A stretch of DNA of 64,000 nucleotides. Origin: Antedon mediterranea. Its lineage: Eukaryota > Animalia > Echinodermata. Numbering within the stretch: position 1 is the first letter of the stretch; each line of letters begins with the position of its first letter. The stretch covers positions 13,054,948 to 13,118,947 of the forward strand of contig NC_092673.1 of the NCBI RefSeq assembly GCF_964355755.1, in the 5' to 3' direction. Below the pieces are notes generated by a model, which was not told the origin of the DNA, did not search any database, and saw only the letters and a program-made list of their open reading frames with translations. This document shows positions 1 to 64,000 of this stretch, one piece after another. Position numbers and translations under genes: made by a program.

Positions 1-35
1 GTCAAAATATCAGTAGCTACATTCTCCAGAGAACA

Positions 36-1139
36 TCAAAATTTTGTATGCAAACAACTACCCATCAAACATTTAAATTCATTGTCTAGACTTTCAAATT
101 GAAATAAACATGGGAACTCTTCTTTAATTTCTGAAACTGGAGGGTTCAAATTTATAAACTGACGTCTTTGAGGATAGGTGATTTCCATTCTTCGCTCTAT
201 TAGCTTTTGATTTGGTACATTTTTCTTGTTTTCCTTCTTCATATCATCTTTATGTTTTGTCAGTGTTAGTTCATCTTCCCCTTCTGGTATTTCAACTGCA
301 AAGTTTACTTCTCCTCTATTAGCCTGAAAATTGAATTAAAGAAATAGTAATAAGTAAAAATATTAGCGATAACAATTAAAACAATATAATTTTGATAATT
401 ACATGGCAATCATAACAAAATGGAATCATTACCATAGCCAAAATAGCTGTGCTATTTCATAGTCATAGTCATATATACTTTATTGTCCATTTAAAAAACA
501 GAAATGTGATTTGAAAACTGGCAAAATACAAAAATATAAAATACAATTTACAAAAAAACACACAAAAAGTTAAGAGGCTAAAAATTGTTAAAATTAGATA
601 AAAATTAATATCGGTTACATTTTACCTTTGTACTCTGGAGTTATATAAGTGTATAGCATTAGGTACAAACGAGCACCTAAACCGTTTTTTATTTAAAGTT
701 AATAATACAGATACTCGCTTTCTTCAACTGGGATTCTAGAGCATTCTGTTTTGGATTATTTCGTTTTAAAGGGCCTTCTGATTTTTTGTTTCTACGGACA
801 TTTTTCATTTTGTCACGTATCCGCTCCTGCCATCCATCTGTTCCACTCCCTAGATTTTCTTTCAAATATGGATACTTTTGTATTAAAGCAATACAAACTT
901 CTTTTCGTTGCTGCCTACTTGGAATGTATGTATATTTCAAAATTTCTTCTGATAAATTGTCCAATATTTCTTTCCTTTGGCTCCAATTTAGAGGTTTTTT
1001 GTAGTACAGTGCATCTTGCAAATCTTTTTGAAAAACGATCTTCATTTATAGGAAATTTGGTTGGAAATCTTTCATTGAGATAGTAAGACAAGTTTCCAGT
1101 GCATGTTTCATCTGAACTTGACTGGCTGTCTTTTTCCAT
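36..1139 (-). pseudogene. Intron-split, frameshifted SAMD3-like ORF of the kind carried by animal CACTA/EnSpm elements (runs off window start)
   Basis: ORFs 689-1045 (RKEILDNLSEEI..YIPSRQQRKEVCIALIQKYPYL..GW..RDKMKNVRR) and 36-242 (MEITYPQRRQFI..PVSEIKEEFPCLF) match motifs recalled for this family; the intervening AT-rich stretch looks intronic. Confidence 0.55.
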
Positions 1140-3489
1140 TGCGGAGTCATCAGAACTCTGGGAACGATGTCGGAGAAATTGTATTTCGTAAACTAGCGTC
1201 TAATGAAAAAAGATCACTAGAACATATCCTCTAGAAGTAATGTGGAATCAGACTCACAGGAATCATTTAAGACGTGAATAAATGTAGGATGTGATGAGTT
1301 AGATTCAAAGAGAGGCAGGCATCTTAGAATGGTTCTGTCCATGCAAAGTTATTTGCACCCGCTATATATAGGTTAAATGTCAAAATAATGTGTTTCTTGA
1401 CATTGAGCACCTTTAAGTCACTACCAAACACCCAGTAGTTACCAAGTTAATGCAGGGTCTATATTTTGACCATGTTGACCTTTTGGCCCCTGTACTGACC
1501 AAGCATCCCAATTTTTTTTCGGCCAACAGCAAAAAATCGATTTATGTTGATATAAGGAAGCAAAAAAACATTGTTAATATAGTTTGCTAGAGGGTGCAAG
1601 TAAACCCCTTCTGGCTCCCCAACTATAATCAATATTTTGACAGTTCTTTTCACATTAAAAATGTATAAAACGTACTATTACATATCACAATAACAATAAT
1701 GATAGCATGTACTTGAAGGGTAGGAAACATGTATTACTCCTACTGTTATTAATTATCTATACTAGATGGTTCTCAAATACACAGTAATTTCAGCGTAACA
1801 AAACTGGCGATTTCAAATGTACTATTATATAATACATTGTCGTTTACAGAAATGAATAAATAGACACAATGATTTATGTAGTCAACTAAAATTAGCACCC
1901 TGGGAATTACTTCCGAAGGAGAAACTTATCACAAAATGTTTGATTTGGGACTCATTTAAAGAAACCCAATTTGTGTTTTGTATGTAACATTAGGTTTGAG
2001 GGATGGGAAAGTGGATAGGTACAAAGAGGAACAATTTTTAAATATATTCTTTATCCACTCAGTAACAAAATATTTTGTTCATGTTTTATAGGCCTATTAA
2101 TAATATACCTCTAAATACAGTAAAACATTTGCGATTTAATACTTTGTTAAAACTATCACTGTCATAATCGATTATTATTACTGCAAGTTTATTCTCAATG
2201 GGCCCATATATTTACCTACCATATGCGTTAAACCAAGGGCTCATAAATTTACCTACTTGTGTTAAACCAAACTCTGGCAGATTGAGAGATTGGGATGTTC
2301 CATTCATCGCAAATCAATACATTTGCATAATCGTATATTAAATCTATCAAAATAGTATTTTTTAAAGAAAATCGGCCTGTCTTCAACATTATGATGCTGT
2401 ACTCTAGCTGTTCAACCGGTTTTCAGCTATTAAAAACAATTATCGTAGGAGGAGATAGGAAAATGCGAAGCCTCCTCGCATTTTTGTGGCGGGTATTTTT
2501 CAAGATGGACATCCATTAGACAGTGTATACCACGATCGGAAAACACCCCTATTTGGGGCAAATCGTTGAACCTAAATTCGTTTTAATCGTCAATAACTAA
2601 TTATCTAACTTAATTTAATTAGTAAACAGGGTTACATCAGGTGGTTAAAATCAGTACCGAAAGTACGAACCAACTTTATATACCATCGAGTAAAAATTCT
2701 AGAAGTAAGGCGCGATTTACCGAATTTTGCCCTTACGTAAATTTATATATAGATATAAATTATGGTTAATTCTGACATAGGTGAGCACAATGGAAAAACT
2801 TTGGTACTATTCTCCTCCTTATATATACCTACAGTACCTTAGATGTACCGCGAAACGTAGATTTGATAACATCAGTTTTCAGTACGCGGGTTGGAGTAAT
2901 TTCCGGGTTCACGATAAGTTCACATGTTCACGTTGCTACTTCCTGGTTTCAACTAAGTTGGCCGTTAGTGGCTATATAGCCATTTTAGTTTTTTGTTTAT
3001 TTTCGGATCTTACCGCGAGTGTGAAGGTTCGGTAGTTAAAAAATAAAAATTATACTGCAAATCAATAAAGATCAAATTAAATATACGCCATAAAGCATGG
3101 GAATATATTGTGGGGAATAGTATTATCAAATTAAATAGGGAGATTTGATGATAAGACATTTTGTTTAAAATCGAGTGAAATCCCGATAGCCGAGTTTTAT
3201 TGAGTAAGCTGGCAGGAATAACTGTAGGCTATCTGTGTCCCGTTAGGACCGGGATGTCTGCCCATGTTGCAAGCCATCTAAAACGTCTTCTTTCCGCGGA
3301 AGTTAGTTTCAAAAGATGTTTAAATTAAATAATGTATTAATTATTAGGATGACATTTATTTGAATACAATTTACCATGCATTTGTTATTCTTTTTTTACC
3401 ACTTTTTATATATCTATTAGAGGATTTTAATTGATTATAAATGTTACCATATTATTAAAACTAAAAAATTTAACATATCCCTTGAATAA

Positions 3490-3903
3490 TATCGACAGCC
3501 CCTCGGGTTTTTACAAAACTGATGAAGCCAGTCGTGGCTCATTTACGAAAGAAAGCGATGAAGGTCGTAATTTATTTAGACGATCTGATCCTCATTACAA
3601 AATCCATAGAAGAATGTGTGCAACAAAGGGATTACATTGTTCAATTTTTCAATCAGTTAGGACTGACAATAAATACGGAAAAGTCATCTGATCAACTCAC
3701 AAACGACCGAAAAAATGAAAAATATTCAATCCACATGCAAAAACATAATAAACCATCCAGTGATAAAAGCGGATGCACTTGCAAGCATCCTTGGGAAAAT
3801 GACTGCCACTTCAGAAAATATACTTCCAGCTCCCCTATTCTACAGATCACTTCAATCCGAACTGATTCAATCCCACATATCAAGGTCAAATAAAAATTAT
3901 TAA
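3490..3903 (+). pseudogene. DIRS-type reverse transcriptase fragment
   Basis: Translation APRVFTKLMKPVVAHLRKK..VIYLDDLIL..LGLTINTEKS, then LASILGKM..PAPLFYRSLQ; internally deleted. Confidence 0.75.
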
Positions 3904-4339
3904 ACCCCAGTATTCAAGAGACCCATTGCTTACATCGATTCAACGGTGCGTCGAGAAAGACATACAAGACACTGCGGGTTTGAAATCATTTAACCGATTT
4001 TATCATATACCCACATCTAATACAGTAGTGGCTAGAGCATTGTGACTGATACCTACCTCCCAATAGAAGGCACAGTAAGTTTTCATCATTCAATCAAGAA
4101 GTGTAAACTAAAGACATTTGTACAACTTGCCAAATCACGTAAGATCCTGTTCCATAGGCACTTGCAACGGCTGATGGTGTTCCAGTGAAGACAGACAAGG
4201 CAAAGCTCATGCATGCACTGTATTTTGTTGCGAAGATACAATTTTTAGCATTATAAAATGAGGACAATGATCTTTAACACCCCCCAAAAAATATTCCCCA
4301 CCCCCTATCCTTCCTTACTTTTTTTGGTAATTAAAAGGC

Positions 4340-4660
4340 AACGCATTCTGAAATTAATGGAATTTGTAACGGGCAATCTATCATCTCCAATAAAATAATC
4401 ACATGCTTGTTCAAGGCGACTGTTAGATCTAGTTATGTGCATTACAAAACATTTGTCAGTATTTAGTAGCATTTTGTTCGTCACACACCAGTTGTTAATA
4501 GCATGAAGATCCGACTGCAAGATCATTTCATCATTATCATTATGGTTATCTTTATCTTTGTTTTTGTTTCTGATGGCTCTGTATATGAGAGTATCATCAG
4601 CATATTGTTGTATCTGTGATTCAATGCAGGAGGGGAGATCGGATACAAAGAGGAGAAGAA
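4340..4660 (-). pseudogene. Non-LTR (CR1/L2-like) RT fragment
   Basis: QQYADDTLIY..LQSDL..W...NKMLLNTDKCFVMHI in ORF 4305-4799. Confidence 0.75.
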
Positions 4661-4664
4661 CCGA

Positions 4665-4830
4665 CGTAGGAGGACGCTCACGATGCATGCCTCGCAGGAG
4701 GTGCGTGATAACAGAGTTAGAGACCGTCGAACCGTCCGGAAACACCGGCAATATAGCCGCGATGGCCAACTGGTAACCTGCAATCGTGCCGGGTTGCAAC
4801 CCCGAATTGAACAGGAAAAATAGAAAGTCA
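4665..4830 (-). pseudogene. DIRS tyrosine-recombinase N-terminal fragment fused to the LINE fragment
   Basis: GC-richer patch translating LQPGTIAGYQLAIAAI..VSNSVITHLLRGMHRERPP, typical of DIRS YR N-termini. Confidence 0.5.
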
Positions 4831-4949
4831 CAGATCTGACCCAGAGACGCAGCTTTTTTACCAACATTGAAACGATTAGCACTTTGAAAATGTAATTACT
4901 ACTAAATATTCCTAAAATATGTTGTTTTGTAGACAGAAATGTTTTCCAT

Positions 4950-5730
4950 AATGTGCTGGTACCGTTGATGGTACCCACCTACCAATCTCGGGTCCATCAG
5001 GGAATAAGGAGGATTATCATTACAGGAAAGGGTGGTACAGCATCATACTTCAAGCTGTTGTTGACCACAAGTATAGGTACCATATAACAATTTACAGCTG
5101 TTGTAAAAAGTATCAATAATGTATTTAGCACTGTTTTTAAGGTCTCTTAATAATTATTACAGATTTACTGATATATATGCGGGATGACCAGGTCACACAC
5201 ATGATGCTAGGGTCTTTGTCCACTCAGCACGTTTCTTAAAAATGTTTGAATATTACTATACATACTATACATGAAATGCAATTTAGATACTGTAAATAAT
5301 ATGCCATTTCCCCTTTTTTTGTTATGTAGAAAAAGAAGCAGTTAAATGGAGTGGATGTGCCAGTCTGCTTGATTGGCGATCCTGCTTATCTGTTGCAGCC
5401 ATGGCTGATCAACAACAATCATCTGACTGAAAGCCAACGTAATTTCAACCGGGGATTAAGTTCTGCCAGAGTTGTGCTTGAAAATGCTTTTGGAAGGCTT
5501 ACAGGGCGATGGAGAAGACTGCTGAAGCACGACGACACCTCTATCATATTTTCCAGCAACACTGTTGCAGCCTGCTGTGTGTTACACAACTTTTGTGAAA
5601 TTCACAAAGATGAATCGACCCACAGTGGGATGTGACAAGGGATGAGGAGATGGAACAAGGTTTGATTCAACCTGATGCTGACCCAATCAACGATAACAGA
5701 CCTGAAAGAGCAGCTGATTTAAGAGATGCT
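4950..5730 (+). pseudogene. PIF/Harbinger transposase remnant (HARBI1-like, DDE_Tnp_4), intron-containing
   Basis: GTVDGTHLPI, YRKGWYSIILQAVVDHKY, gt-ag intron, RFTDIYAG*PGHTHDARVF, LIGDPAY..PWL, SARVVLENAFGRLTGRWR, ACCVLHNFC. Confidence 0.85.
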
Positions 5731-6081
5731 AATTTAAATTAAATTCACTGTACAAAGTTAAAATACCAATAAGCTTTGTTTTTTTTTAAAATTTTGTTTG
5801 TATTATATACATAAAATGGTATCGCCAACACCTTAACCAAAGAAATGCAAGAATAACTTCAAACATTCATTTTGTCAACAGTTTATTTTTATCTTTCACC
5901 CACCCGAGTGATGTTGATCTAATGTAATTTTAATTGTTTTTTTATCATCCGCAAATAATCTACACTTCTACTTACTGTTATTTGATGAAGGACAGACAGT
6001 TGCGATACACAACTTCTTTCAGGGGACATTGACACAAATCCTGGACCAGACAGGCCTAGGTCTGTTCCAGTTATTCTGGTT

Positions 6082-7397
6082 GTGGTGCAAGCACTTCTAA
6101 AACATGCTACTGATAATTGCTTGTTTATCAAAAACCAACATGGGTTTTTACCTAATAAATCATGTGCCACGCAACTTGCAACTATTATCCATGACTGGTC
6201 CTCTATTTTAGATAAAAGATCTCCATCCCATATTGATGCCATTTTTTTAGATATCTCGAAGGCCTTTGACCGGATGCCTCATGACATTCTCCTCAATAAG
6301 CTTTCCCAGCAATTTAACATTACTGGTGATATATGGTACTGGTTAAAGTCTTTTTTAATTAAAAGATACCAAAAGGTTCAATTTAAAGGGTCTTCATCTA
6401 ACTGGGTGGAGGTAACCAGTGGGGTACCTCAAGGCAGTGTACTCGGTCCCATTCTTTTTAACTTTTTTATTAACGATATTATTTGTTCACTTAAATGTAA
6501 AACTGCTATTTTTGCTGATGATACTCTTATTTATAATGCAATTAACTCTCCTCAGGATTCTCTAAACCTTCAAGTTGATCTGGACCGACTTGGTCTGTGG
6601 AGCCAAGCAAATCGCATGCCTTTCAATGTTATGAAGACGAATGTCCTGCATGTCACACGTTCGCGTAACAGACAGTTCTCTAAATACCTTTTGTTTGGCT
6701 CTCATATTAGTCCGGTGACAAAGCTAAACGTATGTTGGGCTTTGTTTGGAGTGTGGCTGGACATGCTTCGACCAGTGCATTTTTGTCTTTGTACAAAAGT
6801 CTTGTTTTGCCTGGTCTGGAGTATGCGCAACCTGCTTGGTTTCCATGGACGAAGTCTTTGTCAGATCAGCTTGAGGGGGTCCATAGGAGAGCAACTCGTC
6901 TTGCTCTCAAACAGCATCGTGGACAGATGTGCTTTGAGGAGAGGTTAAATTTGCTTTCAGTTTCATCTTTGTCTGTTAGAAGAGATAAATTTCTTATTAT
7001 ATTTTGTTTTAAGGTTCTGGTGGGGTTTCTGGACTGCAGCACAGTTCATAACTGTATTTTAATAAATACTCGTCACAATGATCGCTTGTGCTTCAGACAT
7101 CAAGCATCAAGGACACAGGCTTTTTTTCCATTCTATAGCAATCAGGTTACCCCGTGTCTGGGACCAGCTTCCCAGAAAGCCCATCAGCCTTCATTAGAAA
7201 AGTTCATATTCATTTTGTTTCGCTGTAACTGTATTTTGTCTTTACGTCTTTTATGTATAAACTGACTTTGGGGTTGGGTCAACCGGCTCAGCTACAGTGA
7301 TTAAGTTCACTTAGGTTGACCCTGGTCTCCCCAATTTCAGTTTTTTTGTTTTGTATATACTTAAATAGACCAAATAAATAATGAAATGAAATGAAAC
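6082..7397 (+). mobile_element. 5'-truncated CR1/L2-clade LINE: RT domain, frameshifted C-terminus, 3' UTR and simple-repeat tail
   Basis: NQHGF, FLDISKAFD, VTSGVPQGSVLGPILF, FADDT motifs; 3' UTR hairpin gggtcaacc(7276)..ggttgaccc(7314); tail aaataaata-(atgaa)3 at 7372-7396. Confidence 0.9.
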
Positions 7398-8139
7398 AAG
7401 AGGAACGCAAACCACTAGGGTACTATTGCTGGCCACCAGTCGCGTTATTAGCCGTAATTAACTCCATTACTTAGTTATTATTTAAACTTATTAGTTCAAA
7501 TTTTAAATGTTTAATGTTATTGTTTTTAATTCAATAATTCAATATATGATGTATGATGTTTGGTTTCTTGTTAGTATAAGTAGTTAATTTACTATCACAT
7601 TCAATCTGTAAAAAAAGAGAATAAATTATTGTGTTTATGATTGTTATTTACGATCCAAGAAAACCTGTGCGAATCACCGAGCCATGACGAATGACGGAAG
7701 GTCATCACGGAGTCATTTGCGTGACCAAGGCAAACGTAGCACTTGATAATTGGTTTATCGAAAGTAAATTTTTTTTTAAATCATCAAAATTACTTACTTT
7801 TACTTTATTTGCCGATGACTCCAGTATATTATATAACCACAACAATTTAAATATACTGTATTGGATAGTTGGTGATTGGTTCAACGCAAATCAAATGGCA
7901 ATAAATATATCTAAAACTAATTAAATAATTTTCAGACTAGGGCAAAAAAGATATGATAAAACCCTCAAACAAGTAAAGAACACATGAAGGCCGCCAGGCC
8001 AACCAACGTTTGGCTGATGCTGTTGCTGCATCTCCCAGCAGCATTTAGGCTTTGATCCTGAGGACTGCAAAACCAATGACAGACCTCTGCTGGACCAGCA
8101 TGCAGAATAGTGGGGTTAGTTAGGATATTTTTTTCTCTC

Positions 8140-8580
8140 TGCGCTACGCGAAATTGATCAATGTCTTATGAGTCGGCATGGACAACCTGGACCATGTCAA
8201 AACAAAAAGAATCCTCACGCAACTAGATTTAAAGATCACCTGATGAACCTTCTTCCTGAATGGAATGTGTTTTCTAAAATGAATAAAGGAAGAGGACATA
8301 TATATCTAACAAATGAATTACAAGAAGAGGATGCTCTGATTTTGATGCATGCTGCTGCTAATGCAAAAGCTCTGTCTTTAGAATTAGAAACCCTTTGATG
8401 GTTCATTTATATCTGACTCTCTTTACAACACCAGTCAGTAAGGAGTTTCTTTAACATAGTACTGTGCCCAACATAACATCACTTAAGGAAAAAGAAGAAG
8501 CCAATGATAGAACAAAAATGGATGACAGACAGGAGATTGCCTGTAACATTTCACAGCTACTAATATACAATGCTTGTAAA
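8140..8580 (+). pseudogene. Academ-like transposase remnant
   Basis: HATRFKDHLMNLLPEW..EDALILMHAA and IACNISQLLIYN resemble Academ transposase N-half motifs; multiple stops. Confidence 0.45.
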
Positions 8581-9153
8581 GGTTGCCTAGAAACAAGATT
8601 GCCTGTAACATTTCACAGCTACTAATATACAATGCTTGTAAAGGTAGCCTAGAAACAAGATTGCCTGTAACATTTCACAGCTACTAATATACAATGCTTG
8701 TAAAGGTAGCCTAGAAACAAGATTGCCTGTAACATTTCACAGCTACTAATATACAATGCTTGTAAAGGTAGCCTAGAAACAAGATTGCCTGTAACATTTC
8801 ACAGCTACTAATATACAATGCTTGTAAAGGTAGCCTAGAAACAAGATTGCCTGTAACATTTCACAGCTACTAATATACAATGCTTGTAAAGGTAGCCTAG
8901 AAACAAGATTGCCTGTAACATTTCACAGCTACTAATATACAATGCTTGTAAAGGTAGCATAGAAACAAGATTGCCTGTAACATTTCACAGCTACTAATAT
9001 ACAATGCCTGTAAAGGTAGCCTAGAAACAAGATTGCCTGTAACATTTCACAGCTACTAATATACAATGCTTGTAAAGGTAGCCTAGAAACAAGATTGCCT
9101 GTAACATTTCACAGCTACTAATATACAATGCTTGTAAAGGTAGCCTAGAAACA
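8534..9153. repeat. Minisatellite, 62-bp unit x 10 nearly identical copies
   Basis: Unit agattgcctgtaacatttcacagctactaatatacaatgcttgtaaaggtagcctagaaaca starts at 8534, 8596 and so on, ending at 9153; only scattered single-base variants. Confidence 0.97.
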
Positions 9154-9871
9154 ACATCCCATTCCTCATCAAAGGTAATACTTTTTTTACGCCATCGGCT
9201 GTTATAGAAAAATACTATAATGCTAAAATATCATTTGGTCAAAAATTAGCCTCTAAATCAGTAAACTTTCTAATGTCTGCTGAAAATATATCGAGCATGA
9301 TCGGTCCAATTAAGGTTATGTAATGGACAATGGCAACAGCATAAATTTATTTTTTATCATTTTAAATCAATATTTCTCTCAAATGACATGATAACTTTTG
9401 TGGAACTTTTGGCTCAAGCATTCCTATATTATAGTTTAACAATAGACAAAAGTTCTTTTATTATGCTTAATAAAGAACGGGAAAAAATCTTTTCAGCTTC
9501 ACCGTAAGGCCTACATTGGAATATGTCACCAATAATGAGAAACACAATTCCCTTTGTGAAAATATACTAACCTACTATTCAAAAGAAATTTATAATACTT
9601 AACCAATAAAATGATCGCCGTGGTTAGGATTCCGGCACTGGAAGTCAACTGCCTATTGTAACAAATTCCGACAGACACTAACAGTGAGACAATCGGGCCC
9701 TCGCCATCTAAACCTGAAAAAAACATTTCTCTAGGAAATGGTGGGTAAAGACGATAGTGAATAAAAGACAAATTTTTAATTAAAAAAAAAACTAATATTT
9801 CAGTAACTGTATTTATGTAATGAAACCGGCTGCAGGGTTATTATCTTTACGCATGCCTTTTTCCGATCAGT

Positions 9872-11190
9872 GTGCGGTGTGCGTTCCTCCAACGTTTTAC
9901 ACTTGTTCTGTCATCTAATTCATTACACAAAATGAACTACATTGAACCTGGGAGTGCGAATATTCACGAAGTGGTTGCAGATGTAAGGAATAGTTTTCAG
10001 TGGGTTTGCTTAGATCACAAATTAGATGTTGAAATTTGTGATGGAGTCCATGAAACAGCAAACATAACATCAACTTCTTCTATAAATAGAGACAAGGTTC
10101 TTGCAATGGTGTCAGACTGCCAGCTGGCATGGAACCAGCTACGAAAGCTAGAAGGTAAACAGAACAATTGTGTAATTAAATAAAACCATGCACATGCAAT
10201 TTAGATACAGTCAAATATGTCTAGTAATCAAGCAAGACTATATTATTAATCCATTTATGTACTAGATATGTGGAAGGAGACAATAAGATTGGAGAAAAAG
10301 ATGCGGCAACGGCAAAATGATCTAATTGGGGATCATTTTAAAATGAAAAACATGAAAAAAGTGGTATTTTCATACCTCGATGAACACACACGGTACGTTG
10401 AATTTAAATGTAAATATGTGCTTACAACTGTATAACAGTTGTGAATACAGTACTTACTTTTACAACTATACTTTTGTTCATAACGATTTTGCTATGGAAA
10501 TATACGTAAAGAGACATTAATTAAAAACTGAATAAGTATTTGTTACTAAAATTGTTTGCAGACTGTACAACCTTTCTCCTAATAAGAACGCGATTTGGCT
10601 GAAGTTCGGTGGGGATGGAGGTGAGAGTACAAAGTTTAAAGTACAGATATGCAGCCTCGCGAAACCCAATTCAATCAAAACAATAACATCATAGTTGTAC
10701 TCATATTTGATGCCCCAGACATGATGTTCAATGTTAACCGCACTCTTCCATCAGTGGCCCATCAAGTTGTTGCTTTGAACGGGGAAAAATGGCGGTAAAA
10801 ATACAACTAGTATATCAACTTAACAATTATGTGATTGTGGATGTGTATATATGTAATAAACTAAAAATATATGTATAATTTCTTTCAGCAATTACAGAGT
10901 TTTCTGTTTTGGGGACTACGAGTATCTCACAAAACTGTATGGAATAAATGGACCAAATGGTAAACTATTAATTTATTTCATCATCATTTAATTTATACAA
11001 AATCATCCTAAGCCGAGGACAATTTTATTTATACTATTGCATATTTTAGCATTTTTTAACATTGCAAATAAATTTGAATACTTTTAGGTCGATACTGCTC
11101 ACTCTTGTTAGAAACCAAAGCTGAAATTCAATTGAAGTCACCACCTGCCAAACAGCGCTCATTGGCTTCCATAAGAGCCAACTACATTGC
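9872..11190 (+). pseudogene. Intron-containing DDE transposase remnant, probably RAG1/Transib/Chapaev-related
   Basis: Exonic peptides IWLKFGGDGGESTKFKVQICSLAKPNS (~10593) and YRVFCFGDYEYLTKLYGINGPNG|intron|RYCSL; gt..ag junctions visible. Confidence 0.5.
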
Positions 11191-13339
11191 ATTGACACAC
11201 ACAAATATATATATAATTATATATTATTTTTTCCCGAGAAATCTTATGTATGAGAATTTTACAGTAGGCTGGGGTCTAGTTCTTTCCTTTATTGGAACAA
11301 GTCCTATTAAATAAATATGCATGGTATTGATGCGTTTATCAATTTATACACAGTCAACTAAAGTCACATTAATATACAACCCGTCGACATCAAGCTTCCA
11401 GTGTTCCAAAAGAACTATTTTACAGTATCACTCAGAAAAGCCATATCCAAGAAGTCCATGTCATTGGGCAAATACTTCATGAGGCTGGCAACACAGATAA
11501 GAGACTTGATGTGGATAAGTCCCTTGCACTTATGACAGATTGTCACTTTGCTTAGCAGCAACTTTGATTCCGGCATTGCCGACGTAAATGCCGACATGAT
11601 GTCACTAGACGCCGGCAAAAAAATCGTGAGCCATGCCTAGCCATGCAACAGGATCAATGTAAAGAATTTCCGATGTAAACAGTAGATTTTTAAATGTCAC
11701 ATGTTCAATGTTATTGCTGCATATTCTACTTACACCGCATTGACAGTTTATCTTTTGAGCATGATCAATGGCCGGGCGAGCGCAAGGATGCCAGGGAGAA
11801 CCTTTATTTTGGGTTATACCATTATTATTCATGGGGAATTGTTAAGCGATAAAAAAGCATATATTGAACATTAATCCAATACAATAAAACATAACACAAG
11901 AAACACTGAAATTAACCTTTTAATATACATGGATATTTACAGAAAAACAATCATTATAGTTAACACATCCTTCTTTGGATTTTATATCAACCTATGAAGT
12001 ACCATATAATTTACCCTTCTAATTCAAAATGATGAAAACAAAGACGTTTGAGAATTGGAAAACATTTGGGGTATGAGGTGGATGAGAAAGGGATGCGTAA
12101 ATGCAAGTGCGTACGTAAAGGGGAAAGGTAACATGAAGCTTAGTCATTTTCGCAATCATATTAAAAAAAGTGGATTGCATATGACAGCAGTGTTACGACT
12201 TGGAGAGCGACAGAAAGCAGCAAACTTAACAACAGTAACTGTGGAAGAAACCCAGCGCTGAAGAACCTGATGCTCCAAAAACAAACTACAATGATACCCT
12301 ATCTCCATCAGATAATGCTTCGACAGAGACAACTGACACGAAAGTTTCAGTTGTGCCACTTGTTAGTTGCTCAGGAGAAACAATCTTTTAGATTGTACAG
12401 TAAAATAGATATTGTACATACACAATCTTCGGATACTAATCAGGTTTTTTAATGACCAGATTAGTACTCCGAAAAACCCAACAATGAAAAAATTAGGCCC
12501 AAAGCTGAAAGGGGTGTTAGGTGGGTGTACTTAGCTAAGTCATGTGTTATACCTTACAAGCATGGGCGACATTTCAAAATTCTTGACTCCTCTTCGCAAG
12601 GCCCTCTAGGCTATGGAGCTCATTCTCCCAGAACTGATCACGGTATGCAAGATCGCAATCGATCATGTTACCGAATTATCCGAACTCCTAGATAACAGCA
12701 ATAACGCAATTTTCGAGACAAGAGGGAACGATATTATAAAACTTTACTTAATTAAAGATATCAGTTCATCAAGACATGCAGACAAGAAATACCTAAGATA
12801 CGTCTGTTCACCACTCTTTCCATACATACTCGGTAATAATTAAAACTGTATTTTAGGCTTATCATTGCTTTAGAAAGTGATGATAAGCCAACATCTGTTA
12901 AACTGTTAGGCATTTTTATTTTATAGATAAAAGGCAAATTAAATTGAACACCACCATACTGCTTTGAATTGCCAATAAAGTAAAACATTTTTTTTACCTC
13001 ACAGAAAGAAATATGAGAGAGTTTACGAAACACGACGGGAGCTCAGACAACGAGTGATTGACACTGCGCCTGCGTAAGTAATTTCACCAGTTGTCGTCTG
13101 GTAGAAGACAACAGCAAAATTGCTGTTTTGCAGTTCACAGTGCACGAATAAAAAACACAAACAATGACTTCTAAATTAGCTGCCCAAAGTATGTATATTT
13201 GGTTATGTTTATATTTAAAATGATCATCAATTAAATAATGGGATCCTAAATAATGTTTGCATCGATTTCTGATTTATGACCTAATTTAATAATAGATAAA
13301 ATTATCACTTAAAATAAAGTGCCATTTGCTGCCTAAAAG

Positions 13340-14075
13340 TAGGCTAGGCCTAGGCCTAGAAAGAATAGGCCGCAGGTAGGCGCACCTAGGCTAGGCCTAG
13401 TAGCTATTACTATCTAGGCCTAGGCTACTAGGCCTAACTAAACTACGGCCTATTCTATGCCTAGTCCTCCTACATATACTAAGTCACTAACTAGGCCTAG
13501 CCGGCCTAGCTAGGCTGGGAAGGCCCTCTATTTTTTAACCTCCTATTCATAATGCCATGCTCGTAGGTAGGCCTAGGCCCCTAGGCCAGGCCTAGCTAGG
13601 CTAGGCCTAATTGTTTTTTTTTTAAATATAGGTAGGCCTAGCCTAGGCCTATATATTTTTGTGGCAATAGAAGTTGAATATATATGTTTAGCCTGGGGTG
13701 TCACGAAACCTCAGACCACGAAAGCTCAGACTCCCTAAGACCTAAGATCACGAAAGCTAAGACCCAACACCTAAGATTACAAATACTAAGATATACTACA
13801 GCTTACTACACCCGTTTAGCCTAGCTAGCATTAGACTAGCTTCTAAGGGTAGGCTAGGCCACAAATAGGTTCAAGGCCAGTGGCCCTAGCTAGGCTAGGC
13901 CTAGTAGTACTAGCTATATGCTAGTAGGCCCAAGCAAGACACACAAATTTAGCTTTTGGCGCAACCCATCCTACTTCTACTCTACTTCTAGAGACTAGCT
14001 AGGTCATACCAGTCATTTTTCATCCAGACCTGTCTACATTGGTTATACCTAGACTTGGTTTTAGGCCTAGCCTAC
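13340..14075. repeat. Low-complexity TAGGCCTA/CTAG palindrome-rich tract
   Basis: Dozens of taggccta, ctag and aggcct words. Confidence 0.85.
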
Positions 14076-14169
14076 TATAATATACTGAGCTATAACAACA
14101 TCAATGACAGAATACTTTTATTCTGTAGTGTTATTGATTGATATTACATACATTTTTTATCCTATTTTA

Positions 14170-15120
14170 GCAAAAAAAATATCTCCAACTAAGAAGTGGT
14201 CTCCAGAAAAGGATGACCAGTTAGTGAAGGAAATTATTACATTGGATCCTTTTCAGTACAGAGAAAGAACGCAGCAACGCGGAAAAGTATGGAAAGACAT
14301 TGCAGGCAATCTTTCACCATCTTTCGACTTTAACTTAGATGGAAGAAATGTAAGGGATAGATGGAATCTATTAAAGGACAAGTTGAATGCAAAATTGAAT
14401 AATGAGATAAGAGGGTCTGGTATCGCTTCACCAGCATAATATCAGAAACAGAAGCTGCAATAGAAGATTTGCTAAGTCAGGAGAAAGATGCCTTAAACAT
14501 AAGATCAGAGAGTAGTGATGCAGCCGCAGCACGAGCTGCAGGTGAAGAGCTAAGGAAGCGCTCATTAGAGACATTTAGACTAAATCAAGGTAAATTGATC
14601 TTGAAGACATATTTAATCCATTTTTGACATGTTTTTACTAAAAGTAAAGCAATACAAAGACAAAAATGTAGACAGAGATGATGTAATTAAAACTTGATCT
14701 CATACTACAATATGTATGGTAAGCAGTACGTAGACAAAACCATTTCTATCTGTCTATATAATGTACATGATATCATGTTGTCTATTTTTTCCCAAAACTA
14801 AGTATACCAATAATTTTGAGCAGTCATAGTTTATTGTACATGAAAAAGAATTGCTCAATATTATTATTTGGACATATATTTTTATATATTAACAGAGAGG
14901 TAAATGCCAAAAAAAGCAGAGCAAGTAGTACCATGGAATTTTTAAAAGTGAAAATGGAGAGTGATGCTGCTGCTAAGAAGAAAGCTGAAGAGACGCAATC
15001 AAGTATGTTGTTGATGATGAAACAACAAATGGAATTAACTTGTCAACAGATACAAAATCAAAACGTTCAAATGAATAAACAAATGGAGCTCATGCTCCGT
15101 ATAATTGAAAAAAAAGTAAT
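14170..15120 (+). pseudogene. Myb/SANT-like DNA-binding ORF (Harbinger-type accessory gene), spliced and frameshifted
   Basis: KWSPEKDDQLVKEI..RGKVWKDIAGNL..RNVRDRWNLLKDK; second exon with Q/M-rich coiled coil after ..aacag (14895). Confidence 0.65.
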
Positions 15121-15179
15121 GCTCTACCTCTTAAGCCTGTTTTTCTGTCAGTTTTTACAATGATTTAGTCTGAAATGAA

Positions 15180-15490
15180 CCGCTTTACCTGCAGCTTGTG
15201 CTCCATCACTCCATCCATCTTATATTAACTTAGCAAATCTTCTATGGTTGTTTCTGATGCTGGTGGACCAGACCCCCTTATCTCATTATTGAATTTTGCC
15301 CTCAACTTTTCCTTTAATATATTCCACCGATCCCTCACATTTGTTCCATCTAAGTTGATGTCAAAAGATTATTGCTTGCAATGTCTTTCCATACTTTTCC
15401 ACGTTGCTGTGTTCTTTCTCTGTACTGGAAAGGATCCAGTATAATCATCTCCTTCACTAGCTGGTCATCCTTTTCTGTAGACCACTTTGT
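15180..15490 (-). pseudogene. Inverted, decayed second copy of the Myb/SANT exon
   Basis: 15400-15487 is the reverse complement of ~14193-14290 (aagtggtct..gaaaaggatgaccag.tagtgaagga); similarity extends to gctgcaggt at ~15187. Confidence 0.8.
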
Positions 15491-18400
15491 ACATTTAGTG
15501 CTTAGTAATATTTTTATTTACATTTCATCCAAAGACCATGAAGTATGGTCTTATGATATTTCTCATGACTCAATTAGCCTTTTCTGTATCAGACCCTCAT
15601 AGGTCATGAAGTTTAATAATAAAAGTGTATATATAAAGTAATTATAATTGTGCAATAATTGCAATAATTGTTTCGCCAATAGATGACTCGTGACTTTTTG
15701 TCGCTAAGAAACTGCTGTGCACTCGGTCCGGGATGCTGGTGCGTAGATGCCCTGTCCATACCTTGAAACAGTCTATGGGCATACACATTCCAGCCAATCT
15801 CACTACTACCAACTGTTCTGATGCACAATCTGTGCATTCGGTGCCGGTGTCCTTCTGATTACACCAGGTTGGCCTTGAATAATTACAATTTCAAATAAAC
15901 AAATACTGAAATATTAATCATACTATTATTAGTTGTTATGTAATGTTAATTTAATTTCTTTTAACCAGCTACTGAAAGTTACTGTCATTCCAAATGCAAC
16001 AAAATCAAGTAATGATGTCAGTCAACGAACCGTAAAAAGAAGAACATCAGAGGTTCAGTGACTGAGATAAACAGTATTTGTAGGTGGAGAATCAAGATAA
16101 TTATCTGAAGAAGTGCATCACCTTCCTTGAAAGTTGAATGTGGTCCTGGTTGGCAACAAATGAGAAAGCTAATAAGGTAAATAAAACAACTTTGATTGAA
16201 TAATATGGTAATACAGTATAAGCACCACCAACATGTTTATTTAAATTTGCAAGTCTCTCCGATATTTAATATGTACTCTTTTTACCAATTCTATATCATC
16301 AGAACGAGAAATGATTTCATCAATTATTTGCTTTTTCAATAGGTATCAATCCCATGCCTTCACATTTCCCTCAGAGTTTTCAAAAAATTATATGATCTGC
16401 TAAAATGTGAAGCTCATGAGATGGACAATCAACTCTAAAAGTTCAAGTATAGAAGTAGAGTACATTAAAAAAAAAACAGTGTACTCAATAGTGAAATAAA
16501 AAATAGTGAATAATTTATGCATTTCAATAATGAAATAGTAACTACTAATTGTTTTTTAGGCAACGTAATCCATCAGCAGACAGCAGAAATAACTTTGAAT
16601 TCTGCATTGCCCAAAATGCTTTGAAAATTGAAGGAAGCAAAAAACAAATTGTGGTTCTACAGGATGAAACAGCTATTGAAGACAACATGACTATGCCCAG
16701 CTGGGACAGTCTGCTAAAGCCATTTTAACAAAGTTAAAAAACTTGTAAGTAACAAATAATGGGCTTAGAGTGGCTAATGAAATTTACAAGATTATTATTA
16801 TTATTAAACACAATAATTAAAAATATTGTATGTACTTTTAGAAAGAAACAATAACTAAACTAAACAACTAAAACATTATATGGGCCCATTGCATGTGAAA
16901 TGGATTTAGTGTTTAAAAAAATCAGGTAAACCAAAGAGCATACCCGGCCAGTTACCATCAATGAAATAAATGAAATTGGTAAGTAGAATAATAGACATTT
17001 TATTTACATATTTTATTAAATTATGTAAATTATAAAAAACACAATATACAGTATCTTTTTTGACAACGACATCAAGGATTTTTTCAAAGAATATAGGCAA
17101 TATGGATATAACATTAACATATCACATGTTGAAGGTGCATGTTGTACTGGGCTTACTCAGTGGACTAGGCCAATACCAGTTTACTATCAAAACTGCCGAA
17201 ATGTGAAATTAATAAAATGATTGAGTAACGTTCCAATTTTTCTGGACTGGAATACTCAATTCCATAAAGACGATTTTAGGAGTGCTCGAAGGAATTTTAA
17301 AATTCTTGTCTTCTATATCTATGAAACTTAATGAAAATCCAAAAAGTTTCTGGTCCTGGATGAAGGAGTTGCAAGGAAGCTCCAGCTCCATCCAAGTTAT
17401 CGCATGGTGCGTGTCATACTTAAACTAATGCTAAAGCTAATTTATTTAATTAGTCTAGTGCACTACAGTAGTTGGCCAACAAGTTTGATGAGTGGAGAAA
17501 TATATCGGATGTTATTAGTTTGAAAGATACTTTGTGGCACAAAATTAAACCAAAGTCGATCAGAGTTTGAGATCCAAAAATACCAATCACCATTCCAGTA
17601 CAGAAAGAAACCTATATATTGGTACTTAAAGAGAGTGTATAGATATAAATTATCTTATGTTTGGGTGTCAAGGAGATTAGTTAGTTATGGAATGATTTCC
17701 CAAAAATGATTTACTTGATAAAAAATTCTACAGATTCTTGTCTCGTTGATGATACAGCAAAATCATGACATGGGTATAATGACGTTACCCCATATATGGC
17801 ATATCATGTAAGTGAATCAATTTCAATTAAAAGCTACTTTGAAACAAATTCTCGCAGCAAAAGTTTGAAAAAGTGAATGATAGATTTACAAATTGGTATT
17901 TCAGAGCATCAGACCACAGAAAATGGAATGCATTGAAACAAATAATGGAAAAAACAAACCGAGTAGAGTTTTTAATGAGCAAGTGTAATAGGTTTAAACC
18001 CCAGTAAACATGTAGCAGTTGTGGTGAAAAGTGTCATAATAGCAGAAGTTGTATTAATTTTAATAATGAATAAGGGGGTTTTTTTTCAGAGAGTATTTTG
18101 ATATATTATGTTTATTGTTACTCCTATTTTTTTTGCTGAAAACAAATGTTAGTGGGAAGGGAAAGTCGACCACAATGTTTCCAGCAACTAGGCATTTCAC
18201 TTAGGCAAGTATAGTGATGAAAGACAGCAGCAATCTGGATAGTAAACTAAAAGATGAGGTGAAAACTGCACATGAAATCACACTACTGCATACCACAGAA
18301 TGTCAGTTTTTTTCATTCCTCAAACCTAAAATTCAACCATCCTAATGAAGATAAATATGTACTAGCAGGGATCAGAAAACAAATTAAAAAACAATCATAA

Positions 18401-19788
18401 AGCTAAGAAAACCACAGAAAAGTAAATAAATCCAACCTTAACCTTCAAAAGATTTACTTGCAGTTTTTTTTGGCTTTAAAGTTATCAACTGGGTTAATCT
18501 TGTTTTAAAAGAAATTTTCCAAGACATTATATAGGTATTCTTTCTAACCTTGCATTTTGTAATTTTATTTCATGGCACCCGAGATGGAATAGGAGAGTAT
18601 GTGATGAGACTTGAATAGTATGAAGAAATCAGTGGCAATATTAATATGGATTTTGTCTTTTATAAAGATTTTCATCCAAATTATAGTAATCGATCTATTG
18701 AATATACAGAAAAATAAATATGCACAAAATGTGAATTTATTTAAAATGCATCCATTGGAGCAATGACTACAAATCAAACTTCATGCGTAACTACATTTCA
18801 TAACTGCCCACTCTCTGTTTGCATTAAGGTCTCCGGTTAACATCATTTTATTGTCTGCTTCCATCTTTCTTCTAGCAGCTTTATCATCACTCCAGGCAAA
18901 TGGTGTATTTAAATGTTTCCATACCAAATTAAAAAAATATCAGGAGTGTTTTGTTACATTTTCCATTACTGGTAGACTGTTTACATTTTGCGAATCTTGT
19001 TGAGTCTTTTTATAAAATTGTACATGTGATAATCCGGCTGTTTGCATTTTGTTGATTGCACATTTGGTATATCCTAAAACAGTGTCATTTCATGACAATC
19101 CATACATAAAACACACTCTTTATGACTTTTGTCAGGCTAACATCATCTGCTTGTAAGGGTAGATAACAGCATCAGTGTTATCAAATCTTTGCAGTATTAA
19201 CAGAAATTTCGTCCCCATTATCCTCAGTTTCATAGTGTTATGTGCAAGTTCAGTTTCTTTTATTAGATTAGAAAAACATGGTCTCTCATTTGCAAAAATA
19301 TTCTACTCCTACATAAAATGGTTAATTCGTATTAGTGCAAGAGAAATCACCATTCAGGTATATTCTCTATTCCTGATGTAGTGGTGGTGTAATTCATATG
19401 CCAATCAATTGTTGCCGATACATTCATGTTTAAGCTGATCCAACAAACTTGAGTTAAACAGTCAACTATCCATTTCTGAAGTCAGATAGAAGCATAATGA
19501 CTATTACAGTATACAGTATCTGTGGTATTCCAGAGACCTTCTTGGAAAGGAACTGCAAGGACGGACAGAAAGTCGCGGTATGTAATGTAGCTGCATGAAG
19601 AAAGACACATCATGAAGTGTGCTGTTGGCACTAAAATTGATTATGTGAAGATAACTATATATTATAGTTATCCACAAATCCACAATATTGACATTTTGTG
19701 CCTATATATTTACGTATATTAAGGAAGAAAAAGGAAACATTTATTTATTTTCAAACTTTGTAATCCGCCAAAGAGATATTATACTTGA

Positions 19789-20620
19789 TACAGTCAACTT
19801 TCCCAATATCGGTCCCCCTCCAGACCGGTTTTCTGGACGGTAGGTTTATAGAGAGTGTTTGGTTACACCTTTTTTACACCTCATATTGGGTTGAGAACCC
19901 TCTAACTAGGCCTAGCTAGAAAGTATTCAGTATGTGGTGTATGTTGACTCAACAAAGCTCTTATTATCAAATCATTACATTTTAGCATTTTAACTTAAAA
20001 TGTATCATAGTTTTTAATTAATAATATCTGTAATTAGTAAGTAGTAATTCCATTCGATGTTATTCTCCATCGCCGATACACCCACTGTAGGATGTATTGT
20101 ACCATGGAGAAATAAGTATTTCTTCATGATTGAACTAAGTTTATCGAAAATAACAACACTGATGCCTAACACCTATCAATCAGAAAACATTTGTTGACTG
20201 GTCATCCACCACACACGCACACATGACATCATTTACTGGGTAAATGCATAGGCCACGCCTCCCTAAATCGGCCAAAAGGAAAAAAAAAGAGAAAAGCTTT
20301 TTGTGCTTTCAGCGTGTTACACACGATCTAGGGTGGAAGGTCAGATCCGACTAAGACAAAACTGACTGAATGTCTTTGTTTTCTGATTGATAGGTGTTAA
20401 TTACGGCATCAATGTTATTATTTTCGATAAACTTAAGTTCAATACATCGTTTATTTTAACTGGGCGTTCAGTTTAGAAGGTATTTCTATTGTTTTTGACT
20501 GAATAATTTGGTCGATATTTGGAAATGGGGAAGTCGGTTTTCGGAATGGATTTTTGTACAGTAAGAATAGGCAATTTTAGCATAAAAACCGGTTTTCTGT
20601 GTGTATATATATATATAAAT
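19789..20620. mobile_element. Decayed non-autonomous Tc1/mariner-like element with an internal inverted repeat
   Basis: Starts ta-cagtcaac; 20130-20190 is inverted relative to 20377-20442; the left arm is missing in copy 2 (~370-bp deletion near 40180). Confidence 0.4.
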
Positions 20621-23399
20621 ATTGAGGTCTGTTAGTATTTGCAAGAATGCAAAAAATACTGGGTCTTCTATACTTACCCCTAGGCATAGTCATTTCATTT
20701 TTAACTGCCCATTAAACTAGCTCCAGTCAAACTGGGCCTTGCCTGACTCTGGCTCTCAAATCATTGCGATGGCATAAACTTTTGAACACTGTAAATCATT
20801 AAACATGGAATTACATCACCTTCATTCCATCCATTAAGGGATTACTTGTAAGGCCTATTATGGGCAACAGAATCAGGAAAAGAAGATATTATTGTGAGTG
20901 AGATGGAAGTGAGTGACACTGACAGGAGTGGCCTTTTTTTGTTTAGTGACTTTATGGCAGGACAATGCTACGAAGTTGATGAGTATTAGATATCACATAC
21001 GGACGTATCAAGTTATATGGGGGGGCAAGGTAAAAATAACCACTACACTAGGTGACGTTTAATCCTAAAGGGTCTACTTCTAGAAAGTTGCTACATTTTC
21101 AGACAAGCCTCCATTAAACCATGTAAAAATTTGTAAGCAGGTGAACTATGGAACCGATGTAGCAACCATGACCATACACTTTTTTACTGAGGTCAGAGGA
21201 TATACAATAAAAGGTCCAGTTAGAAATTCATGTAGTGTTTGTGAGAAAGCTGTGGCAAAAAATGCCTGCCACATTTAATGTTTTATAAGAAAATGTAGAA
21301 GCTGTATTGATGCAAGAGAAAGCATTATTTTGTTAATAATGCTTATAGATATATAGGGTTTTGTATGTTTCTGGAGATTAAAAGGATAGCTTAGAGTATT
21401 TAGTCGAATCTTCTGCACACGGAGTCTCTGAAGTAAAGATAACTGCCTGAGAACGTATTAAAGACCTTCGTCTAACGATATATGAAACGATGTTGCAAGA
21501 ATCAAGCCGGTACAGACATAGTTCTCGTTGTTCAGACAAGAAGCAATATGTCTTTGAGACAATGGAAGTTAAATTATTAGATGATGAAGTTGCTTTAAAG
21601 AGAGCATCTAATTCTTGAACCTGTCAAAAGAGGGTGAACACTAGATGGAAACAGACAATAACAGACAATAACAAAGAAGTTCTGTTGGCATTGCAATTGG
21701 AGAGGAGAAGGAGATAGAGAGCGTGCCAAAGTAAGAAAACAGCTGTGGTATATGCTCTGTACGAGAGATTGCGTGATCCAAATTTGTTAATATATTATCT
21801 TGATTGAGTGAATAAATGTAATTAAATATGTGTGCATTGGGCAAAGCTCTATCAAGTGTAGGTGAACTATTGATGACAAAGTTCAAAATATTGAGCTCAT
21901 ATATTTTACTTTAAATGCAAATATGTAGAACATTCTGGGTTGTAGGGTAGCTATAGGTAGCTATGTAAGTGAAATTTCAAGTGATGTTTATTCGTAATTC
22001 TGGAAGGAATTTTGCTTAACCAAACCATAAAAAGGTAAGAATGGTTGTGAGTTGCCTGGCCCTACATGACAGGAGAAGAAATTGGAAAGATTCTACTAAA
22101 AACAAACAAAATTACCACTAGTATATCACTCTATTTTAGGGGAAGAGTTGATCATCAAAGTTATTTTTAATTAGCATAAGTAGACCTGACCCGGGTGGTA
22201 AATACTTCTTTACCAAAACTAAAACATTTTTCATTTTAAATAAAATTAAAAATTACGTATTCCAAATATTTCAAATTGAGATACTTAGATTTAACTAATG
22301 ATGCCTAATGCCAGTAGGCCTAATGTAAAAGGGAATGAAGTTCATGTATCAAATCTAACAAAGGAAGATGCACTCAAGAAGGAGAGTTGTTATTTGAAGA
22401 TATGAAATAGTTTATTCTTTGTAATTTCCTAGGATTTTTTAAATCCATTAAAAAATCATCACTGAGTATACTAGCATGCTAGTTGGTTGTGAGATGAACT
22501 GTTAATTAAGTTATGTGTGGGGATGATGATAAAGGTCATCAGTTTTTCAATGGGTCTATTACCTCAAATTGTAGAAACAATCTGGAACAGGTGCACAAGT
22601 TGTACAAGAGGTTATATAAAAAGAGCAATACATTTATTATACTGTACATGCATTTGCCGATACTTTAGAACCATGGAAGGCAAAAGTTAGGTTCGACAAG
22701 CAGAATGGCTTTTTTTTTAATGGAGAGCAATGCATTCACCTTTTTATTTTCCATATTTCAGTTGTACCAAGAATGTACCTTGAATGTAGCAATCTGAAAT
22801 CGATGAAACCCACAAGATTTATTATGAAAAACATGTCTCTAAGAATATGTGTTTCTTTCCTGGATAACATTCATCTATCGAACCAAACAGTCTACCACCT
22901 TTTGGTAAGCATGAATTGAAATGTCTAGCAAATAAAGCAAATTTTTTATTGTTGCTAATAACACTCAAAGTTTAGAATGATATCTATGCTGAAGGGTCCA
23001 CAAAAAACTAAGCCATGCAAAGAGTAGACATTTAAATTTTATAAAAAAAAAAGAATAAATTCAAAGTTATGTTGGTATAAGTTTAAAAAAAGTAGTTTTA
23101 CTACTAAAGATTACAGTAATTTAGAATGCAATTTTATTGCAAAAAAAGAAAACAATACAAAAATGTGGCTCAATAGCCCAAATTCATTTTAATCAAGCTA
23201 AAAGATAGAGATATAAATATATATATAATACAATATAGATAATTTATTACTGTCCGGGTTAAAGTATGGTTGAGGAACAGAAATTTAATGCTTTCAGCAA
23301 CACCACTCTGTGGCTGCATGTATAAAGAGGTAAGAAGTTTTTTCAAACAAATTAGCATATAAACCTACAAAGAAGCAGATGACTTTAAAAAAACGCTGA

Positions 23400-24500
23400 G
23401 AAAGTGGCAAGACCATTATCAGCAGATGTTAAACCAAATAAGATTCAGACTTTCAACTACAAATAGTCATGATAAAGACCAACAAACGGATGTTAAAATT
23501 CAACAAAAACTAATTGTTAAACAGAGAGTACGTATTTCTAGACTAAAACATGGCGTACGTAAACTAAAACAAACAGTAACAAGGCCAACAGCCATAAGTC
23601 GCATGCTCTCAGAAAAAAATGAACTTTCAAAACATAATGTACTTTAAAACTTTTCTGTACATCAAAACAGTTCAAAAAGTACAGAAAAGCGATAAAACGC
23701 ATAGTGATACCGGACCGACAGACAGACCGACCGACCGACATAGTGAACTATTGAGTCGCGTCCACGCAACTAAAAAAAATAAAGGTACAAATGTTGGAAT
23801 GAACAACATTGCTAGTATTATAGGTCAGGTAAAACGATACATTAAAGAACCAGCATTATCATTTTTCTCCTTACAGCTTAAGAATTCTGAACTTCTAACA
23901 AAAGCCAGGGGTAGAAGATGGTCATACAGTAACAAGGTGTTAGCCCTGTCACACCATCAAGGCCCCAGGGCGTATGAATTTTGTAGACAAATATTCATTA
24001 TGCCTACACCTTCATCTTTACATAAATGGTTGAAAAACATCGAAATTCAACCAGGGTTCAACACCGTTCCATCTTCCGACATTACGCTTTCCACAATTTG
24101 TTTCCATTTTTGTCTGTTTATCGCAGGATGGTTTGTTATTGTGTTAGTGTCTACATGTCTTATTTGATTCATCCAGTTATTTCTTGGTCTTCCTACGGGT
24201 CATTTTACTTTCCTGTTAGTTTACTTCATTGTTTGTTTGATTGGGGTATCATCCGGTAATCTAATTATGCGTTTAATAGCCGGATTTAAAAAGAGAAGAA
24301 GAAGCTGAAGCAACCGATGTCCACAAATTCTTCCCATGTGCAGTTCTTTAATAAATAAAAGTCATGGCTGAATAATGTGAAAGCAGACACCACGAGCTGG
24401 ATGGCTATTGGCGATATCTAAACATCAGAAAAGACATAAAGTTTATGCTCACAGCAAGATTCAATCAAGATATTGTTGAAAACCTGTTTTCACAAACTTA
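23400..24500 (+). pseudogene. P-element/THAP9-type transposase remnant
   Basis: KARGRRWS..KVLAL..GPRAYEFCRQIFIMPTPSSLHKWL..IQPGF and KFMLTARFNQDIVENLF (~24438). Confidence 0.75.
23577..23775 (+). mobile_element. Short Helentron/HINE-like insert within the P-type remnant
   Basis: (gacc/gaca)n microsatellite followed by 3' hairpin agtcgcgt-cc-acgc(a/g)act and an A-run; subterminal agtcgc(a/g)t copy near the 5' end. Confidence 0.45.
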
Positions 24501-26184
24501 TGTAAAAACAATCAATATTGATTGAACAAGTTGTACTGCACATCTAATCAGTTTTGTGAATAAATAAAGTTTATATATATAAATCGGCAAAGTTCAACCA
24601 GGTTCAACATTGCCGATTTGTCTGGGACGAATCGTAACTATTAGCCAATCACACACTGAATATCAGTCGACGTCACTCGCGGCGGGAATCTGCTCTCATT
24701 ATCGATCCACACAACATCGACGATTGCGATAATGATAGCAGCGACAACAAACAGTTTCGACGTGTCTCTTCTTAATTTTGTTGTCTCTACGACAAAGGTT
24801 TGAAGGGATTTAAAGATATGCGAACAAAAAGCAATGCATGGAGTGAGGTTGCGGCAAAACTAGGATGTACTGTTAAAAAATGCATCCAACAGAACTAAAG
24901 TGTCCGGACAACATTTTCTTTGTTAATTTTGTGTTTTTATAGTTTATTTTGTATTTACTGTTTGTATTGTTTAAGGGTCCCTAATGATCAGCTGATGCTG
25001 GATGGACCACCCTCATAAAATATTGTTGGAAAAAAAAAAAAAAAATAGGCACATCTAGCCTAGGCCCTACTAACTAGCTAGGCCTAGTTCGCTAGCGTTC
25101 TCTACCTGCCTGCTGGATTTTGCTTTTTTAGTAGGTAGGCCTAGCCTTATCTTAATGATAAAACCGTAATTTAAAGAAAAATAGTACATTGCCTGGAAGT
25201 CAACGAGTTTTGGTTAAATTTAACTGTTATAGCTAAATCATTTTTGTTAATGTAATTTTTTTTATTTTTCATCTTCCTTAATGCAAATGGTTACAAAAAA
25301 ATTACACTAACTACAACTATGGGCCACAGTTATTGCTTTTGAGGAGTGTACTTAAGTTAAAGAGAGTAATATATTTTTTTTAATAGTTCATACATGGTTA
25401 CATTTACTTTAAAAAGCTTACAAATTCACCCTAAACTAGCAATTTTCTAGTAGCTTTTTCATGATTTCTAGTTTTTCTAATTTTAAAACTAGTATAGTAA
25501 CAATGGTACTTGATTTGCCAATTCTGTAAATTCAATTTTTTTAGAAATTAAAAATGTGCTAGGTCTACTGTAGCTAGCAAAGTTGGGTTACTAATTTCCG
25601 TTCTTTTCCTTACCCTGTTTTATAAACAAAATAAATAGATATGGTTTTTAGGACTTTTGAAATAAAAGAGCTCTATAGGCCTAGTTAGAATAGAATAGAA
25701 GTAGGCATAGAGGCTGTAAAAAAGCTGTACTGTATTTCATCACAAAACTTTACCTAGGTCCTCTTAGACTATTTACAATCACAACTTAGGACTCTTAAGT
25801 CGTGATCGGTAGTGACATGCTTGCATATTATTGACATTATTATTTTTAAGGAAGAGAGCTATTTTATTAGATCTAACTAAGATGAACCAGTCTTCCTAGC
25901 ACATTAAAATCATGACAAATTAGTATTAATATAATCGGACTTTGAATAGGTTGTTTTAGTTTTAATAAAGTTATTAAATATTATCACTTCCATATAGAAA
26001 AAAAAACAAATGTTTTCACTAATAAAATGACAAAATAAATTTAAATGGTTACATTCAACCACAAAACCATTTTGATGATATCTAAATGCTTTAAATTACA
26101 TTTTTTCAGGTAAATAAATTTTTCTTTTTTAGATCCAATTTTTGGTCAAAGTGGATAACTAGGCCTTAGGCATATTCTAGGATG

Positions 26185-27391
26185 CAGACGTTCCAACCCT
26201 CCCGATTTATCCGGGAGTCTCCCGAATTTTAACATCACCTCCCGGTCTCCGAATTTTAAATATATCTCCCGATTTCACACATTTCTATAAAATTAAAATT
26301 CAGTATTATTGCATTAAATTAAAATCTATCTTCCCACGAAAGTTAATATTACAAATTAATTTAATCTCACACGTCGTACGTACCACCCCGTATGATACAA
26401 CGAACATGTATTGTAATGTATGTAAAGATTGTATAGCATAGTACAGCATACTGTAAGGCGACGTCCTTTGTGTTTACCGACAGTATGTGATTCTTACCTT
26501 TAGCGATAAAGCTACAGTATCGCTTTATCAGTAGAGTAGGTGCACGTGTACTGAAAATTTTTCCTGGTTACAAGTTTGACCTAATTCCCATGCCCAGGGA
26601 AGGCATCATCGTCAGTGTAGTAGTAGTAGTACTGTGCGACGTCCTTTGTGTTCACCGACAGTACGCGATGAATCTACAGAATCAGTAGTAGGCGCGCGTG
26701 TACTGAAATTGCTAGTTACAAGTTCTTTGACCCAATTCCAATGCCCAGGCATCGATCGTACCATCGTACAGTACTGTATGTATTATCACTGCGCATGTAC
26801 CGGAAAAGTACTTGTAGTACTGTATTTTGCGTACATACTTTCGTGAATTGCAATCAGTCGTGACATTTTCTGGTTTTACAGTATGTCGGAAAAACGTAGT
26901 AGCGTAGTTTGAGAGACTAAAGAAAGTTGTAAAAAGAAAAAATATAAAACTAGATTTTCTAATGAATGAAAAAATACGTTTCCGTTTGTTAGTGCGAGTA
27001 ATCAACACGCTACCGAGAGTGAATACAAGTTTTTTTGCACTATTTGTAACGTGAATTTGTCATGCTCACAGGGAGGAATCAACAATGTTGCTGTACACTC
27101 CAGTAAGTTGTTTGTTTTAATTTGTATTTTTGTTAATGAATTAATACAACTAAGTACAGATTTGATTTGTACTGTGAATGATTTTTTATTTAAGTGTATA
27201 CAACAATATAAAGTTAGTAAATATAGTTTGATTTATAATCACCAAACAAGTTCTTTTCTTTTTGTTTGTATTACTCTGATTTGCAAAGAGCTGTCTTAAG
27301 ATTCGTGTTGGTAGTACAGTATACTTTTATTCTTGAACGTTGGTGGCGGTATACCCTCCCGATTTTTAATTCATTTAGGTTGGAACGTCTG
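26185..27391 (+). mobile_element. Non-autonomous hAT-like element with 14-bp TIRs and 6-bp TSD
   Basis: cagacgttccaacc...ggttggaacgtctg flanked by aggatg on both sides; subterminal ctcccg repeats; internal zinc-finger exon F..EW..FPF..FFCTICNVNLSC..GG..DV..H. Confidence 0.8.
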
Positions 27392-27544
27392 AGGATGTGA
27401 CATTAAAAAAAATGGCATATTAAAAAAAAAACAAGGGGACAATACATCTTATTGCCTGGGTCTAATAATACTGTACCAAAGGAGATTACAATACCACTAC
27501 TATTAGGCCGCCTACTAATAATATTAGCCTCTAATACAAAACTA

Positions 27545-27935
27545 AAGCTTGTTTTCCATTAAATCGCTACATCATGTCGACATGTATCGCCGACAGTTGT
27601 CCCCGACTTAGGATAGTGATTTTATGGAAACGCTCGTTGTAGGGTGTCAATCTGGTACTAAACTATGCATGCATTGACACCAAAAGCACAAAAAAGGTAC
27701 GTACACACTTACGTAATTTGAAATGGCAGCAATTGCAAGACGTCAAATTTTAATTTTAAAAAATGCTTCTGCTTTTATGGAAGCAAAAAAAGCAAAACCA
27801 ATGTAAAATCAATAAAAAAAAGAAAACATCGATGTTGGGTTAGAAAAATCTACCAAGAACGTACGAAATATGGACAGTACTCGACACTATTTAGAATTCT
27901 AAAAAGTGATGACCGAGAGTACTTTTACAGGTAGC
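27545..27935 (+). pseudogene. Harbinger transposase N-terminal fragment
   Basis: HRCWVRKIYQERTKYGQYSTLF..DDREYFYR followed by a gt splice donor. Confidence 0.5.
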
Positions 27936-28029
27936 TAAGAAAGTTAGTTAGTAAGTTAGTTATCATATTATGGTTAAAATATTATATAGAGAATTCAAAA
28001 CCTAACTATTTTTAAATAAAATATCTTGA

Positions 28030-30655
28030 TATTAGATTCCAAAGCAGCATCTTAATAATGAGCAGTCCTTACAATTAGGAAGACCTGAAAATAAGGAAAT
28101 CGATGAGGCTGAGACCTGTACCCTTTTTTAGGACAATGATGAAGATCTTATAACAATCAATGACTTAAAACACTAAAAATGAAAGAGTTTTGTAAAATTG
28201 TGTTTATTCCTCAAAAGACATGAAAAGAAAATTATCATCATCAATATACGGTACTAAAATTATATTTTCAGAAGTTTAAGTAATTAAGTACAAACAAACT
28301 GCTCGTTTAATCTTTTCATAGAAATCAAAATCAATAAAGGGGATATTGAAGAGCAAAAATTTGAACTAATTGAGGCAGCTGCCAAATTAATCAATAGTAT
28401 TATTATCAATTAAGTATGTCAAAAACTACAAATAATAAGGAATACCCTTTGGATGATGAGTTAACTGTTGAAAATGGTTTGGCCTACCCAGAAGTTTGAG
28501 GATTTTTTGTAAGAAATTATTTGTTGGAAAGGAGACTGAATTAAAGGTAGCATCAATTGGCCAATCAATCATCCAAGCCGCAAGGCCTAGAGCAATTTAT
28601 AGCTCCATTTCAATTGGGCTTTGCCATACAGATGCACCACCATTTCGAATAAAAATACCTAATAAATTCTTTAAATTTACTTTTAAAATAAGTTTTGAAA
28701 TTTGAAGGAAATGCTGTCATAATTAGTATGGATAGGTTGTGTGACGTAGCGCATGATAGCTCAGTTACCTTTAATACTGACAATGTAGACCACAACATTC
28801 AGATTCAGATTCAGATAGAAAGAATACATTCCATGGAATGGGTATGATAGCATGTATCAAAAATGGAAAGGTATAAATATAACATCCGTTCCCAGAAAAA
28901 TTTTCTCAAGCAGTCAGATATCAAAAGCATCTCATGTGAAAATGGTAACCTACCATGAGTCAAGGAACATACTTAATTGTATGAAGCAGACATCCATATC
29001 TGAATGTGTTATATTTCATATTAAATTTTCCTAATGCTCAGATATTGGTACCTTGTTCGTTTGACCAAAATGCTCTGGGCTGTCGGTCACTGCCATCAAA
29101 ATCACTTGCCCATATACTGCCATGCATTCTCCACTAGAGTTTGAGGTGTACCAAAAAACTAATCATTAAATACATGTAACCTAAAAGTGCATGAACTTCC
29201 CGGGGAAACAGCTGCAGATTATACCAAACACATCTCACATATTGCAAATATTGTCTGCTAAATCAAGAATGCGGATGGAGAAGAAATTCGACAGAAAATA
29301 ATCAGATATTGCGAATACTATATAAGAGTCATTGTTAATCATGCCACCACAGCCAGCCTAAATGAAGTTTGGAATATGAGTTGAACTGCCATCTACATCC
29401 TCTGGATTCTATTTCAACTTCATGTACATCTTTAAAACAATTAAAGACAAACATAATGTAACAGGTAATAAGATAATTTTTATTTTCGTATTAAACAAGG
29501 CTAATTTTAACAGATTTTTATTTGGTTAACAAATATTAAAATGTTTTTCTTATTTTAAATTACAGGTGAGCGAATTTATGGATCAGACAGTTCTGCTGGT
29601 CAGTTGTCATTAGCCTTCACAACATTTAAAGATGGTTCAGACACCTAATATACAATGGATAAAAACACTGATCCAATTCCCATACAATACAAAACAGTGA
29701 AAGCCACATAGCAAGCCAATCTTGTGGGACAATCACAGAAAAAAATCTATGACAGTAAAGCCAACAACCAGACTACAATGGACCAATAAAGGTAAGTTAT
29801 GTTAAAACAAGAATGACATTTTGTTTTCACACCTGAACATTAAAGAATACTGTACACTTCAAGAACAGAATGTATATGTCGTAATTAATGATGAAGTTCG
29901 GTAGCTGAATGAAAATTGAAATCCGAACTTCCAATCACGGGTTAAATTTCATTCTTATCAATCTACCAAAGCTGAGGATACCAAATGGATTGGGAAAATG
30001 TTACAAGGAAAGAAACATCAGATACGCCTGCAATAGTTAAGCATATGTTTAAAGTATGTATGGATGTAACAAATATCCATCGCCAGCAGGTGCCAATATA
30101 AAGTGATGATCAACCATTTGCTATTGCAAAGCAGCTTTAATGGCAACATCTCCAGCAATTTGACGAGGACAAGATATTATAAATGATGTGAGGCCTGCAT
30201 ATTGAGCTGGCAATAAATGGTTGGGATATTGCTCTAAAATAGTTGTTGGTCAGAAACAACATCAGGAAGAGCCGAATCATTAACCTTTGCTAAGCATGTT
30301 AAGCATGCTCGGTATGCACACCAGTTTACACTTGTCTCCTTAAAGTTGAGATAACGGGAATAATGAGACTGGATATGGTTGACAAACAAAAAGGGAAAAT
30401 ATCCACAATTTTTTTTTCGGAGATTGAATGAAACTACAGATGGTCTACCTTGCTTTTGTTAGATTTTTAGTTTTATGTTAAAATCATTTTAGCTGTATGC
30501 TTTATGAATATTTTCCTTGAACCAAACTCATTACTAGCGATGGCTACCCATTCATCTGAGAGATATGGTGTAAGATATGGTATAATTATATGGGCAGAAT
30601 TCATGAATGGCAGATTCCAGCAAAACAGTTCTTAAGATGGCCTTAGATCAGGTTG
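28030..30655 (+). pseudogene. Academ-like transposase remnants interrupted by other fragments
   Basis: KVASIGQSIIQAARPR..QMHHHF, DNVDHNI..FHGMGMIA, DQP.FAIAKQL.WQ, GLHIELA, RWLPIHLRDM, KMALDQ. Confidence 0.6.
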
Positions 30656-32033
30656 GAAACTATCTATTTTGTGAAAAATAAAGTTCCATCTAGGGTATGT
30701 GGTTCAGAGTTCACACGGTGTCAGATTTCACACGCCCACCTCATAAATATTCATTTTTAAACAAACCCATCAACCAATCAAAACACTTTGCTCACTGAAC
30801 TGTAAAATTACTTCTCTGCTTCGATCGTTGATCCAAGCAGTGTACAGCAAAACTTTGAATCCAAAAAACCATATTTTGCAAGTCAAGGTAGGTACAAAAC
30901 TTGAATTTTTCTTAATTACGCAATTAGCTAACGAGTATGGGCCACGTGCAAAAGCCCAAAAAATCTAAATTTAAAGAGATATACTTGTAATTTATGATTT
31001 ATATGGTCTTTAATAACTGGCCAAACAAAAATAATTTGTTTGTCTGATGCTTACGTCATCAACCGATTGTAGGGGAGGGTGAGCGAATACCAGGCCACTA
31101 AATCCCAGTTGGGTTCAAAATTCACCCGGTTGGTGGCGCTATATACTTTTTTTATAATGTACTGGTTTTGGGTGATTAGATGCTTCTTAGCCATCTTAAT
31201 TAGGCGTTTTAACCAAATATAACTCAATAAAACCGTTTTTTATTCAATAGCTATAGTCCTAAATATTTAAAAAATTAAATAAATATAAAAATTAAATATT
31301 ATTATTATTATTTTTTTTTTATTACAAATTTATATCAAGAATTAAATCAAGAACATTAAAAAATTAGTACGTGAGGTATATTTCGGAAGCACGTGCGTGT
31401 GGGCCTGCTAACTAATGTTATTTAATTGGCATACTTAATATACATTATTGTGATAAACATTATTCAAATAATCATTAAATTTTCTTTTTTTTTAAAGGTT
31501 ATCTACAGTCATCTTTAATTTCAACAGTATTTATATTTAAATATTTACTTATAACAGTATGTGTACCGTTTATTTTATACAGAGTGTAAATTATATTTTT
31601 TAATATTTAACAATAAATATATAACATTTACGAAGAAAACATTGTTTATTACTTATCATTTTTGTTTGTTGTTATTAACAATACTGCATATCATTTGTAT
31701 TGGAATCCTTCGAACGAGTGTAGCATCAGATATTTTCCCGTGTTAGGATTGGATCGTATAAAATCAAAGATCCATTCGGACATCAGAGAAACAACATCAA
31801 TGAACATACTGATGCTGAAACATCTAAATCACTCATGTATACAATACAGATAAGTTGCTTCTTTAACCCTAAGTGTTAATTGTTTAATGCTGTTGTTTGG
31901 CATATTTATTTTTAACTGTTTTTATGTTGCGTTTTATTGTTCGATGTCATCAAGTTTATTTGTGTTTAGTACTGTATTGTGAAAAAAAAAGAGTTTAAAA
32001 AAATAAACCGTTCATCGTTATTAAACTTTAGAT

Positions 32034-33700
32034 ATGCCTGGACTACAAGACGGTAAATACAGAAAGTACAGCCAGGAGGTTGTCCGTATTGCCTGTGGGC
32101 GGGTAAGAAAGGGGGAGCTGTCATATGGGGCAGCTGCTCGAATGTATGGCATCCCTAAATCAACAATTAGGGATAAGGTCAGCGGCAGAACCCCCATCGA
32201 ATCGACTCCAGGACCAGATCCGATTTTATCGAAGAAGGAAGAAGAACAGCTAGTGGGATGGGCGATAGGGATGGCGAAGATTGGATATGGAAGGACGATG
32301 ATGGAAATGAAAAGAGTTGTAAAGAAGTTTCTGGATGCCAATGGCAGACCAAACCCTTTCGTCGATAATTTGCCTGGCCGTCGATGGATGCGTAACTTTT
32401 TACGTCGTCATCCAGAGCTATCGATGCGCCTACCTGAGACACTAGGAAGGGAACGTGCTGATGTGACGGTCAATAAGATCCAGAGGTGGTTCAGGGAGTG
32501 TTCCGACTACATGGTTGAGAGCAAGAACGAGGAGGTCTTCGCTGACCCGCGTCGTCTGTTTAAATTTTTAATGCAGACGAAATCGGCTTCCCTCTCCAAG
32601 GGAAGACCGAGAGGGTCATTGCACCCAAGGGGGAAAAGAATGTCTACCAACAAACGGCATCCACCCGGCAACAGATCACGGTCGTGGGTGCATGTAATGC
32701 AACAGGGCAATACATTCCGCCGCTGATCATATTTCCGGGTGTTCGGTTTGCCTATGACCCCCTTGATGGTGCACCAGCCGATTCGTCTTTCGCAAAATCT
32801 AAGACCGGCTGGATGAATTCAGAAATCTTTTACGAATACATAACAAATCATTTTCATCCTTTTGTTCGATCACTTAACATTCCATTTCCTATTATTTTAT
32901 TTGTGGATGGGCACGTATCGCACATCAACTTAGAGACGGCCGACTTTTTTTAAAAGAAAATGACATCATTCTTTACTGCTTACCGTCACATGCCAGTCAC
33001 ATTATCCAACCTCTTGATGTGGCTGTGTACAAGTCGGTCAAGGCGTCTTGGTACAACTGTGTACGCGAGTACACCATACAACATCCTGGTCAAGTTGTCA
33101 CCAAGCAAGCCTTCTCTTCGGTGTTTGCGGAGGCATGGAAAGAGGGCGCAAAATCAAAAAATGCCATTTCTGGATTTCGAAAATGTGGTTTATATCCATT
33201 TAATCCTGCCGCCGTTGACACCGACAAGTTACTGCCCTCCACCATTTACCACGACCACACGTCATTAACACCAGCATCTACTTCAACCACCCCCCCCCCC
33301 CCCCCCCAATACGACAACCACCAACAACAACAACAACAACATCATCACCTACAAAGACCGCCCTTCTTGCTCTGGAATCCTCCATCGGTCCTGACTTCAT
33401 TGCCACATACCATCGTCGGCTTCGAGAAGGATACGATGTGCCGGATCCCATGTACGAAACATGGAAAAAACTGAAGACCATTGACCCACCACCTCACGAC
33501 ATCCCAACAACATCAGGGACGTCACACACCGTTCCCCTTCCTTGACGACCATCAGCCTCGGTAGGAAGGCATCCGGAAACTTCATATACCATCCCTAGAG
33601 CAGCACTTGGTATACCCAAGAAGGGAATACCAACAAAAAGCGAACGCAAATAAGAAGCTGTGAAGCTCGAAACGATGACTAGGCACATGATGTCAAAGGA
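32034..33700 (+). pseudogene. pogo/Tigger-family (Tc1/mariner) transposase: HTH-psq, CENP-B HTH and DDE_1, frameshifted
   Basis: AARMYGIPKSTIRDKV, LSKKEEEQLVGW, PGRRWMRNFLRRHPELSMR, FNADEIGF, GWMNSEIF, LFVDGHVSH, HIIQPLDVAVY, SGFRKCGLYPFN; at least two frameshifts. Confidence 0.9.
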
Positions 33701-33719
33701 AGAATTGAGTTTTTTTCAA

Positions 33720-34428
33720 ATGAACTTTATGGTGCAGGCTGTTTATACCACAAAGTGTGCAGTATCAACTTCCGTACAAATAAACAGGTAAATGTTTCTA
33801 TGTTTAATTATCTTCCTGTGGTTAAAATAGTAAACAAATTCAAAACCTAACTTTTTATAAATACTATTAGATTCCAAAGCAGTATCCTAATAATGGGCAG
33901 TGCTTACAATTAGGAAGACCTGGTAGTAAGGAAAGTGAAGAGGCTTTTTGTAACCATCAATGATTTAGTTATTAAAATGAAAGAGTTTTGTAAAGGTAAT
34001 TGTGCTTATTCTGGAAAACACATAAAAAGAAAATTAATCGATCATTATGGTAATAATATTATAATTTCAGAAGGTAATGGGAAAGCTGTAATTACGTACA
34101 AACAAACTGCTCGTTTAATTATCAAATCATTTCATAGAAATAGAAGAGCAAAAATTAGAACTAATTGAGGCAGCTGCCAAATTAATCAAATGTGATATAA
34201 ATATGTCGAAAATAACAAATAATAAGGAATACCCATTAGATTATGTGGAAAACGGTTTGGCCTACTTACCCAGTAGATTTTTTTTTCTAAATTATTTGTT
34301 GGAAAGGATAGTGATTTGAAGGTAGCTTCAATTGGCCAATCGATCATCCAAGCCGCAAGGCCTAGAGCAATTATAGCTCCATTTTAATTGGGCCTTGCAG
34401 TACAGATGCACCACCATTTTAGATCAAG
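33720..34428 (+). pseudogene. Second, diverged Academ-like transposase fragment (paralogous to 28030-28650)
   Basis: Shares aaggtagc.tcaattggccaatc.atcatccaagccgcaaggcctagagc with 28544-28593. Confidence 0.6.
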
Positions 34429-35090
34429 CAAGCAACTCTTTCCATCCTTAAACGTGTTAAACCTTTTATTAATCAGTCTACTTTAAATCAACTTTATCTT
34501 TCTCTTGTTCAACTGCATTTTGAATACTGCAGTATTGTATGGTCTAAACTTTTTGACAATGATCTTGACAAACTTACTAAACTTCAAAAACGTGGAGCAA
34601 GATTAATATTAAATGCACATTTCCTCACACCTTCTAAAGATATATCCACATCACTTGGTTGGTTAAACCTTTGTGATGTATTTGATCTCAAACGATCGTC
34701 TTTAGTGTTTAAATGAAGATGTACCCGAATACCTTAATTTAAATCATATTTTAAATTTTCTAATGAAAATCATGATCATTTTACAAGTAATAGTTGCAAA
34801 TCACTTTCCCTGGAAAAATGTAGAACAGAGTACTATACGCATTCATTTCAATGGAAAGGTGCTGATCTTTTTAACACATTAAGTGAAGAAACTAAATTGT
34901 CAAGTAATTTAAATGTTTTCAAAAGTAACTTTAAGGCATTACTGTAGTTTAAGTTTTATTGTGTTACTGTTATTTTTATATTTTAGTTAAAAATGTACTA
35001 TTGTACCCAGGGCCCCAAGGGAGACCAGTCTTTTTGACTGATTGGGCCACCCTGGTTAAATATTGTTATTAAATAAATAAAAATAAATAA
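34429..35090 (+). mobile_element. 3' end of an L2/CR1-like LINE inserted in the Academ fragment
   Basis: LKRVKPFI..LYLSLVQLHFEYCSIVWS..KLQKRGARLIL; 3' UTR ends in (aaat)n; Academ sequence resumes with aattctttaaatt. Confidence 0.7.
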
Positions 35091-35669
35091 ATTCTTTAAA
35101 TTAACTTGGATTCTGCTCATCATATTCAGAAGCAGCCGCGTAACAAGGGGTTTTGTCAGGGGGGGGGGGGGCAAACAGGGGCTGATCTTTCCAGAGAGAC
35201 ACCAAGTACTTGAGCCTGTGGGGAAGCGAATTTTGGTAAATGACACCCCTAGATCGTCGGAAATGGTACTCTCATACATAAAATTCATGATAAATGGCGC
35301 CTCCAACTAGTAGTAGTAGTAGTTGGCCTGGAAAACACTCCCATTTATTGCACAGCAATCAGCAAAATGATCGTACATTTTCCACCGTTAAAAACACAGG
35401 TGACATAACATTTGAAAACCCAATCTAACATTGGATCCGCGCCTGGCAAAGGTAGTAATTTTTCCGGTTAGAAGCCATACATACTCGGTAATAATTAAAA
35501 CTGTATTTTAGGCTTATCATTGCTTTAGAAAGTGATGATAAGCCAACCTCTGTTAAACTGTTAGGCATTTTTATTTTATAGATAAAAGGCAAATTAAATT
35601 GAACACCACCATACTGCTTTGAATTGCCAATAATGTAAAACATTTTTTTTACCTCACACAAAGAAATAT

Positions 35670-35800
35670 TAATGTCTTTATGACACTCTATAGAAAAACG
35701 AAACAATCAGTCTCTCCAAAGTTACACATGTTGGAAGAACATGTAGTGCCACAACTAAGGATGTGGGGTTTCGGATTGGGGTTACTAGGCGAGCAAGGGG
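35670..35800 (+). pseudogene. RAG1/Transib-like transposase C-terminal fragment
   Basis: Translates SPKLHMLEEHVVPQLRMWGFGLGLLGEQG, matching the H-x4-H...G-x-x-x-E-x-G pattern near the RAG1 catalytic Glu. Confidence 0.5.
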
Positions 35801-38005
35801 GTGGGGGGAGGGGGATATATCCATTTGGTAACAAAACTTGATTGGTCAAGATATATTAAAGGTGGAATTCCATTTGAACAAAAAATGCTTCTGTGTTTAT
35901 CAGTATAGTACCCTCAATTCATGTATTTTTTTGTTTCACCGATAGATGACTCGTGACTTTTTGTCGCTAAGAAACTGCTGTGCACTCGGTCCGGGATGCT
36001 GGTGCGTAGATGTCCTGTCCATACCTTGGAACAGTCTATGGGCCCAGCCAATCTCACTACTACCAACTGTTCTGATGCACAATCTGCGCATTCGGTGCCG
36101 GTGTCCTTCTGATTACTCCAGGTTGGCCTTGAATAATTACAATTTCAAATAAACAAATACTGAAATATTAATCATACTATTATTAGTTGTTATGTAATGT
36201 TAATTTAATTTCTTTTAACCAGCTACTAAAAGTTATTGTCATTCCAAATGCAACAAAATCAAGTAATGATGTCAGTCAACGAACCATAAAAAGAAGAACA
36301 TCAGAGGTTCAGTGACTGAGAAAAACAGTATTTGTAGGTGGAGAATCAAGATAATTATCTGAAAAAGTGCATCACCTTCCTTGAAAGTTGACTGTGGTCC
36401 TGGTTGGCAACAAATGAGAAAGCTAATAAGGTAAATAAAACAACTTTGATTGAATAATATGGTAATACAGTATAAGCACCACCAACATGTTTATTTAAAT
36501 TTGCAAGTCTCTCCGATATTTAATATGTACTCTTTTTACCAATTCTATATCATCAGAACGAGAAATGATTTCATCAATTATTTGCTTTTTCAATAGGTAT
36601 CAATCCCATGCCTTCACATTTCCCTCAGAGTTTTCAAAAAATGATATGATCTGCTAGAATGTGAAGCTCATGAGATGGACAATCAACTCTAAAGTTCAAG
36701 TATGGAAGTAGAGTACATTAAAAAAAAAACAGTGTACTCAATAGTGAAATCAAAAATAGTGAATAATTTATGCATTTCAATAATGAAATAGTAACTACTA
36801 ATTGTTTTTTAGGCAACGTAATCCATCAGCAGACAGCAGAAATAACTTTGAATTCTGCATTGCCCAAAATGCTTTGAAAATTGAAGGAAGCAAAAAACAA
36901 ATTGTGGTTCTACAGGATGAAACAGCTATTGAAGACAACATGACTATGCCCAGCTGGGACAGTCTGCTAAAGCCATTTTAACAAAGTTAAAAAACTTGTA
37001 AGTAACAAATAATGGGCTTCGAGTGGCTAATGAAATTTACAAGATTATTATTATTAAACACAATAATTAAAAATATTGTATGTACTTTTAGAAAGAAACA
37101 ATAACTAAACTAAACAACTAAAACATGGTATGGGCCCATTGCATGTGCAATGGATTTAGTGTTTAAAAAAATCAGGTAAACCAAAGAGCATACCCAGCCA
37201 GTTACCATCAATGAAATAAATGAAATTGGTAAGTCGAATAATAGACATTTTATTTACATATTTTATTAAATTATGTAAATTATAAAAAACACAATATACA
37301 GTATCTTTTTTGACAACGACATCAAGGATTTTTTCAAAGAATATAGGCAATATGGATATAACATTAACATATCACATGTTGAAGGTGCATGTTGTACTGG
37401 GCTTACTCAGTGGACTAGGCCAATACCAGTTTACTATCAAAACTGCCGAAATGTGAAATTAATAAAATGATTGAGTAACGTTCCAATTTTTCTGGACTGG
37501 AATACTCAATTCCATAAAGACGATTTTAGGAGTGCTCGAAGGAATTTTAAAATTCTTGTCTTCTATATCTATGAAACTTAATGAAAATCCAAAAAGTTTC
37601 TGGTCCTGGATGAAGGAGTTGCAAGGAAGCTCCAGCTCCATCCAAGTTATCGCATGGTGCGTGTCATACTTAAACTGATAATGCTAAAGCTAATTTATTT
37701 AATTAGTCTAGTGCACTACAGTAGTTGGCCAACAAGTTTGATGAGTGGAGAAATATATCGGATGTCATTAGTTTGAAAGATACTTTGTGGCACAAAATTA
37801 AACCAAAGTCGATCAGAGTTTGAGATCCAAAAATACCAATCACCATTCCGGTACAGAAAGAAACCTATATATTGGTACTTAAAGATAGTGTATAGATATA
37901 AATTATCTTATGTTTGGGTGTCAAGGAGATTAGTTAGTTATGGAATGATTTCCCAAAAATGATTTACTTGATAAAAAATTCTACAGATTCTTGTCTCGTC
38001 GATGA

Positions 38006-38036
<31 letters not shown>

Positions 38037-41000
38037 CATGTAAGTGAATCAATTTCAATTAAAAGCTACTTTGAAACAAATTCTCGCAGCAAAAGTTTGA
38101 ACAAGTGAATGATAGATTTACAAATTGGTATTTCAGAGCATCAGACCACAGAAAATGGAATGCATTGAAACAAATAATGGAAAAAACAAACCGAGTAGAG
38201 TTTTTAATGAGCAAGTGTAATAGGTTTAAACCCCAGTAAACATGTAGCAGTTGTGGTGAAAAGTGTCATAATAGCAGAAGTTGTATTAATTTTAATAATG
38301 AATAAGGCGTTTTTTCAGAGAGTATTTTGATATATTATGTTTATTGTTACTCCTATTTTTTTTGCTGAAAACAAATGTTAGTGGGAAGGGAAAGTCGACC
38401 ACAATGTTTCCAGCAACTAGGCATTTCACTTAGGCAAGTATAGTGATGAAAGACAGCAGCAATCTGGATATTAAACTAAAAGATGAGGTGAAAACTCCAC
38501 ATGAAATCACACTACTGCATACCACAGAATGTCAGTTTTTTTCATTCCTCAAACCTAAAATTCAACCATCCTAATGAAGATAAATATGTACTAGCAGGGA
38601 TCAGAAAACAAATAAAAAACAATCATAAAGCTAAGAAAACCACAGAAAAGTAAATAAATCCAACCTTAACCTTCAAAAGATTTACTTGCAGTTTTTTTTT
38701 GGCTTTAAAGTTATCAACTGGGTTAATCTTGTTTTAAAAGAAATTTTCCAAGACATTACATAGGTATTCTTTCTAACCTTGCATTTTGTAATTTTATTTC
38801 ATGGCACCCGAGATGGAATAGGAGAGTATGTGATGAGACTTGAATAGTATGAAGAAATCAGTGGCAATATTAATATGGATTTTGTCTTTTATAAAGATTT
38901 TCATCCAAATTATAGTAATCGATCTATTGAATATACAGAAAAACAAATATGCACAAAATGTGAATTTATTTAAAATGCATCCATTGGAGCAATGACTACA
39001 AATCAAACTTCATGCGTAACTACATTTCATAACTGCCCACTCTCTGTTTGCATTAAGGTCTCCGGTTAACATCATTTTATTGTCTGCTTCCATCTTTCTT
39101 CTAGCAGCTTTATCATCACTCCAGGCAAATGGTGTATTTAAATGTTTCCATACCAAATTAAAAAAATATCAGGAGTGTTTTGTTACATCTTCCATTAGTG
39201 GTAGACTGTTTACATTTTGCGAATCTTGTTGAGTCTTTTTATAAAATTGTACATGTGATAATCCGGCTGTTTGCATTTTGTTGATTGCACATATGGTATA
39301 TCCTAAAACAGTGTCATTTCATGACAATCCATACATAATACACACTCTTCATGACTTTTGTCAGGCTAACATCATCTGCTTGTAAGAGTAGATAACAGCA
39401 TCAGTGTTATCAAATCTTTGCAGTATTAACAGAAATTTCGTCCCCATCATCCTCAGTTTCATAGTGTTATGTGCAAGTTCAGTTTCCTTGATTAGATTAG
39501 AAAAACATGGTCTCTCATTTGCAAAAATATTCTACTGTCACATAAAATGGTTAATTCGTATTAGTGCAAGAGAAATCTCCATTCAGGTATATTCTCTATT
39601 CCTGGTGTAGTCATCTAGACATTTTTATAATTCATATGCCAATAAATTGTTGCGGATACATTCATGTTTAAGCTGATCCAACAAACTTGAGTTAAACAGT
39701 CAACTATCCATTTCTGAAGTCAGATAGAAGCATAATGACTATTACAGTATATCTGTGCTATTCCAGAGACCTTCTTGGAAAGGAACTGCAAGGACGGACA
39801 GAAAGTTGCGGTATGTAATGTAGCTGCATGAAGAAAGACGCATCATGAAGTGTGCTGTTGGCACTAAAATTGATTATGTGAAGATAACTATATATTATAG
39901 TTAGATCTACAAATCCACAATATTCACATTTTGTGCCTATATATTTATGTATATTCAGGAAGAAAAAGGAAACATTTCTTTATTTTCGAACTTTGTAATC
40001 CGCCAAAGAGATATTATACTTGATACAGTCAACTTTCCCAATATCGGTCGCCCTCCAGACCGGTTTTCTGGACGGTACGGTTTATAGAGAGTGTTTGGTT
40101 ACACCTTTTTTACACCTCATATTGGGTTGAGAATTAGGTTAGGCCCCCCCCCCCCCCCCCTCTAACTAGGCCTAGCTAAAAAGCTTTTGGTGCTTTCAGC
40201 GTGTTGCACACGATCTAGGGTGGAAGGTCAGATCCGACTAAGACAAAACTGACTGAATGTCTTTGTTTTCTGATTGATAGGTGTTTAATTAAGGCATCAA
40301 TGTTGTTATTTTCGATAAACTTAAGTTCAATACATCGTTTATTTTAACTGGGCGTTCAGTTTAGAAGGTACAGTATTTGTATTGTTTTTGACTGAATAAT
40401 TTGGTCGATATTTGGAATTGGGGAAGTCGGTTTTCGGAATGGATTTTTGTACAGTAAAAATAGGCAATTTTAGTATAAAAACCGGTTTTCTGTGTGTATA
40501 TATAAATATTGAGGTCTGTTAGTATTTGCAAGAATGCAAAAAATACTGGGTCTTCTATACTTACCCCTAGGCATAGTCATTTCATTTTTTAACAATAATC
40601 AGCAGGCTGCTCAACTGCCCATTAAACTAGCTCCAGTCAAACTGGGCCTTGCTGACTCTGGCTCTCAAATCATTGAGATATGGCATAAACTTTTGAACAC
40701 TGTAAATCATTAAACATGGAATTACATCACCTTCATTCCATCCATTAAGGGATTACTTGTAAGGCCTATTATGGGCAACAGAATCAGGAAAAGAGGATAC
40801 ACTTATTGTGAGTGAGATGGAAGTGAGTGACAGGAGTGGCATGGTTTGTTTAGTGACTTTATGGCAGGACAATGCTACGAAGTTGATGAGTATTAGATAT
40901 CACATACGGACGTATCAAGTTATATGGGGGGCGAGGTAAAAATAACCACTACACTAGGTGACGTTTAATCCTAAAGGGTCTACTTCTAGAAAGTTGCTAC

Positions 41001-42197
41001 ATTTTCAGACAAGCCTCCATTAAACCATGTAAAAATGTGTAAGCAGGTGAACTATGGAACCGATATAGCAACCATGACCATACACTTTTACTGAGGTCAG
41101 AGGATATACAATAAAAGGTCCAGTTAGAAATTCATGTAGTGTTTGTGAGAAAGCTGTGGCAAAAAATGCCTGCCACATTTAATGTTTTATAAGAAAATGT
41201 AGAAGCTGTATTGATGCAAGAGAAAGCATTATTTTGTTAATAATGCTTATAGAAATTAGTTGTGTATGTTTCTGGAGATTAAAAGGATAGCTTAGAGTAT
41301 TTAGTCGAATCTTCTGCACACGGAGTCTCTGAAGTAAAGATAACTGCCTGAGAACGTATTAAAGACCTTCGTCTAACGATATATGAAACGATGTTGCAAG
41401 AATCAAGCCAGTACAGACATAGTTCTCGTTGTTCAGACAAGAAGCAATATGTCTTTGAGACAATGGAAGTTAAATTATTAGATGATGAAGTTGCTTTAAA
41501 GAGAGCATCTACTTCTTGAACCTGTCAAAAGAGGGTGAACACTAGATGGAAACAGACAATAACAGACAATAACAAAGAAGTTCAACTGTTGGCATTGTAA
41601 TTGGAGAGGAGAAGGAGATAGAGAGTGTGCCAAAGTAAGAAAACAGCTGTGGTATATGCTCTGTACGAGAGATTGCGTGATCCAAATTTGTTAATATATT
41701 ATCTTGATTGAGTGAATAAATGTAATTAAATATGTGTGCATTGGGCAAAGCTCTATCAAGTGTAGGTGAACTATTGATGACAAAGTTCAAAATATTGAGC
41801 TCATATATTTCACTTTAAATGCAAATATGTAGAACATTCTGGGTTGTAGGGTAGCTATAGGTAGTAAGTGAAATGTCAAGTGATGTTTATTCGTAATTCT
41901 GGAAGGAATTTTGCTTAACCAAACCATAAAAAGGTAAGAATGGTTGTGAGTTGCCTGGCCCTACATGACAGGAGAAGAAATTGGATAGATTCTACTAAAA
42001 ACAAACAAAATTACCACTAGTATATCACTTTATTTTAGGGGAAGAGTTGATCATCAAAGTTATTTTTAATTAGCATAAGTAGACCTGACCCGGGTGGTAA
42101 ATACTTCTTTACCAAAACTAAAACATTTTTCATTTTAAATAAAATTAAAAATTACGTATTCCAAATATTTCAAATTGAGATACTTAGATTTAACTAA

Positions 42198-43304
42198 TGT
42201 AATATAATGTTGGGTTGTTGAGGTACTAATGAAAGACTCTAACTCGCTTGACTGTCGTAACACATATATTATTTATTCAGTATAATACTTCAGTACAATA
42301 TACAACTATAAGTATAGATAAGGAACGGACAATCAATGATGCTGTCGGTGAGGTGTGAAGTTTGTTAGTCTGCTTCTGGAGAAGTGGCTGTAAGGTGTGT
42401 CTCTGTGAGGTGGCTGTAAGGTGTGTCTGGGCCCTTCTGAAACTTGGGAGTATATTGGCTCAGTTCATTTGCATAATGTCATTACATCATCTGTGAGGGT
42501 AACGATTGGTCCTAAGTTGATCCAGGGGTGTTTAAGTGGGAGTGATTAACGGTATAATAAGGTATTTCTGTGATGGATGACACTTAAATAGTGTCGATCA
42601 CTCCTGGTTTAACGATGGGAAAGTCACAAAATTAAGCTAAGTGTTTTCTTTAGGGATTCTATTATAAACTAAATGGTCATTAAAACATCTGGACAAACTC
42701 TCCTTTGGACTTTCTGGGTCAAGTTTGTGAACCTATTTGAATTCCGATACAAAGGTCAATTTCTTAAATATAAAAGTATATCTTTATATCACATCCCTCT
42801 ATTTCCCTTTTTTTTTTTTCTAATCTATTTAAAATATAAAAATGGTTATAATAGTGGCATGCAAAATTAAAGTTATATAAAAGAAAAAAAACATTATTAT
42901 ACATATAAGCAAAAATTGAGTTAGCCAAAACCATTGACTCTGAAGTGTAACCTTATCACTTTCACTCTCTCTCTTCTCTCTCTTAAAAAAAATGAAATTA
43001 AAAATGAATTTGGTATAAAATTCGCGTAAATCAAACATAAATCAGTTAAAAAATAAAATTACAAAACTTAAAAATAGTATGTTACATTGAACATACATCA
43101 AATCGTGCGACACTCATCGCGTTCTAATGGTCTTCAAACATAAATCATCAAATCAAAACATAAAAATTGAGAAACTGTGGCTGATTAGCCTAAAATCAAA
43201 TATCAAACTTAATCACTTAAAACTTTAAAGGAAACAAATGTGTGTGTCCCGTTGACACAAACTTATCCACAATATATCGTTATCGTCACAACTTTATCGA
43301 TTTA
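42198..43304 (+). repeat. Left inverted arm: segment T (42198-43023) joined directly to segment B (43024-43304)
   Basis: T is the reverse complement of 51823-52649; B is the reverse complement of 50185-50457. Confidence 0.93.
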
Positions 43305-43702
43305 AGCATTTATATTTACAGGTAATTACGATTTCAATCGGTCGGCAAATTCGACTTTTGTACTCAATGTCAAAAAAAATTACAATTAAAAGTACTAAGA
43401 AAATCTCCTGTTATTGTATATCAATTAATTAATGCTTGAGATTAACGACTCAAAGGTTAAACAAAATATTTGTTACAAAATGATTGTCGTTCTTTTCAAT
43501 ATCTCAATATATCGATCATCAAAATTCAAAATTAATCATTATCAAAAAACTCGTTACAAAATCAATTCTTAAACATAAATTCAATTCTCTTTTAACTGAA
43601 ATCACATCATTACTAAACAAATCTCATCAAATACGTAGACTATGCTATCATTAATTTAGCAAATGTCGTAATTTAAAAATAATCTTGCAAAAAAAATTTA
43701 AA

Positions 43703-45617
43703 TCAGTAATTCGTTGCATTATACAAGCGTTTTATGAATCGTTTTGGCGATCCACTTATCGGTATCTGTTTATCATTAATGATCTCTTTAATCAATTTAT
43801 CTGTATCGTTATATCTGTCAATATTCCACCAAAATTTGCGATCATTAGATTCGTGTTTTGTTTTATCAGTGTTGCGTTTGGCTGAAGTCGGTTTAGAATA
43901 CGAAACTAAAACTTGGAAATGTCCTGCTTTAAATCTACCTCGGTTTAATGTCATAATTGAATCATTAGGTGCTGTCATAATTAGATTAGTTTGTTCCTTG
44001 ATTTGTTCTTCTTTCATTTGGAATGGGGCTGCTAATCCCATGTTATTCTCTACACAGTCAATGTAAGGTTGCAAGTTAAGGGGTTCTACTTTAGTTGGAT
44101 GTGTAAGGGTATCTGATTGCAATTGGGTGGGTGTCCTATCATGTTCGTCTACAAATTCAACATTGGTTTCGTCATTTACTACATTAATGGTGTTTTGGAT
44201 TTTCTCGTTATTATCATCAGTGGGTTCATTCAACAATTGTTTAAGTTTTTGGAGATGTGTAAAATTTTTGCGTTCTTTGGGTGTTCTCATAAAACAGGGT
44301 TTCAGTCTGTTATAATTGAATACGTCGCGAAGTATTTCTCCTTTAATCGTCGCTAGGATGTAGTGTGTTCTGTCTAGTACTTCATGAATCACTAATGGTC
44401 CGACCCATTCTGCGGCGATTTTCTTTGAATTTGCCGTTAGTGATGATGATGTTGGCTTGTATAAATATACGAGTTGTCCTACTGAGCAAATTGGACATTT
44501 TTCTAAGCGTTGGGAAATTTTTGAGTTTTGGACGTTTTGTTGTGTTCGCTGTAATTGTAGCATTGTCTGTGAAATGTTTTGAAATTTCTTCTTGAGATGT
44601 TCAAAGTATTCTTCATAGGAATGAGACAATCCTGAAATAGGGTTAAATGCTAATGAGGTCAAACTTGGAGGTTGGCGGCCAAAAACTAATTCGTAAGGGG
44701 AGTGGTTTCCTAGATGTGGGGATGAAAACGAGTTATAAGCATAACATGTTGTTGATACAAATCTAACCCAATCTGTTCCGAATTGGTTAAGGTTGACCTT
44801 TAACAGGTCCGATACGGTGCGGATATGACGTTCAACTTGTAAACTACCGTGATTGTGGACGCTGATGATTTTCCTATCAATATTAAGGGTGTTACATAAT
44901 AGTGTTAATAATTTTCCTGTAAGGGAGGTTGCTGCATCTGAAATAAGACGAGATGGTGGGGGTCCAAAAATACTGATGACCTTTTGAATTAGTGCTTCAC
45001 AAATTGTTTCGGCATCAATGGATTTCAAAGGTACACAAATCAAAAATCTAGTTATCTCATCACATACTACCATAATATGTTTAAAACCTGAAGGTGATGT
45101 TGGCATACTCTTAAAATCTAGACTGAGTGTATGAAAGGGACGGTAAGTTGCTGGTACTCGATCGTGTAAAGGACGTAATTTATCGGTTTTGGGACGAAAT
45201 TGTTGACATCTAAGACACGCTTGGGTATAATTGTTGACTTTCTCGAACATAAGGCATGTAAAATAATTTCCTAATAGTAAGGTAAGTACGCATCGTACCT
45301 TGGTGGCTACTTAACAAATTGTCGTGATACTGAGAAATAATAGTCTCTGCTAAGTTTTCAGGAACAGCTAATTGCAATACAAATTCTCCACCTTTATCTT
45401 GGAAAAATAAACGGAATAGTAAACCGTTGCACAATATGTACTGCTCTGACTTATTCTGAACTGCACGAGCTGCTTTCTTATCAGCTGGAAGGATATCATG
45501 AACTAAATAATCGTAAACTGGCTTAAAAAATGGTGAAGTTTCTTGTTCAACACGTAATTGTTTAACATCTACTGGGAGGTTATAATCTCTAATTATCTTT
45601 CTTTGAATAACATCCAT
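43703..45617 (-). pseudogene. pol: Gypsy-type DDE integrase (HHCC zinc finger, catalytic core, GPY/F-like motif, long C-terminal tail); frameshift near 45250
   Basis: YHDNLLSSHQG..ACLRCQ; LSLDF..VVCDEITRF..LISDAA..QVERHIRT; SPYELVFGR; WVGPLVI. Confidence 0.92.
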
Positions 45618-45625
45618 TAATCTAT

Positions 45626-46246
45626 CTAAGTCTTGTTTTTTGGGATGTGTGCTGACTTAAATTCAGTTATGTTGGGTACTAGTGGTTTGGGCGATGTATA
45701 CAATTCAACTGGTACGTTTCGATGTGTAGTGTCTTTGCTTTGCTTATTTTTGTCTACTAGTCGTTCCTCTGGAGGTTGTCGAATGTTTACATTACGTATT
45801 GGGGGTGGCGTTACGATAGGTGGCGTTATGATAGGCGGTGATCGATGTGCGTTTGTTTGTTGTCTCGTGATTATCTGTGGTGTAGCGGTAGGTTGAGGTG
45901 TAGGTCGCGTGTTTGTTGTCACTGGATTTTGATTAATGACGGGCGTTTGTACTGGTTTGGGTTTATGTAGGTCAGGTATATTTATTCCCATTTTCTTGGC
46001 GTATGACCTTGTTACTGGTCTGCTAGTAGATGTGTTTGTAATCGGGTTAAGAGATTCAGTCTCTGTAATATTAAATGCAATGGGTACAACTTGATCAATT
46101 TCGGAATCGTCGTCACGAGGGGCTCGGGAGAGAAAATCTGCTAAAACTAATTCAGTTCCTTTCTTATAACCAATTTGGAAAATGTATCCGGACAATCGTA
46201 ATATTAGTTTCTGTAGACTGATCTTTTGAATTCCAAATTTGTACAA
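45626..46246 (-). pseudogene. pol: RNase H C-terminus plus Pro/Thr-rich linker of pol (frameshifted on both sides)
   Basis: LQKLILRLSGYIFQIGYKKG..LADFLSR, RPVTRS, then a P/T-rich tract. Confidence 0.85.
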
Positions 46247-48398
46247 TTGCTGAGTGGTCTACGAATGCATCAAATTCGCAACCCTTTAGTAAGTGTCGAA
46301 ATGCTGAAACGTTAATGTAAAGTCCAAATAACTCTAGTTCTGTGACGCTATATCGTTGACAGGCTTGTGGTAAGATTTTGGAATAATAACCTATTATGTG
46401 TTCTTTACCGTTTACTGTTTGTGTTAAATATGAACCTGTTGCGGTTCTTGAAGTGTCGCTATATAGCGTAAATCTACCTTCTTTTCTAGGCATTTGAAGA
46501 GTTGGTGGTTTAACCATTAATTGTTTAATTTCGTCAAATGCTTTCTGGTGTTCAGTAGACCAACAAAATTTTCGGCGTTTGCTTGCGAGTGTGTGTAACG
46601 GACGTAAAATTGATTGTATTTGAGGGAAAAAATGGGATACATAATTTACTGCACCAATAAGTCGTTTAGTTTCTATATGGGTTCGTGGGACTGGCAAATT
46701 TCGGATAGCTGCACACCTGTCGCCTAATGGTGTGATACATGCGTGTCCTGAAGAATTAATCAGGATGGTGTGTCCCATATATTGCACTTTATTCTTGAAT
46801 AACTTACATTTCTTTGGACAAATTCTAAAACCATTTAATTGTAGGGCTTGTAAAACGGAAACGAGGTGCTGCTTATGAGCAAATTTGTCTTGGCTAAATA
46901 AAATAATATCATCATGATGGGCGATACAGAATTCTCTAGAATTTGGGATTTCATTTAAAATTTCGTCAATCTTTGCTCGAAATATACCTGGTGAAACGTT
47001 TAATCCTTGTGCTAATCTCTTATAATAATAATGTTTTCCACCATGATATGAAGCTATACCTGTATATTGTTGGGCATGTTCGGTTAATGGTACACAGTGG
47101 AACGCTGATTTCAAATCAATTACGCTAAGAATCTGTGCATTAGCGTTACCTATTGTTTTCAAAGTTTCGGCTAATAATGGGAATGGGTGATTAATACGTT
47201 TTATCCTGGAATTTAGATAGCGAAAGTCTGTGACAACTCTTTTATCTTTTGAATTTTTCTTTGAAACAAGAAGGACAGGGGAAGTATACGATTGGTGTCC
47301 TACTGCTAAGATTCCTAGTTTGACTAATTTGTTCAATTCGGCCTCAATAACATGTTTGTCTTTGTCTGTCGCGAAGTATGGTCGAATAAAAAATGGTTCA
47401 TTGTTAGAGAGGTGTATGTCAGCTTTGAAGTTTGGGCAGCTAGATAGTTCACCATAAAGTGAAAATGCGTTTCTGTTTTGTTGTAAGGTTTTATACAAAT
47501 CTTCTTTTTCTCTATGTGTTAAAACGCTGTCTGTTAAATCAACTTGTTTTCTAATTATTTCTTCCTCGGTTAAAGATAGCAATGGGTCTGTACGTTCTAA
47601 ATGTGGGTACTTGTTTGCGTTGTCATTGGTCAACTTTATTCTATCAATTGGTAGGTCGTTAGTAACTGTTACAAGGTTGGTTAAGTGAAGGCTCGCGATA
47701 GGTTGATGTGTATTTAGAGATACGTTTCTGTTTGTGTTGTTAGTGATATCAATGTTGGTTTCTCCTCTATGTAATTTTACTAACATGTCTGATGGACAAA
47801 GTTTTGAAATATGGGTGGTTGCATGTAGAACAACATCAGAATTGCGTACGAAGGCGGGAACCCTTCCTTTTAATTTAACTGTTTTAGTATCACCGTGTTT
47901 AAGAAAAATCTTGTGTACTGGACAAAAGCTAAAAATCTTTGGTCTAATGCGAAATGTGTTTTCCTTAAAATTTAAAGTACCGTCGAGTTCAGACAATGTT
48001 TCGGTTCCAAGTATCAGGTCGATACCTGTCAAATTTTTAACGATTAATGCTGAAATTTTAAATTTGTGTCCTTGGATAAATAATTCGAATTGCACTAAGT
48101 GGTTGGCATATAAGAAGTCACCGTTACCTAATCGAAGTTTGGTTGTGTTCACTTTAACTGGCTTTAAACGCGATAAATAAAGTGAGGAATTAACGTACGA
48201 TTGTGAGATTATAGTTCTAGTTGAACCACTGTCAAATAAAGTTAAAACATTTCTACCATCTGGTAAATTTCCTTTAACGTAATTTCTGTCGTTAAGTAAC
48301 AAATCAATATTATCTGAGTTCCCTAAGTATTTTGCCTTAAAATTGTCGTATTTAGTATGGGGGGCCAGATTATAGGCGGCATCTAGTCCCCTTTTTAA
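46164..48398 (-). CDS. pol: Pol: aspartic protease, reverse transcriptase, RNase H
   Basis: LFDSGS (protease); RVVTDFRYLN, IDLKSAFH, LAQGLNVSP, AHHDDII (RT); LYSDTS, YSVTELE, FVDHSA (RNase H); frame open from the gag stop region. Confidence 0.95.
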   Translation of the reverse strand, partial: LKRGLDAAYNLAPHTKYDNFKAKYLGNSDNIDLLLNDRNYVKGNLPDGRNVLTLFDSGSTRTIISQSYVNSSLYLSRLKPVKVNTTKLRLGNGDFLYANHLVQFELFIQGHKFKISALIVKNLTGIDLILGTETLSELDGTLNFKENTFRIRPKIFSFCPVHKIFLKHGDTKTVKLKGRVPAFVRNSDVVLHATTHISKLCPSDMLVKLHRGETNIDITNNTNRNVSLNTHQPIASLHLTNLVTVTNDLPIDRIKLTNDNANKYPHLERTDPLLSLTEEEIIRKQVDLTDSVLTHREKEDLYKTLQQNRNAFSLYGELSSCPNFKADIHLSNNEPFFIRPYFATDKDKHVIEAELNKLVKLGILAVGHQSYTSPVLLVSKKNSKDKRVVTDFRYLNSRIKRINHPFPLLAETLKTIGNANAQILSVIDLKSAFHCVPLTEHAQQYTGIASYHGGKHYYYKRLAQGLNVSPGIFRAKIDEILNEIPNSREFCIAHHDDIILFSQDKFAHKQHLVSVLQALQLNGFRICPKKCKLFKNKVQYMGHTILINSSGHACITPLGDRCAAIRNLPVPRTHIETKRLIGAVNYVSHFFPQIQSILRPLHTLASKRRKFCWSTEHQKAFDEIKQLMVKPPTLQMPRKEGRFTLYSDTSRTATGSYLTQTVNGKEHIIGYYSKILPQACQRYSVTELELFGLYINVSAFRHLLKGCEFDAFVDHSAIVQIWNSKDQSTETNITIVRIHFPNWL

Positions 48399-48404
48399 AA
48401 ATCC
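48360..48404 (-). promoter_or_regulatory. Putative -1 ribosomal frameshift signal between gag and pol
   Basis: Minus strand G GAT TTT TAA, then GGGGACTAGAT-loop-ATCTGGCCCCC hairpin 6 nt downstream; pol is in the -1 frame and open from this point. Confidence 0.75.
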
Positions 48405-49360
48405 TGCTGGTGGCTAGGGTAGTAATTGTTTGACTGTTGGTATGGGTATGGCGGGGGATAGTTTCCGTAAGAGCGGTTTTGTTGTCGGCAGTGCCTTGCT
48501 ATGTGGCCTGGTTTCCCGCAGTAATAACAGGTTGGGGGAGGTTGTCTATATCTTGGGGTCGGTGGGGTCTGGAATCGGGGTTTGTATGGGCTTGGGCTTC
48601 GGTTTCGTCTTGGGATATAATTTCGGGTGGGGGAACGTGAGCGTCGAGTATCATCATTAAGGGATCGTTTTGTTGTGGCCATGTCTAACTTGAGAGAATT
48701 TATCTCATGTTGGAGCGATTCGAGACTATTAGGCCTATCTGTTTCCTTATTGATATTGAATGAAACTTCCCGTGTGGCATCATCTACGGAAAGGTCAAGG
48801 TAATTTTGTGTGCTATTTACAATATTTTCAATAGTGGCATCGATTGGGGTGGACATGGCTACAGCTGCTCTACATTTTGGTGGAAGGGTCGAAATAAATT
48901 TATTCTTTATCTGCTGGTCAGCGTATCCAATTCTGTCTGCGGCTTGTTTGATTTTGGTTAAGTGCTTTTCGGCGTTGTCGCCAGTGGTGTATGTAATTGA
49001 ATCGTATTCTCTTATGTGCGCATAGATTGATTTGTTTTTACTAAACCTGTTGATGAATTGGGTTTTTAAGGATTCTAGTGAATCGAACTGCTTTCCCTCA
49101 ATCCAGAGTCTAGCTTGGCCCTGAAGGCTACGTTTAAAAATACTTATTACATTAATTAATTGGGCATTGTTTACAGGGTTTTCTAAAGTGTGGGCCTCAA
49201 GGTAGTCGGTAAACGATAAGTAGTGTGCACTACATTGGTCGTGATCGGTTATGGAACCGTCATATCTTTTGGGAAGGAAATCGGTTTGTCTTAGGTGGGG
49301 CACGGGGTGAGGATTGACGGGCTCATTTAAAATTACTTCGTTATCAACAACGTCGACCAT
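48395..49360 (-). CDS. gag: Gag with CCHC zinc knuckle
   Basis: 321 aa, uninterrupted; FKRSLQGQARLW..LKTQFINRF capsid-like motif; RS/P-rich linker; CYYCGKPGHIARHC. Confidence 0.93.
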   Translation of the reverse strand: MVDVVDNEVILNEPVNPHPVPHLRQTDFLPKRYDGSITDHDQCSAHYLSFTDYLEAHTLENPVNNAQLINVISIFKRSLQGQARLWIEGKQFDSLESLKTQFINRFSKNKSIYAHIREYDSITYTTGDNAEKHLTKIKQAADRIGYADQQIKNKFISTLPPKCRAAVAMSTPIDATIENIVNSTQNYLDLSVDDATREVSFNINKETDRPNSLESLQHEINSLKLDMATTKRSLNDDTRRSRSPTRNYIPRRNRSPSPYKPRFQTPPTPRYRQPPPTCYYCGKPGHIARHCRQQNRSYGNYPPPYPYQQSNNYYPSHQQDF

Positions 49361-49692
49361 ACTTTATAATATTAATTATTAATCAAATATCAAAAACAAT
49401 TTAGTGTATATGTAAACTCTCACTTTTTCAATAAAGGTTACAAATCAAGATTCGAAATGGTTTCGACTTACCCCAAATGCTTCGGATCCAATTAAAATGA
49501 ATTAAAAGAATGCAAAAGTGTTCAAAAATGTTTAAATGTTCAAACAACGAATTAAAAAAAATGCGAAAGGTGTTCATCAATGTTCAAAAAAGTAAATGTT
49601 AAAAAAAACGATCGAAAAAAAAACGGCGTGAAGTTGAAAGTCTCTAAACGAAACAGTTCTTGTCCGCTTGCTTCTGTTTTGATTCTTCTTGG

Positions 49693-49899
49693 GTCTTCCT
49701 CGATTATCTTCTTTGTCTTTATCCAATGGTTATAATTTCATAAAATTTCTGCTTGTCTCGATTTCATTCAAATATATAATTTCAGCTTGTCTTTTGTGTC
49801 TTCCTCGATTATCTTCTTTGTCTTCATCCAATGGTAATAATTTGATAAAATTTCTGCTTGTCTCGATCTCATTCAAATATAATTTCAGCTTGTCTTTTG
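49693..49899. repeat. Tandem duplication (~105 bp x2) in the gag leader
   Basis: gtcttcctcgattatcttctttgtct... at 49693 and 49798. Confidence 0.9.
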
Positions 49900-50011
49900 A
49901 GTCAAAGTAAATTTCTCTCCTTTCAAACAAATGTGGTTATTTTTGTCTTTGTCTTCGTCTTCGTGTCTTGTTAAGTGTTTATTTCTTGTTTTCTCACTCC
50001 GTTCCTTATGA

Positions 50012-50029
50012 AATTTGGGTCTTCCACCA
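50012..50029 (-). promoter_or_regulatory. Candidate primer-binding site
   Basis: TGGTGGAAGACCC.. immediately follows ..TATATTACA on the gag-sense strand; TGG is complementary to tRNA 3' CCA. Confidence 0.7.
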
Positions 50030-50184
50030 TGTAATATAATGTTTGGTTGTTGAGGTACTAATGAAAGACTCTAACTCGCTTGACTGTCGTAACACATATA
50101 TTATTTATTCAGTATAATACTTCAGTACAATATACAACTATAAGTATAGATAAGGAACGGACGGTCAATGATTGATGCTGTCAG
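50030..50184 (+). repeat. Internal direct copy (segment A, R/U5-like) of the left terminus 42198-~42348
   Basis: tgtaatataatgtt.ggttgttgaggtactaatgaaagactctaactcgc...taaggaacggac; contains AATAAA on the gag-sense strand. Confidence 0.95.
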
Positions 50185-50457
50185 TAAATCGATAAAGTTG
50201 TGACGATAATGATATATTGTGGATAAGTTTGTGTCAACGGGACACACACATTTGTTTCTTTAAAGTTTTAAGTGATTAAGTTTGATATTTTGATTTTAGG
50301 CTAATCAGCCACAGTTTTCTTGAGTTTTATGTTTTGATTTGATGATTTATATTTGAAGGCCATTAGAACGCGATAAGTTGTCGCGCTATTTGATATATAT
50401 TCATTGTACATATTCTCTAAGTTCTTTAAATTTGACCAATTGACGTTTGATTAACGC
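50185..50457 (-). repeat. Segment B of the right arm (inverted copy of 43024-43304)
   Basis: taaatcgataaagttgtgacgataa.. pairs with ..ttatcgtcacaactttatcgattta; more diverged distally (gtttgattaacgc vs gcgtaaatcaaac). Confidence 0.9.
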
Positions 50458-50722
50458 TCGAGGGAGGAGTAGAGCCAATTACGAGCTATATATATAAACA
50501 ACCGGATGAGCAGACTATAAATAAGTCGCACGAGCGTATCAAATATACAGTATTTACTGTCGAATTATAAGTTAATTTACTTTTGTGAGATTGTTATAAT
50601 AGTTGAACTTGAAATTTTATTGTTTGAGTTTTATATCGTTTATTTAGTTTAATATTGTTTATTTTAAATACATTTTAATTTTATTTATCTTAATTTTAGT
50701 CAATTCCAAATTTCCCCCTAAA

Positions 50723-51598
50723 ATGGAATCCGAAAAGCTTGACGTTACACAGTTATGCTTAAAACACAAAATTCAAATGACGCCCCTGTCCACAGAATGT
50801 GCCCTTATAAAGAAGATAATCCTTTACCAAAGCGAACAAAACGTAATTCTCCATATTACCAAAATGATGCCATTTACTTTAGATTCCTTGAAAAGAGTTT
50901 TATTATTCCTTTGCGACATCCGTCCAGCAGACCAACTGACAAACCTCAAATTAAATACCCTTTTACACATTGGCAGTTATTTATGTTGTTTCGACAAAAT
51001 GTCCTCCCCCATTATAGACTACATTTGGAAGCATAAGAGTGAACCAGCCCTACTTGACTTTTCCACAATCGACCTTTCCATTAATCTAGACGGCATCGCC
51101 ACTTGTATACCAAACACACATGAATTTCACAGAAAACATATTTATTCTATGACCCTCCTGCTCTTAGCAATTACAAAAGACATCAAAGCCCCACAATGCA
51201 CAACATTTTTTTCAAGAGTCCGACAACAAACAGGCATCATACCCCAAGACGAATTAAAACCTAGCGAACACTCACCATTTGGATATGTTGTAACTAAATA
51301 TAAGAAAAAACTATATTCGCACATTCGTAACATGCAGTACCTGGAAAATAAATACCAAGATACCCCCTGCCAAATTTGTCAATGTAACCCCGAAATTAAA
51401 AACTTTCATACTGATTGTACAATCAACAAATGCTGCGGAACATTGTTTCACAAAAATTGCCAACAAATAAACAAGAAATACCAATGCTTGAATTGCGGTA
51501 TGGTATATTTGAATGAGATGCCTTACACTGCTACCTACATATTGGACGACGGCACACTGTGGACTACATCCCATTATTATCGATTATTATATGATTGA
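50723..51598 (+). CDS. Accessory ORF antisense to gag-pol; C-terminal RING/PHD-like Cys/His cluster, possible BTB-like N-terminus
   Basis: Uninterrupted 291 aa; CQIC..KCCGTLFHKNC..CLNC; upstream TATAAA (50517) and cagt (~50548). Confidence 0.75.
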   Translation: MESEKLDVTQLCLKHKIQMTPLSTECALIKKIILYQSEQNVILHITKMMPFTLDSLKRVLLFLCDIRPADQLTNLKLNTLLHIGSYLCCFDKMSSPIIDYIWKHKSEPALLDFSTIDLSINLDGIATCIPNTHEFHRKHIYSMTLLLLAITKDIKAPQCTTFFSRVRQQTGIIPQDELKPSEHSPFGYVVTKYKKKLYSHIRNMQYLENKYQDTPCQICQCNPEIKNFHTDCTINKCCGTLFHKNCQQINKKYQCLNCGMVYLNEMPYTATYILDDGTLWTTSHYYRLLYD

Positions 51599-51822
51599 TT
51601 TCAATTTATCCTTTATAAATTTTTTTTCTATTTCAAATAATTAACGAGAGTCGACTTCTTGACCGATGTTTTTTAGGGAAACCCAACCGTTGTGATGTTT
51701 ATATTTCGGTAATCCGAGTGTAGCATGCCTCCAAAGCAACGGACCCACAATTATGTCGATCTTGAAGAACACTTTTGTTTTTTTTATATACATTTTTTGT
51801 TTCAAATTTTATATAAATTCTG

Positions 51823-52649
51823 GAATTTTTATACCAAATTCATTTTTAATTTCATTTTTTTTAAGAGAGAGAAGAGAGAGAGTGAAAGTGATAAGGTTAC
51901 ACTTCAGAGTCAATGGTTTTGGCTAACTCAATTTTTGCATATATGTATAATGTTTTTTTTTTCTTTTATATAACTTTAATTTTGCATGCCACTATTATAA
52001 CCATTTTTATATGTTAAATAGATTAAAAAAAAAAAAAAAGGGAAATAGAGGGATGTGATATAAAGATATACATTTATATTTAAGAAATTGACCTTTGTAT
52101 CGGAATTCAAATAGGTTCACAAACTTGACCCAGAAAGTCCAAAGGAGAGTTTGTCCAGATGTTTTAATGACCATTTAGTTTATAATAGAATCCCTAAAGA
52201 AAACACTTAGCTTAATTTTGTGACTTTCCCATCGTTAAACCAGGAGTGATCGACACTATTTAAGTACAGATTTGACAGTGTCATCCATCACAGAAATACC
52301 TTATTATACCGTTAATCACTCCCACTTAAACACCCCTGGATCAACTTAGGACCAATCGTTACCCTCACAGATGATGTAATGACATTATGCAAATGAACTG
52401 AGCCAATATACTCCCAAGTTTCAGAAGGGCCCAGACACACCTTACAGCCACCTCACGGAGCACACACCTCACAGCAGACCTACACACTTCACACCTCACT
52501 GACAGCATCATCGAATGTCCGTTCCTTATGTATACTTATAGTTGTATATTGTACTGAAGTATTATACTGAATAAATAATATATGTGTTACGACAGTCAAG
52601 CGAGTCAGAGTCCTTCATTAGTACCTCAACAACCCAACATTATATTACA
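51823..52649 (-). repeat. Right terminal inverted repeat (segment T)
   Basis: Reverse complement of 42198-43023 with a few substitutions, an ~11-bp indel near 52267 and a diverged patch at ~52455-52520. Confidence 0.95.
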
Positions 52650-52670
52650 CTAATGATGCCTAATGCCAGT

Positions 52671-54552
52671 TAGTCAGGTGGCTTAACAACAAAAAATGAG
52701 GAAATCGTTACACGGTGGACAAAAGCGCCAAATTTGGCATGGAGCTTCGTTGGGACCTACCAATTGATTTTTGCCTAGGAGCCACTCTGGTCGCAATTTA
52801 TTTTTCAAGATGGCGGCCAAAATCCAAAATGGCCGCCAATATATTGGAAAATCACATTTAATTTGTTACAGAAGTCACATATAGGCAAATGAACTATCAA
52901 AACATAAGTATTCATGGTCATTAAAACATATTTTAGACATGTTGCATAAAATGGGTCATTCGTTGTTAAGATGGTGGCTAAAATCCAACATGGCTGCCAG
53001 TAGCCTAAACTGGAATATCATTCTCTGGTTGCAGAAATCGCATATATCAAACGAAGTAGGAAAACACATGGAGTAGGCCTAATCATGGTCATTGAAACAT
53101 ATTTTAGACATGGTACATAATATAGGTCACTCGTTGCAAAGATGGTGGGAAAAATCCAAAATGGCTGCCAGTAAACTAGGAAATCACATACAGTATCTGT
53201 GGACGGCAGAAGTAATATGTAAATGAAGTAGCTGTAGTAAATGGTAGAGGTGGTATGTAAATTACAAGTAACTGTAAAAAAATCTATAAAAAAAAGTTAT
53301 AACCAGTTCAGTTTCTGAAACCACATAAAATGTGGTATTTTTGGGAAAATAAAGATTGAGGGCGCTGTTCACATAAGTAAAAGTACACTTTTCTACCTGT
53401 AACTAACTAAGTTTTTGTCAGAACATTTGTTAAATGGTCTTATTTGATAGATAATTACATTTTCTTTATATTAAAGAAAACAAATTTTACATTAAATATC
53501 CATAGTTCAGATAAATTTACGTTAAGTGCCTAAAATCAGCAAATATAACACATTTTAATACATAACAAATACTATTGGATGTTAGCAAATTACAAATTTA
53601 GTTATCATAAATAGGATTCTTTTACATTTTCATAGAAACTGTTTTATTATAAAACATATAAATATATATTTATCTAACAATTTCTCATAAAAAAACTTTT
53701 ACGACCACTAGTTTTCGAGATATAGAAATGTGTACTTCCAGTACAGGTCAAAGGTCAATAACAAGAATCTGGGTCATTTTCTTGGAAAAGTTTGTATTAG
53801 ACTGAATAGAAACATCCATCTTCTGATTAATTTGAGACCTATTTAAAGTTTGTCCAACTGTTAGGTACCACGTTATATGACATAGGTCAAAGGTCAAAAA
53901 TACCAAAAATCATACTTCCGGCCATTTTTTGACAAATTTTTCCATTAGGACGAATATTAATATGCATCTTCCAAATAATTTGACACTAAAATTATTTAAT
54001 TTAATGTAAGCGTTTAGGAGATATGGTTATTTTGTTTTCAATTGGATTAAAATATTCAAATTGAGGTCAAAGGTCAAAGAAAAACATTAGAAATTTGATA
54101 ACATGGGTTTTTATAACTAGCATGGTTAAAAAATTCATAAAATGCAATCCTTGGACTTTCCTTCTGATTTGCAGACTAAAATACATTAGGAATGGACTAT
54201 TTGTGACTTTGTATACGATTATATATGTATTTCAATTTCAATGGCTACCACTTTAAATTTTGGGCGCCATCTTGGAACTCATTTTATATAATATTTCCTG
54301 AATTGGTTTTACTGACTTCAGAAATTCTTGATTCAGTACATTATTTGTCTATTTGTAACTTTTACAGCCAGAGATATATGATATACCAATTTACTGGCAG
54401 CCATTTTGGATTTTGGCCGCCATCTTGGAAAATCGGAAGCTGATCGGGTGGCTCCTAGGCAAAAATCAATTAGTACGTCTAAAAGAAGCCTCATGCAAAA
54501 TTTGGTGCTTTTGTCCAACTTGTAACGTTTTAGTCGCTAAGCCACCTGACTA
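52671..54552. mobile_element. Non-autonomous DNA transposon, probably Academ (TAG termini, 3-bp TSD)
   Basis: tagtcaggtggctta...taagccacctgacta, imperfect TIR of at least 170 bp; agt duplicated at 52668-52670 and 54553-54555; empty site cc-agt-aggcc at ~22311. Confidence 0.85.
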
Positions 54553-55649
54553 AGTAGGCCTAATGTAAAAGGGAATGAAGTTCCTGTATCAAATCTAACA
54601 AAGGAAGATGCACTCAAGAAGGAGAGTTGTTATTTGAAGATATGAAATAGTTTATTCTTTGTAATTTCCTAGGATTTTTAAAATCCATTAAAAAATCATC
54701 ACAGAGTATACTAGCATGCTAGTTGGTTGTGAGATGAACTGTTAATTAAGTTATGTGTGGGGATGATGATAAAGGTCATCATTTTTTCAATGGGTCTATT
54801 ACCTCAAATTGTAGAAACAATCTGGAACAGGTGCACAAGTTGTACAAGAGGGTTATATAAAAAGAGCAATACATTTATTATACTGTACATGCATTTGCCG
54901 ATACTTTAGAACTATGGAAGGCAAAAGTTAGGTTCGACAAGCAGAATGGCTTTTTTTTTAATGGAGAGCAATGCATTCACCTTTTTATTTTCCATATTTC
55001 AGTTGTACCAAGAATGTACCTTGAATGTAGCAAGCTGAAATCGATGAAACCCACAAGATTTATTATGAAAAACATGCCTAAAATCTCTAAGAATATGTGT
55101 TTCTTTCCTGGATAACATTCATCTATCGAACCAAACAGTCTACCACCTTTTGGTAAGCATGAATTGAAATGTCTAGCAAATAAAGCAAATTTTTTATTGT
55201 TGCTTAACACTCAAAGTTTAGAATGATATCTATGCTGAAGGGTCCACAAAAAACTAAGCCATGCAAAGAGTAGACATTTAAATGTTATAAAAAAAAGAAA
55301 GAATACATTCAAAGTTATGTTGGTATAACTTTAAAAAAAGTAGTTTTACTACTAAAGATTACAGTAATTTAGAATGCAATTTTATTGAAAAAAAAAAGAA
55401 AACATATACAAAAATGTGGCTCAATAGCCCAAATTCATTTTAATCAAGCTAAAAGATAGAGATATAAATATATATATAATACAATATAGATAATTTATTA
55501 CTGTCCGGGTTAAAGTATGGTTGAGGAACAGAAATTTGATGCTTTCAGCAACACCACTCTGTGGCTGCATGTATAAGGTAAGAAGTTTTTTCAAACAAAT
55601 TAGCATATAAACCTACAAAGAAGCAGATGACTTTAAAAAAACACTGAGA

Positions 55650-56770
55650 AAGTGGCAAGACCATTATCAGCAGATGTTAAACCAAATAAGATTCAGACTT
55701 TCAACTACAAATAGTCATGATAAAGACCAACAAACGGATGTTAAAATTCAACAAAAACTAATTGTTAAACAGAGAGTACGTATTTCTAGACTAAAACACG
55801 GCGTACGTAAACTAAAACAAACCGTAACAAGGCCAACTGCCATAAGTCGCGTGCTCTCAGAAAAAAATGAACTTTCAAAACATAATGTACTTTAAAACTT
55901 TTCTGTACATCAAAACAGTTAAAAAAGTACATAAAAGCGATAAAACGCATAGTGATACCGGACCGACAGACAGACCGACCGACATAGTGAACTATTGAGT
56001 CGCGTCCACGCGACTAAAAAAAATAAAGGTACAAATGTTGCAATGAACAACATTGCTAGTATTATAGGTCAGGTAAAACGATACATTAAAGAACCAGCAT
56101 TGTCATTTTTCTCCTTACAGCTTAAGAATTCTGAACTTCTAACAAAAGCCAGGGGTAGAAGATGGTCATACAGTAACAAGGTGTTAGCCCTGTCACACCA
56201 TCAAGGCCCCAGGGCGTATGAATTTTGTAGACAAATATTCATTATGCCTACACCTTCATCTTTACATAAATGGTTGAAAAACATCGAAATTCAACCAGGG
56301 TTCAACACCGTTCCATCTTCCGACATTACGCTTTCCACAATTTGTTTCCATTTTTGTCTGTTTATCGCAGGATGGTTTGTTATTGTGTTAATGTCTACAT
56401 GTCTTATTTGATTCATCCAGTTATTTCTTGGTCTTCCTACGGGTCATTTTACTTTCCTGTTTAGTTTACTTCATTGTTTGTTTGATTGGGGTATCATCCG
56501 GTAATCTAATTATGCGTTTAATAGCCGGATTTAAAAAGAGAAGAAGAAGCTGAAGCGACCGATGTCCACAAATTCTTCCCATGTGCAGTTCTTTAATAAA
56601 TAAAAGTCATGGCTGAATAATGTGAAAGCAGACACCACGAGCTGGATGGCTATTGGTGATATCTTGCTTGTTAGAGCTATGGGCAGACCTAAACATCAGA
56701 AAAGACATAAAGTTTATGCTCACAGCAAGATTCAATCAAGATATTGTTGAAAACCTGTTTTCACAAACTT
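55650..56770 (+). pseudogene. P-element/THAP9-type transposase remnant (duplicate of 23400-24500)
   Basis: ORF 55995-56411 nearly identical to 23619-24167. Confidence 0.75.
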
Positions 56771-58461
56771 ATGTAAAAACAATCAATATTGATTGAACAA
56801 GTTGTACTGCACATCTAATCAGTTTTGTGAATAAATAAAGTTTATATATATAAATCGGCAAAGTTCAACCAGGTTCAACATTGCCGATTTGTCTGGGACG
56901 AATCGTAACTATTAGCCAATCACACACTGAATATCAGTCGACGTCACTCGCGGCGGGAATCTGCTCTCATCATCGATCCACACAACATCGACGATTGCGA
57001 TAATGATAGCAGCGACAACAGTTTCGACGTGTCTCTTCTTAATTTTGTTGTCTCTACGACAAAGGTTTGAAGGGATTTAAAGATATGCGAACAAAAAGCA
57101 ATGCATGGAGTGAGGTTGCGGCAAAACTAGGATGTACTGTTAAAAAATGCATCCAACAGAACTAAAGTGTCCGGACAACATTTTCTTTGTTAATTTTGTG
57201 TTTTTATAGTTTATTTTGTATTTACTGTTTGTATTGTTTGAGGGTCCCTAATGATCAGCTGATGCTGGATGGACCACCCTCATAAAATATTGTTGAAAAA
57301 AAAAAAAAAAAAATAGGCACATCTAGCCTAGGCCCTACTAACTAGCTAGGCCTAGTTCGCTAGCGTTCTCTACCTGCCTGCTGGATTTTGCCTTTTTAGT
57401 AGGTAGGCCTAGCCTTATCTTAATGATAAAACCGTAATTTAAAGAAAAATAGTACATTGCCTGGAAGTCAACGAGTTTTGGTTAAATTTAACTGTTATAG
57501 CTAAATCATTTTTGTTAATGTAATTTTTTTTATTTTTCATCTTCCTTAATGCAAATGGTTACAAAAAAATTACACTAACTACAACTATGGGCCACAGTTA
57601 TTACTTTTGAGGAGTGTACTTAAGTTAAAGAGAGTAATATATTTTTTTAAATAGTTCATACATGGTTACATTTACTTTAAAAAGCTTACAAATTCACCCT
57701 AAACTAGCAATTTTCTAGTAGCTTTTTCATGATTTCTAGTTTTTCTAATTTTAAAACTTTTAAATCAAGTATATTAACAATGGTACTTGATTTGCCAATT
57801 CTGTAAATTCAATTTTTTTAGAAATTAAAAATGTGCTAGGTCTACTGTAGCTAGCAAAGTTGGGTTACTAATTTCCGTTCTTTTCCTTACCCTGTTTTAT
57901 AAACAAAATAAATAGATATGGTTTTTAGGACTTTTGAAATAAAAGAGCTCTATAGGCCTAGTTAGAATAGAATAGAAGTAGGCATAGAGGCTGTAAAAAA
58001 GCTGTACTGTATTTCATCACAAAACTTTACCTAGGTCCTCTTAGACTATTTACAGTCACAACTTAGGACTCTTAAGTCGTGATCGGTAGTGACATGCTTG
58101 CATATTATTGACATTATTATTTTTAAGGAAGAGAGCTATTTTATTAGATCTAACTAAGATGAACCAGTCTTCCTAGCACATTAAAATCATGACAAATTAG
58201 TATTAATATAATCAGACTTTGAATAGGTTGTTTTAGTTTTAATAAAGTTATTAAATATTATCACTTCCATATAGAAAAAAAAACAAATGTTTTCACTAAT
58301 AAAATGACAAAATAAATTTAAATGGTTACATTCAACCACAAAACCATTTTGATGGTATCTAAATGCTTTAAATTACATTTTTTCAGGTAAATAAATTTTT
58401 CTTTTTTAGATCCAATTTTTGGTCAAAGTGGATAACTAGGCCTTAGGCATATTCTAGGATG

Positions 58462-59659
58462 CAGACGTTCCAACCCTCCCGATTTATCCGGGAGTCTCCC
58501 GAATTTTAACATCACCTCCCGGTCTCCGAATTTTAAATATATCTCCCGATTTCACACATTTCTATAAAATTAAAATTCAGTATTATTGCATTAAATTAAA
58601 ATCTATCTTCCCACGAAAGTTAATATTACAAATTAATTTAATCTCACACGTCGTACGTACCACCCCGTATGATACAACGAACATGTAATGTATGTAAAGA
58701 TTGTATAGCATAGTACAGCATACTGTAAGGCGACGTCCTTTGTGTTTACCGACAGTATGTGATTCTTACCTTTAGCGATAAAGCTACAGTATCGCTTTAT
58801 CAGTAGAGTAGGTGCACGTGTACTGAAAATTTTTCCTGGTTACAAGTTTGACCTAATTCCCATGCCCAGGGAAAGCATCATCGTCAGTGTAATAGGAGTA
58901 GTACTGTGCGACGTCCTTTGTGTTTACCGACAGTACGCGATGAATCTACAGAATCAGTAGTAGGCGCGCGTGTACTGAAATTGCTAGTTACAAGTTCTTT
59001 GACCCAATTCCAATGCCCAGGCATCGATCGTACCATCGTACAGTACTGTATGTATTATCACTGCGCATGTACCGGAAAAGTACTTGTAGTACTGTATTTT
59101 GCGTACATACTTTCGTGAATTGCAATCACTTGTGAAATTTTCTGGTTTTACAGTATGTCGGAAAAACGTAGTAGCGTAGTTTTAGAGACTAAAGAAAGTT
59201 GTAAAAAGAAAAAATATAAAACTAGATTTTCTAATGAATGGAAAAATACGTTTCCGTTTGTTAGTGCGAGTAATCAACACGTTACCGAGAGTGAATACAA
59301 GTTTTTTTGCACTATTTGTAACGTGAATTTGTCATGCTCACAGGGAGGAATCAACGATGTTGCTGTACACTCCAGTAAGTTGTTTGTTTTAATTTGTATT
59401 TTTGTTAATGAATTAATACAAGTACAGATTTGATTTGTACTGTGAATGATTTTTTATTTAAGTGTATACAACAATATAAAGTTAGTAAATATAGTTTGAT
59501 TTATAATCACCAAACAAGTTCTTTTCTTTTTGTTTGTATTACTCTGATTTGCAAAGAGCTGTCTTAAGATTCGTGTTGGTAGTACAGTATACTTTTATTC
59601 TTGAACGTTGGTGGCGGTATACCCTCCCGATTTTTAATTCATTTAGATTGGAACGTCTG
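58462..59659 (+). mobile_element. hAT-like non-autonomous element (duplicate of 26185-27391)
   Basis: Same TIRs and aggatg TSD; zinc-finger exon open here (59155-59433). Confidence 0.8.
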
Positions 59660-60309
59660 AGGATGTGACATTAAAAAAAATGGCATATTAAAAAAAAAAC
59701 AAGGGGACAATACATCTTTTATTGCCTGGGTCTAATAATACTGTACCAAAGGAGATTACAATACCACTACTATTAGGCCGCCTACTAATAATATTAGCCT
59801 CTAATACAAAACTAAAGCTTGTTTTCCATTAAATCGCTACATCATGTCGACATGTATCACCGACAGTTGTCCCCGACTTAGGATAGTGATTTTATGGAAA
59901 CGCTCGTTGTAGGGTGTCAATCTGGTACTAAACTATGCATGCATTGACACCAAAAGCACAAAAAACGTACGTACACACTTACGTAATTTGAAATGGCAGC
60001 AATTGCAAGACGTCAAATTTTAATTTTAAAAAATGCTTCTGCTTTTATGGAAGCAAAAAAAGCAAAACCAATGTAAAATCAATAAAAAAAAAGAAAACAT
60101 CGATGTTGGGTTAGAAAAATCTACCAAGAAATAAAAAAGAAAAAACGAAATATGGACAGTACTCGACACTATTTAGAATTCTAAAAAGTGATGACCGAGA
60201 GTACTTTTACAGGTAGCTAAGAAAGTTAGTTAGTAAGTTAGTTATCATATTATGGTTAAAATATTATATAGAGAATTCAAAACCTAACTATTTTAAAATA
60301 AAATATCTT

Positions 60310-62905
60310 GATATTAGATTCCAAAGCAGCATCTTAATAATGAGCAGTCCTTACAATTAGGAAGACCTGGAAATAAGGAAAGTGATGAGGCTGAGACCTG
60401 TACCCTTTTTTAGGACAATGATGAAGATCTTATAACAATCAATGACTTAAAACACTAAAAATGAAAGAGTTTTGTAAAATTGTGTTTCCTCAAAAGACAT
60501 GAAAAGAAAATTATCATCATCAATTAATTAATTAAGTACAAACAAACTGCTCGTTTAATCTTTTCATAGAAATCAAAATCAATAAAGGGGATATTGAAGA
60601 GCAAAAAGTTGAACTAATTGAGGCAGCTGCTAAATTAATCAATAGTATTATTATCAATTAAGTATGTCAAAAACTACAAATAATAAGGAATACCCTTTGG
60701 ATGATGAGTTAACTGTTGAAAATGGTTTGGCCTACCCAGAAGTTTGAGGATTTTTTGTAAGAAATTATTTGTTGGAAAGGAGACTGAATTAAAGGTAGCA
60801 TCAATTGGCCAATCGATCATCCAAGCCGCAAGGCCTAGAGCAATTTATAGCTCCATTTCAATTGGGCTTTGCCATACAGATGCACCACCATTTCGAATAA
60901 AAATACCTAATAAATTCTTTAAATTTACTTTTAAAATAAGTTTTGAAATTTGAAGGAAATGCTGTCATAATTAGTATGGATAGGTTGTGTGACGTAGCGC
61001 ATGATAGCTCAGTTACCTTTAATACTGACAATGTAGACCACAACATTCAGATTCAGATTCAGATAGAAAGAATACATTCCATGGAATGGGTATGATAGCA
61101 TGTATCAAAAATGGAAAGGTATAAATATAACATCCGTTCCCAGAAAAATTTTCTCAAGCAGTCAGATATCAAAAGCATCTCATGTGAAAATGGTAACCTA
61201 CCATGAGTCAAGGAACATACTTAATTGTATGAAGCAGACATCCATATCTGAATGTGTTATATTTCATATTAAATTTTCCTAATGCTCAGATATTGGTACC
61301 TTGTTCGTTTGACCAAAATGCTCTGGGCTGTCGGTCACTGCCATCAAAATCACTTGCCCATATACTGCCATGCATTCTCCACTAGAGTTTGAGGTGTACC
61401 AAAAAACTAATCATTAAATACATGTAACCTAAAAGTGCATGAACTTCCCGGGGAAACAGCTGCAGATTATACCAAACACATCTCACATATTGCAAATATT
61501 GTCTGCTAAATCAAGAATGCGGATGGAGAAGAAATTCGACAGAAAATAATCAGATATTGCGAATACTATATAAGAGTCATTGTTAATCATGCCACCACAG
61601 CCAGCCTAAATGAAGTTTGGAATATGAGTTGAACTGCCATCTACATCCTCTGGATTCTATTTCAACTTCATGTACATCTTTAAAACAATTAAAGACAAAC
61701 ATAATGTAACAGGTAATAAGATAATTTTTATTTTCGTATTAAACAAGGCTAATTTTAACAGATTTTTATTTGGTTAACAAATATTAAAATGTTTTTCTTA
61801 TTTTAAATTACAGGTGAGCGAATTTATGGATCAGACAGTTCTGCTGGTCAGTTGTCATTAGCCTTCACAACATTTAAAGATGGTTCAGACACCTAATATA
61901 CAATGGATAAAAACACTAATCCAATTCCCATACAATACAAAACAGTGAAAGCCACATAGCAAGCCAATCTTGTGGGACAATCACAGAAAAAAATCTATGA
62001 CAGTAAAGCCAACAACCAGACTACAATGGACCAATAAAGGTAAGTTATGTTAAAACAAGAATGACATTTTGTTTTCACACCTGAACATTAAAGAATACTG
62101 TACACTTCAAGAACAGAATGTATATGTCGTAATTAATGATGAAGTTCGGTAGCTGAATGAAAATTGAAATCCGAACTTCCAATCACGGGTTAAATTTCAT
62201 TCTTATCAATCTACCAAAGCTGAGGATACCAAATGGATTGGGAAAATGTTACAAGGAAAGAAACATCAGATACGCCTGCAATAGTTAAGCATATGTTTAA
62301 AGTATGTATGGATGTAACAAATATCCATCGCCAGCAGGTGCCAATATAAAGTGATGATCAACCATTTGCTATTGCAAAGCAGCTTTAATGGCAACATCTC
62401 CAGCAATTTGACGAGGACAAGATATTATAAATGATGTGAGGCCTGCATATTGAGCTGGCAATAAATGGTTGGGATATTGCTCTAAAATAGTTGTTGGTCA
62501 GAAACAACATCAGGAAGAGCCGAATCATTAACCTTTGCTAAGCATGTTAAGCATGCTCGGTATGCACACCAGTTTACACTTGTCTCCTTAAAGTTGAGAT
62601 AACGGGAATAATGAGACTGGATATGGTTGACAAACAAAAAGGGAAAATATCCACAATTTTTTTTTCGGAGATTGAATGAAACTACAGATGGTCTACCTTG
62701 CTTTTGTTAGATTTTTAGTTTTATGTTAAAATCATTTTAGCTGTATGCTTTATGAATATTTTCCTTGAACCAAACTCATTACTAGCGATGGCTACCCATT
62801 CATCTGAGAGATATGGTGTAAGATATGGTATAATTATATGGGCAAAATTCATGAATGGCAGATTCACGACAAAACAGTTCTTAAGATGGCCTTAGATCAG
62901 GTTGG
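60310..62905 (+). pseudogene. Academ-like transposase remnants (duplicate of 28030-30655)
   Basis: ORFs 60744, 60858 and 61100 identical to 28496, 28610 and 28852. Confidence 0.6.
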
Positions 62906-64000
62906 AAACTATCTATTTTGTGAAAAATAAAGTTCCATCTAGGGTATGTGGTTCAGAGTTCACACGGTGTCAGATTTCACACGCCCACCTCATAAATATT
63001 CATTTGTAAACAAACCCATCAACCAATCAAAACACTTTGCTCACTGAACTGTAAAATTACTTCTCTGCTTCGATCGTTGATCCAAGCAGTGTACAGCAAA
63101 ACTTTGAATCCAAAAAACCATATTTTGCAAGTCAAGGTAGGTACAAAACTTGAATTTTTCTTAATTACGCAATTAGCTAACGAGTATGGGCCACGTGCAA
63201 AAGCCCAAAAAATCTAAATTTAAAGAGATATACTTGTAATTTATGATTTATATGGTCTTTAATAACTGGCCAAACAAAAATAATTTGTTCGTCTGATGCT
63301 TACGTCATCAACCGATTGTAGGGGAGGGTGAGCGAATACCAGGCCACTAAATCCCAGTTGGGTTCAAAATTCACCCGGTTGGTGGCGCTATATACTTTTT
63401 TTATAATGTACTGGTTTTGGGTGATTAGATGCTTCTTAGCCATCTTAATTAGGCGTTTTAACCAAATATAACTCAATAAAACCGTTTTTTATTCAATAGC
63501 TATAGTCCTAAATATTTAAAAAATTAAATAAATATAAAAATTAAATATTATTATTATTATATTTTTTTTATTACAGATTTATATCAAGAATTAAATCAAG
63601 AACATTAAAAAATTAGTACGTGAGGTATATTTCGGAAGCACGTGCGTGTGGGCCTGCTAACTAATGTTATTTAATTGGCATACTTAATATACATTATTGT
63701 GATAAACATTATTCAAATAATCATTAAATTTTCTTTTTTTTAAAGGTTATCTACAGTCATCTTTAATTTCAACAGTATTTATATTTAAATATTTACTTAT
63801 AACAGTATGTGTACCGTTTATTTTATACAGAGTGTAAATTATATTTTTTAATATTTAACAATAAATATATAACATTTACGAAGAAAACATTGTTTATTAC
63901 TTATCATTTTTGTTTGTTGTTATTAACAATACTGCATATCATTTGTATTGGAATCCTTCGAACGAGTGTAGCATCAGATATTTTCCCGTGTTAGGATTGG

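Follow-up and report, generated by a model that had tools for sequence, protein, structure and literature searches.

A Ty3/Gypsy-type retroelement of 10,452 bp with inverted ends occupies positions 42198-52649 of the window (the whole stretch of DNA analysed, 64 kb), and it probably stems from a rare accident of copying that joined two members of one family and does not represent a new element class. Its gag-pol unit, which lacks the front part of its 5' LTR, is opposed to the terminal 2.46 kb of another variant in the family. The two arms are both ordinary 3' ends, each a polypurine tract followed by a 596-bp LTR with TG...CA ends, and both outer ends are of the U5 type. The element starts with TGTAATATAA, finishes with TTATATTACA and is flanked on both sides by CTAA, a word that makes up 0.5% of the 4-mers in the window.

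Structure of the inverted copy

Features of the element and of its target site (window coordinates, strand, description, evidence in brackets).
22295..22298, no strand: empty site, single CTAA, in the region's other copy (alignment of both copies)
42194..42197, no strand: left target-site duplication CTAA (sequence, self-comparison)
42198..42793, minus: 596-bp 3' LTR (TG...CA) of the gag-pol unit, whose U5 end forms the left terminus of the element (alignment; putative U3/R/U5 division)
42794..42822, minus: polypurine tract immediately preceding the LTR (sequence; same form in relative L006)
42823..43020, minus: 3' untranslated stretch B1, common to the right arm (self-comparison)
43055..43304, minus: 3' untranslated stretch C behind pol (self-comparison)
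43703..45310, minus: pol piece 4, integrase core (D-D-34-E, WxGPL) and C-terminal tail (ORF list, Pfam, motif)
45210..45656, minus: pol piece 3, integrase H2C2 finger, first part (ORF list, Pfam)
45626..46258, minus: pol piece 2, end of the RNase H region and Pro/Thr-rich linker (ORF list; Pfam gives no match)
46164..48413, minus: pol piece 1, protease, RT (HHDD motif) and RNase H (ORF list, Pfam, RT comparison)
48395..49360, minus: gag with CCHC zinc knuckle, reading frame open (ORF list, Pfam)
49361..50011, minus: 5' leader with an internal tandem duplication of ~106 bp (49684-49903) (self-comparison)
50012..50029, minus: primer-binding site (PBS), TGG start right after the CA of the LTR piece (sequence)
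50030..50185, minus: truncated 5' LTR, last ~152 bp only (likely R-U5), which repeats the left terminus in direct orientation at 95% (self-comparison)
50185..50185, no strand: head-to-head junction, one base in common (self-comparison; uncrossed by family contigs in three runs)
50185..50433, plus: second variant's stretch C, matching the left copy at 90% (self-comparison)
50434..50722, plus: leader preceding the extra ORF; a CCAAT word (~50475) and a TATA-like one (~50487) make a putative promoter (sequence; a multicopy contig bridges C, leader and ORF)
50723..51598, plus: extra ORF (ORF3), 291 aa from ATG, with a helical N-part and a Cys/His-rich C-part (ORF list)
51827..52024, plus: stretch B1 of the second variant (self-comparison)
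52025..52053, plus: polypurine tract of the second variant (sequence)
52054..52649, plus: 596-bp 3' LTR belonging to the second variant, with AATAAA at 52570 and a U5 end that forms the right terminus (sequence)
52650..52653, no strand: right target-site duplication CTAA (sequence, self-comparison)

The inverted arms (42198-43020 against 52649-51827, 823 bp each, 94.2% identity by BLAST) differ by 16 substitutions and 6 indels and are not mirror copies of one molecule, on which ground a fold-back read artefact was rejected. The host region is present twice in tandem at 96-98% identity, with the insertion in one copy and the empty site in the other. Self-comparison and alignment confirmed the inverted termini, TG...CA ends, CTAA duplication and empty site described in an earlier note on this DNA; the arms it had drawn stood as well, while their inner borders were off by 3-4 bases (the arms end at 43020 and 51827). 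The empty site, taken there to show arrival as one unit, is compatible with such an arrival and is no proof of it. A single integration event is the simplest origin for the inverted-ended insertion. A neighbouring transposon lies 20 bp from the insertion.

Pfam finds gag (zinc knuckle), protease, RT, RNase H, H2C2 finger and integrase core, and pol is broken, its parts being spread over four reading frames; the cassette earlier called complete is thus complete in its domains and not in its reading frame. The closest solved structure to the RT is that of Ty3 (PDB 4OL8, E 1.7e-49; next match 1.2e-28). The RT carries the motif HHDD/IMDD and falls in a clade of 40 rows split from 8 outgroup rows (100/100), in a tree without rows from named Gypsy clades. 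Pfam and the RT comparison thereby uphold the claim of a Ty3/Gypsy-type RT and a DDE integrase in one inverted-ended copy. The D-34-E spacing of the integrase was found in 11 of the 13 relatives checked, the other 2 giving no match.

Self-comparison of the element, which the earlier note had proposed, returned the arms together with repeats that it had overlooked, namely the direct copy at 50030-50185 and a second inverted pair, 43055-43304 and 50185-50433 (the stretch C copies, 90%). The direct repeat within the element amounts to 152 bp only, and the full LTRs lie inverted. Also overlooked were the PBS (from 50029 downward), the polypurine tracts inside both arms and the plus-strand ORF of 291 aa. 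The DIRS-like architecture that had been proposed finds no support on this map, where the arms are a normal polypurine tract plus LTR and the internal repeat is the 3' piece of an LTR beside the PBS; a reading of that repeat as an ICR was rejected likewise, as it is not a circle junction. The base at the junction is an A within one of the 12 initiator-like words that the LTR contains. In the terminal U5, a single site separates the left copy from the internal one, and the right copy differs at 2 further sites; in R, the 25 bases beside the junction show about 3 substitutions and a 4-bp duplication when left and internal copies are compared.

The family holds two variants, with and without ORF3. 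In the gag-pol unit, a spacer of 31-34 bp beside stretch C occupies the place of the extra ORF of the second variant. ORF3 had no homolog among 1.84 billion cluster representatives, nor in a search restricted to proteins of 160-510 aa, and its best Pfam E values were 0.026 (whole protein) and 0.082 (Cys-rich part). Its single-sequence structure model reached a pLDDT of 45, with a fold search empty at E 0.001. By eye, ORF3 may have a RING or BTB likeness.

The family in other individuals and in relatives

The junction was sought in short contigs of other individuals, in three informative runs where the family is multicopy (X1, X4 and X6; 132, 89 and 61 contigs). These belong to the 5 compared out of 16 runs listed; X13 gave 2 contigs and was uninformative, and X9 served for depth comparison only. 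Among the matches listed, no contig in X1, X4 or X6 crosses the junction at 50185, a result that is based on 26 of 285 pieces and on the 20 of 48 loose ends listed, in contigs that may lose rare variants. Bins 50188-50235 of X1 and 50188-50259 of X4 are each one contig (370.9 and 119.4, respectively) arriving from the pol side, and in X6 no bridging contig is needed to account for the bin depths (2596.2 predicted against 2596.1 seen). In the family contigs the LTR piece continues into U3 (loose ends at 50172) and the opposite side continues into pol. Contigs at single-copy depth do survive (16-20 in X1, 6 in X4), and PBS-U5 contigs are deep (716 in X1 against a flank of 18). The undescribed retroelement class suggested earlier is not borne out by these short contigs of other individuals, in which the missing junction answers to a refuting outcome set out in the earlier note, though a rare inverted subfamily may have dropped out of them.

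Stretch C, leader and ORF3 are bridged at depth 159 (X1) and ORF3 is joined to B1 at depth 785 (X6), and thus the ORF3 of the family sits behind pol on the same strand; in X1 it reaches about ten times the flank depth. Among the host contigs seen, none has the length to display an entire copy with direct LTRs or a junction of flank and U3; their adjacencies fit direct LTRs. In X1 the sequence next to the U5 ends varies (agreement 0.58 over 4 loose ends). The X1 flank agrees with the empty copy at 11 of the 11 listed differences, X1 showing only the first form of the region. A depth step at the polypurine tract is present in X1 and X4 and absent in X6 and X9; our guess is that X4 is an RNA run. 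Summed LTR depth was rejected as a count of solo LTRs, since overlapping contigs inflate depth.

Three relatives (L006, L004 and L011) carry polypurine tract, TG..CA and TGG in direct order (PPT-LTR-PBS), along LTR-PBS paths that lie on collapsed or permuted short-read contigs, with candidates in only 3 of the 28 loci scanned. The L011 LTR is without AATAAA, the L004 PBS is offset by one base, and L006 falls in the starred group of 19 rows together with the window element. In L002 a GDSL-like ORF lies behind pol on the same strand. Relatives on long contigs include P0009 (Holothuria) and P0020 (Patella). Among 47 loci of metagenome contigs, the 21 of at least 5 kb that were self-compared gave no long inverted arms around gag-pol, in contigs that break at repeats. 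Short hairpins occur in L024, L030 and L039, and L018 ends in a 275-bp fold-back. Viral contigs gave 7 pattern matches and 0 relatives.

Origin of the inverted copy

Probably, two tRNA-primed minus-strand DNAs, one from each variant, became fused in head-to-head orientation, and the product was inserted as a single unit bearing U5 at both ends. One particle would have packaged both variants, and one minus strand would have been copied up to the likely RNA start (50185), then running on to, or being joined with, the 3' end of the other variant's unfinished minus strand. With both ends set by tRNA priming, both would read TG...CA and be usable by integrase. The parent family would be a normal LTR-PBS-gag-pol-[ORF3]-PPT-LTR element, and RNA from the inverted copy is predicted to revert to it on copying, so that the inverted layout would not breed true. 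While pol differs from the family contigs by 0-9 letters per 300-970, the arms (16 substitutions, 6 indels) and the C copies (90%) diverge far more, as two parents would give. The differences in R beside the junction count against the fusion, since one clean round of reverse transcription would not produce them.

That these changes concentrate beside the junction would suit a repaired break, which we hold to be unlikely, although it leads the alternatives. A normal copy would have come first, and a later break in its 5' LTR would have been repaired by reverse copying of 2.46 kb of the second variant (from cDNA or an ectopic copy), guided by near-identical LTR tips. Such tips agree at 9 of 10 bases (TGTGATATAA and TGTAATATAA), by which repair could retain the duplication, and the break could have come from the transposon that lies 20 bp off; yet exactly U3 must be lost, between a breakpoint within the final 3 LTR bases and another at an initiator-like base, and the patch must start precisely at a U5 tip. 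Misassembly of two alleles or two loci, a very unlikely source, would draw on the tandem region at 96-98% identity, where haplotypes may be mixed as X1 has the first form only, and on the junction occurring in none of the runs. Nevertheless, both flanks and the duplication come from one site, the arms do not mirror each other as copies of a single molecule would, and a chimera would require opposed insertions at the same four bases, while the U5 ends in X1 have varied flanks.

A more novel reading, improbable in our judgement, is a marine-invertebrate Gypsy lineage with a self-propagating two-U5 form, either assembled anew in every cycle from a gag-pol RNA and an opposed RNA of the zinc-finger-like ORF3 or moved as DNA by its own integrase, as a living Gypsy-to-Ginger intermediate overlooked by LTR finders. 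We consider quite improbable a minority subfamily in which gag-pol and ORF3 RNAs overlap and are each primed from R-U5, their DNAs annealing in C to give U5 at both ends every cycle. The anatomy would permit it, both units finishing in B1-PPT-LTR and overlapping in C, and ORF3 stands at ~10x flank depth in X1, in contigs that lose rare variants. In ORF3 copies, however, the junction would be expected near depth 159 in X1, where only the pol-side contig covers 50188-50235; moreover, the intact polypurine tract and TG start in both arms are left unaccounted for, and pol is broken in the inverted copy. The most improbable of all is a composite made elsewhere from two opposed insertions and a deletion and then cut and pasted here, as a true Gypsy-to-Ginger intermediate. 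The derivation of Ginger1 TIRs from two opposed LTRs around integrase, as proposed in the available part of PMC2836005, and the integrase triad of the element would favour it, whereas no second copy or donor site was seen, CTAA differs from the Ginger1 target (CCGG/CCGT), pol lies in four frames and excision by the element's integrase is hypothetical.

Significance

Retroelement DNA of 10 kb with two U5 ends can occupy a chromosome with a clean duplication, implying that the integrase of the element accepts such a substrate. The copy is a concrete instance of a layout that, in the available part of Bao et al. (PMC2836005), is no more than a suggested opening step on the way from Gypsy to Ginger1. 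This scenario is now countable, in the frequency of such composites and in any second move. LTR and TIR finders will misfile such inverted copies. The parent family is notable in itself for its deep clade, the HHDD/IMDD RT motif and a 291-aa accessory ORF without homolog. If the copy is single and dead, its value is that of a record of a copying error and no more.

Comparison with known systems

In titles and abstract openings, with Repbase, Dfam and most subscription journals outside the search, no Gypsy class with inverted LTRs was found described. With Ty3/Gypsy elements the copy shares gag, the PR-RT-RH-IN order, a PBS after CA, a polypurine tract before TG, a TG...CA LTR with AATAAA and the 4-bp duplication, as well as an RT nearer to Ty3/Gypsy than to retroviruses and a DDE integrase with H2C2 finger. 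Unlike them, it is without a 5' U3, both outer ends are U5 and face each other, and there are no two full direct LTRs.

DIRS-1, as the available part of PMC7192593 describes it, likewise has RT/RNase H between non-identical inverted terminal repeats and an internal repeat of terminal sequence. The element differs in its DDE integrase and target-site duplication; no tyrosine recombinase family was found in the 6 of its 8 listed ORFs that were scanned. Furthermore, the ICR of DIRS-1 sets both outer ends side by side (PMC7192593, same part), whereas the internal repeat here is one end beside the PBS.

Template-switch fusions of two parents inserted with one duplication have been described in plants (Sabot and Schulman 2007, PMC1950507), and two parents and one target-site duplication are what the element has in common with these complex insertions. 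In the accessible portion of that paper they have three same-direction LTRs, two full cores and near-identical outer LTRs, while the element is inverted, with one full core and a partial second unit, differing outer LTRs and an internal piece of 152 bp.

An origin of Ginger1 from two opposed LTRs flanking integrase has been proposed (Bao et al. 2010, PMC2836005, available part). The arms of the element measure 823 bp against 40-270 bp in Ginger1, and its target is CTAA against CCGG/CCGT (PMC2836005); it has RT, RNase H, gag, PBS and polypurine tract, while Ginger1, in the same part of the source, is without RT or RNase H. Multiple copies by DNA transposition were not seen, the junction being absent from the listed contigs of three runs, which may lose rare copies. 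Common to both are a Gypsy-like integrase between inverted ends starting with TGT and a 4-bp duplication (PMC2836005). Of the Gypsy-to-Ginger link drawn by the earlier note, the structural likeness to this origin scenario stands and any further link falls away. The element physically matches the layout proposed for the origin of Ginger1, but its pol is broken and its mobility would be hypothetical.

Structure of the insertion

The 10,452-bp element (42198-52649) begins TGTAATATAA, finishes TTATATTACA and is flanked on both sides by CTAA, of which a single copy at 22295-22298 marks the empty site in the other copy of the region. Self-alignment paired the inverted arms, 42198-43020 and 52649-51827, at 94.2% identity (16 substitutions and 6 indels between them) and, together with comparison of the two copies of the region, bore out the inverted termini, target duplication and empty site described in the earlier note. 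The gag/PR-RT-RH-IN cassette described there was recovered by Pfam on the minus strand with all its domains (gag zinc knuckle, protease, RT, RNase H, H2C2 finger and integrase core), but pol is split across four reading frames. The nearest solved RT structure is that of Ty3.

Closer sequence analysis showed several features overlooked at first reading, namely an internal direct copy, a second inverted pair, the primer-binding site (PBS), polypurine tracts (PPTs) and a 291-aa ORF (ORF3). In self-comparison, the left end recurs directly within the element at 50030-50185 (95% identity), and a 3' untranslated stretch, C, is paired at 43055-43304 and 50185-50433 (90%). On the coding strand, the internal LTR copy has the terminal CA followed by TGG, the PBS. 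Since each arm has a purine tract followed by TGTGATATAA, with 596 bp from TGTGATATAA to the tip and AATAAA at 52570 within the right-arm LTR, each arm is an ordinary 3' end, consisting of a second untranslated stretch (B1), PPT and LTR. Both outer ends of the element are U5 ends, and its two units join head to head at 50185, with one base common to both.

Units of the element
Unit 1, minus strand: last 152 bp of the LTR, PBS, gag, pol, C, B1, PPT, LTR
Unit 2, plus strand: C, leader, ORF3, B1, PPT, LTR

Only the right side carries ORF3 (50723-51598, plus strand), flanked by C and B1; its open frame of 316 codons compares with a maximum of 140 in 500 shuffles. Sequence searches found no homolog, and a fold search with a poor structure model (pLDDT 45) gave no match. 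Eight Cys/His residues at 216-258 have, by eye, the look of a RING-type zinc finger. An env-like protein was ruled out, as the best 19-residue hydropathy of 1.1 leaves no transmembrane stretch. ORF3 is an orphan, Cys/His-rich, multicopy accessory ORF that is preceded by a CCAAT/TATA-like leader of its own and occurs in a subset of the family copies; family contigs span most of it with one or two other letters and no gap. Our guess at its role would be a putative ubiquitin-ligase-like helper against host silencing.

Layout of other family copies

The family was checked in contigs from 5 of 16 public sequencing runs sharing part of the stretch, none of them shown to come from the window's own individual. 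In run X1, flank contigs had a depth of 18, pol contigs 578-642 (about 32-36 times the flank), the PBS contig 716 (40 times) and the ORF3 contig 176 (10 times), contig depth not being copy number. The retrotransposon family is multicopy.

Only one adjacency, 50185, sets the inverted layout apart. Contigs placed on 49900-50600 numbered 132 in X1, 89 in X4, 61 in X6 and 2 in X13, the last uninformative. The earlier note looked to further copies with the inverted layout; no contig crossed the junction among the 26 listed pieces of 285, and contigs can drop rare variants. Depth bins, which sum all pieces, listed or not, agree with this, being accounted for without a bridging contig: X1 bins 50188-50235 are one contig (370.9), X4 bins 50188-50259 are one contig (119.4), the loose letters of both resembling the window's pol side of C, and in X6 two contigs predict 2596.2, where 2596.1 was seen. 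Among the 20 loose contig ends listed of 48, those at 50172 continue like U3. Pieces of single-copy depth were retained (19.6 and 16.3 in X1, 6.0 in X4), so that a junction shared by the ten or so ORF3 copies would have been expected to appear. In X1, C and the ORF3 leader are linked at depth 159; in X6, the ORF3 side connects to B1 at depth 785. The simplest family map would be LTR-PBS-gag-pol-C-[ORF3]-B1-PPT-LTR, in versions that have ORF3 and versions that lack it; neither a whole family copy nor a flank-U3 junction was seen among the run contigs.

Relatives of the element

The RT-RNase H region matched 107 long proteins, 97 at 37-74% identity and the other 10 at 22-30%. The named relatives, Holothuria leucospilota and Patella caerulea, with Apostichopus as a cluster member, point to a marine invertebrate as the likely host. 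In a tree of 48 rows (the window, 36 of the 107 proteins and 11 of 47 metagenome-contig loci, the rest left out), one clade takes 40 rows with 100/100 support, to be read with caution given the long outgroup branches. The RT motif there usually reads IMDD or HHDD. The active site in the window (46164-48413) is HHDD, and relatives P0001-P0097 have IMDD, IHDD or VHDD, instead of YxDD; the HHDD/IMDD clade stands well apart from other matches.

A scan of 28 loci, each 3 kb or longer, for PPT, TG..CA and TGG in succession gave candidates in L004, L006 and L011. The L006 candidate LTR (297 bp, AATAAA 72 from its end) is followed by gag, its PPT has the same form as the window's, and L006 falls within the starred 19-row tree group containing the window. 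These three contigs, probably collapsed or permuted, support direct LTRs without proving them. Self-comparison found no long inverted arms in 21 loci of at least 5 kb, and L035, outside the clade, has direct LTRs (6081-8729; an outgroup element with 248-bp LTRs and a baculovirus-F-like env ORF). In the close relative L002, pol is followed on its own strand by a GDSL/SGNH hydrolase-like ORF (5217-5807; E 1.8e-05, short of the Pfam cut-off), which makes an accessory slot there normal in the clade. Another relative, L018 (1-14884), has many extra ORFs (809, 1130, 282, 207, 208 aa and others; those scanned had no Pfam match), a 67% repeat whose copies stand 14 kb apart, and a contig end that folds back on itself.

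Surroundings of the insertion

Segments 15668-31752 and 35931-64000 form a segmental duplication of 96-98% identity. Flank contigs of X1 and X6 carry the empty site; because one X1 contig agrees with the first, empty copy at 11/11 listed differences, without the second form, the duplicated segment may be two haplotypes set in tandem. Lying 20 bp right of the retroelement, a 1.9-kb element (52671-54552) ends in inverted repeats that open with TAGTC and is bordered by a 3-bp AGT duplication; to judge by its TAG ends and 3-bp duplication, it may be Academ-like. Neither the other copy of the region nor the X1 and X6 flank contigs contain this element, and it is very deep in X6.

Other repeats and mobile-element remnants
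5989-6948: RT fragment
8403-9260: 62-bp unit repeated in tandem about ten times, with cores 98-99% alike
14194-15487: 1.3-kb MITE-like unit; its inverted arms are long and match imperfectly, at 82% over 284 bp
23598-24167: P-element-like HTH
32025-33474: pogo/Tc5-like HTH and DDE_1 transposase, in the interval separating the region's two copies

Origin of the inverted layout

As PMC6894440 outlines, normal copying takes its U5 end from the tRNA primer and its U3 end from the PPT, with recombination between co-packaged RNAs. As both ends of the element are U5, both strands likely began at a tRNA primer. The internal piece of LTR breaks off at LTR position 52498, an initiator-like base about 95 bases downstream of a CCAAT, as expected for R-U5 if the strand had run to the RNA 5' end. 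The initiator-like word is one of 12 in the LTR, and 52498 is a putative RNA start placed from sequence. Divergence between the arms and between the C copies far exceeds that of pol from family contigs, and the right terminal U5 differs from the left and internal U5, which argues for two parents. We therefore favour, as reasonably probable, a fusion of two minus strands of two variants followed by integration: one would have reached the RNA start and continued on, or been ligated to, a minus strand of the ORF3 variant that was still unfinished, and integrase would have inserted the product. An RNA made from unit 1 should, on copying, yield a normal direct-LTR element; we thus predict that the inverted layout does not breed true. 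Counting against the fusion, the 25 bases of R beside the junction differ between the left and internal copies, a difference that a single clean cycle would not leave.

The main rival, itself unlikely, is later repair of a normal insertion, which the LTR tips, matching at 9/10 bases, could have guided. A two-U5 form able to propagate itself, or an intermediate between Gypsy and Ginger, seems quite unlikely. A self-breeding inverted subfamily is very doubtful. Misassembly appears highly improbable, and a composite relocated by cut-and-paste the least probable of all. The insertion is real and unusual, and most likely one of the rare by-products that an ordinary Gypsy family leaves.

Comparison with known systems

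Among published titles and listings, Repbase and Dfam aside, no Gypsy class with inverted LTRs was found. The undescribed retroelement class suggested in the earlier note is nevertheless not upheld, the arms being ordinary 3' ends and the layout-defining junction not having been found among the family contigs of three runs. Its DIRS-like architecture likewise falls away, as the element has neither the tyrosine recombinase nor the ICR of DIRS as portrayed in PMC7192593. From Ginger1, as characterised in PMC2836005, it differs in TIR length and target and in retaining RT. Ginger1 TIRs were proposed there to derive from two opposed LTRs flanking integrase, and the element has this layout; the Gypsy-to-Ginger link thus stands as a structural likeness in the opposed LTRs, but not for Ginger1 identity, and movement of the copy would be hypothetical. 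Probably closest in working are the template-switch complexes of Sabot and Schulman, as presented in PMC1950507, from which the element differs in being inverted.

Follow-up and report, generated by a model that had tools for sequence, protein, structure and literature searches.

Structure of the insertion and its target site

The window, i.e., the whole 64,000-nt stretch of Antedon mediterranea DNA that was analyzed, carries a Ty3/Gypsy-type insertion of 10.5 kb at 42198-52649. The surrounding region is a near-identical, repeat-rich host duplication, which differs beside the site by 21 substitutions in 1,998 nt (1.05%). The 4-bp sequence CTAA is present on each flank, and the empty paralogous site at 22295-22298 of the window has a single CTAA. 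Reading inward from either end gives TGTAATATAATG. The arms are inverted, T-B on the left and T-X-B on the right, with a U5-type end on each side. The claim of the earlier note that both ends are of the U5 type was borne out, and the target-site duplication together with the empty site shows that they were integrated together.

The layout given in the earlier note was also recovered. On the left, T (42198-43023) is followed by B without a gap; on the right, T (51823-52649), X and B are followed by A and the primer-binding site (PBS), and T and B are inverted with respect to the left arm. A directly copies the left end, and TGGTGGAAGACCC adjoins it on the minus strand (Table 1). From 42198 to 50185 the parts follow the order of an ordinary element without X (R-U5, PBS, gag, pol, UTR, polypurine tract (PPT), LTR), in which only the 5' U3 is missing. 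On the opposite strand, 50185-52649 is the 3' end of an X-bearing element (UTR, X, UTR, PPT, LTR). There is a single joint between the two parts, and the 4-bp duplication is clean. No direct LTR pair flanks the genes, as the direct repeat is only 156 nt long and the full LTRs are inverted. The copy is a derivative of a Ty3/Gypsy LTR retrotransposon and not a canonical member.

Table 1. Features of the insertion (positions in the window)
Feature	Position	Strand	Basis
Left target-site duplication CTAA	42194..42197	.	single CTAA at empty paralogous site
3' LTR, X-less partner, 596 nt, TGTGATATAAAG...CATTATATTACA	42198..42793	-	sequence features
PPT directly before LTR	42794..42821	-	19/20 upstream bases purine
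Distal 3' UTR, inner part of T	42822..43023	-	arm comparison
B left, 3' UTR of X-less type	43024..43304	-	also joins pol end in organism C (run X9)
pol, PR-RT-RH-IN, RT active site HHDD	43703..48413	-	domain and ORF analysis
gag with CCHC zinc knuckle, open	48395..49363	-	domain and ORF analysis
PBS TGGTGGAAGACCC	50017..50029	-	directly after A
A, last 156 nt of 5' LTR without U3, likely R-U5	50030..50185	-	direct copy of left end
A-to-B joint, sole non-native joint, 1-nt overlap	50185..50185	.	junction alignment
B right, 3' UTR of X-bearing type	50185..50457	+	X contig of run X1, same type
Cassette X, 1,365 nt, single occurrence in window	50458..51822	+	multi-copy in runs X1 and X3 (contig depth)
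X ORF, 291 aa, open	50723..51598	+	ORF list, homology searches
Distal 3' UTR, X-bearing partner	51823..52024	+	arm comparison
PPT directly before LTR	52025..52053	+	PPT scan
3' LTR, X-bearing partner, 596 nt	52054..52649	+	arm comparison, PPT scan
Right target-site duplication CTAA	52650..52653	.	single CTAA at empty paralogous site

Gag-pol, internal LTR remnant and joint

Gag and a pol in the order PR-RT-RH-IN are both present, as is usual for Ty3/Gypsy elements. Breaks near 46200, 45640 and 45250 distribute pol over four reading frames. Gag and pol overlap at TTTTTAAAAA, which resembles a slippery site and may be used for a programmed frameshift. The integrase has an rve core, and no recombinase family was found among the domain matches. 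The closest solved RT structure is that of yeast Ty3 (E 2e-49), and relatives occur in Holothuria (66%) and Patella (58%). The RT motif of the element is HHDD instead of YxDD, which brings an RT clade with this motif to light; an HxDD RT motif was not found in the literature, which was covered mainly within its open-access part. Since pol is broken and no U3 precedes the PBS, this copy is probably a dead end.

The PBS stands directly behind the U5 end, as in Ty3/Gypsy elements. Compared to the left LTR, A has one substitution over the first 132 nt; its innermost 20 nt are unlike both LTRs, a difference that an older joint would also produce. The joint coincides with a CTCACT of the right LTR that is initiator-like, as are 11 other motifs in its 596 nt, a post hoc and weak argument for the chimera proposed below. 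In the related locus L007 the CA is followed by TGGTGGA. The primer tRNA may be that for alanine, which is a guess, and TGGTGGAAGACCC had no match in the PBS table in the supplements of PMC13524379.

Terminal arms

In both arms T consists of 3' UTR, a conventional PPT and a 596-nt LTR with TG...CA ends and, judged by these features, is not a novel arm type. The PPT and the LTR start adjoining it in each T had been overlooked in the earlier note. The PPT directly before the 3' LTR and the TG...CA termini with a short target-site duplication are those of Ty3/Gypsy elements. Outside the element such a purine tract precedes 9 of 7,121 TG sites. The start of the LTR matches the U5 end in inverted orientation at 10 of 12 terminal positions in both arms, and none of the seven equally good TG matches outside the element has a PPT. 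A conventional PPT, a TG...CA LTR and this terminal match in both arms speak against the PPT-independent replication that had been proposed for the element. A second purine run of 20 nt in the distal 3' UTR (42965-42984) was rejected as PPT, as the subsequent TG poorly matches the U5 end whereas 42794-42821 fits. The left LTR contains ATGCAAAT, AATAAA and two CCAAT. B is further 3' UTR, which behaves as an ordinary single-copy sequence in relatives.

The earlier note had described the arms as more diverged than the LTRs of a young insertion, which holds for the outer part of B and one LTR patch but not for the rest of T and inner B. Between the arms, T shows 16 substitutions in 826 nt, and seven of these lie within a single 83-nt patch of the LTR (8%; Fisher p=0.0004 for the patch versus the remainder of T). 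Outside this patch T differs at 9 of 743 positions (1.2%), not distinguishable from the host duplication (p=0.68). In B, 20 differences fall in the outer 150 nt (13%) versus one in the inner 131 nt (0.8%; p=4e-5). Old divergence is thus confined to outer B and the LTR patch, and elsewhere the arms are at the level of the host duplication. Because the arms are alike within that level except for X, outer B and one LTR patch, they point to two non-identical templates, and the two-template origin that had been suggested earlier fits this concentration of the differences.

Cassette X

CCAAT- and TATA-like motifs lie in X at about 50474-50500. The encoded protein has a helical N-terminal part (low-confidence model) and a Cys/His-rich C-terminus; the single-sequence model reached a pLDDT of 45 and was left out of the fold search. 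By all searches the protein is an orphan: no homologues were found among 258 word-sharing candidates, in 1.84 billion representatives, in the Atlas or in 30 related loci, and Pfam gave only matches below the cut-off (VWC2L, E 0.026; Rubicon homology, E 0.17). X was rejected as an intron, its ends not being GT..AG on either strand.

X has sense orientation and lies between UTR and PPT, where an ORF3 is usually found; this makes the earlier proposal of a sense ORF3 after pol probable. According to contig depth X is multi-copy in runs X1 and X3, at 0.28 and 0.29 of the gag-pol depth, respectively, which suggests that about 0.3 of the family copies carry it as an optional sense ORF3. The element thus brings an optional orphan ORF3 to light. 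Sense ORF3s are known in LTR retrotransposons (excerpts of PMC5408684). In L001, the closest of the relatives retrieved (65% RT identity), pol is followed by a GDSL-like ORF in sense orientation.

Family copies in other sequence data

Contig depth in the middle of B was compared with the median gag-pol depth in three public runs (X1, X3 and X9), the B figures being lower bounds as short contigs can be missing. Mid-B and gag-pol depths were at least 371 and 592 in run X1, at least 119 and 190 in run X3, and at least 14.7 and 15.1 in run X9 (the first figure of each pair being the bound). The predictions were 425-592, 135-190 and 12-15 for B once per gag-pol and 1017-1184, 325-380 and 28-30 for B twice. 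B therefore occurs about once per gag-pol in these runs, contig depth not being equal to copy number. Run X7 (organism B) was left out of this test; its mid-B depth of 5,814 versus 2,887-4,638 in the deepest gag-pol contigs corresponds cleanly to neither once nor twice.

In run X9 one unbroken contig of 1,982 nt leads from pol to about 190 nt inside B. The X contig of run X1 continues into B of the right type, with two differences in 411 nt. Among the contigs examined, none joins X via B to the pol end and none is a complete canonical copy of this family. An inverted repeat longer than 24 nt was found in 0 of 19 related contigs of at least 5 kb, probably only one of which is long enough to span an element. 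No relative was found among viral contigs. Related contigs show PPT-LTR-PBS runs, possibly collapsed assemblies, and the depth ratios favor direct LTRs in the family; LTR depth is 3-10 times that of gag-pol, as expected from solo LTRs. The family would thus be canonical. Pairs from a loose PPT/LTR/PBS scan of related loci were mostly due to chance and were excluded from the counts, and a 180-nt palindrome that ends the short contig L028 was disregarded because it is probably an artefact of assembly.

Origin of the element

On balance, the insertion is likely a one-off chimera of two 3' ends placed back to back around one gag-pol, made in reverse transcription and inserted by integrase. Its partners were likely an X-less and an X-bearing member of an otherwise ordinary Ty3/Gypsy family. 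Two co-packaged RNAs of this family would have entered one reverse transcription, with one tRNA-primed minus strand being extended across the PBS to near the 5' end of the RNA and the other stalling in the 3' UTR. A template jump over the 1-nt overlap would then join both minus strands end to end, each would act as the complementary strand of the other, and integrase would insert the product via its two U5 ends. In vitro, end-clamping by RT required two complementary bases including C or G (excerpt of PMC3035444). As the overlap here is only one A/T pair, a joint made by the host fits as well.

Such a joint would give the same one-off chimera by host repair: either two separate cDNAs were inserted by integrase at one site through their U5 ends, or the host end-joined two broken cDNAs, with ligation of the inner ends. 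We regard this as possible but rather unlikely. An overlap of 1 nt, as found here, is typical of end-joining. In addition, truncated ends joined to more viral DNA in either orientation are seen in aberrant HIV proviruses, but the aberrant end of these is usually accompanied by large duplications or deletions of host DNA (excerpts of PMC5041404), whereas here both ends are precise and flanked by a 4-bp duplication. The joint also lies where the RNA 5' end may be, a weak argument against repair.

A self-propagating marine-invertebrate Ty3/Gypsy subfamily with inverted arms is improbable. Its RNA would start in B upstream of A, and a second minus strand would anneal via B and replace the PPT-primed plus strand, shuffling the optional X between the arms in each round. 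It would account for two-template arms with U5-U5 ends, for the 99% identity of the inverted inner B, for the variant at the inner end of internal A and for the greater depth of B over gag-pol in run X7. However, both arms keep an intact PPT and the inverted match of the U3 end, the depth of B in three runs corresponds to about one B per gag-pol, the related contigs of at least 5 kb, of which probably only one could span an element, lack inverted repeats over 24 nt, and a canonical element would be restored if such an RNA were primed at its PPT in the ordinary way. The annealing through B suggested in the earlier note is likewise unsupported, B being an ordinary single-copy 3' UTR in relatives and the A-B junction with its 1-nt overlap the only new joint.

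Still less probable is a rearrangement after two elements had inserted at the same site, or a misassembly, although a near-identical duplication and many repeats are nearby. The flanks are the two sides of one empty site, each borders on a U5 end, and there is one 4-bp duplication, so that two insertions at the same four bases would be needed, and a fold-back read artefact would make the arms identical. Very unlikely is an origin from one template, in which a single minus strand folded back on itself to copy its arm and X was gained or lost later. Inverted arms would then need no second molecule, but they should be identical, whereas divergence is 13% in outer B and 8% in the LTR patch, far above the background of 1%, and the B type linked to X is present in many other copies. 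We give hardly any credence to flip-flop isomers, also raised earlier, in which the two B repeats recombine so that gag-pol is inverted and X switches between the ORF3 and a divergent position. The 131-nt inverted repeat of inner B would allow a rare passive inversion, but no ORF has a recombinase-like match, no second isomer was seen, neither isomer has direct LTRs, and X as ORF3 needs no inversion since B is single in relatives. Autointegration was excluded as the joint lies away from the LTR end (excerpt of PMC7197481). Altogether, the layout of the earlier note stands, its view of arm divergence stands in part and its interpretation mostly does not.

If the insertion is a one-off chimera, it shows that a germline cDNA with U5 at either end can be inserted by a Ty3/Gypsy integrase and that the target duplication is then normal; the locus also keeps a trace of two distinct family RNAs meeting in one reaction. 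A joint present in multiple copies would amount to a replication route that is new for LTR elements.

Comparison with known systems

The element resembles Ty3/Gypsy elements (Metaviridae) in its CCHC gag, PR-RT-RH-IN order, PBS at U5, PPT at a TG...CA LTR and 4-bp target-site duplication. It differs from them by the 5' LTR cut to 156 nt, the second 3' end placed upside down, the U5 at both termini and the HHDD of the RT. The ORF3 families of bdelloid rotifers described in excerpts of PMC5408684 have an extra sense ORF after pol, as does L001 with its GDSL-like ORF; X, in contrast, is a Cys/His-rich orphan, is apparently optional within one family and faces away from gag-pol.

With DIRS-1 the element shares non-identical inverted terminal repeats and a terminal sequence repeated internally, but DIRS elements, as excerpted from PMC7192593, rely on a tyrosine recombinase, and their ICR contains the two outer ends. 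The present element has a DDE-type integrase, a PBS, a PPT and a target-site duplication, and its internal repeat comprises only the U5 end. An assignment to DIRS or other tyrosine-recombinase retrotransposons was thus rejected, given the rve integrase core, the lack of a recombinase and an internal repeat that is one U5 end followed by the PBS and no ICR. Ginger-type DNA transposons have terminal inverted repeats and a gypsy-like integrase but no RT or PBS; they were rejected, as RT, RH, gag, PBS and PPT are present and the inverted arms are LTR plus UTR. A literature search, mainly of open-access papers and with Repbase outside its scope, gave only DIRS or unrelated elements for gypsy elements with inverted LTRs.

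Like the aberrant retroviral integrants in excerpts of PMC5041404, the element is probably a rare, single malformed copy in which inverted viral DNA is joined. Unlike these, both of its ends are clean integrase products and its halves derive from distinguishable subfamilies.

Structure of the insertion

The insertion (42198-52649; 10,452 nt) contains the whole feature under study. Both of its ends read inward as TGTAATATAATG, in line with the proposal of the earlier note that both DNA ends are of the U5 type. CTAA is present on both flanks and once at an empty paralogous site (22295-22298) in the same window; therefore, a single event of the integrase type brought both ends into the chromosome. 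The empty site is supplied by a host tandem duplication (15668-31752 versus 35931-64000; 96-98% identical overall and ~99% beside the insertion site), which could alternatively be two haplotypes assembled in tandem. The coordinates also bear out the arm map drawn earlier, with T, B, X, A and the PBS at the expected positions.

Features of the two arms and the internal joint (window positions)
Feature	Position	Location	Description
T	42198-43023 and 51823-52649	both arms	3' UTR, PPT and LTR
B	43024-43304 and 50185-50457	both arms	UTR, 400-680 nt past the stop codon of pol
X	50458-51822	right arm	cassette, sense, between UTR and PPT
A	50030-50185		direct copy of the left U5 end, then PBS
Foreign joint	50185		one base shared by both sides; only such joint

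The start of the LTR was searched among the TG sites of the element which resemble the reverse complement of the U5 end. TGTGATATAAAG, matching it at 10 of 12 positions, was found at 42793 (minus strand) and 52054 (plus strand), each directly preceded by a purine tract (19/20 purines). In the control outside the element such a tract occurred at 9 of 7,121 TG sites and at none of the 7 equally good U5-end matches. These sites and the adjoining tracts define a 596-nt TG...CA LTR, and the assignments of T and B follow from it. Octamer, CCAAT and AATAAA motifs are found within this LTR. Apart from the missing U3 of the 5' LTR, the left 8 kb corresponds to a normal element; the right 2.5 kb belongs to a different, X-bearing copy and represents its 3' end.

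The minus-strand core consists of gag with a CCHC knuckle and pol in PR-RT-RH-IN order, the latter broken over four frames. Ty3 RT is the nearest solved RT structure, and the named relatives are from sea cucumber and limpet, which points to a marine invertebrate as the probable host. At the RT active site (~46910) HHDD replaces YxDD, as in 17 of the 19 closest homologues (17/96 overall; the motif pattern matched nothing in 66), and a literature search found no paper on an HxDD RT motif. The leader between PBS and gag holds a ~106-nt tandem duplication (49684-49903; 92% identical).

The ORF in X (50723-51598; 291 aa) is open; CCAAT- and TATA-like motifs precede it, and the AATAAA of the LTR follows. 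Sequence and profile searches returned no homologues and the structure model was unreliable. The Cys/His spacing in its Cys/His-rich C-terminus, which we take to be RING/PHD-like, leads us to guess at a zinc-binding accessory protein.

Further repeats were observed in the window. A 1.88-kb non-coding element (52671-54552) with ~290-nt diverged terminal inverted repeats (TAG...CTA), presumably Academ-like at its ends, and an AGT duplication lies 17 nt right of the TSD and is missing at the empty site. A 1.3-kb stretch (14194-15487) has inverted ends of ~280 nt (82% identical), and 8403-9260 is an array of a 62-bp unit with core copies 98-99% identical.

Family survey in public sequencing runs

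Part of the stretch is contained in 16 public runs, five of them with at least half its words; contigs of four of the 16 were examined, from organism A (X1, X3), organism B (X7) and organism C (X9). The X ORF is near-identical and multi-copy in organism A and diverged in the other two. In the two runs of organism A the depth of the listed X contigs is 0.28 and 0.29 times the median for the gag-pol contigs listed, well over that of the rare-variant contigs (depth 4-16). With contig depth as a rough guide to copy number, X is therefore multi-copy in organism A but absent from some family copies. In a 424-nt contig (depth 159) of organism A, X is continuous with B of the right-hand type.

Relative to gag-pol, the depth of mid-B is at least 0.63 (X1), 0.63 (X3) and 0.97 (X9), and that of mid-B plus X at least 0.91, 0.92 and 1.15, respectively, whereas two B per element would give about 2. 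In X9 a single unbroken contig runs from pol ~190 nt into B. Mid-B in X7 (5,814 versus 2,887-4,638 for its deepest gag-pol contigs) was ambiguous and left out of the ratios; there, the 3' part (43310-44540) and the LTR (51823-52490) are several times deeper than gag, which suggests many internally deleted or solo copies in organism B.

Divergence of the arms

T differs between the arms by 16 substitutions, 7 of them within positions 133-215; the remaining 9 in 743 nt do not differ from the rate in the adjacent host duplication (21 substitutions in 1,998 nt; p=0.68). In B the outer 150 nt carry 20 substitutions and the inner 131 one. The first 132 nt of the internal A show 1 difference to the left A and 4 to the right. 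The arms were claimed to be more diverged than young LTRs, which holds for the patch in T and for outer B but not elsewhere. As the divergence is patchy and the remainder is at the level of the host duplication, the insertion is young, with the old differences carried in by two different templates, in agreement with the idea that the arms derive from two different RNAs.

Origin of the inverted arms

The structure is real and quite probably represents an isolated accident in an otherwise ordinary family, a one-off chimera of two templates. That it arose by an RT jump is slightly favored. The left part, read on the plus strand, corresponds to an X-less RNA copied in full into minus-strand cDNA and on past the PBS for 156 nt; the right part, read on the minus strand, corresponds to minus-strand cDNA of an X-bearing RNA, halted in the UTR. 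Joining both 3' ends, presumably by a template jump inside a particle containing both RNAs, gives exactly the observed molecule, with tRNA-primed U5 ends at both termini. Because the joint coincides with an initiator-like motif in the right LTR, the RNA cap may be where the first strand ended, but the LTR has 12 such motifs, and the left LTR is without the one at the joint.

According to PMC3035444, two complementary bases with a C or G allow RTs, that of Tf1 among them, to join 3' ends. The single A/T pair at the joint falls short of this unless a base was added, so the same chimera with its ends joined by host repair (compare PMC5041404) stays a real, if rather unlikely, rival of the RT jump. 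A heritable replication route, in which a second minus strand anneals through B as the earlier note suggested, is improbable: it requires a parent already carrying B before A, none of which was seen in the material examined, and the RNA of such a parent, primed at the PPT in the ordinary way, would yield a canonical element again. Flip-flop recombination between the B repeats found no backing either, with no recombinase-like match for any ORF and no need of inversion for X after pol, and autointegration was rejected since it would set the joint at an LTR end (PMC7197481).

Comparison with known systems

The 30 related loci have RT identities of 36-65%. Among the 19 of at least 5 kb, of which probably L009 alone could span an element, no inverted repeat >24 nt was found. 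In L022, L004 and L008 a PPT-like run, a TG...CA run and a PBS-like run follow one another, as direct LTRs would give, although collapsed assembly may also account for this. The nearest locus, L001, has a GDSL-like sense ORF 3' of pol (5217-5810; Lipase_GDSL_2, E 1.3e-5, under the curated cut-off), and sense ORF3s after pol are on record in LTR retrotransposons (PMC5408684).

The literature search, of incomplete coverage, turned up no description of an integrase-encoding element with such an arrangement. DIRS-1 (PMC7192593) is similar in outline only. In its workings the element is like Ty3/Gypsy (Metaviridae-type LTR elements), and it shares four of five tested features with them, the difference being that direct LTRs are missing; therefore, it was filed as a malformed derivative of a Ty3/Gypsy element and not as a canonical member.

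Follow-up and report, generated by a model that had tools for sequence, protein, structure and literature searches.

A Ty3/Gypsy element of Antedon mediterranea with inverted U5-type termini and a putative internal R-U5/primer-site junction: possible replication from two divergent RNAs

The stretch of Antedon mediterranea DNA analysed here (64,000 nucleotides of contig NC_092673.1, referred to as the window) contains a Ty3/Gypsy retroelement whose two termini are inverted with respect to each other and are both of the U5 type, and which carries a further copy of its terminal sequence internally, upstream of gag and beside a site resembling a primer-binding site (PBS). We call the terminal and internal repeat segment A, with positions (A37 etc.) counted from the terminus, and its internal copy the stub. 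With high confidence, we regard the stub as the R-U5/PBS region of the gag-pol RNA; it resembles the R-U5 portion of a 5' LTR followed by its primer site, and the left terminus would be the matching 3' LTR. Judged by its signals, everything from the stub onward is an ordinary LTR element, missing only its 5' U3. We propose that the element replicates in this inverted-end form from two divergent RNAs, whose tRNA-primed minus strands would be joined to give two U5 ends, a proposal to which we give nearly as much credence as doubt. Whether or not by that route, we lean slightly towards a layout that is heritable and not accidental. The coordinates of all features are collected in Table 1.

Table 1. 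Features of the element and of its insertion site, numbered from the first nucleotide of the window
Feature	Position	Strand	Remarks
Whole Ty3/Gypsy element	42198..52649	-	10,452 bp; TG...CA ends; both ends U5-type
Target-site duplication CTAA, left copy	42194..42197	.	4 bp
Target-site duplication CTAA, right copy	52650..52653	.	4 bp
Empty insertion site, single CTAA	22295..22298	.	other copy of the segmental duplication
Left inverted terminal arm	42198..43023	-	826 bp
Inferred 3' LTR of gag-pol RNA (U3-R-U5)	42964-42198	-	767 bp; in left arm
T8 + 20 purines, then TG: polypurine-tract candidate, left arm	42965..42992	-	
Repeat B, left copy	43024..43304	-	joined directly to left arm
14-nt motif resembling the element's terminal 12 nt	43307..43320	-	2 nt upstream of left B; no purine tract before motif
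pol: protease, RT, RNase H, integrase order	43703..48413	-	broken into four frames
gag with CCHC zinc knuckle	48395..49360	-	
Stem 3' arm, in leader	49998..50009	-	21-32 nt past stub
PBS-like site	50012..50029	-	starts TGGTGGAAG directly after the CA of the stub
Segment A, internal copy (stub)	50030..50184	-	inferred R-U5: ~20 bp of U3 end, R, U5
AATAAA in stub	50104..50109	-	also 42277-42272 (-) and 52570 (+)
Stem 5' arm, closing R-U5-PBS domain	50150..50161	-	12 bp
Repeat B, right copy	50185..50457	+	abuts stub
Cassette, right arm only	50458..51822	+	1365 bp; between right B and right terminal arm
ORF2, intact 291-aa orphan frame in cassette	50723..51598	+	orientation away from gag
Right inverted terminal arm	51823..52649	+	
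T-run + purine tract identical to that of left arm, then TG	51855..51882	+	
767-bp U3-R-U5 unit in right arm	51883-52649	+	faces outward, behind ORF2

The element satisfies the description of a Ty3/Gypsy retrotransposon in its gag, the PR-RT-RH-IN order of its pol, its TG...CA ends and a target duplication within the 4-6 bp of that group, and departs from it in lacking a direct pair of terminal LTRs: the 826-bp termini are inverted, and only 151-155 bp recur directly, at the internal site. CTAA flanks both ends and occurs once at the empty site, which lies in the duplicate of the host region; the entire structure therefore entered in a single integrase-type event. The open reading frames of the element match, in order, the Pfam families zf-CCHC, RVP_2, RVT_1, RT_RNaseH, Integrase_H2C2 and rve, and the best solved-structure match of its reverse transcriptase is that of Ty3 (4ol8, E=7e-49). 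A search with Pol returned 72 matches, the closest named ones being from the limpet Patella caerulea (51%; KAK6175915.1) and the sea cucumber Apostichopus japonicus (57%; PIK34594.1 / XP_071851461.1). The pol frame changes, near 46200, 45640 and 45250, may reflect decay or sequencing error. The reverse transcriptase (window 48413-46164) has the catalytic motif HHDD in place of YxDD, as do eight of nine aligned relatives, the ninth having VHDD; HHDD is thus a possible marker of the clade. The end of gag and the start of pol (48395-48413) lie in a -1 frame relationship across GGATTTT, a sequence that recurs at 2736-2742 of one related locus (L003), as would suit a natural frameshift site. The gag leader of the element (49684-49903) and those of two related loci (L001 1-139, L003 132-550) contain tandem duplications of about 45-175 bp. 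Four metagenome loci with a related Pol (44-60% identity), whose sequence does not extend to termini, show no internal inverted repeats over the stretches covered, and no relatives were found by Pol alignment or integrase in viral contigs or in prokaryote genomes (0 loci in each). Matches to the junction pattern itself, seven viral and four bacterial, were rejected as relatives, as they have no further similarity.

The initial annotation had noticed that some 155 bp of the left terminus recur at 50030, and alignment together with blastn bears this out: the 155-bp stub is a direct repeat of 42198-42348 (151 bp; E 3e-67) and an inverted repeat of the right terminus, 52499-52649 (E 4e-61). It had also recognised an AATAAA in this copy, which is present at 50109-50104, and a junction of the LTR-end/PBS type. 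The junction is as described; on the minus (gag-sense) strand the stub ends in TATATTACA and is followed without a spacer by TGGTGGAAG, reading from 50029 downward. TGG follows a given position of the window at a background frequency of 1.3%, and TGGTGG at 0.025%. The LTR motifs used for comparison are set out in PMC3601003.

No tRNA genes are found in the 64-kb window. Of 120 viral loci matching the tRNA-end pattern, 31 hold tRNA genes whose ends would pair over 11-12 nt with the PBS (29 Ser, 1 Ala, 1 unassigned); as viral and not host tRNAs, they demonstrate the existence of such an acceptor stem and no more. The tRNA-Ala proposed earlier is a candidate that fits the G3:U70 and A73 pattern over the first 7 nt of the PBS. 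Base 16 of the PBS lies opposite the near-invariant C61 of the tRNA, and a match over the full 18 nt is therefore ruled out if the primer is a canonical tRNA. PBS assignment is dealt with in PMC10886601. An 11-nt stretch of U5 (50059-50069), which includes the variable site A37, can pair by wobble with 50019-50029 of the PBS, and the resulting hairpin would hide the PBS.

It had further been claimed that tRNA priming is retained in the absence of a shared U3. That absence does not hold: each arm has a 767-bp U3-R-U5 unit preceded by a T-run and a purine tract, the two units being inverted relative to each other, and U3 is missing only directly upstream of the stub. Each arm has one such combination of T-run, purine tract and TG, within the arm and some 30 bp from its inner edge, and the window has no others. 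A T-rich box preceding the purine tract is a retroviral feature; the tract is a candidate primer and could alternatively be an AG microsatellite. Inward of the terminal arms, a second inverted repeat (B), overlooked in the initial annotation, starts exactly at the end of the internal segment A. The gag-sense order of the parts is inverted [B-ORF2-PPT-U3-R-U5], R-U5 stub, PBS, gag, pol, B, PPT, U3-R-U5, with PPT denoting the candidate polypurine tract. The left arm is the right arm minus the 1365-bp cassette. The motif upstream of left B is two single-base insertions away from the first 12 nt of the element; comparable sites number 33 in 128,000 nt (P about 0.008 per 30-nt stretch, for a motif noticed post hoc). 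The motif may stem from an ancient LTR end or from a former A-B junction.

The cassette encodes ORF2, whose C-terminal cluster of Cys and His residues has, by eye, a spacing like that of a C4HC3 RING/PHD finger. Homologs of ORF2 were not found: there was no Pfam match above the cut-off, none among 258 candidates, none among 1.84 billion representatives and no usable Atlas match. A fold match to a viral RING-type protein (E=0.057) was discounted, as the single-sequence models were poor (pLDDT 45.0 and 39.7). In one related locus (L002 5217-5807), an ORF resembling GDSL/SGNH hydrolases (E=1.3e-5, under the Pfam cut-off) lies behind pol in the sense direction and is preceded by a 43-bp tandem array; an accessory ORF in this place marks a position from which the right arm can plausibly be derived. 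We suggest, more as a conjecture than an expectation, that the element represents a marine-invertebrate lineage of integrase-bearing Ty3/Gypsy elements with a two-segment RNA genome, in which the accessory gene would be carried on the second RNA and not behind pol.

The region around the PBS also suggests where the gag-pol RNA begins. A121-132 pair perfectly with the leader downstream of the PBS, and a stem of at least 11 bp arises in only 15 of 3000 shuffles of the leader and in 12 of up to 3000 random 60-mers from the window. The 173-nt R-U5-PBS domain closed by this stem folds with z = -3.24, equalled by one of 200 shuffles. In Ty1, the 5' end of the RNA pairs with sequence past the PBS. 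Directly beyond the stem (A134-150) all three copies of segment A are variable, and variability is expected near the end of a template. We place the probable start of the gag-pol RNA near 50161.

The copies of segment A differ at nine variable sites or events over 155 bp. In four of them (37, 44, 120 and 138) it is the right copy that departs from the other two, in three (15, 134 and a 4-bp insertion) the internal copy and in one (150) the left copy, while all three differ at 135. The three diagnostic sites on which the internal and left copies had been paired by strong-stop transfer (A37, A44 and A120, where internal equals left and the right differs) are thus real, but are only three of the nine, and chance alone would place three of four core sites on the right copy with a probability of 0.11; the count was rejected as proof of the pairing. 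The pairing itself is better served by A120. The leader past the PBS pairs over 12 bp with the left and internal allele and over 13 bp with the right allele, and since it pairs one base further with the right allele, the left and internal copies are suggested to share a derived base at A120. This leader pairing supports the strong-stop link better than the raw count of sites.

The differences between the arms appear to be mostly older than the insertion. The arms differ by 16 substitutions, 7 indels and the 1365-bp cassette. Of the substitutions, 10 lie in the outer 210 bp and 6 in the remaining 616 bp (P=0.0017, at a boundary picked post hoc); they occur in blocks around a run of 370 bp that has no substitutions and one 14-bp indel (P=0.001). 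From this run, drift since insertion is probably below about 0.6%, and on that bound most copy differences were likely already present in the templates; host gene conversion could be an alternative source of the run. The two copies of B are nearly identical over their inner 130 bp and strongly diverged beyond, where up to about a quarter of the bases differ (3 differences in the inner 130 bp against 28 in the next 143; Fisher P=4e-6, again with a boundary picked post hoc). By this pattern, the cassette-bearing and cassette-free arms would have been separate for long, and yet exchanging or constrained at the end that touches segment A. The internal and left copies differ by 3 to 4 changes in the 23 bp beside the A-B junction, and the probability of at least three such changes arising there after insertion is 0.0004-0.004.

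In its proteins and mode of insertion the element behaves as a Ty3/Gypsy retrotransposon. With Ty3/Gypsy elements (Metaviridae) it shares the zinc-knuckle gag, PR-RT-RH-IN, TG...CA, the 4-bp duplication, an R-U5 with AATAAA followed by TGG and a purine tract before the U3-R-U5 unit; it differs from them in its inverted terminal repeats, its two U5 ends, a primer site 2.6 kb inside the element with no U3 upstream of it, and an extra ORF in the inverted arm that faces away from gag. Inverted termini combined with an internal complementary sequence, and an RT/RNase H related to Ty3/Gypsy, are shared with DIRS1-like elements, as described in PMC3266345 and PMC5633606. According to these sources, DIRS1 itself has a tyrosine recombinase, a circular intermediate, NTT ends, no target duplication and two short internal complementary regions (ICRs) near its 3' end, whereas the present element has a DDE integrase, TG...CA, a 4-bp duplication and a single 155-bp internal copy, situated upstream of gag beside the PBS. 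No match to the recombinase family was obtained on the six ORFs scanned, while the rve integrase is present, and DIRS1-like membership was rejected on the rve integrase, the CTAA duplication and the TG...CA termini.

Self-priming, as in Tf1/sushi elements, was likewise considered. There, the first 11 nt of the RNA are complementary to a PBS abutting U5. The element shares with this system a putative RNA 5' end that pairs over 12 bp with sequence downstream of U5, but the pairing partner lies 21-32 nt past U5 and not at its border, and the border carries TGG as for the CCA end of a tRNA. Self-priming at the U5 border is unsupported, as the only upstream complement of the PBS is the 11-nt wobble match in U5 described above; because that match lies inside U5, it cannot be the 5' end of the RNA if R is upstream.

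A gypsy-type element with a gag-pol including integrase, long terminal inverted repeats and a second ORF has reportedly been found in the hemichordate Saccoglossus kowalevskii; to our knowledge, an internal R-U5/PBS stub, a repeat B or a two-RNA model has not been described for it. In the literature covered, which included few subscription journals, we found no description of a gypsy element that combines an integrase, inverted termini and a primer site in its interior, and the passages of PMC6431247 consulted mention no such element.

We propose the following series of steps for replication from two RNAs. The first RNA (RNA1) would start in the stub near 50161 and run through R-U5-PBS-gag-pol-B-PPT-U3-R, and the second (RNA2) would begin in the stub or inner B, cross ORF2 in the opposite direction and finish with the same PPT-U3-R sequence. 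A tRNA bound to the only PBS would prime a short strong-stop DNA corresponding to segment A, which could jump to the 3' end of either RNA, gag-pol or ORF2. The 3' ends of the two resulting minus strands would overlap within A or inner B, where the strands would anneal, each then serving as template for extension of the other. Both DNA strands would then begin at a tRNA-defined TG, and integrase would receive two U5 ends, while short plus strands primed from the two purine tracts would allow RNase H to remove both tRNAs. Both ends look tRNA-defined, because both carry the sequence adjoining the PBS, and the identity of left and internal sites where the right differs is allowed if the two RNAs came from different copies.

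Such a route, the simplest of those that could be repeated, would reproduce the order of the parts exactly and would give a use to the purine tract in each arm. In its favour are the insertion as a single unit, the signals of RNA1, the left-internal linkage, the old asymmetry of the arms, the intact ORF2, the accessory ORF behind pol in a relative and the presence of one purine tract per arm. Against it, the layout is known from one copy, and the pol of that copy is broken at three places. The signal set of RNA1 is complete, so that ordinary reverse transcription would yield a normal element with direct LTRs; the only candidate reason for this normal product losing out, a weak one, is the poor match of TGAAAG to the U5 end. 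Nor does simple exchange between two RNAs predict that the arms match right to the cassette breakpoint nearest the PPT, which needs selection on that stretch.

The complete signals of RNA1 are equally what would be expected if the structure were a one-off reverse-transcription chimera, produced in a family with ordinary direct 767-bp LTRs, some variants of which carry ORF2 behind pol and some not; we consider this the main rival and a realistic possibility, while doubting it. Within one particle, the minus strand of an ORF2-less variant, having proceeded 155 nt into its 5' LTR, would jump to the minus strand of the other variant at the start of B and copy that strand as far as it goes; the product, with a U5 at either end, would have been integrated once. 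The arms resemble mosaics of alleles differing by about 5%, as expected for two members of one family, the short likeness to segment A just upstream of left B could have guided the jump, and divergence of B toward the cassette breakpoint is expected of old ORF2-plus and ORF2-minus variants. Such an accident would, however, require a single round to have produced the 3 to 4 changes seen over 23 bp of the internal copy (reverse-transcription errors do cluster at transfer sites), and two long-diverged variants to have been active and packaged together. It also sits uneasily with divergence on one side only of the cassette breakpoint, and the gypsy element with inverted termini reported from a hemichordate would, if confirmed, favour a family.

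It is unlikely that the layout is inherited through one long gag-sense RNA starting in the right arm, with a use of inverted ends similar to that of DIRS-1. Here, the primed DNA would be halted where A ends, by B paired with its inverted copy, and would transfer to the 3' end; once complete, the minus strand would fold back on its own 5' end, completing the right terminus. B begins exactly at the end of A, its copies pair at -350 kcal/mol (trivial for inverted repeats), its inner part is its best-conserved, and a single RNA is simpler to package. The fold-back predicts, however, that the outermost parts of the arms are the most alike, and they are the least alike (10/210 bp in the outer part against 6/616 in the inner); the stem between stub and leader argues for an RNA that begins within the stub, and the long RNA would contain an 800-bp duplex. 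We give hardly any credence to a host rearrangement after insertion, or an assembly artefact such as a fold-back read, through which a portion of a normal element became inverted. Although the window has large duplications and the pol frame changes may be sequencing errors, the complete structure lies between the two CTAA copies, the empty site shows a clean single CTAA, and the divergence of the arms and of B is far above what an artefact or the age of the insertion allows.

The surroundings of the element are themselves repetitive. A direct segmental duplication (15668-31752 versus 35931-64000, 95.7-99.6% identity) has its second copy interrupted by the retroelement and by a 1.9-kb element with terminal inverted repeats (TIRs), and could alternatively represent two uncollapsed haplotypes. 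This TIR element (~52669-54553), some 20 bp from the right terminus, has terminal repeats of ~16 bp and longer subterminal inverted repeats, has no long ORF, is missing from the duplicate site and is probably a non-autonomous DNA transposon. Further inverted-repeat pairs with arms of 31-117 bp (14194-15487 and 20136-20435) are probably small DNA transposons, and a tandem array with a 62-bp period, mostly 98-99% identical, occupies 8403-9260.

Textbook reverse transcription yields direct LTRs, the tRNA defining one end of the DNA and the purine tract the opposite end. The anatomy of the present element predicts two RNA starts near 50160 and a recurring A-B junction. The two-RNA route would be new if further copies confirm it; a one-off copying accident is possible, and the element would then be a well-preserved record of a template switch accepted by integrase, of modest interest. 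If the report from Saccoglossus is real, the inverted layout is already known and is more likely to be heritable, and the priming anatomy would still be new. An integrase-bearing element inherited with two tRNA-defined ends would, if true, need a different second half of the replication cycle, and would bridge the LTR and DIRS-type layouts in a form missed by LTR finders that require direct repeats.

Follow-up and report, generated by a model that had tools for sequence, protein, structure and literature searches.

It is established that Gypsy elements can carry extra genes. In the bdelloid Ty3/Gypsy elements Vesta and Juno the third open reading frame (ORF3) is not env but codes for a GDSL esterase or a DEDDy exonuclease, as described in the accessible part of PMC5408684, the main text of which contains neither 'RING' nor 'zinc'. 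Plant Gypsy elements (Grande with gene23, RIRE2 and Retand) have additional ORFs in sense as well as in antisense, and the antisense ones follow pol and precede the 3' LTR in elements whose LTRs are direct (PMC7264820, accessible part). Inverted terminal repeats are known from DIRS-1, together with an internal complementary region and a tyrosine recombinase (PMC7192593, accessible part), and the reverse transcriptase motifs IADD, VADD and LADD are known from Kuafuorterviruses and Troyka (PMC11673190, accessible part), a 3-bp duplication being named in the title of the Troyka reference. In the literature searched, no paper was found in which an extra gene of a Gypsy element is RING-like, and RING is not mentioned in the main text, as far as accessible, of PMC13524379 and PMC11728184. 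Searches of openly accessible paper listings for Gypsy elements with inverted LTRs or a head-to-head arrangement returned only DIRS-1 or unrelated papers.

The Gypsy insertion described here lies in a window of 64,000 nucleotides from the echinoderm Antedon mediterranea (contig NC_092673.1, positions 13,054,948 to 13,118,947). It spans 42198-52649, begins with TGTAAT, ends with ATTACA and has CTAA on both sides, and an uninserted duplicate of the flank near 22300, inside the same window, provides the empty site with a single CTAA. Besides gag and pol it contains an ORF of 291 amino acids on the opposite strand, referred to below as the cargo. The best overall explanation, to which we give a probability of roughly 0.5, is that the cargo is a sense ORF3 with a RING-like finger that was caught in a head-to-head fusion before integration.

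Like the genes of Vesta and Juno, the cargo is a family-specific extra Gypsy gene and not a fusion protein (PMC5408684, accessible part), and a related element, L001, has a GDSL-like ORF after pol; unlike them, the cargo falls into no known family and has a Cys/His finger at its end. With the plant antisense ORFs it shares the orientation opposite to gag-pol, a promoter of its own (a candidate one here) and a lack of database similarity (PMC7264820, accessible part), but it is located upstream of the primer-binding site (PBS) and in sense to its own polypurine tract (PPT) and LTR. The inverted terminal repeats and the internal copy of terminal sequence resemble DIRS-1 (PMC7192593, accessible part), whereas the present element has a DDE integrase, a PBS, a PPT and a 4-bp target duplication; no tyrosine recombinase was found among its ORFs, the integrase domain rve is present and there is no other coding-strand ORF of at least 100 aa. 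The Gypsy-like gag-PR-RT-RH-INT order in marine invertebrates and a motif other than YXDD are shared with Kuafuorterviruses and Troyka, from which the element differs by HHDD and by the 4-bp duplication (PMC11673190, accessible part). The catalytic motif is VHDD in the relative L003, and no paper on HHDD or VHDD was found in the literature searched.

The window as a whole contains a tandem segmental duplication (15668-31752 and 35931-64000, 96-98% identical), and the Gypsy insertion and one DNA transposon are present in the second duplicate but absent from the first, leaving empty sites. The features of the insertion are listed in Table 1.

Table 1. Features of the Gypsy insertion and its target site, in positions of the window.
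Feature	Position	Strand	Basis
Left target-site duplication CTAA	42194..42197	.	Single CTAA in duplicate near 22300
3' LTR of gag-pol half, 596 nt	42198..42793	-	TGTGATATAA...TTATATTACA
Polypurine tract, gag-pol half	42794..42820	-	Same motif type precedes LTR of relative L004
Post-pol segment B, first copy	43023..43304	-	Joined straight to downstream untranslated part, without cargo
pol (protease, RT with HHDD, RNase H, integrase)	43703..48413	-	Four pieces, three breaks
gag with CCHC zinc knuckle	48395..49363	-	ORF and domain match
Primer-binding-site-like TGGTGGAAGACCC	50017..50029	-	Directly adjoins LTR end
5' LTR remnant, 156 nt, R-U5-sized	50030..50185	-	Head-to-head junction at 50185
Post-pol segment B, second copy	50185..50458	+	Inverted relative to first copy, 90% identical
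Cargo segment	50459..51822	+	Exactly what gag-pol half lacks
Candidate internal promoter	50516..50551	+	TATAAATA and CAGT
Possible leader intron, putative, near chance	50585..50699	+	GTGAG...TTTTAG
Cargo ORF P0001	50723..51598	+	ATG to stop, 291 aa: N-terminal 210 aa predicted as helical, followed by Cys/His cluster and short tail
C4HC3-like cluster	51368..51496	+	Residues 216-258
Polypurine tract, cargo half	52025..52053	+	Precedes LTR start 52054
LTR of cargo half, 596 nt	52054..52649	+	AATAAA at 52570
Right target-site duplication CTAA	52650..52653	.	Matches left CTAA

Self-comparison of the element gave a long inverted pair (42195-43020 and 51827-52652, 94%), a second inverted pair formed by segment B (43055-43304 and 50185-50433, 90%) and, for the terminal 156 nt, a third copy next to the PBS-like TGGTGGAAGACCC (50030-50185). 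Inside each long repeat an A-run and GGGAAATAGAGGGA are followed by TGTGATATAA, at 52054 on the plus strand and at 42793 on the minus strand, and TGTGATATAA matches the U5 end TGTAATATAA in inverted form at 9 of 10 positions. The supposed 'TIRs' are a pair of 596-nt LTRs in opposite orientations, each behind a polypurine tract, and what the preliminary description took for a right TIR is one of these LTRs. PPT and TGTGATATAA in both halves are, judged from the sequence, the signals of ordinary direct-LTR replication. A true inverted-terminal-repeat family regenerated by fold-back was dropped in view of the PPT-LTR starts at 52054 and 42793 and of two ends that are not copies of each other. A purine run at 51863, considered as a PPT, was superseded by the tracts listed in Table 1.

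In the gag-pol half the order is R-U5 remnant, PBS, gag, pol, B, PPT and LTR, and in the cargo half, which runs in the opposite direction, it is B, cargo, PPT and LTR. Within its own half the cargo is thus in sense between the post-pol segment and the PPT, which is the usual slot of ORF3 or env, and the gag-pol half is without cargo and has its 5' LTR reduced to an R-U5-sized piece. The limits previously given for the gene region (50458-51822) coincide with the segment that is absent from the other half. Its designation as antisense holds for the present copy, but this orientation probably results from a rearrangement, given that the gene runs in the same direction as the PPT and LTR of its own half; the cargo is probably antisense here because a cargo-bearing 3' half was fused head to head with a cargo-less element before integration. 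The Ty3/Gypsy assignment is based on the zinc knuckle of gag, the pol order (protease, RT, RNase H, integrase), the TG...CA LTR, a PBS-like site at the LTR end, a PPT before the 3' LTR and a short target duplication; in place of direct LTRs the present copy has inverted LTRs and a 156-nt direct remnant. No match was found in an Rfam search. The 5' leader of the element contains a 117-nt tandem duplication (49684-49903), and duplications are also present in the leader of the relative L003.

That the cargo is normally a sense ORF3 of an ordinary Ty3/Gypsy family and the present copy a one-off fusion appears likely to us. The LTRs of the two halves differ by 11 substitutions and 30 gap columns, which are unevenly distributed, the B copies differ by 10%, and over about 143 sites the remnant has 3 differences from the left LTR and 7 from the right LTR. 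The cargo differs from the main contig at 1 of 796 letters in sequencing run X1, which may be the source sample, and at 2 of 737 letters in run X5. Given these differences, the two halves look like two parents. Two cDNAs, each with one good U5 end and one faulty end, would have been joined, one of them having stopped at the 5' end of the genomic RNA. A head-to-head fusion of this kind makes two U5 ends available to integrase, which would have used both. The remnant starts with ACTGAC (after CCTC), which in the full LTR lies upstream of the AATAAA and 152 nt away from the end, and this is a plausible RNA start. A product of two U5-type ends, integrated with a clean 4-bp target duplication and with the empty site preserved in the window, would show, as is seldom possible, how integrase deals with aberrant cDNA, and it also warns that on such elements TIR-like ends are open to misreading.

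A clean target duplication fits a regular mechanism equally well as an accident. The inverted, ambisense layout with two U5 ends could be the regular replicating form of cargo-bearing copies, with a gene that is truly antisense and located upstream of the PBS, and the clean CTAA duplication with its empty site, a junction at the plausible RNA start (ACTGAC after CCTC) and a cargo depth that in four runs amounts to a comparably minor share of gag depth (depth not being copy number) all agree with it. We nevertheless consider this improbable, given that the conserved PPT and U3 end in both halves would be idle, that the poly(A) signal of the remnant at 50104 would cut a long upstream transcript, that one contig of run X10 extends from internal sequence well into B and that the relative L004 has an ordinary layout. 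Moreover, retroviral replication as established would regenerate direct LTRs from the fused layout and drop the cargo, so that the cargo copies of the family are more likely ordinary. No full-length canonical cargo-bearing copy was seen among the short contigs, which do not phase across repeats. If the layout were regular, it would represent a mode of replication that is new for a retroelement with an integrase, and it would be of far greater interest.

Parts of the stretch were present in 11 sequencing runs from six studies, and contigs were compared for 6 of these 11. Five runs were from organism A (0.88-0.92 of words), three from organism B, one from organism C and two from others with small shares, and the cargo ORF was present in A, B and C. 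One 796-nt contig of depth 786 covers most of the ORF in X1, next to minor variant contigs of depth 17-71, a pattern which suggests many near-identical cargo copies. Contigs bridging from B into the cargo segment were found in all three organisms (X1 record 5; X6 record 27, with 34 letters only; X10 record 11), and the junction from internal sequence to B appeared as loose ends in X5, X6 and X10 (runs of organisms A, B and C, respectively). A further cargo-less junction was present in X6, at 51637. The depth of the cargo was about 1/4 to 1/3 of that of gag in X1, X5 and X6, where depth is not copy number. This ratio would also fit a cargo that resides on a non-autonomous satellite (LTR-PBS-B-cargo-PPT-LTR, without gag-pol) and is co-packaged with autonomous elements that have no cargo, the window then representing a helper-satellite fusion; the cargo-less B junction in the window, another such junction in organism B (at the loose end 51637) and the lack of a pol-cargo link among the contigs listed point the same way. 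A simpler account of these data is that ORF3 was deleted several times independently in a single parent, and the relative L001 carries its extra ORF on the gag-pol molecule, which makes a satellite distinctly unlikely. In a separate observation, record 6 of X1 (at 50357-50634) is a 1032-nt contig in which B and the cargo promoter are followed by some 750 nt of different sequence, which may be another cargo with this promoter in front of it.

The uninterrupted 291-aa ORF and the three pol lesions that had been described were both recovered. The stop-free frame around the ORF is 316 codons long, compared with a maximum of 192 codons in 1000 shuffles of 50434-51826, and the length of the ORF is thus far beyond chance. 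The base composition of its coding strand (A 0.36, G 0.13) matches that of gag and pol (A 0.35-0.36, G 0.15-0.16). Its intactness beside the broken pol, to which significance had been attached, is uninformative because at the pol lesion rate the 876-nt ORF would stay unbroken with a probability of 0.57. The view that the protein is not env-like was sustained: a hydropathy scan gave no membrane segment (best 19-residue window 1.11), and by this measure the signal peptide and membrane anchor of an env-like ORF3 were not found.

Comparison of dN/dS across copies, as the preliminary description had proposed, indicated weak purifying selection. Among the 40 of 88 cargo differences listed for organisms B and C, 15 were synonymous, 24 non-synonymous and 1 nonsense, corresponding to an omega of 0.45-0.65 with p = 0.01-0.13 depending on transition bias (nonsense counted as non-synonymous). 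Among the listed differences the ratio of synonymous to non-synonymous was 11 to 10 in residues 1-210 (p about 0.01, with the split chosen post hoc), 1 to 4 in residues 211-261 and 3 to 10 in the tail (residues 262-291). For gag the ratio was 10 to 6 over all 16 differences listed and not significantly different from that of the cargo (p = 0.14). The 12 of 17 indels listed formed six clusters, 5/6 of which were in frame (p = 0.018 at a null of one third). The candidate zinc ligands were unchanged in all 40 listed differences, few changes being expected there anyway.

In organism B, codon 77 is a stop codon in one subfamily (depth 192/315 in X6 and 921/1333 in X7), and in the same runs a one-base deletion occurs at 51304 and unrelated sequence follows after 51354. 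Given that this subfamily is abundant, the cargo may be dispensable in cis. The protein would act in trans, in which case cargo-less copies would benefit too. The high depth of the stop-carrying subfamily and an overall omega that, with a higher transition bias, cannot be clearly distinguished from 1 (p = 0.13 at kappa 4) could also be expected for a decaying passenger without current function. The in-frame indels, the synonymous excess in residues 1-210, the near-identical intact sequence in two studies of organism A and the base composition matching gag and pol argue against such a passenger, which we regard as quite improbable. The cargo is an accessory gene of no known family that is modestly constrained, and very probably a genuine gene of the element that is kept by selection.

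The cargo would be expressed from an internal TATA promoter and polyadenylated in the LTR. The proposed TATAAA is present at 50516 (previously placed at 50517) and the CAGT downstream of it at 50548. TATAAA alone is near chance in the AT-rich leader (2 occurrences, p = 0.09), and the combination of TATA and CAGT at the right distance had p = 0.006 for a pair picked post hoc. The acceptor-like stretch before the ATG is represented by ...TTTTAG at 50699, whereas a strict pyrimidine-tract acceptor pattern gave 0 matches in the leader; the GTGAG donor was at chance level (p = 0.30), and contigs of X5, a sample only guessed to be RNA, had no joint at the possible intron, which is an indication in neither direction. 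The suggested AATAAA exists, located in the LTR behind the polypurine tract instead of in a TIR.

The C-terminal part of the protein has the cysteine pattern C216-x2-C219, C232, C237C238-x4-H243-x2-C246-x8-C255-x2-C258, so that residues 216-258 form an eight-ligand C4HC3-like cluster, which fits a loose pattern written for it. We consider a zinc-binding cross-brace finger probable. The RING/PHD resemblance noted earlier holds for the cysteine pattern, with weak RING-like leads, and does not extend to the canonical forms: four canonical RING/PHD patterns gave 0 matches in the protein. Neither the order and spacing of RING-HC and RING-H2 (C3HC4 and C3H2C3) nor the core spacing of RING-CH/RINGv (C-x-C-x7-H) was found; the order of PHD fingers (C4HC3, at least 12 residues before the last pair) is present with a last loop of 8. 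In the broad sense of eight suitably spaced Cys/His ligands, the cluster would qualify as a RING-like cross-brace finger. It shares ligand order and a short last loop with other C4HC3 RING-like fingers (RINGv, FANCL_C and the C-terminal finger of RH_dom) and with small RINGs of giant viruses, but differs from these in that canonical spacings and significant sequence or structure matches were not found. Active RING ligases have a proline after the seventh ligand and a basic 'linchpin' after the eighth, and both were absent from the cargo finger.

Three weak leads point to a RING-like finger. The Pfam family RH_dom matched with E = 0.16 for the whole protein and E = 0.0011 for an 87-aa piece, at 19.4 bits compared with a cut-off of 28.1 and over the last third of the profile only (positions 133-202 of 206). 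Atlas ESM features of residues 180-268 gave four RING-clan proteins and three small giant-virus proteins among the seven matches listed, all at 0.76-0.78, which is below 0.9 and a level often reached by shuffled proteins. In the Foldseek comparison proposed earlier, the top viral match was a RING-type protein (E = 0.057, TM 0.24, query model pLDDT 45). All three leads are under the thresholds of the tools and not independent of the cysteine spacing, which alone they may reflect.

The N-terminal BTB/POZ resemblance was not borne out: no Pfam match to the BTB clan was obtained with the whole protein, residues 1-206 or residues 40-106, and a BTB-labelled viral Foldseek match (E = 1.3, TM 0.17) was taken as noise. 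Fold searches are uninformative on BTB because the model has a pLDDT of 45. This model, built from the single sequence (mean pLDDT 45), shows nothing but helix up to residue 210, a second model had pLDDT 34, the finger region had pLDDT 25-33 in both and a two-strand hairpin was predicted for the tail. Fold searches with the first model gave generic helical matches only (best E = 0.3 in Foldseek PDB, best Z = 6.0 in VIA).

With a helical partner-binding region and a RING-like finger, the cargo product would have a host protein as its target and might be a ubiquitin ligase. E3 ligase activity of the predicted finger is a tentative proposal to which we give clearly less than an even chance, and counter-silencing as the purpose of the cargo, as suggested earlier, is doubtful. 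PHD fingers are characterized by the C4HC3 order, an F before the H and an aromatic residue two positions before the seventh ligand. The cargo finger shares these traits, and among Pfam families it matches RH_dom best (positions 133-202 of the 206 in the profile), so that it might instead be a binding module, either a chromatin reader of PHD type or an eroded C-terminal fragment of a Rubicon-homology (Rab7-binding) domain from the host. The last loop of 8 residues is shorter than the PHD pattern allows, the first 126 positions of RH_dom are unmatched with a score below the cut-off, and solved RH or PHD structures gave no match at E up to 10; a pure binding module seems to us rather unlikely. 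Retroviral accessory proteins destroy host restriction factors, and if the finger is a ligase, the cargo would be a parallel to them in an invertebrate retrotransposon, with a substrate that would indicate an anti-transposon defence not yet known. That cargo members of this marine-invertebrate Gypsy lineage regularly replicate as ambisense elements with two U5 ends, assembled head to head from a gag-pol cDNA and an accessory-gene cDNA, and, at the same time, encode a RING-like ubiquitin ligase that represents a new family and eliminates a restriction factor of the host is very improbable.

Relatives of the cargo protein were not found with phmmer among 1.84 billion cluster representatives (0 relatives), with a word-indexed search (258 candidates, 0 at E<=0.001) or with the Atlas whole-protein search (no usable match, recognition score 3020). 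PHROGs gave no match, NCBIfam only E>=0.11 and tblastn against the relatives L001-L005 a best E of 0.31, and cargo patterns were confirmed in 0/3 matches in viral and 0/42 in metagenome contigs. SspA/GST-like proteins among PDB sequences (best E = 0.03) were taken as chance matches. Neither a 24-nt pattern from segment B nor the integrase alignment gave a match in viral or prokaryote contigs. The captured or virus-like origin suggested earlier received no support from these searches, which gave no homologue of the cargo in viruses or hosts.

Among the 18 and 120 pol matches listed, the named near relatives were from Patella and Apostichopus (59-67% identity), which indicates a marine-invertebrate lineage. 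The relative L004 has the ordinary order pol, PPT, TGT...ACA LTR, PBS and gag; in L004 the stretch 4643-8932 consists of pol, 1.9 kb, PPT, a 298-nt LTR, PBS and gag, and represents either two tandem copies with one LTR in common or a collapse in the assembly. The relative L001 (integrase 53% identical) has a GDSL/SGNH-like ORF (5217-5807) in sense right after pol, with E = 1.1e-5 that is below the curated cut-off, and a 43-nt tandem array precedes this ORF. Given that it occupies the same slot, the lineage appears to swap cargo.

Several other repeats were observed in the window. A 1.9-kb insertion at 52671-54552, 21 nt from the end of the Gypsy element, has long imperfect inverted repeats with the ends TAGTCAGGTGGC.../...GCCACCTGACTA and an apparent 3-bp duplication of AGT, and its TAG ends presumably recall elements of the Academ type. 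An ORF piece at 55956-56411, with a duplicate near 23712, matches the HTH domain of P-element transposase (Pfam E = 6.6e-6). The 1.3-kb element at 14194-15487 has inverted arms of about 280 nt that are 82% identical and is probably a non-autonomous DNA transposon, and a tandem array of about 10 copies of a 62-nt unit is located at 8403-9260.
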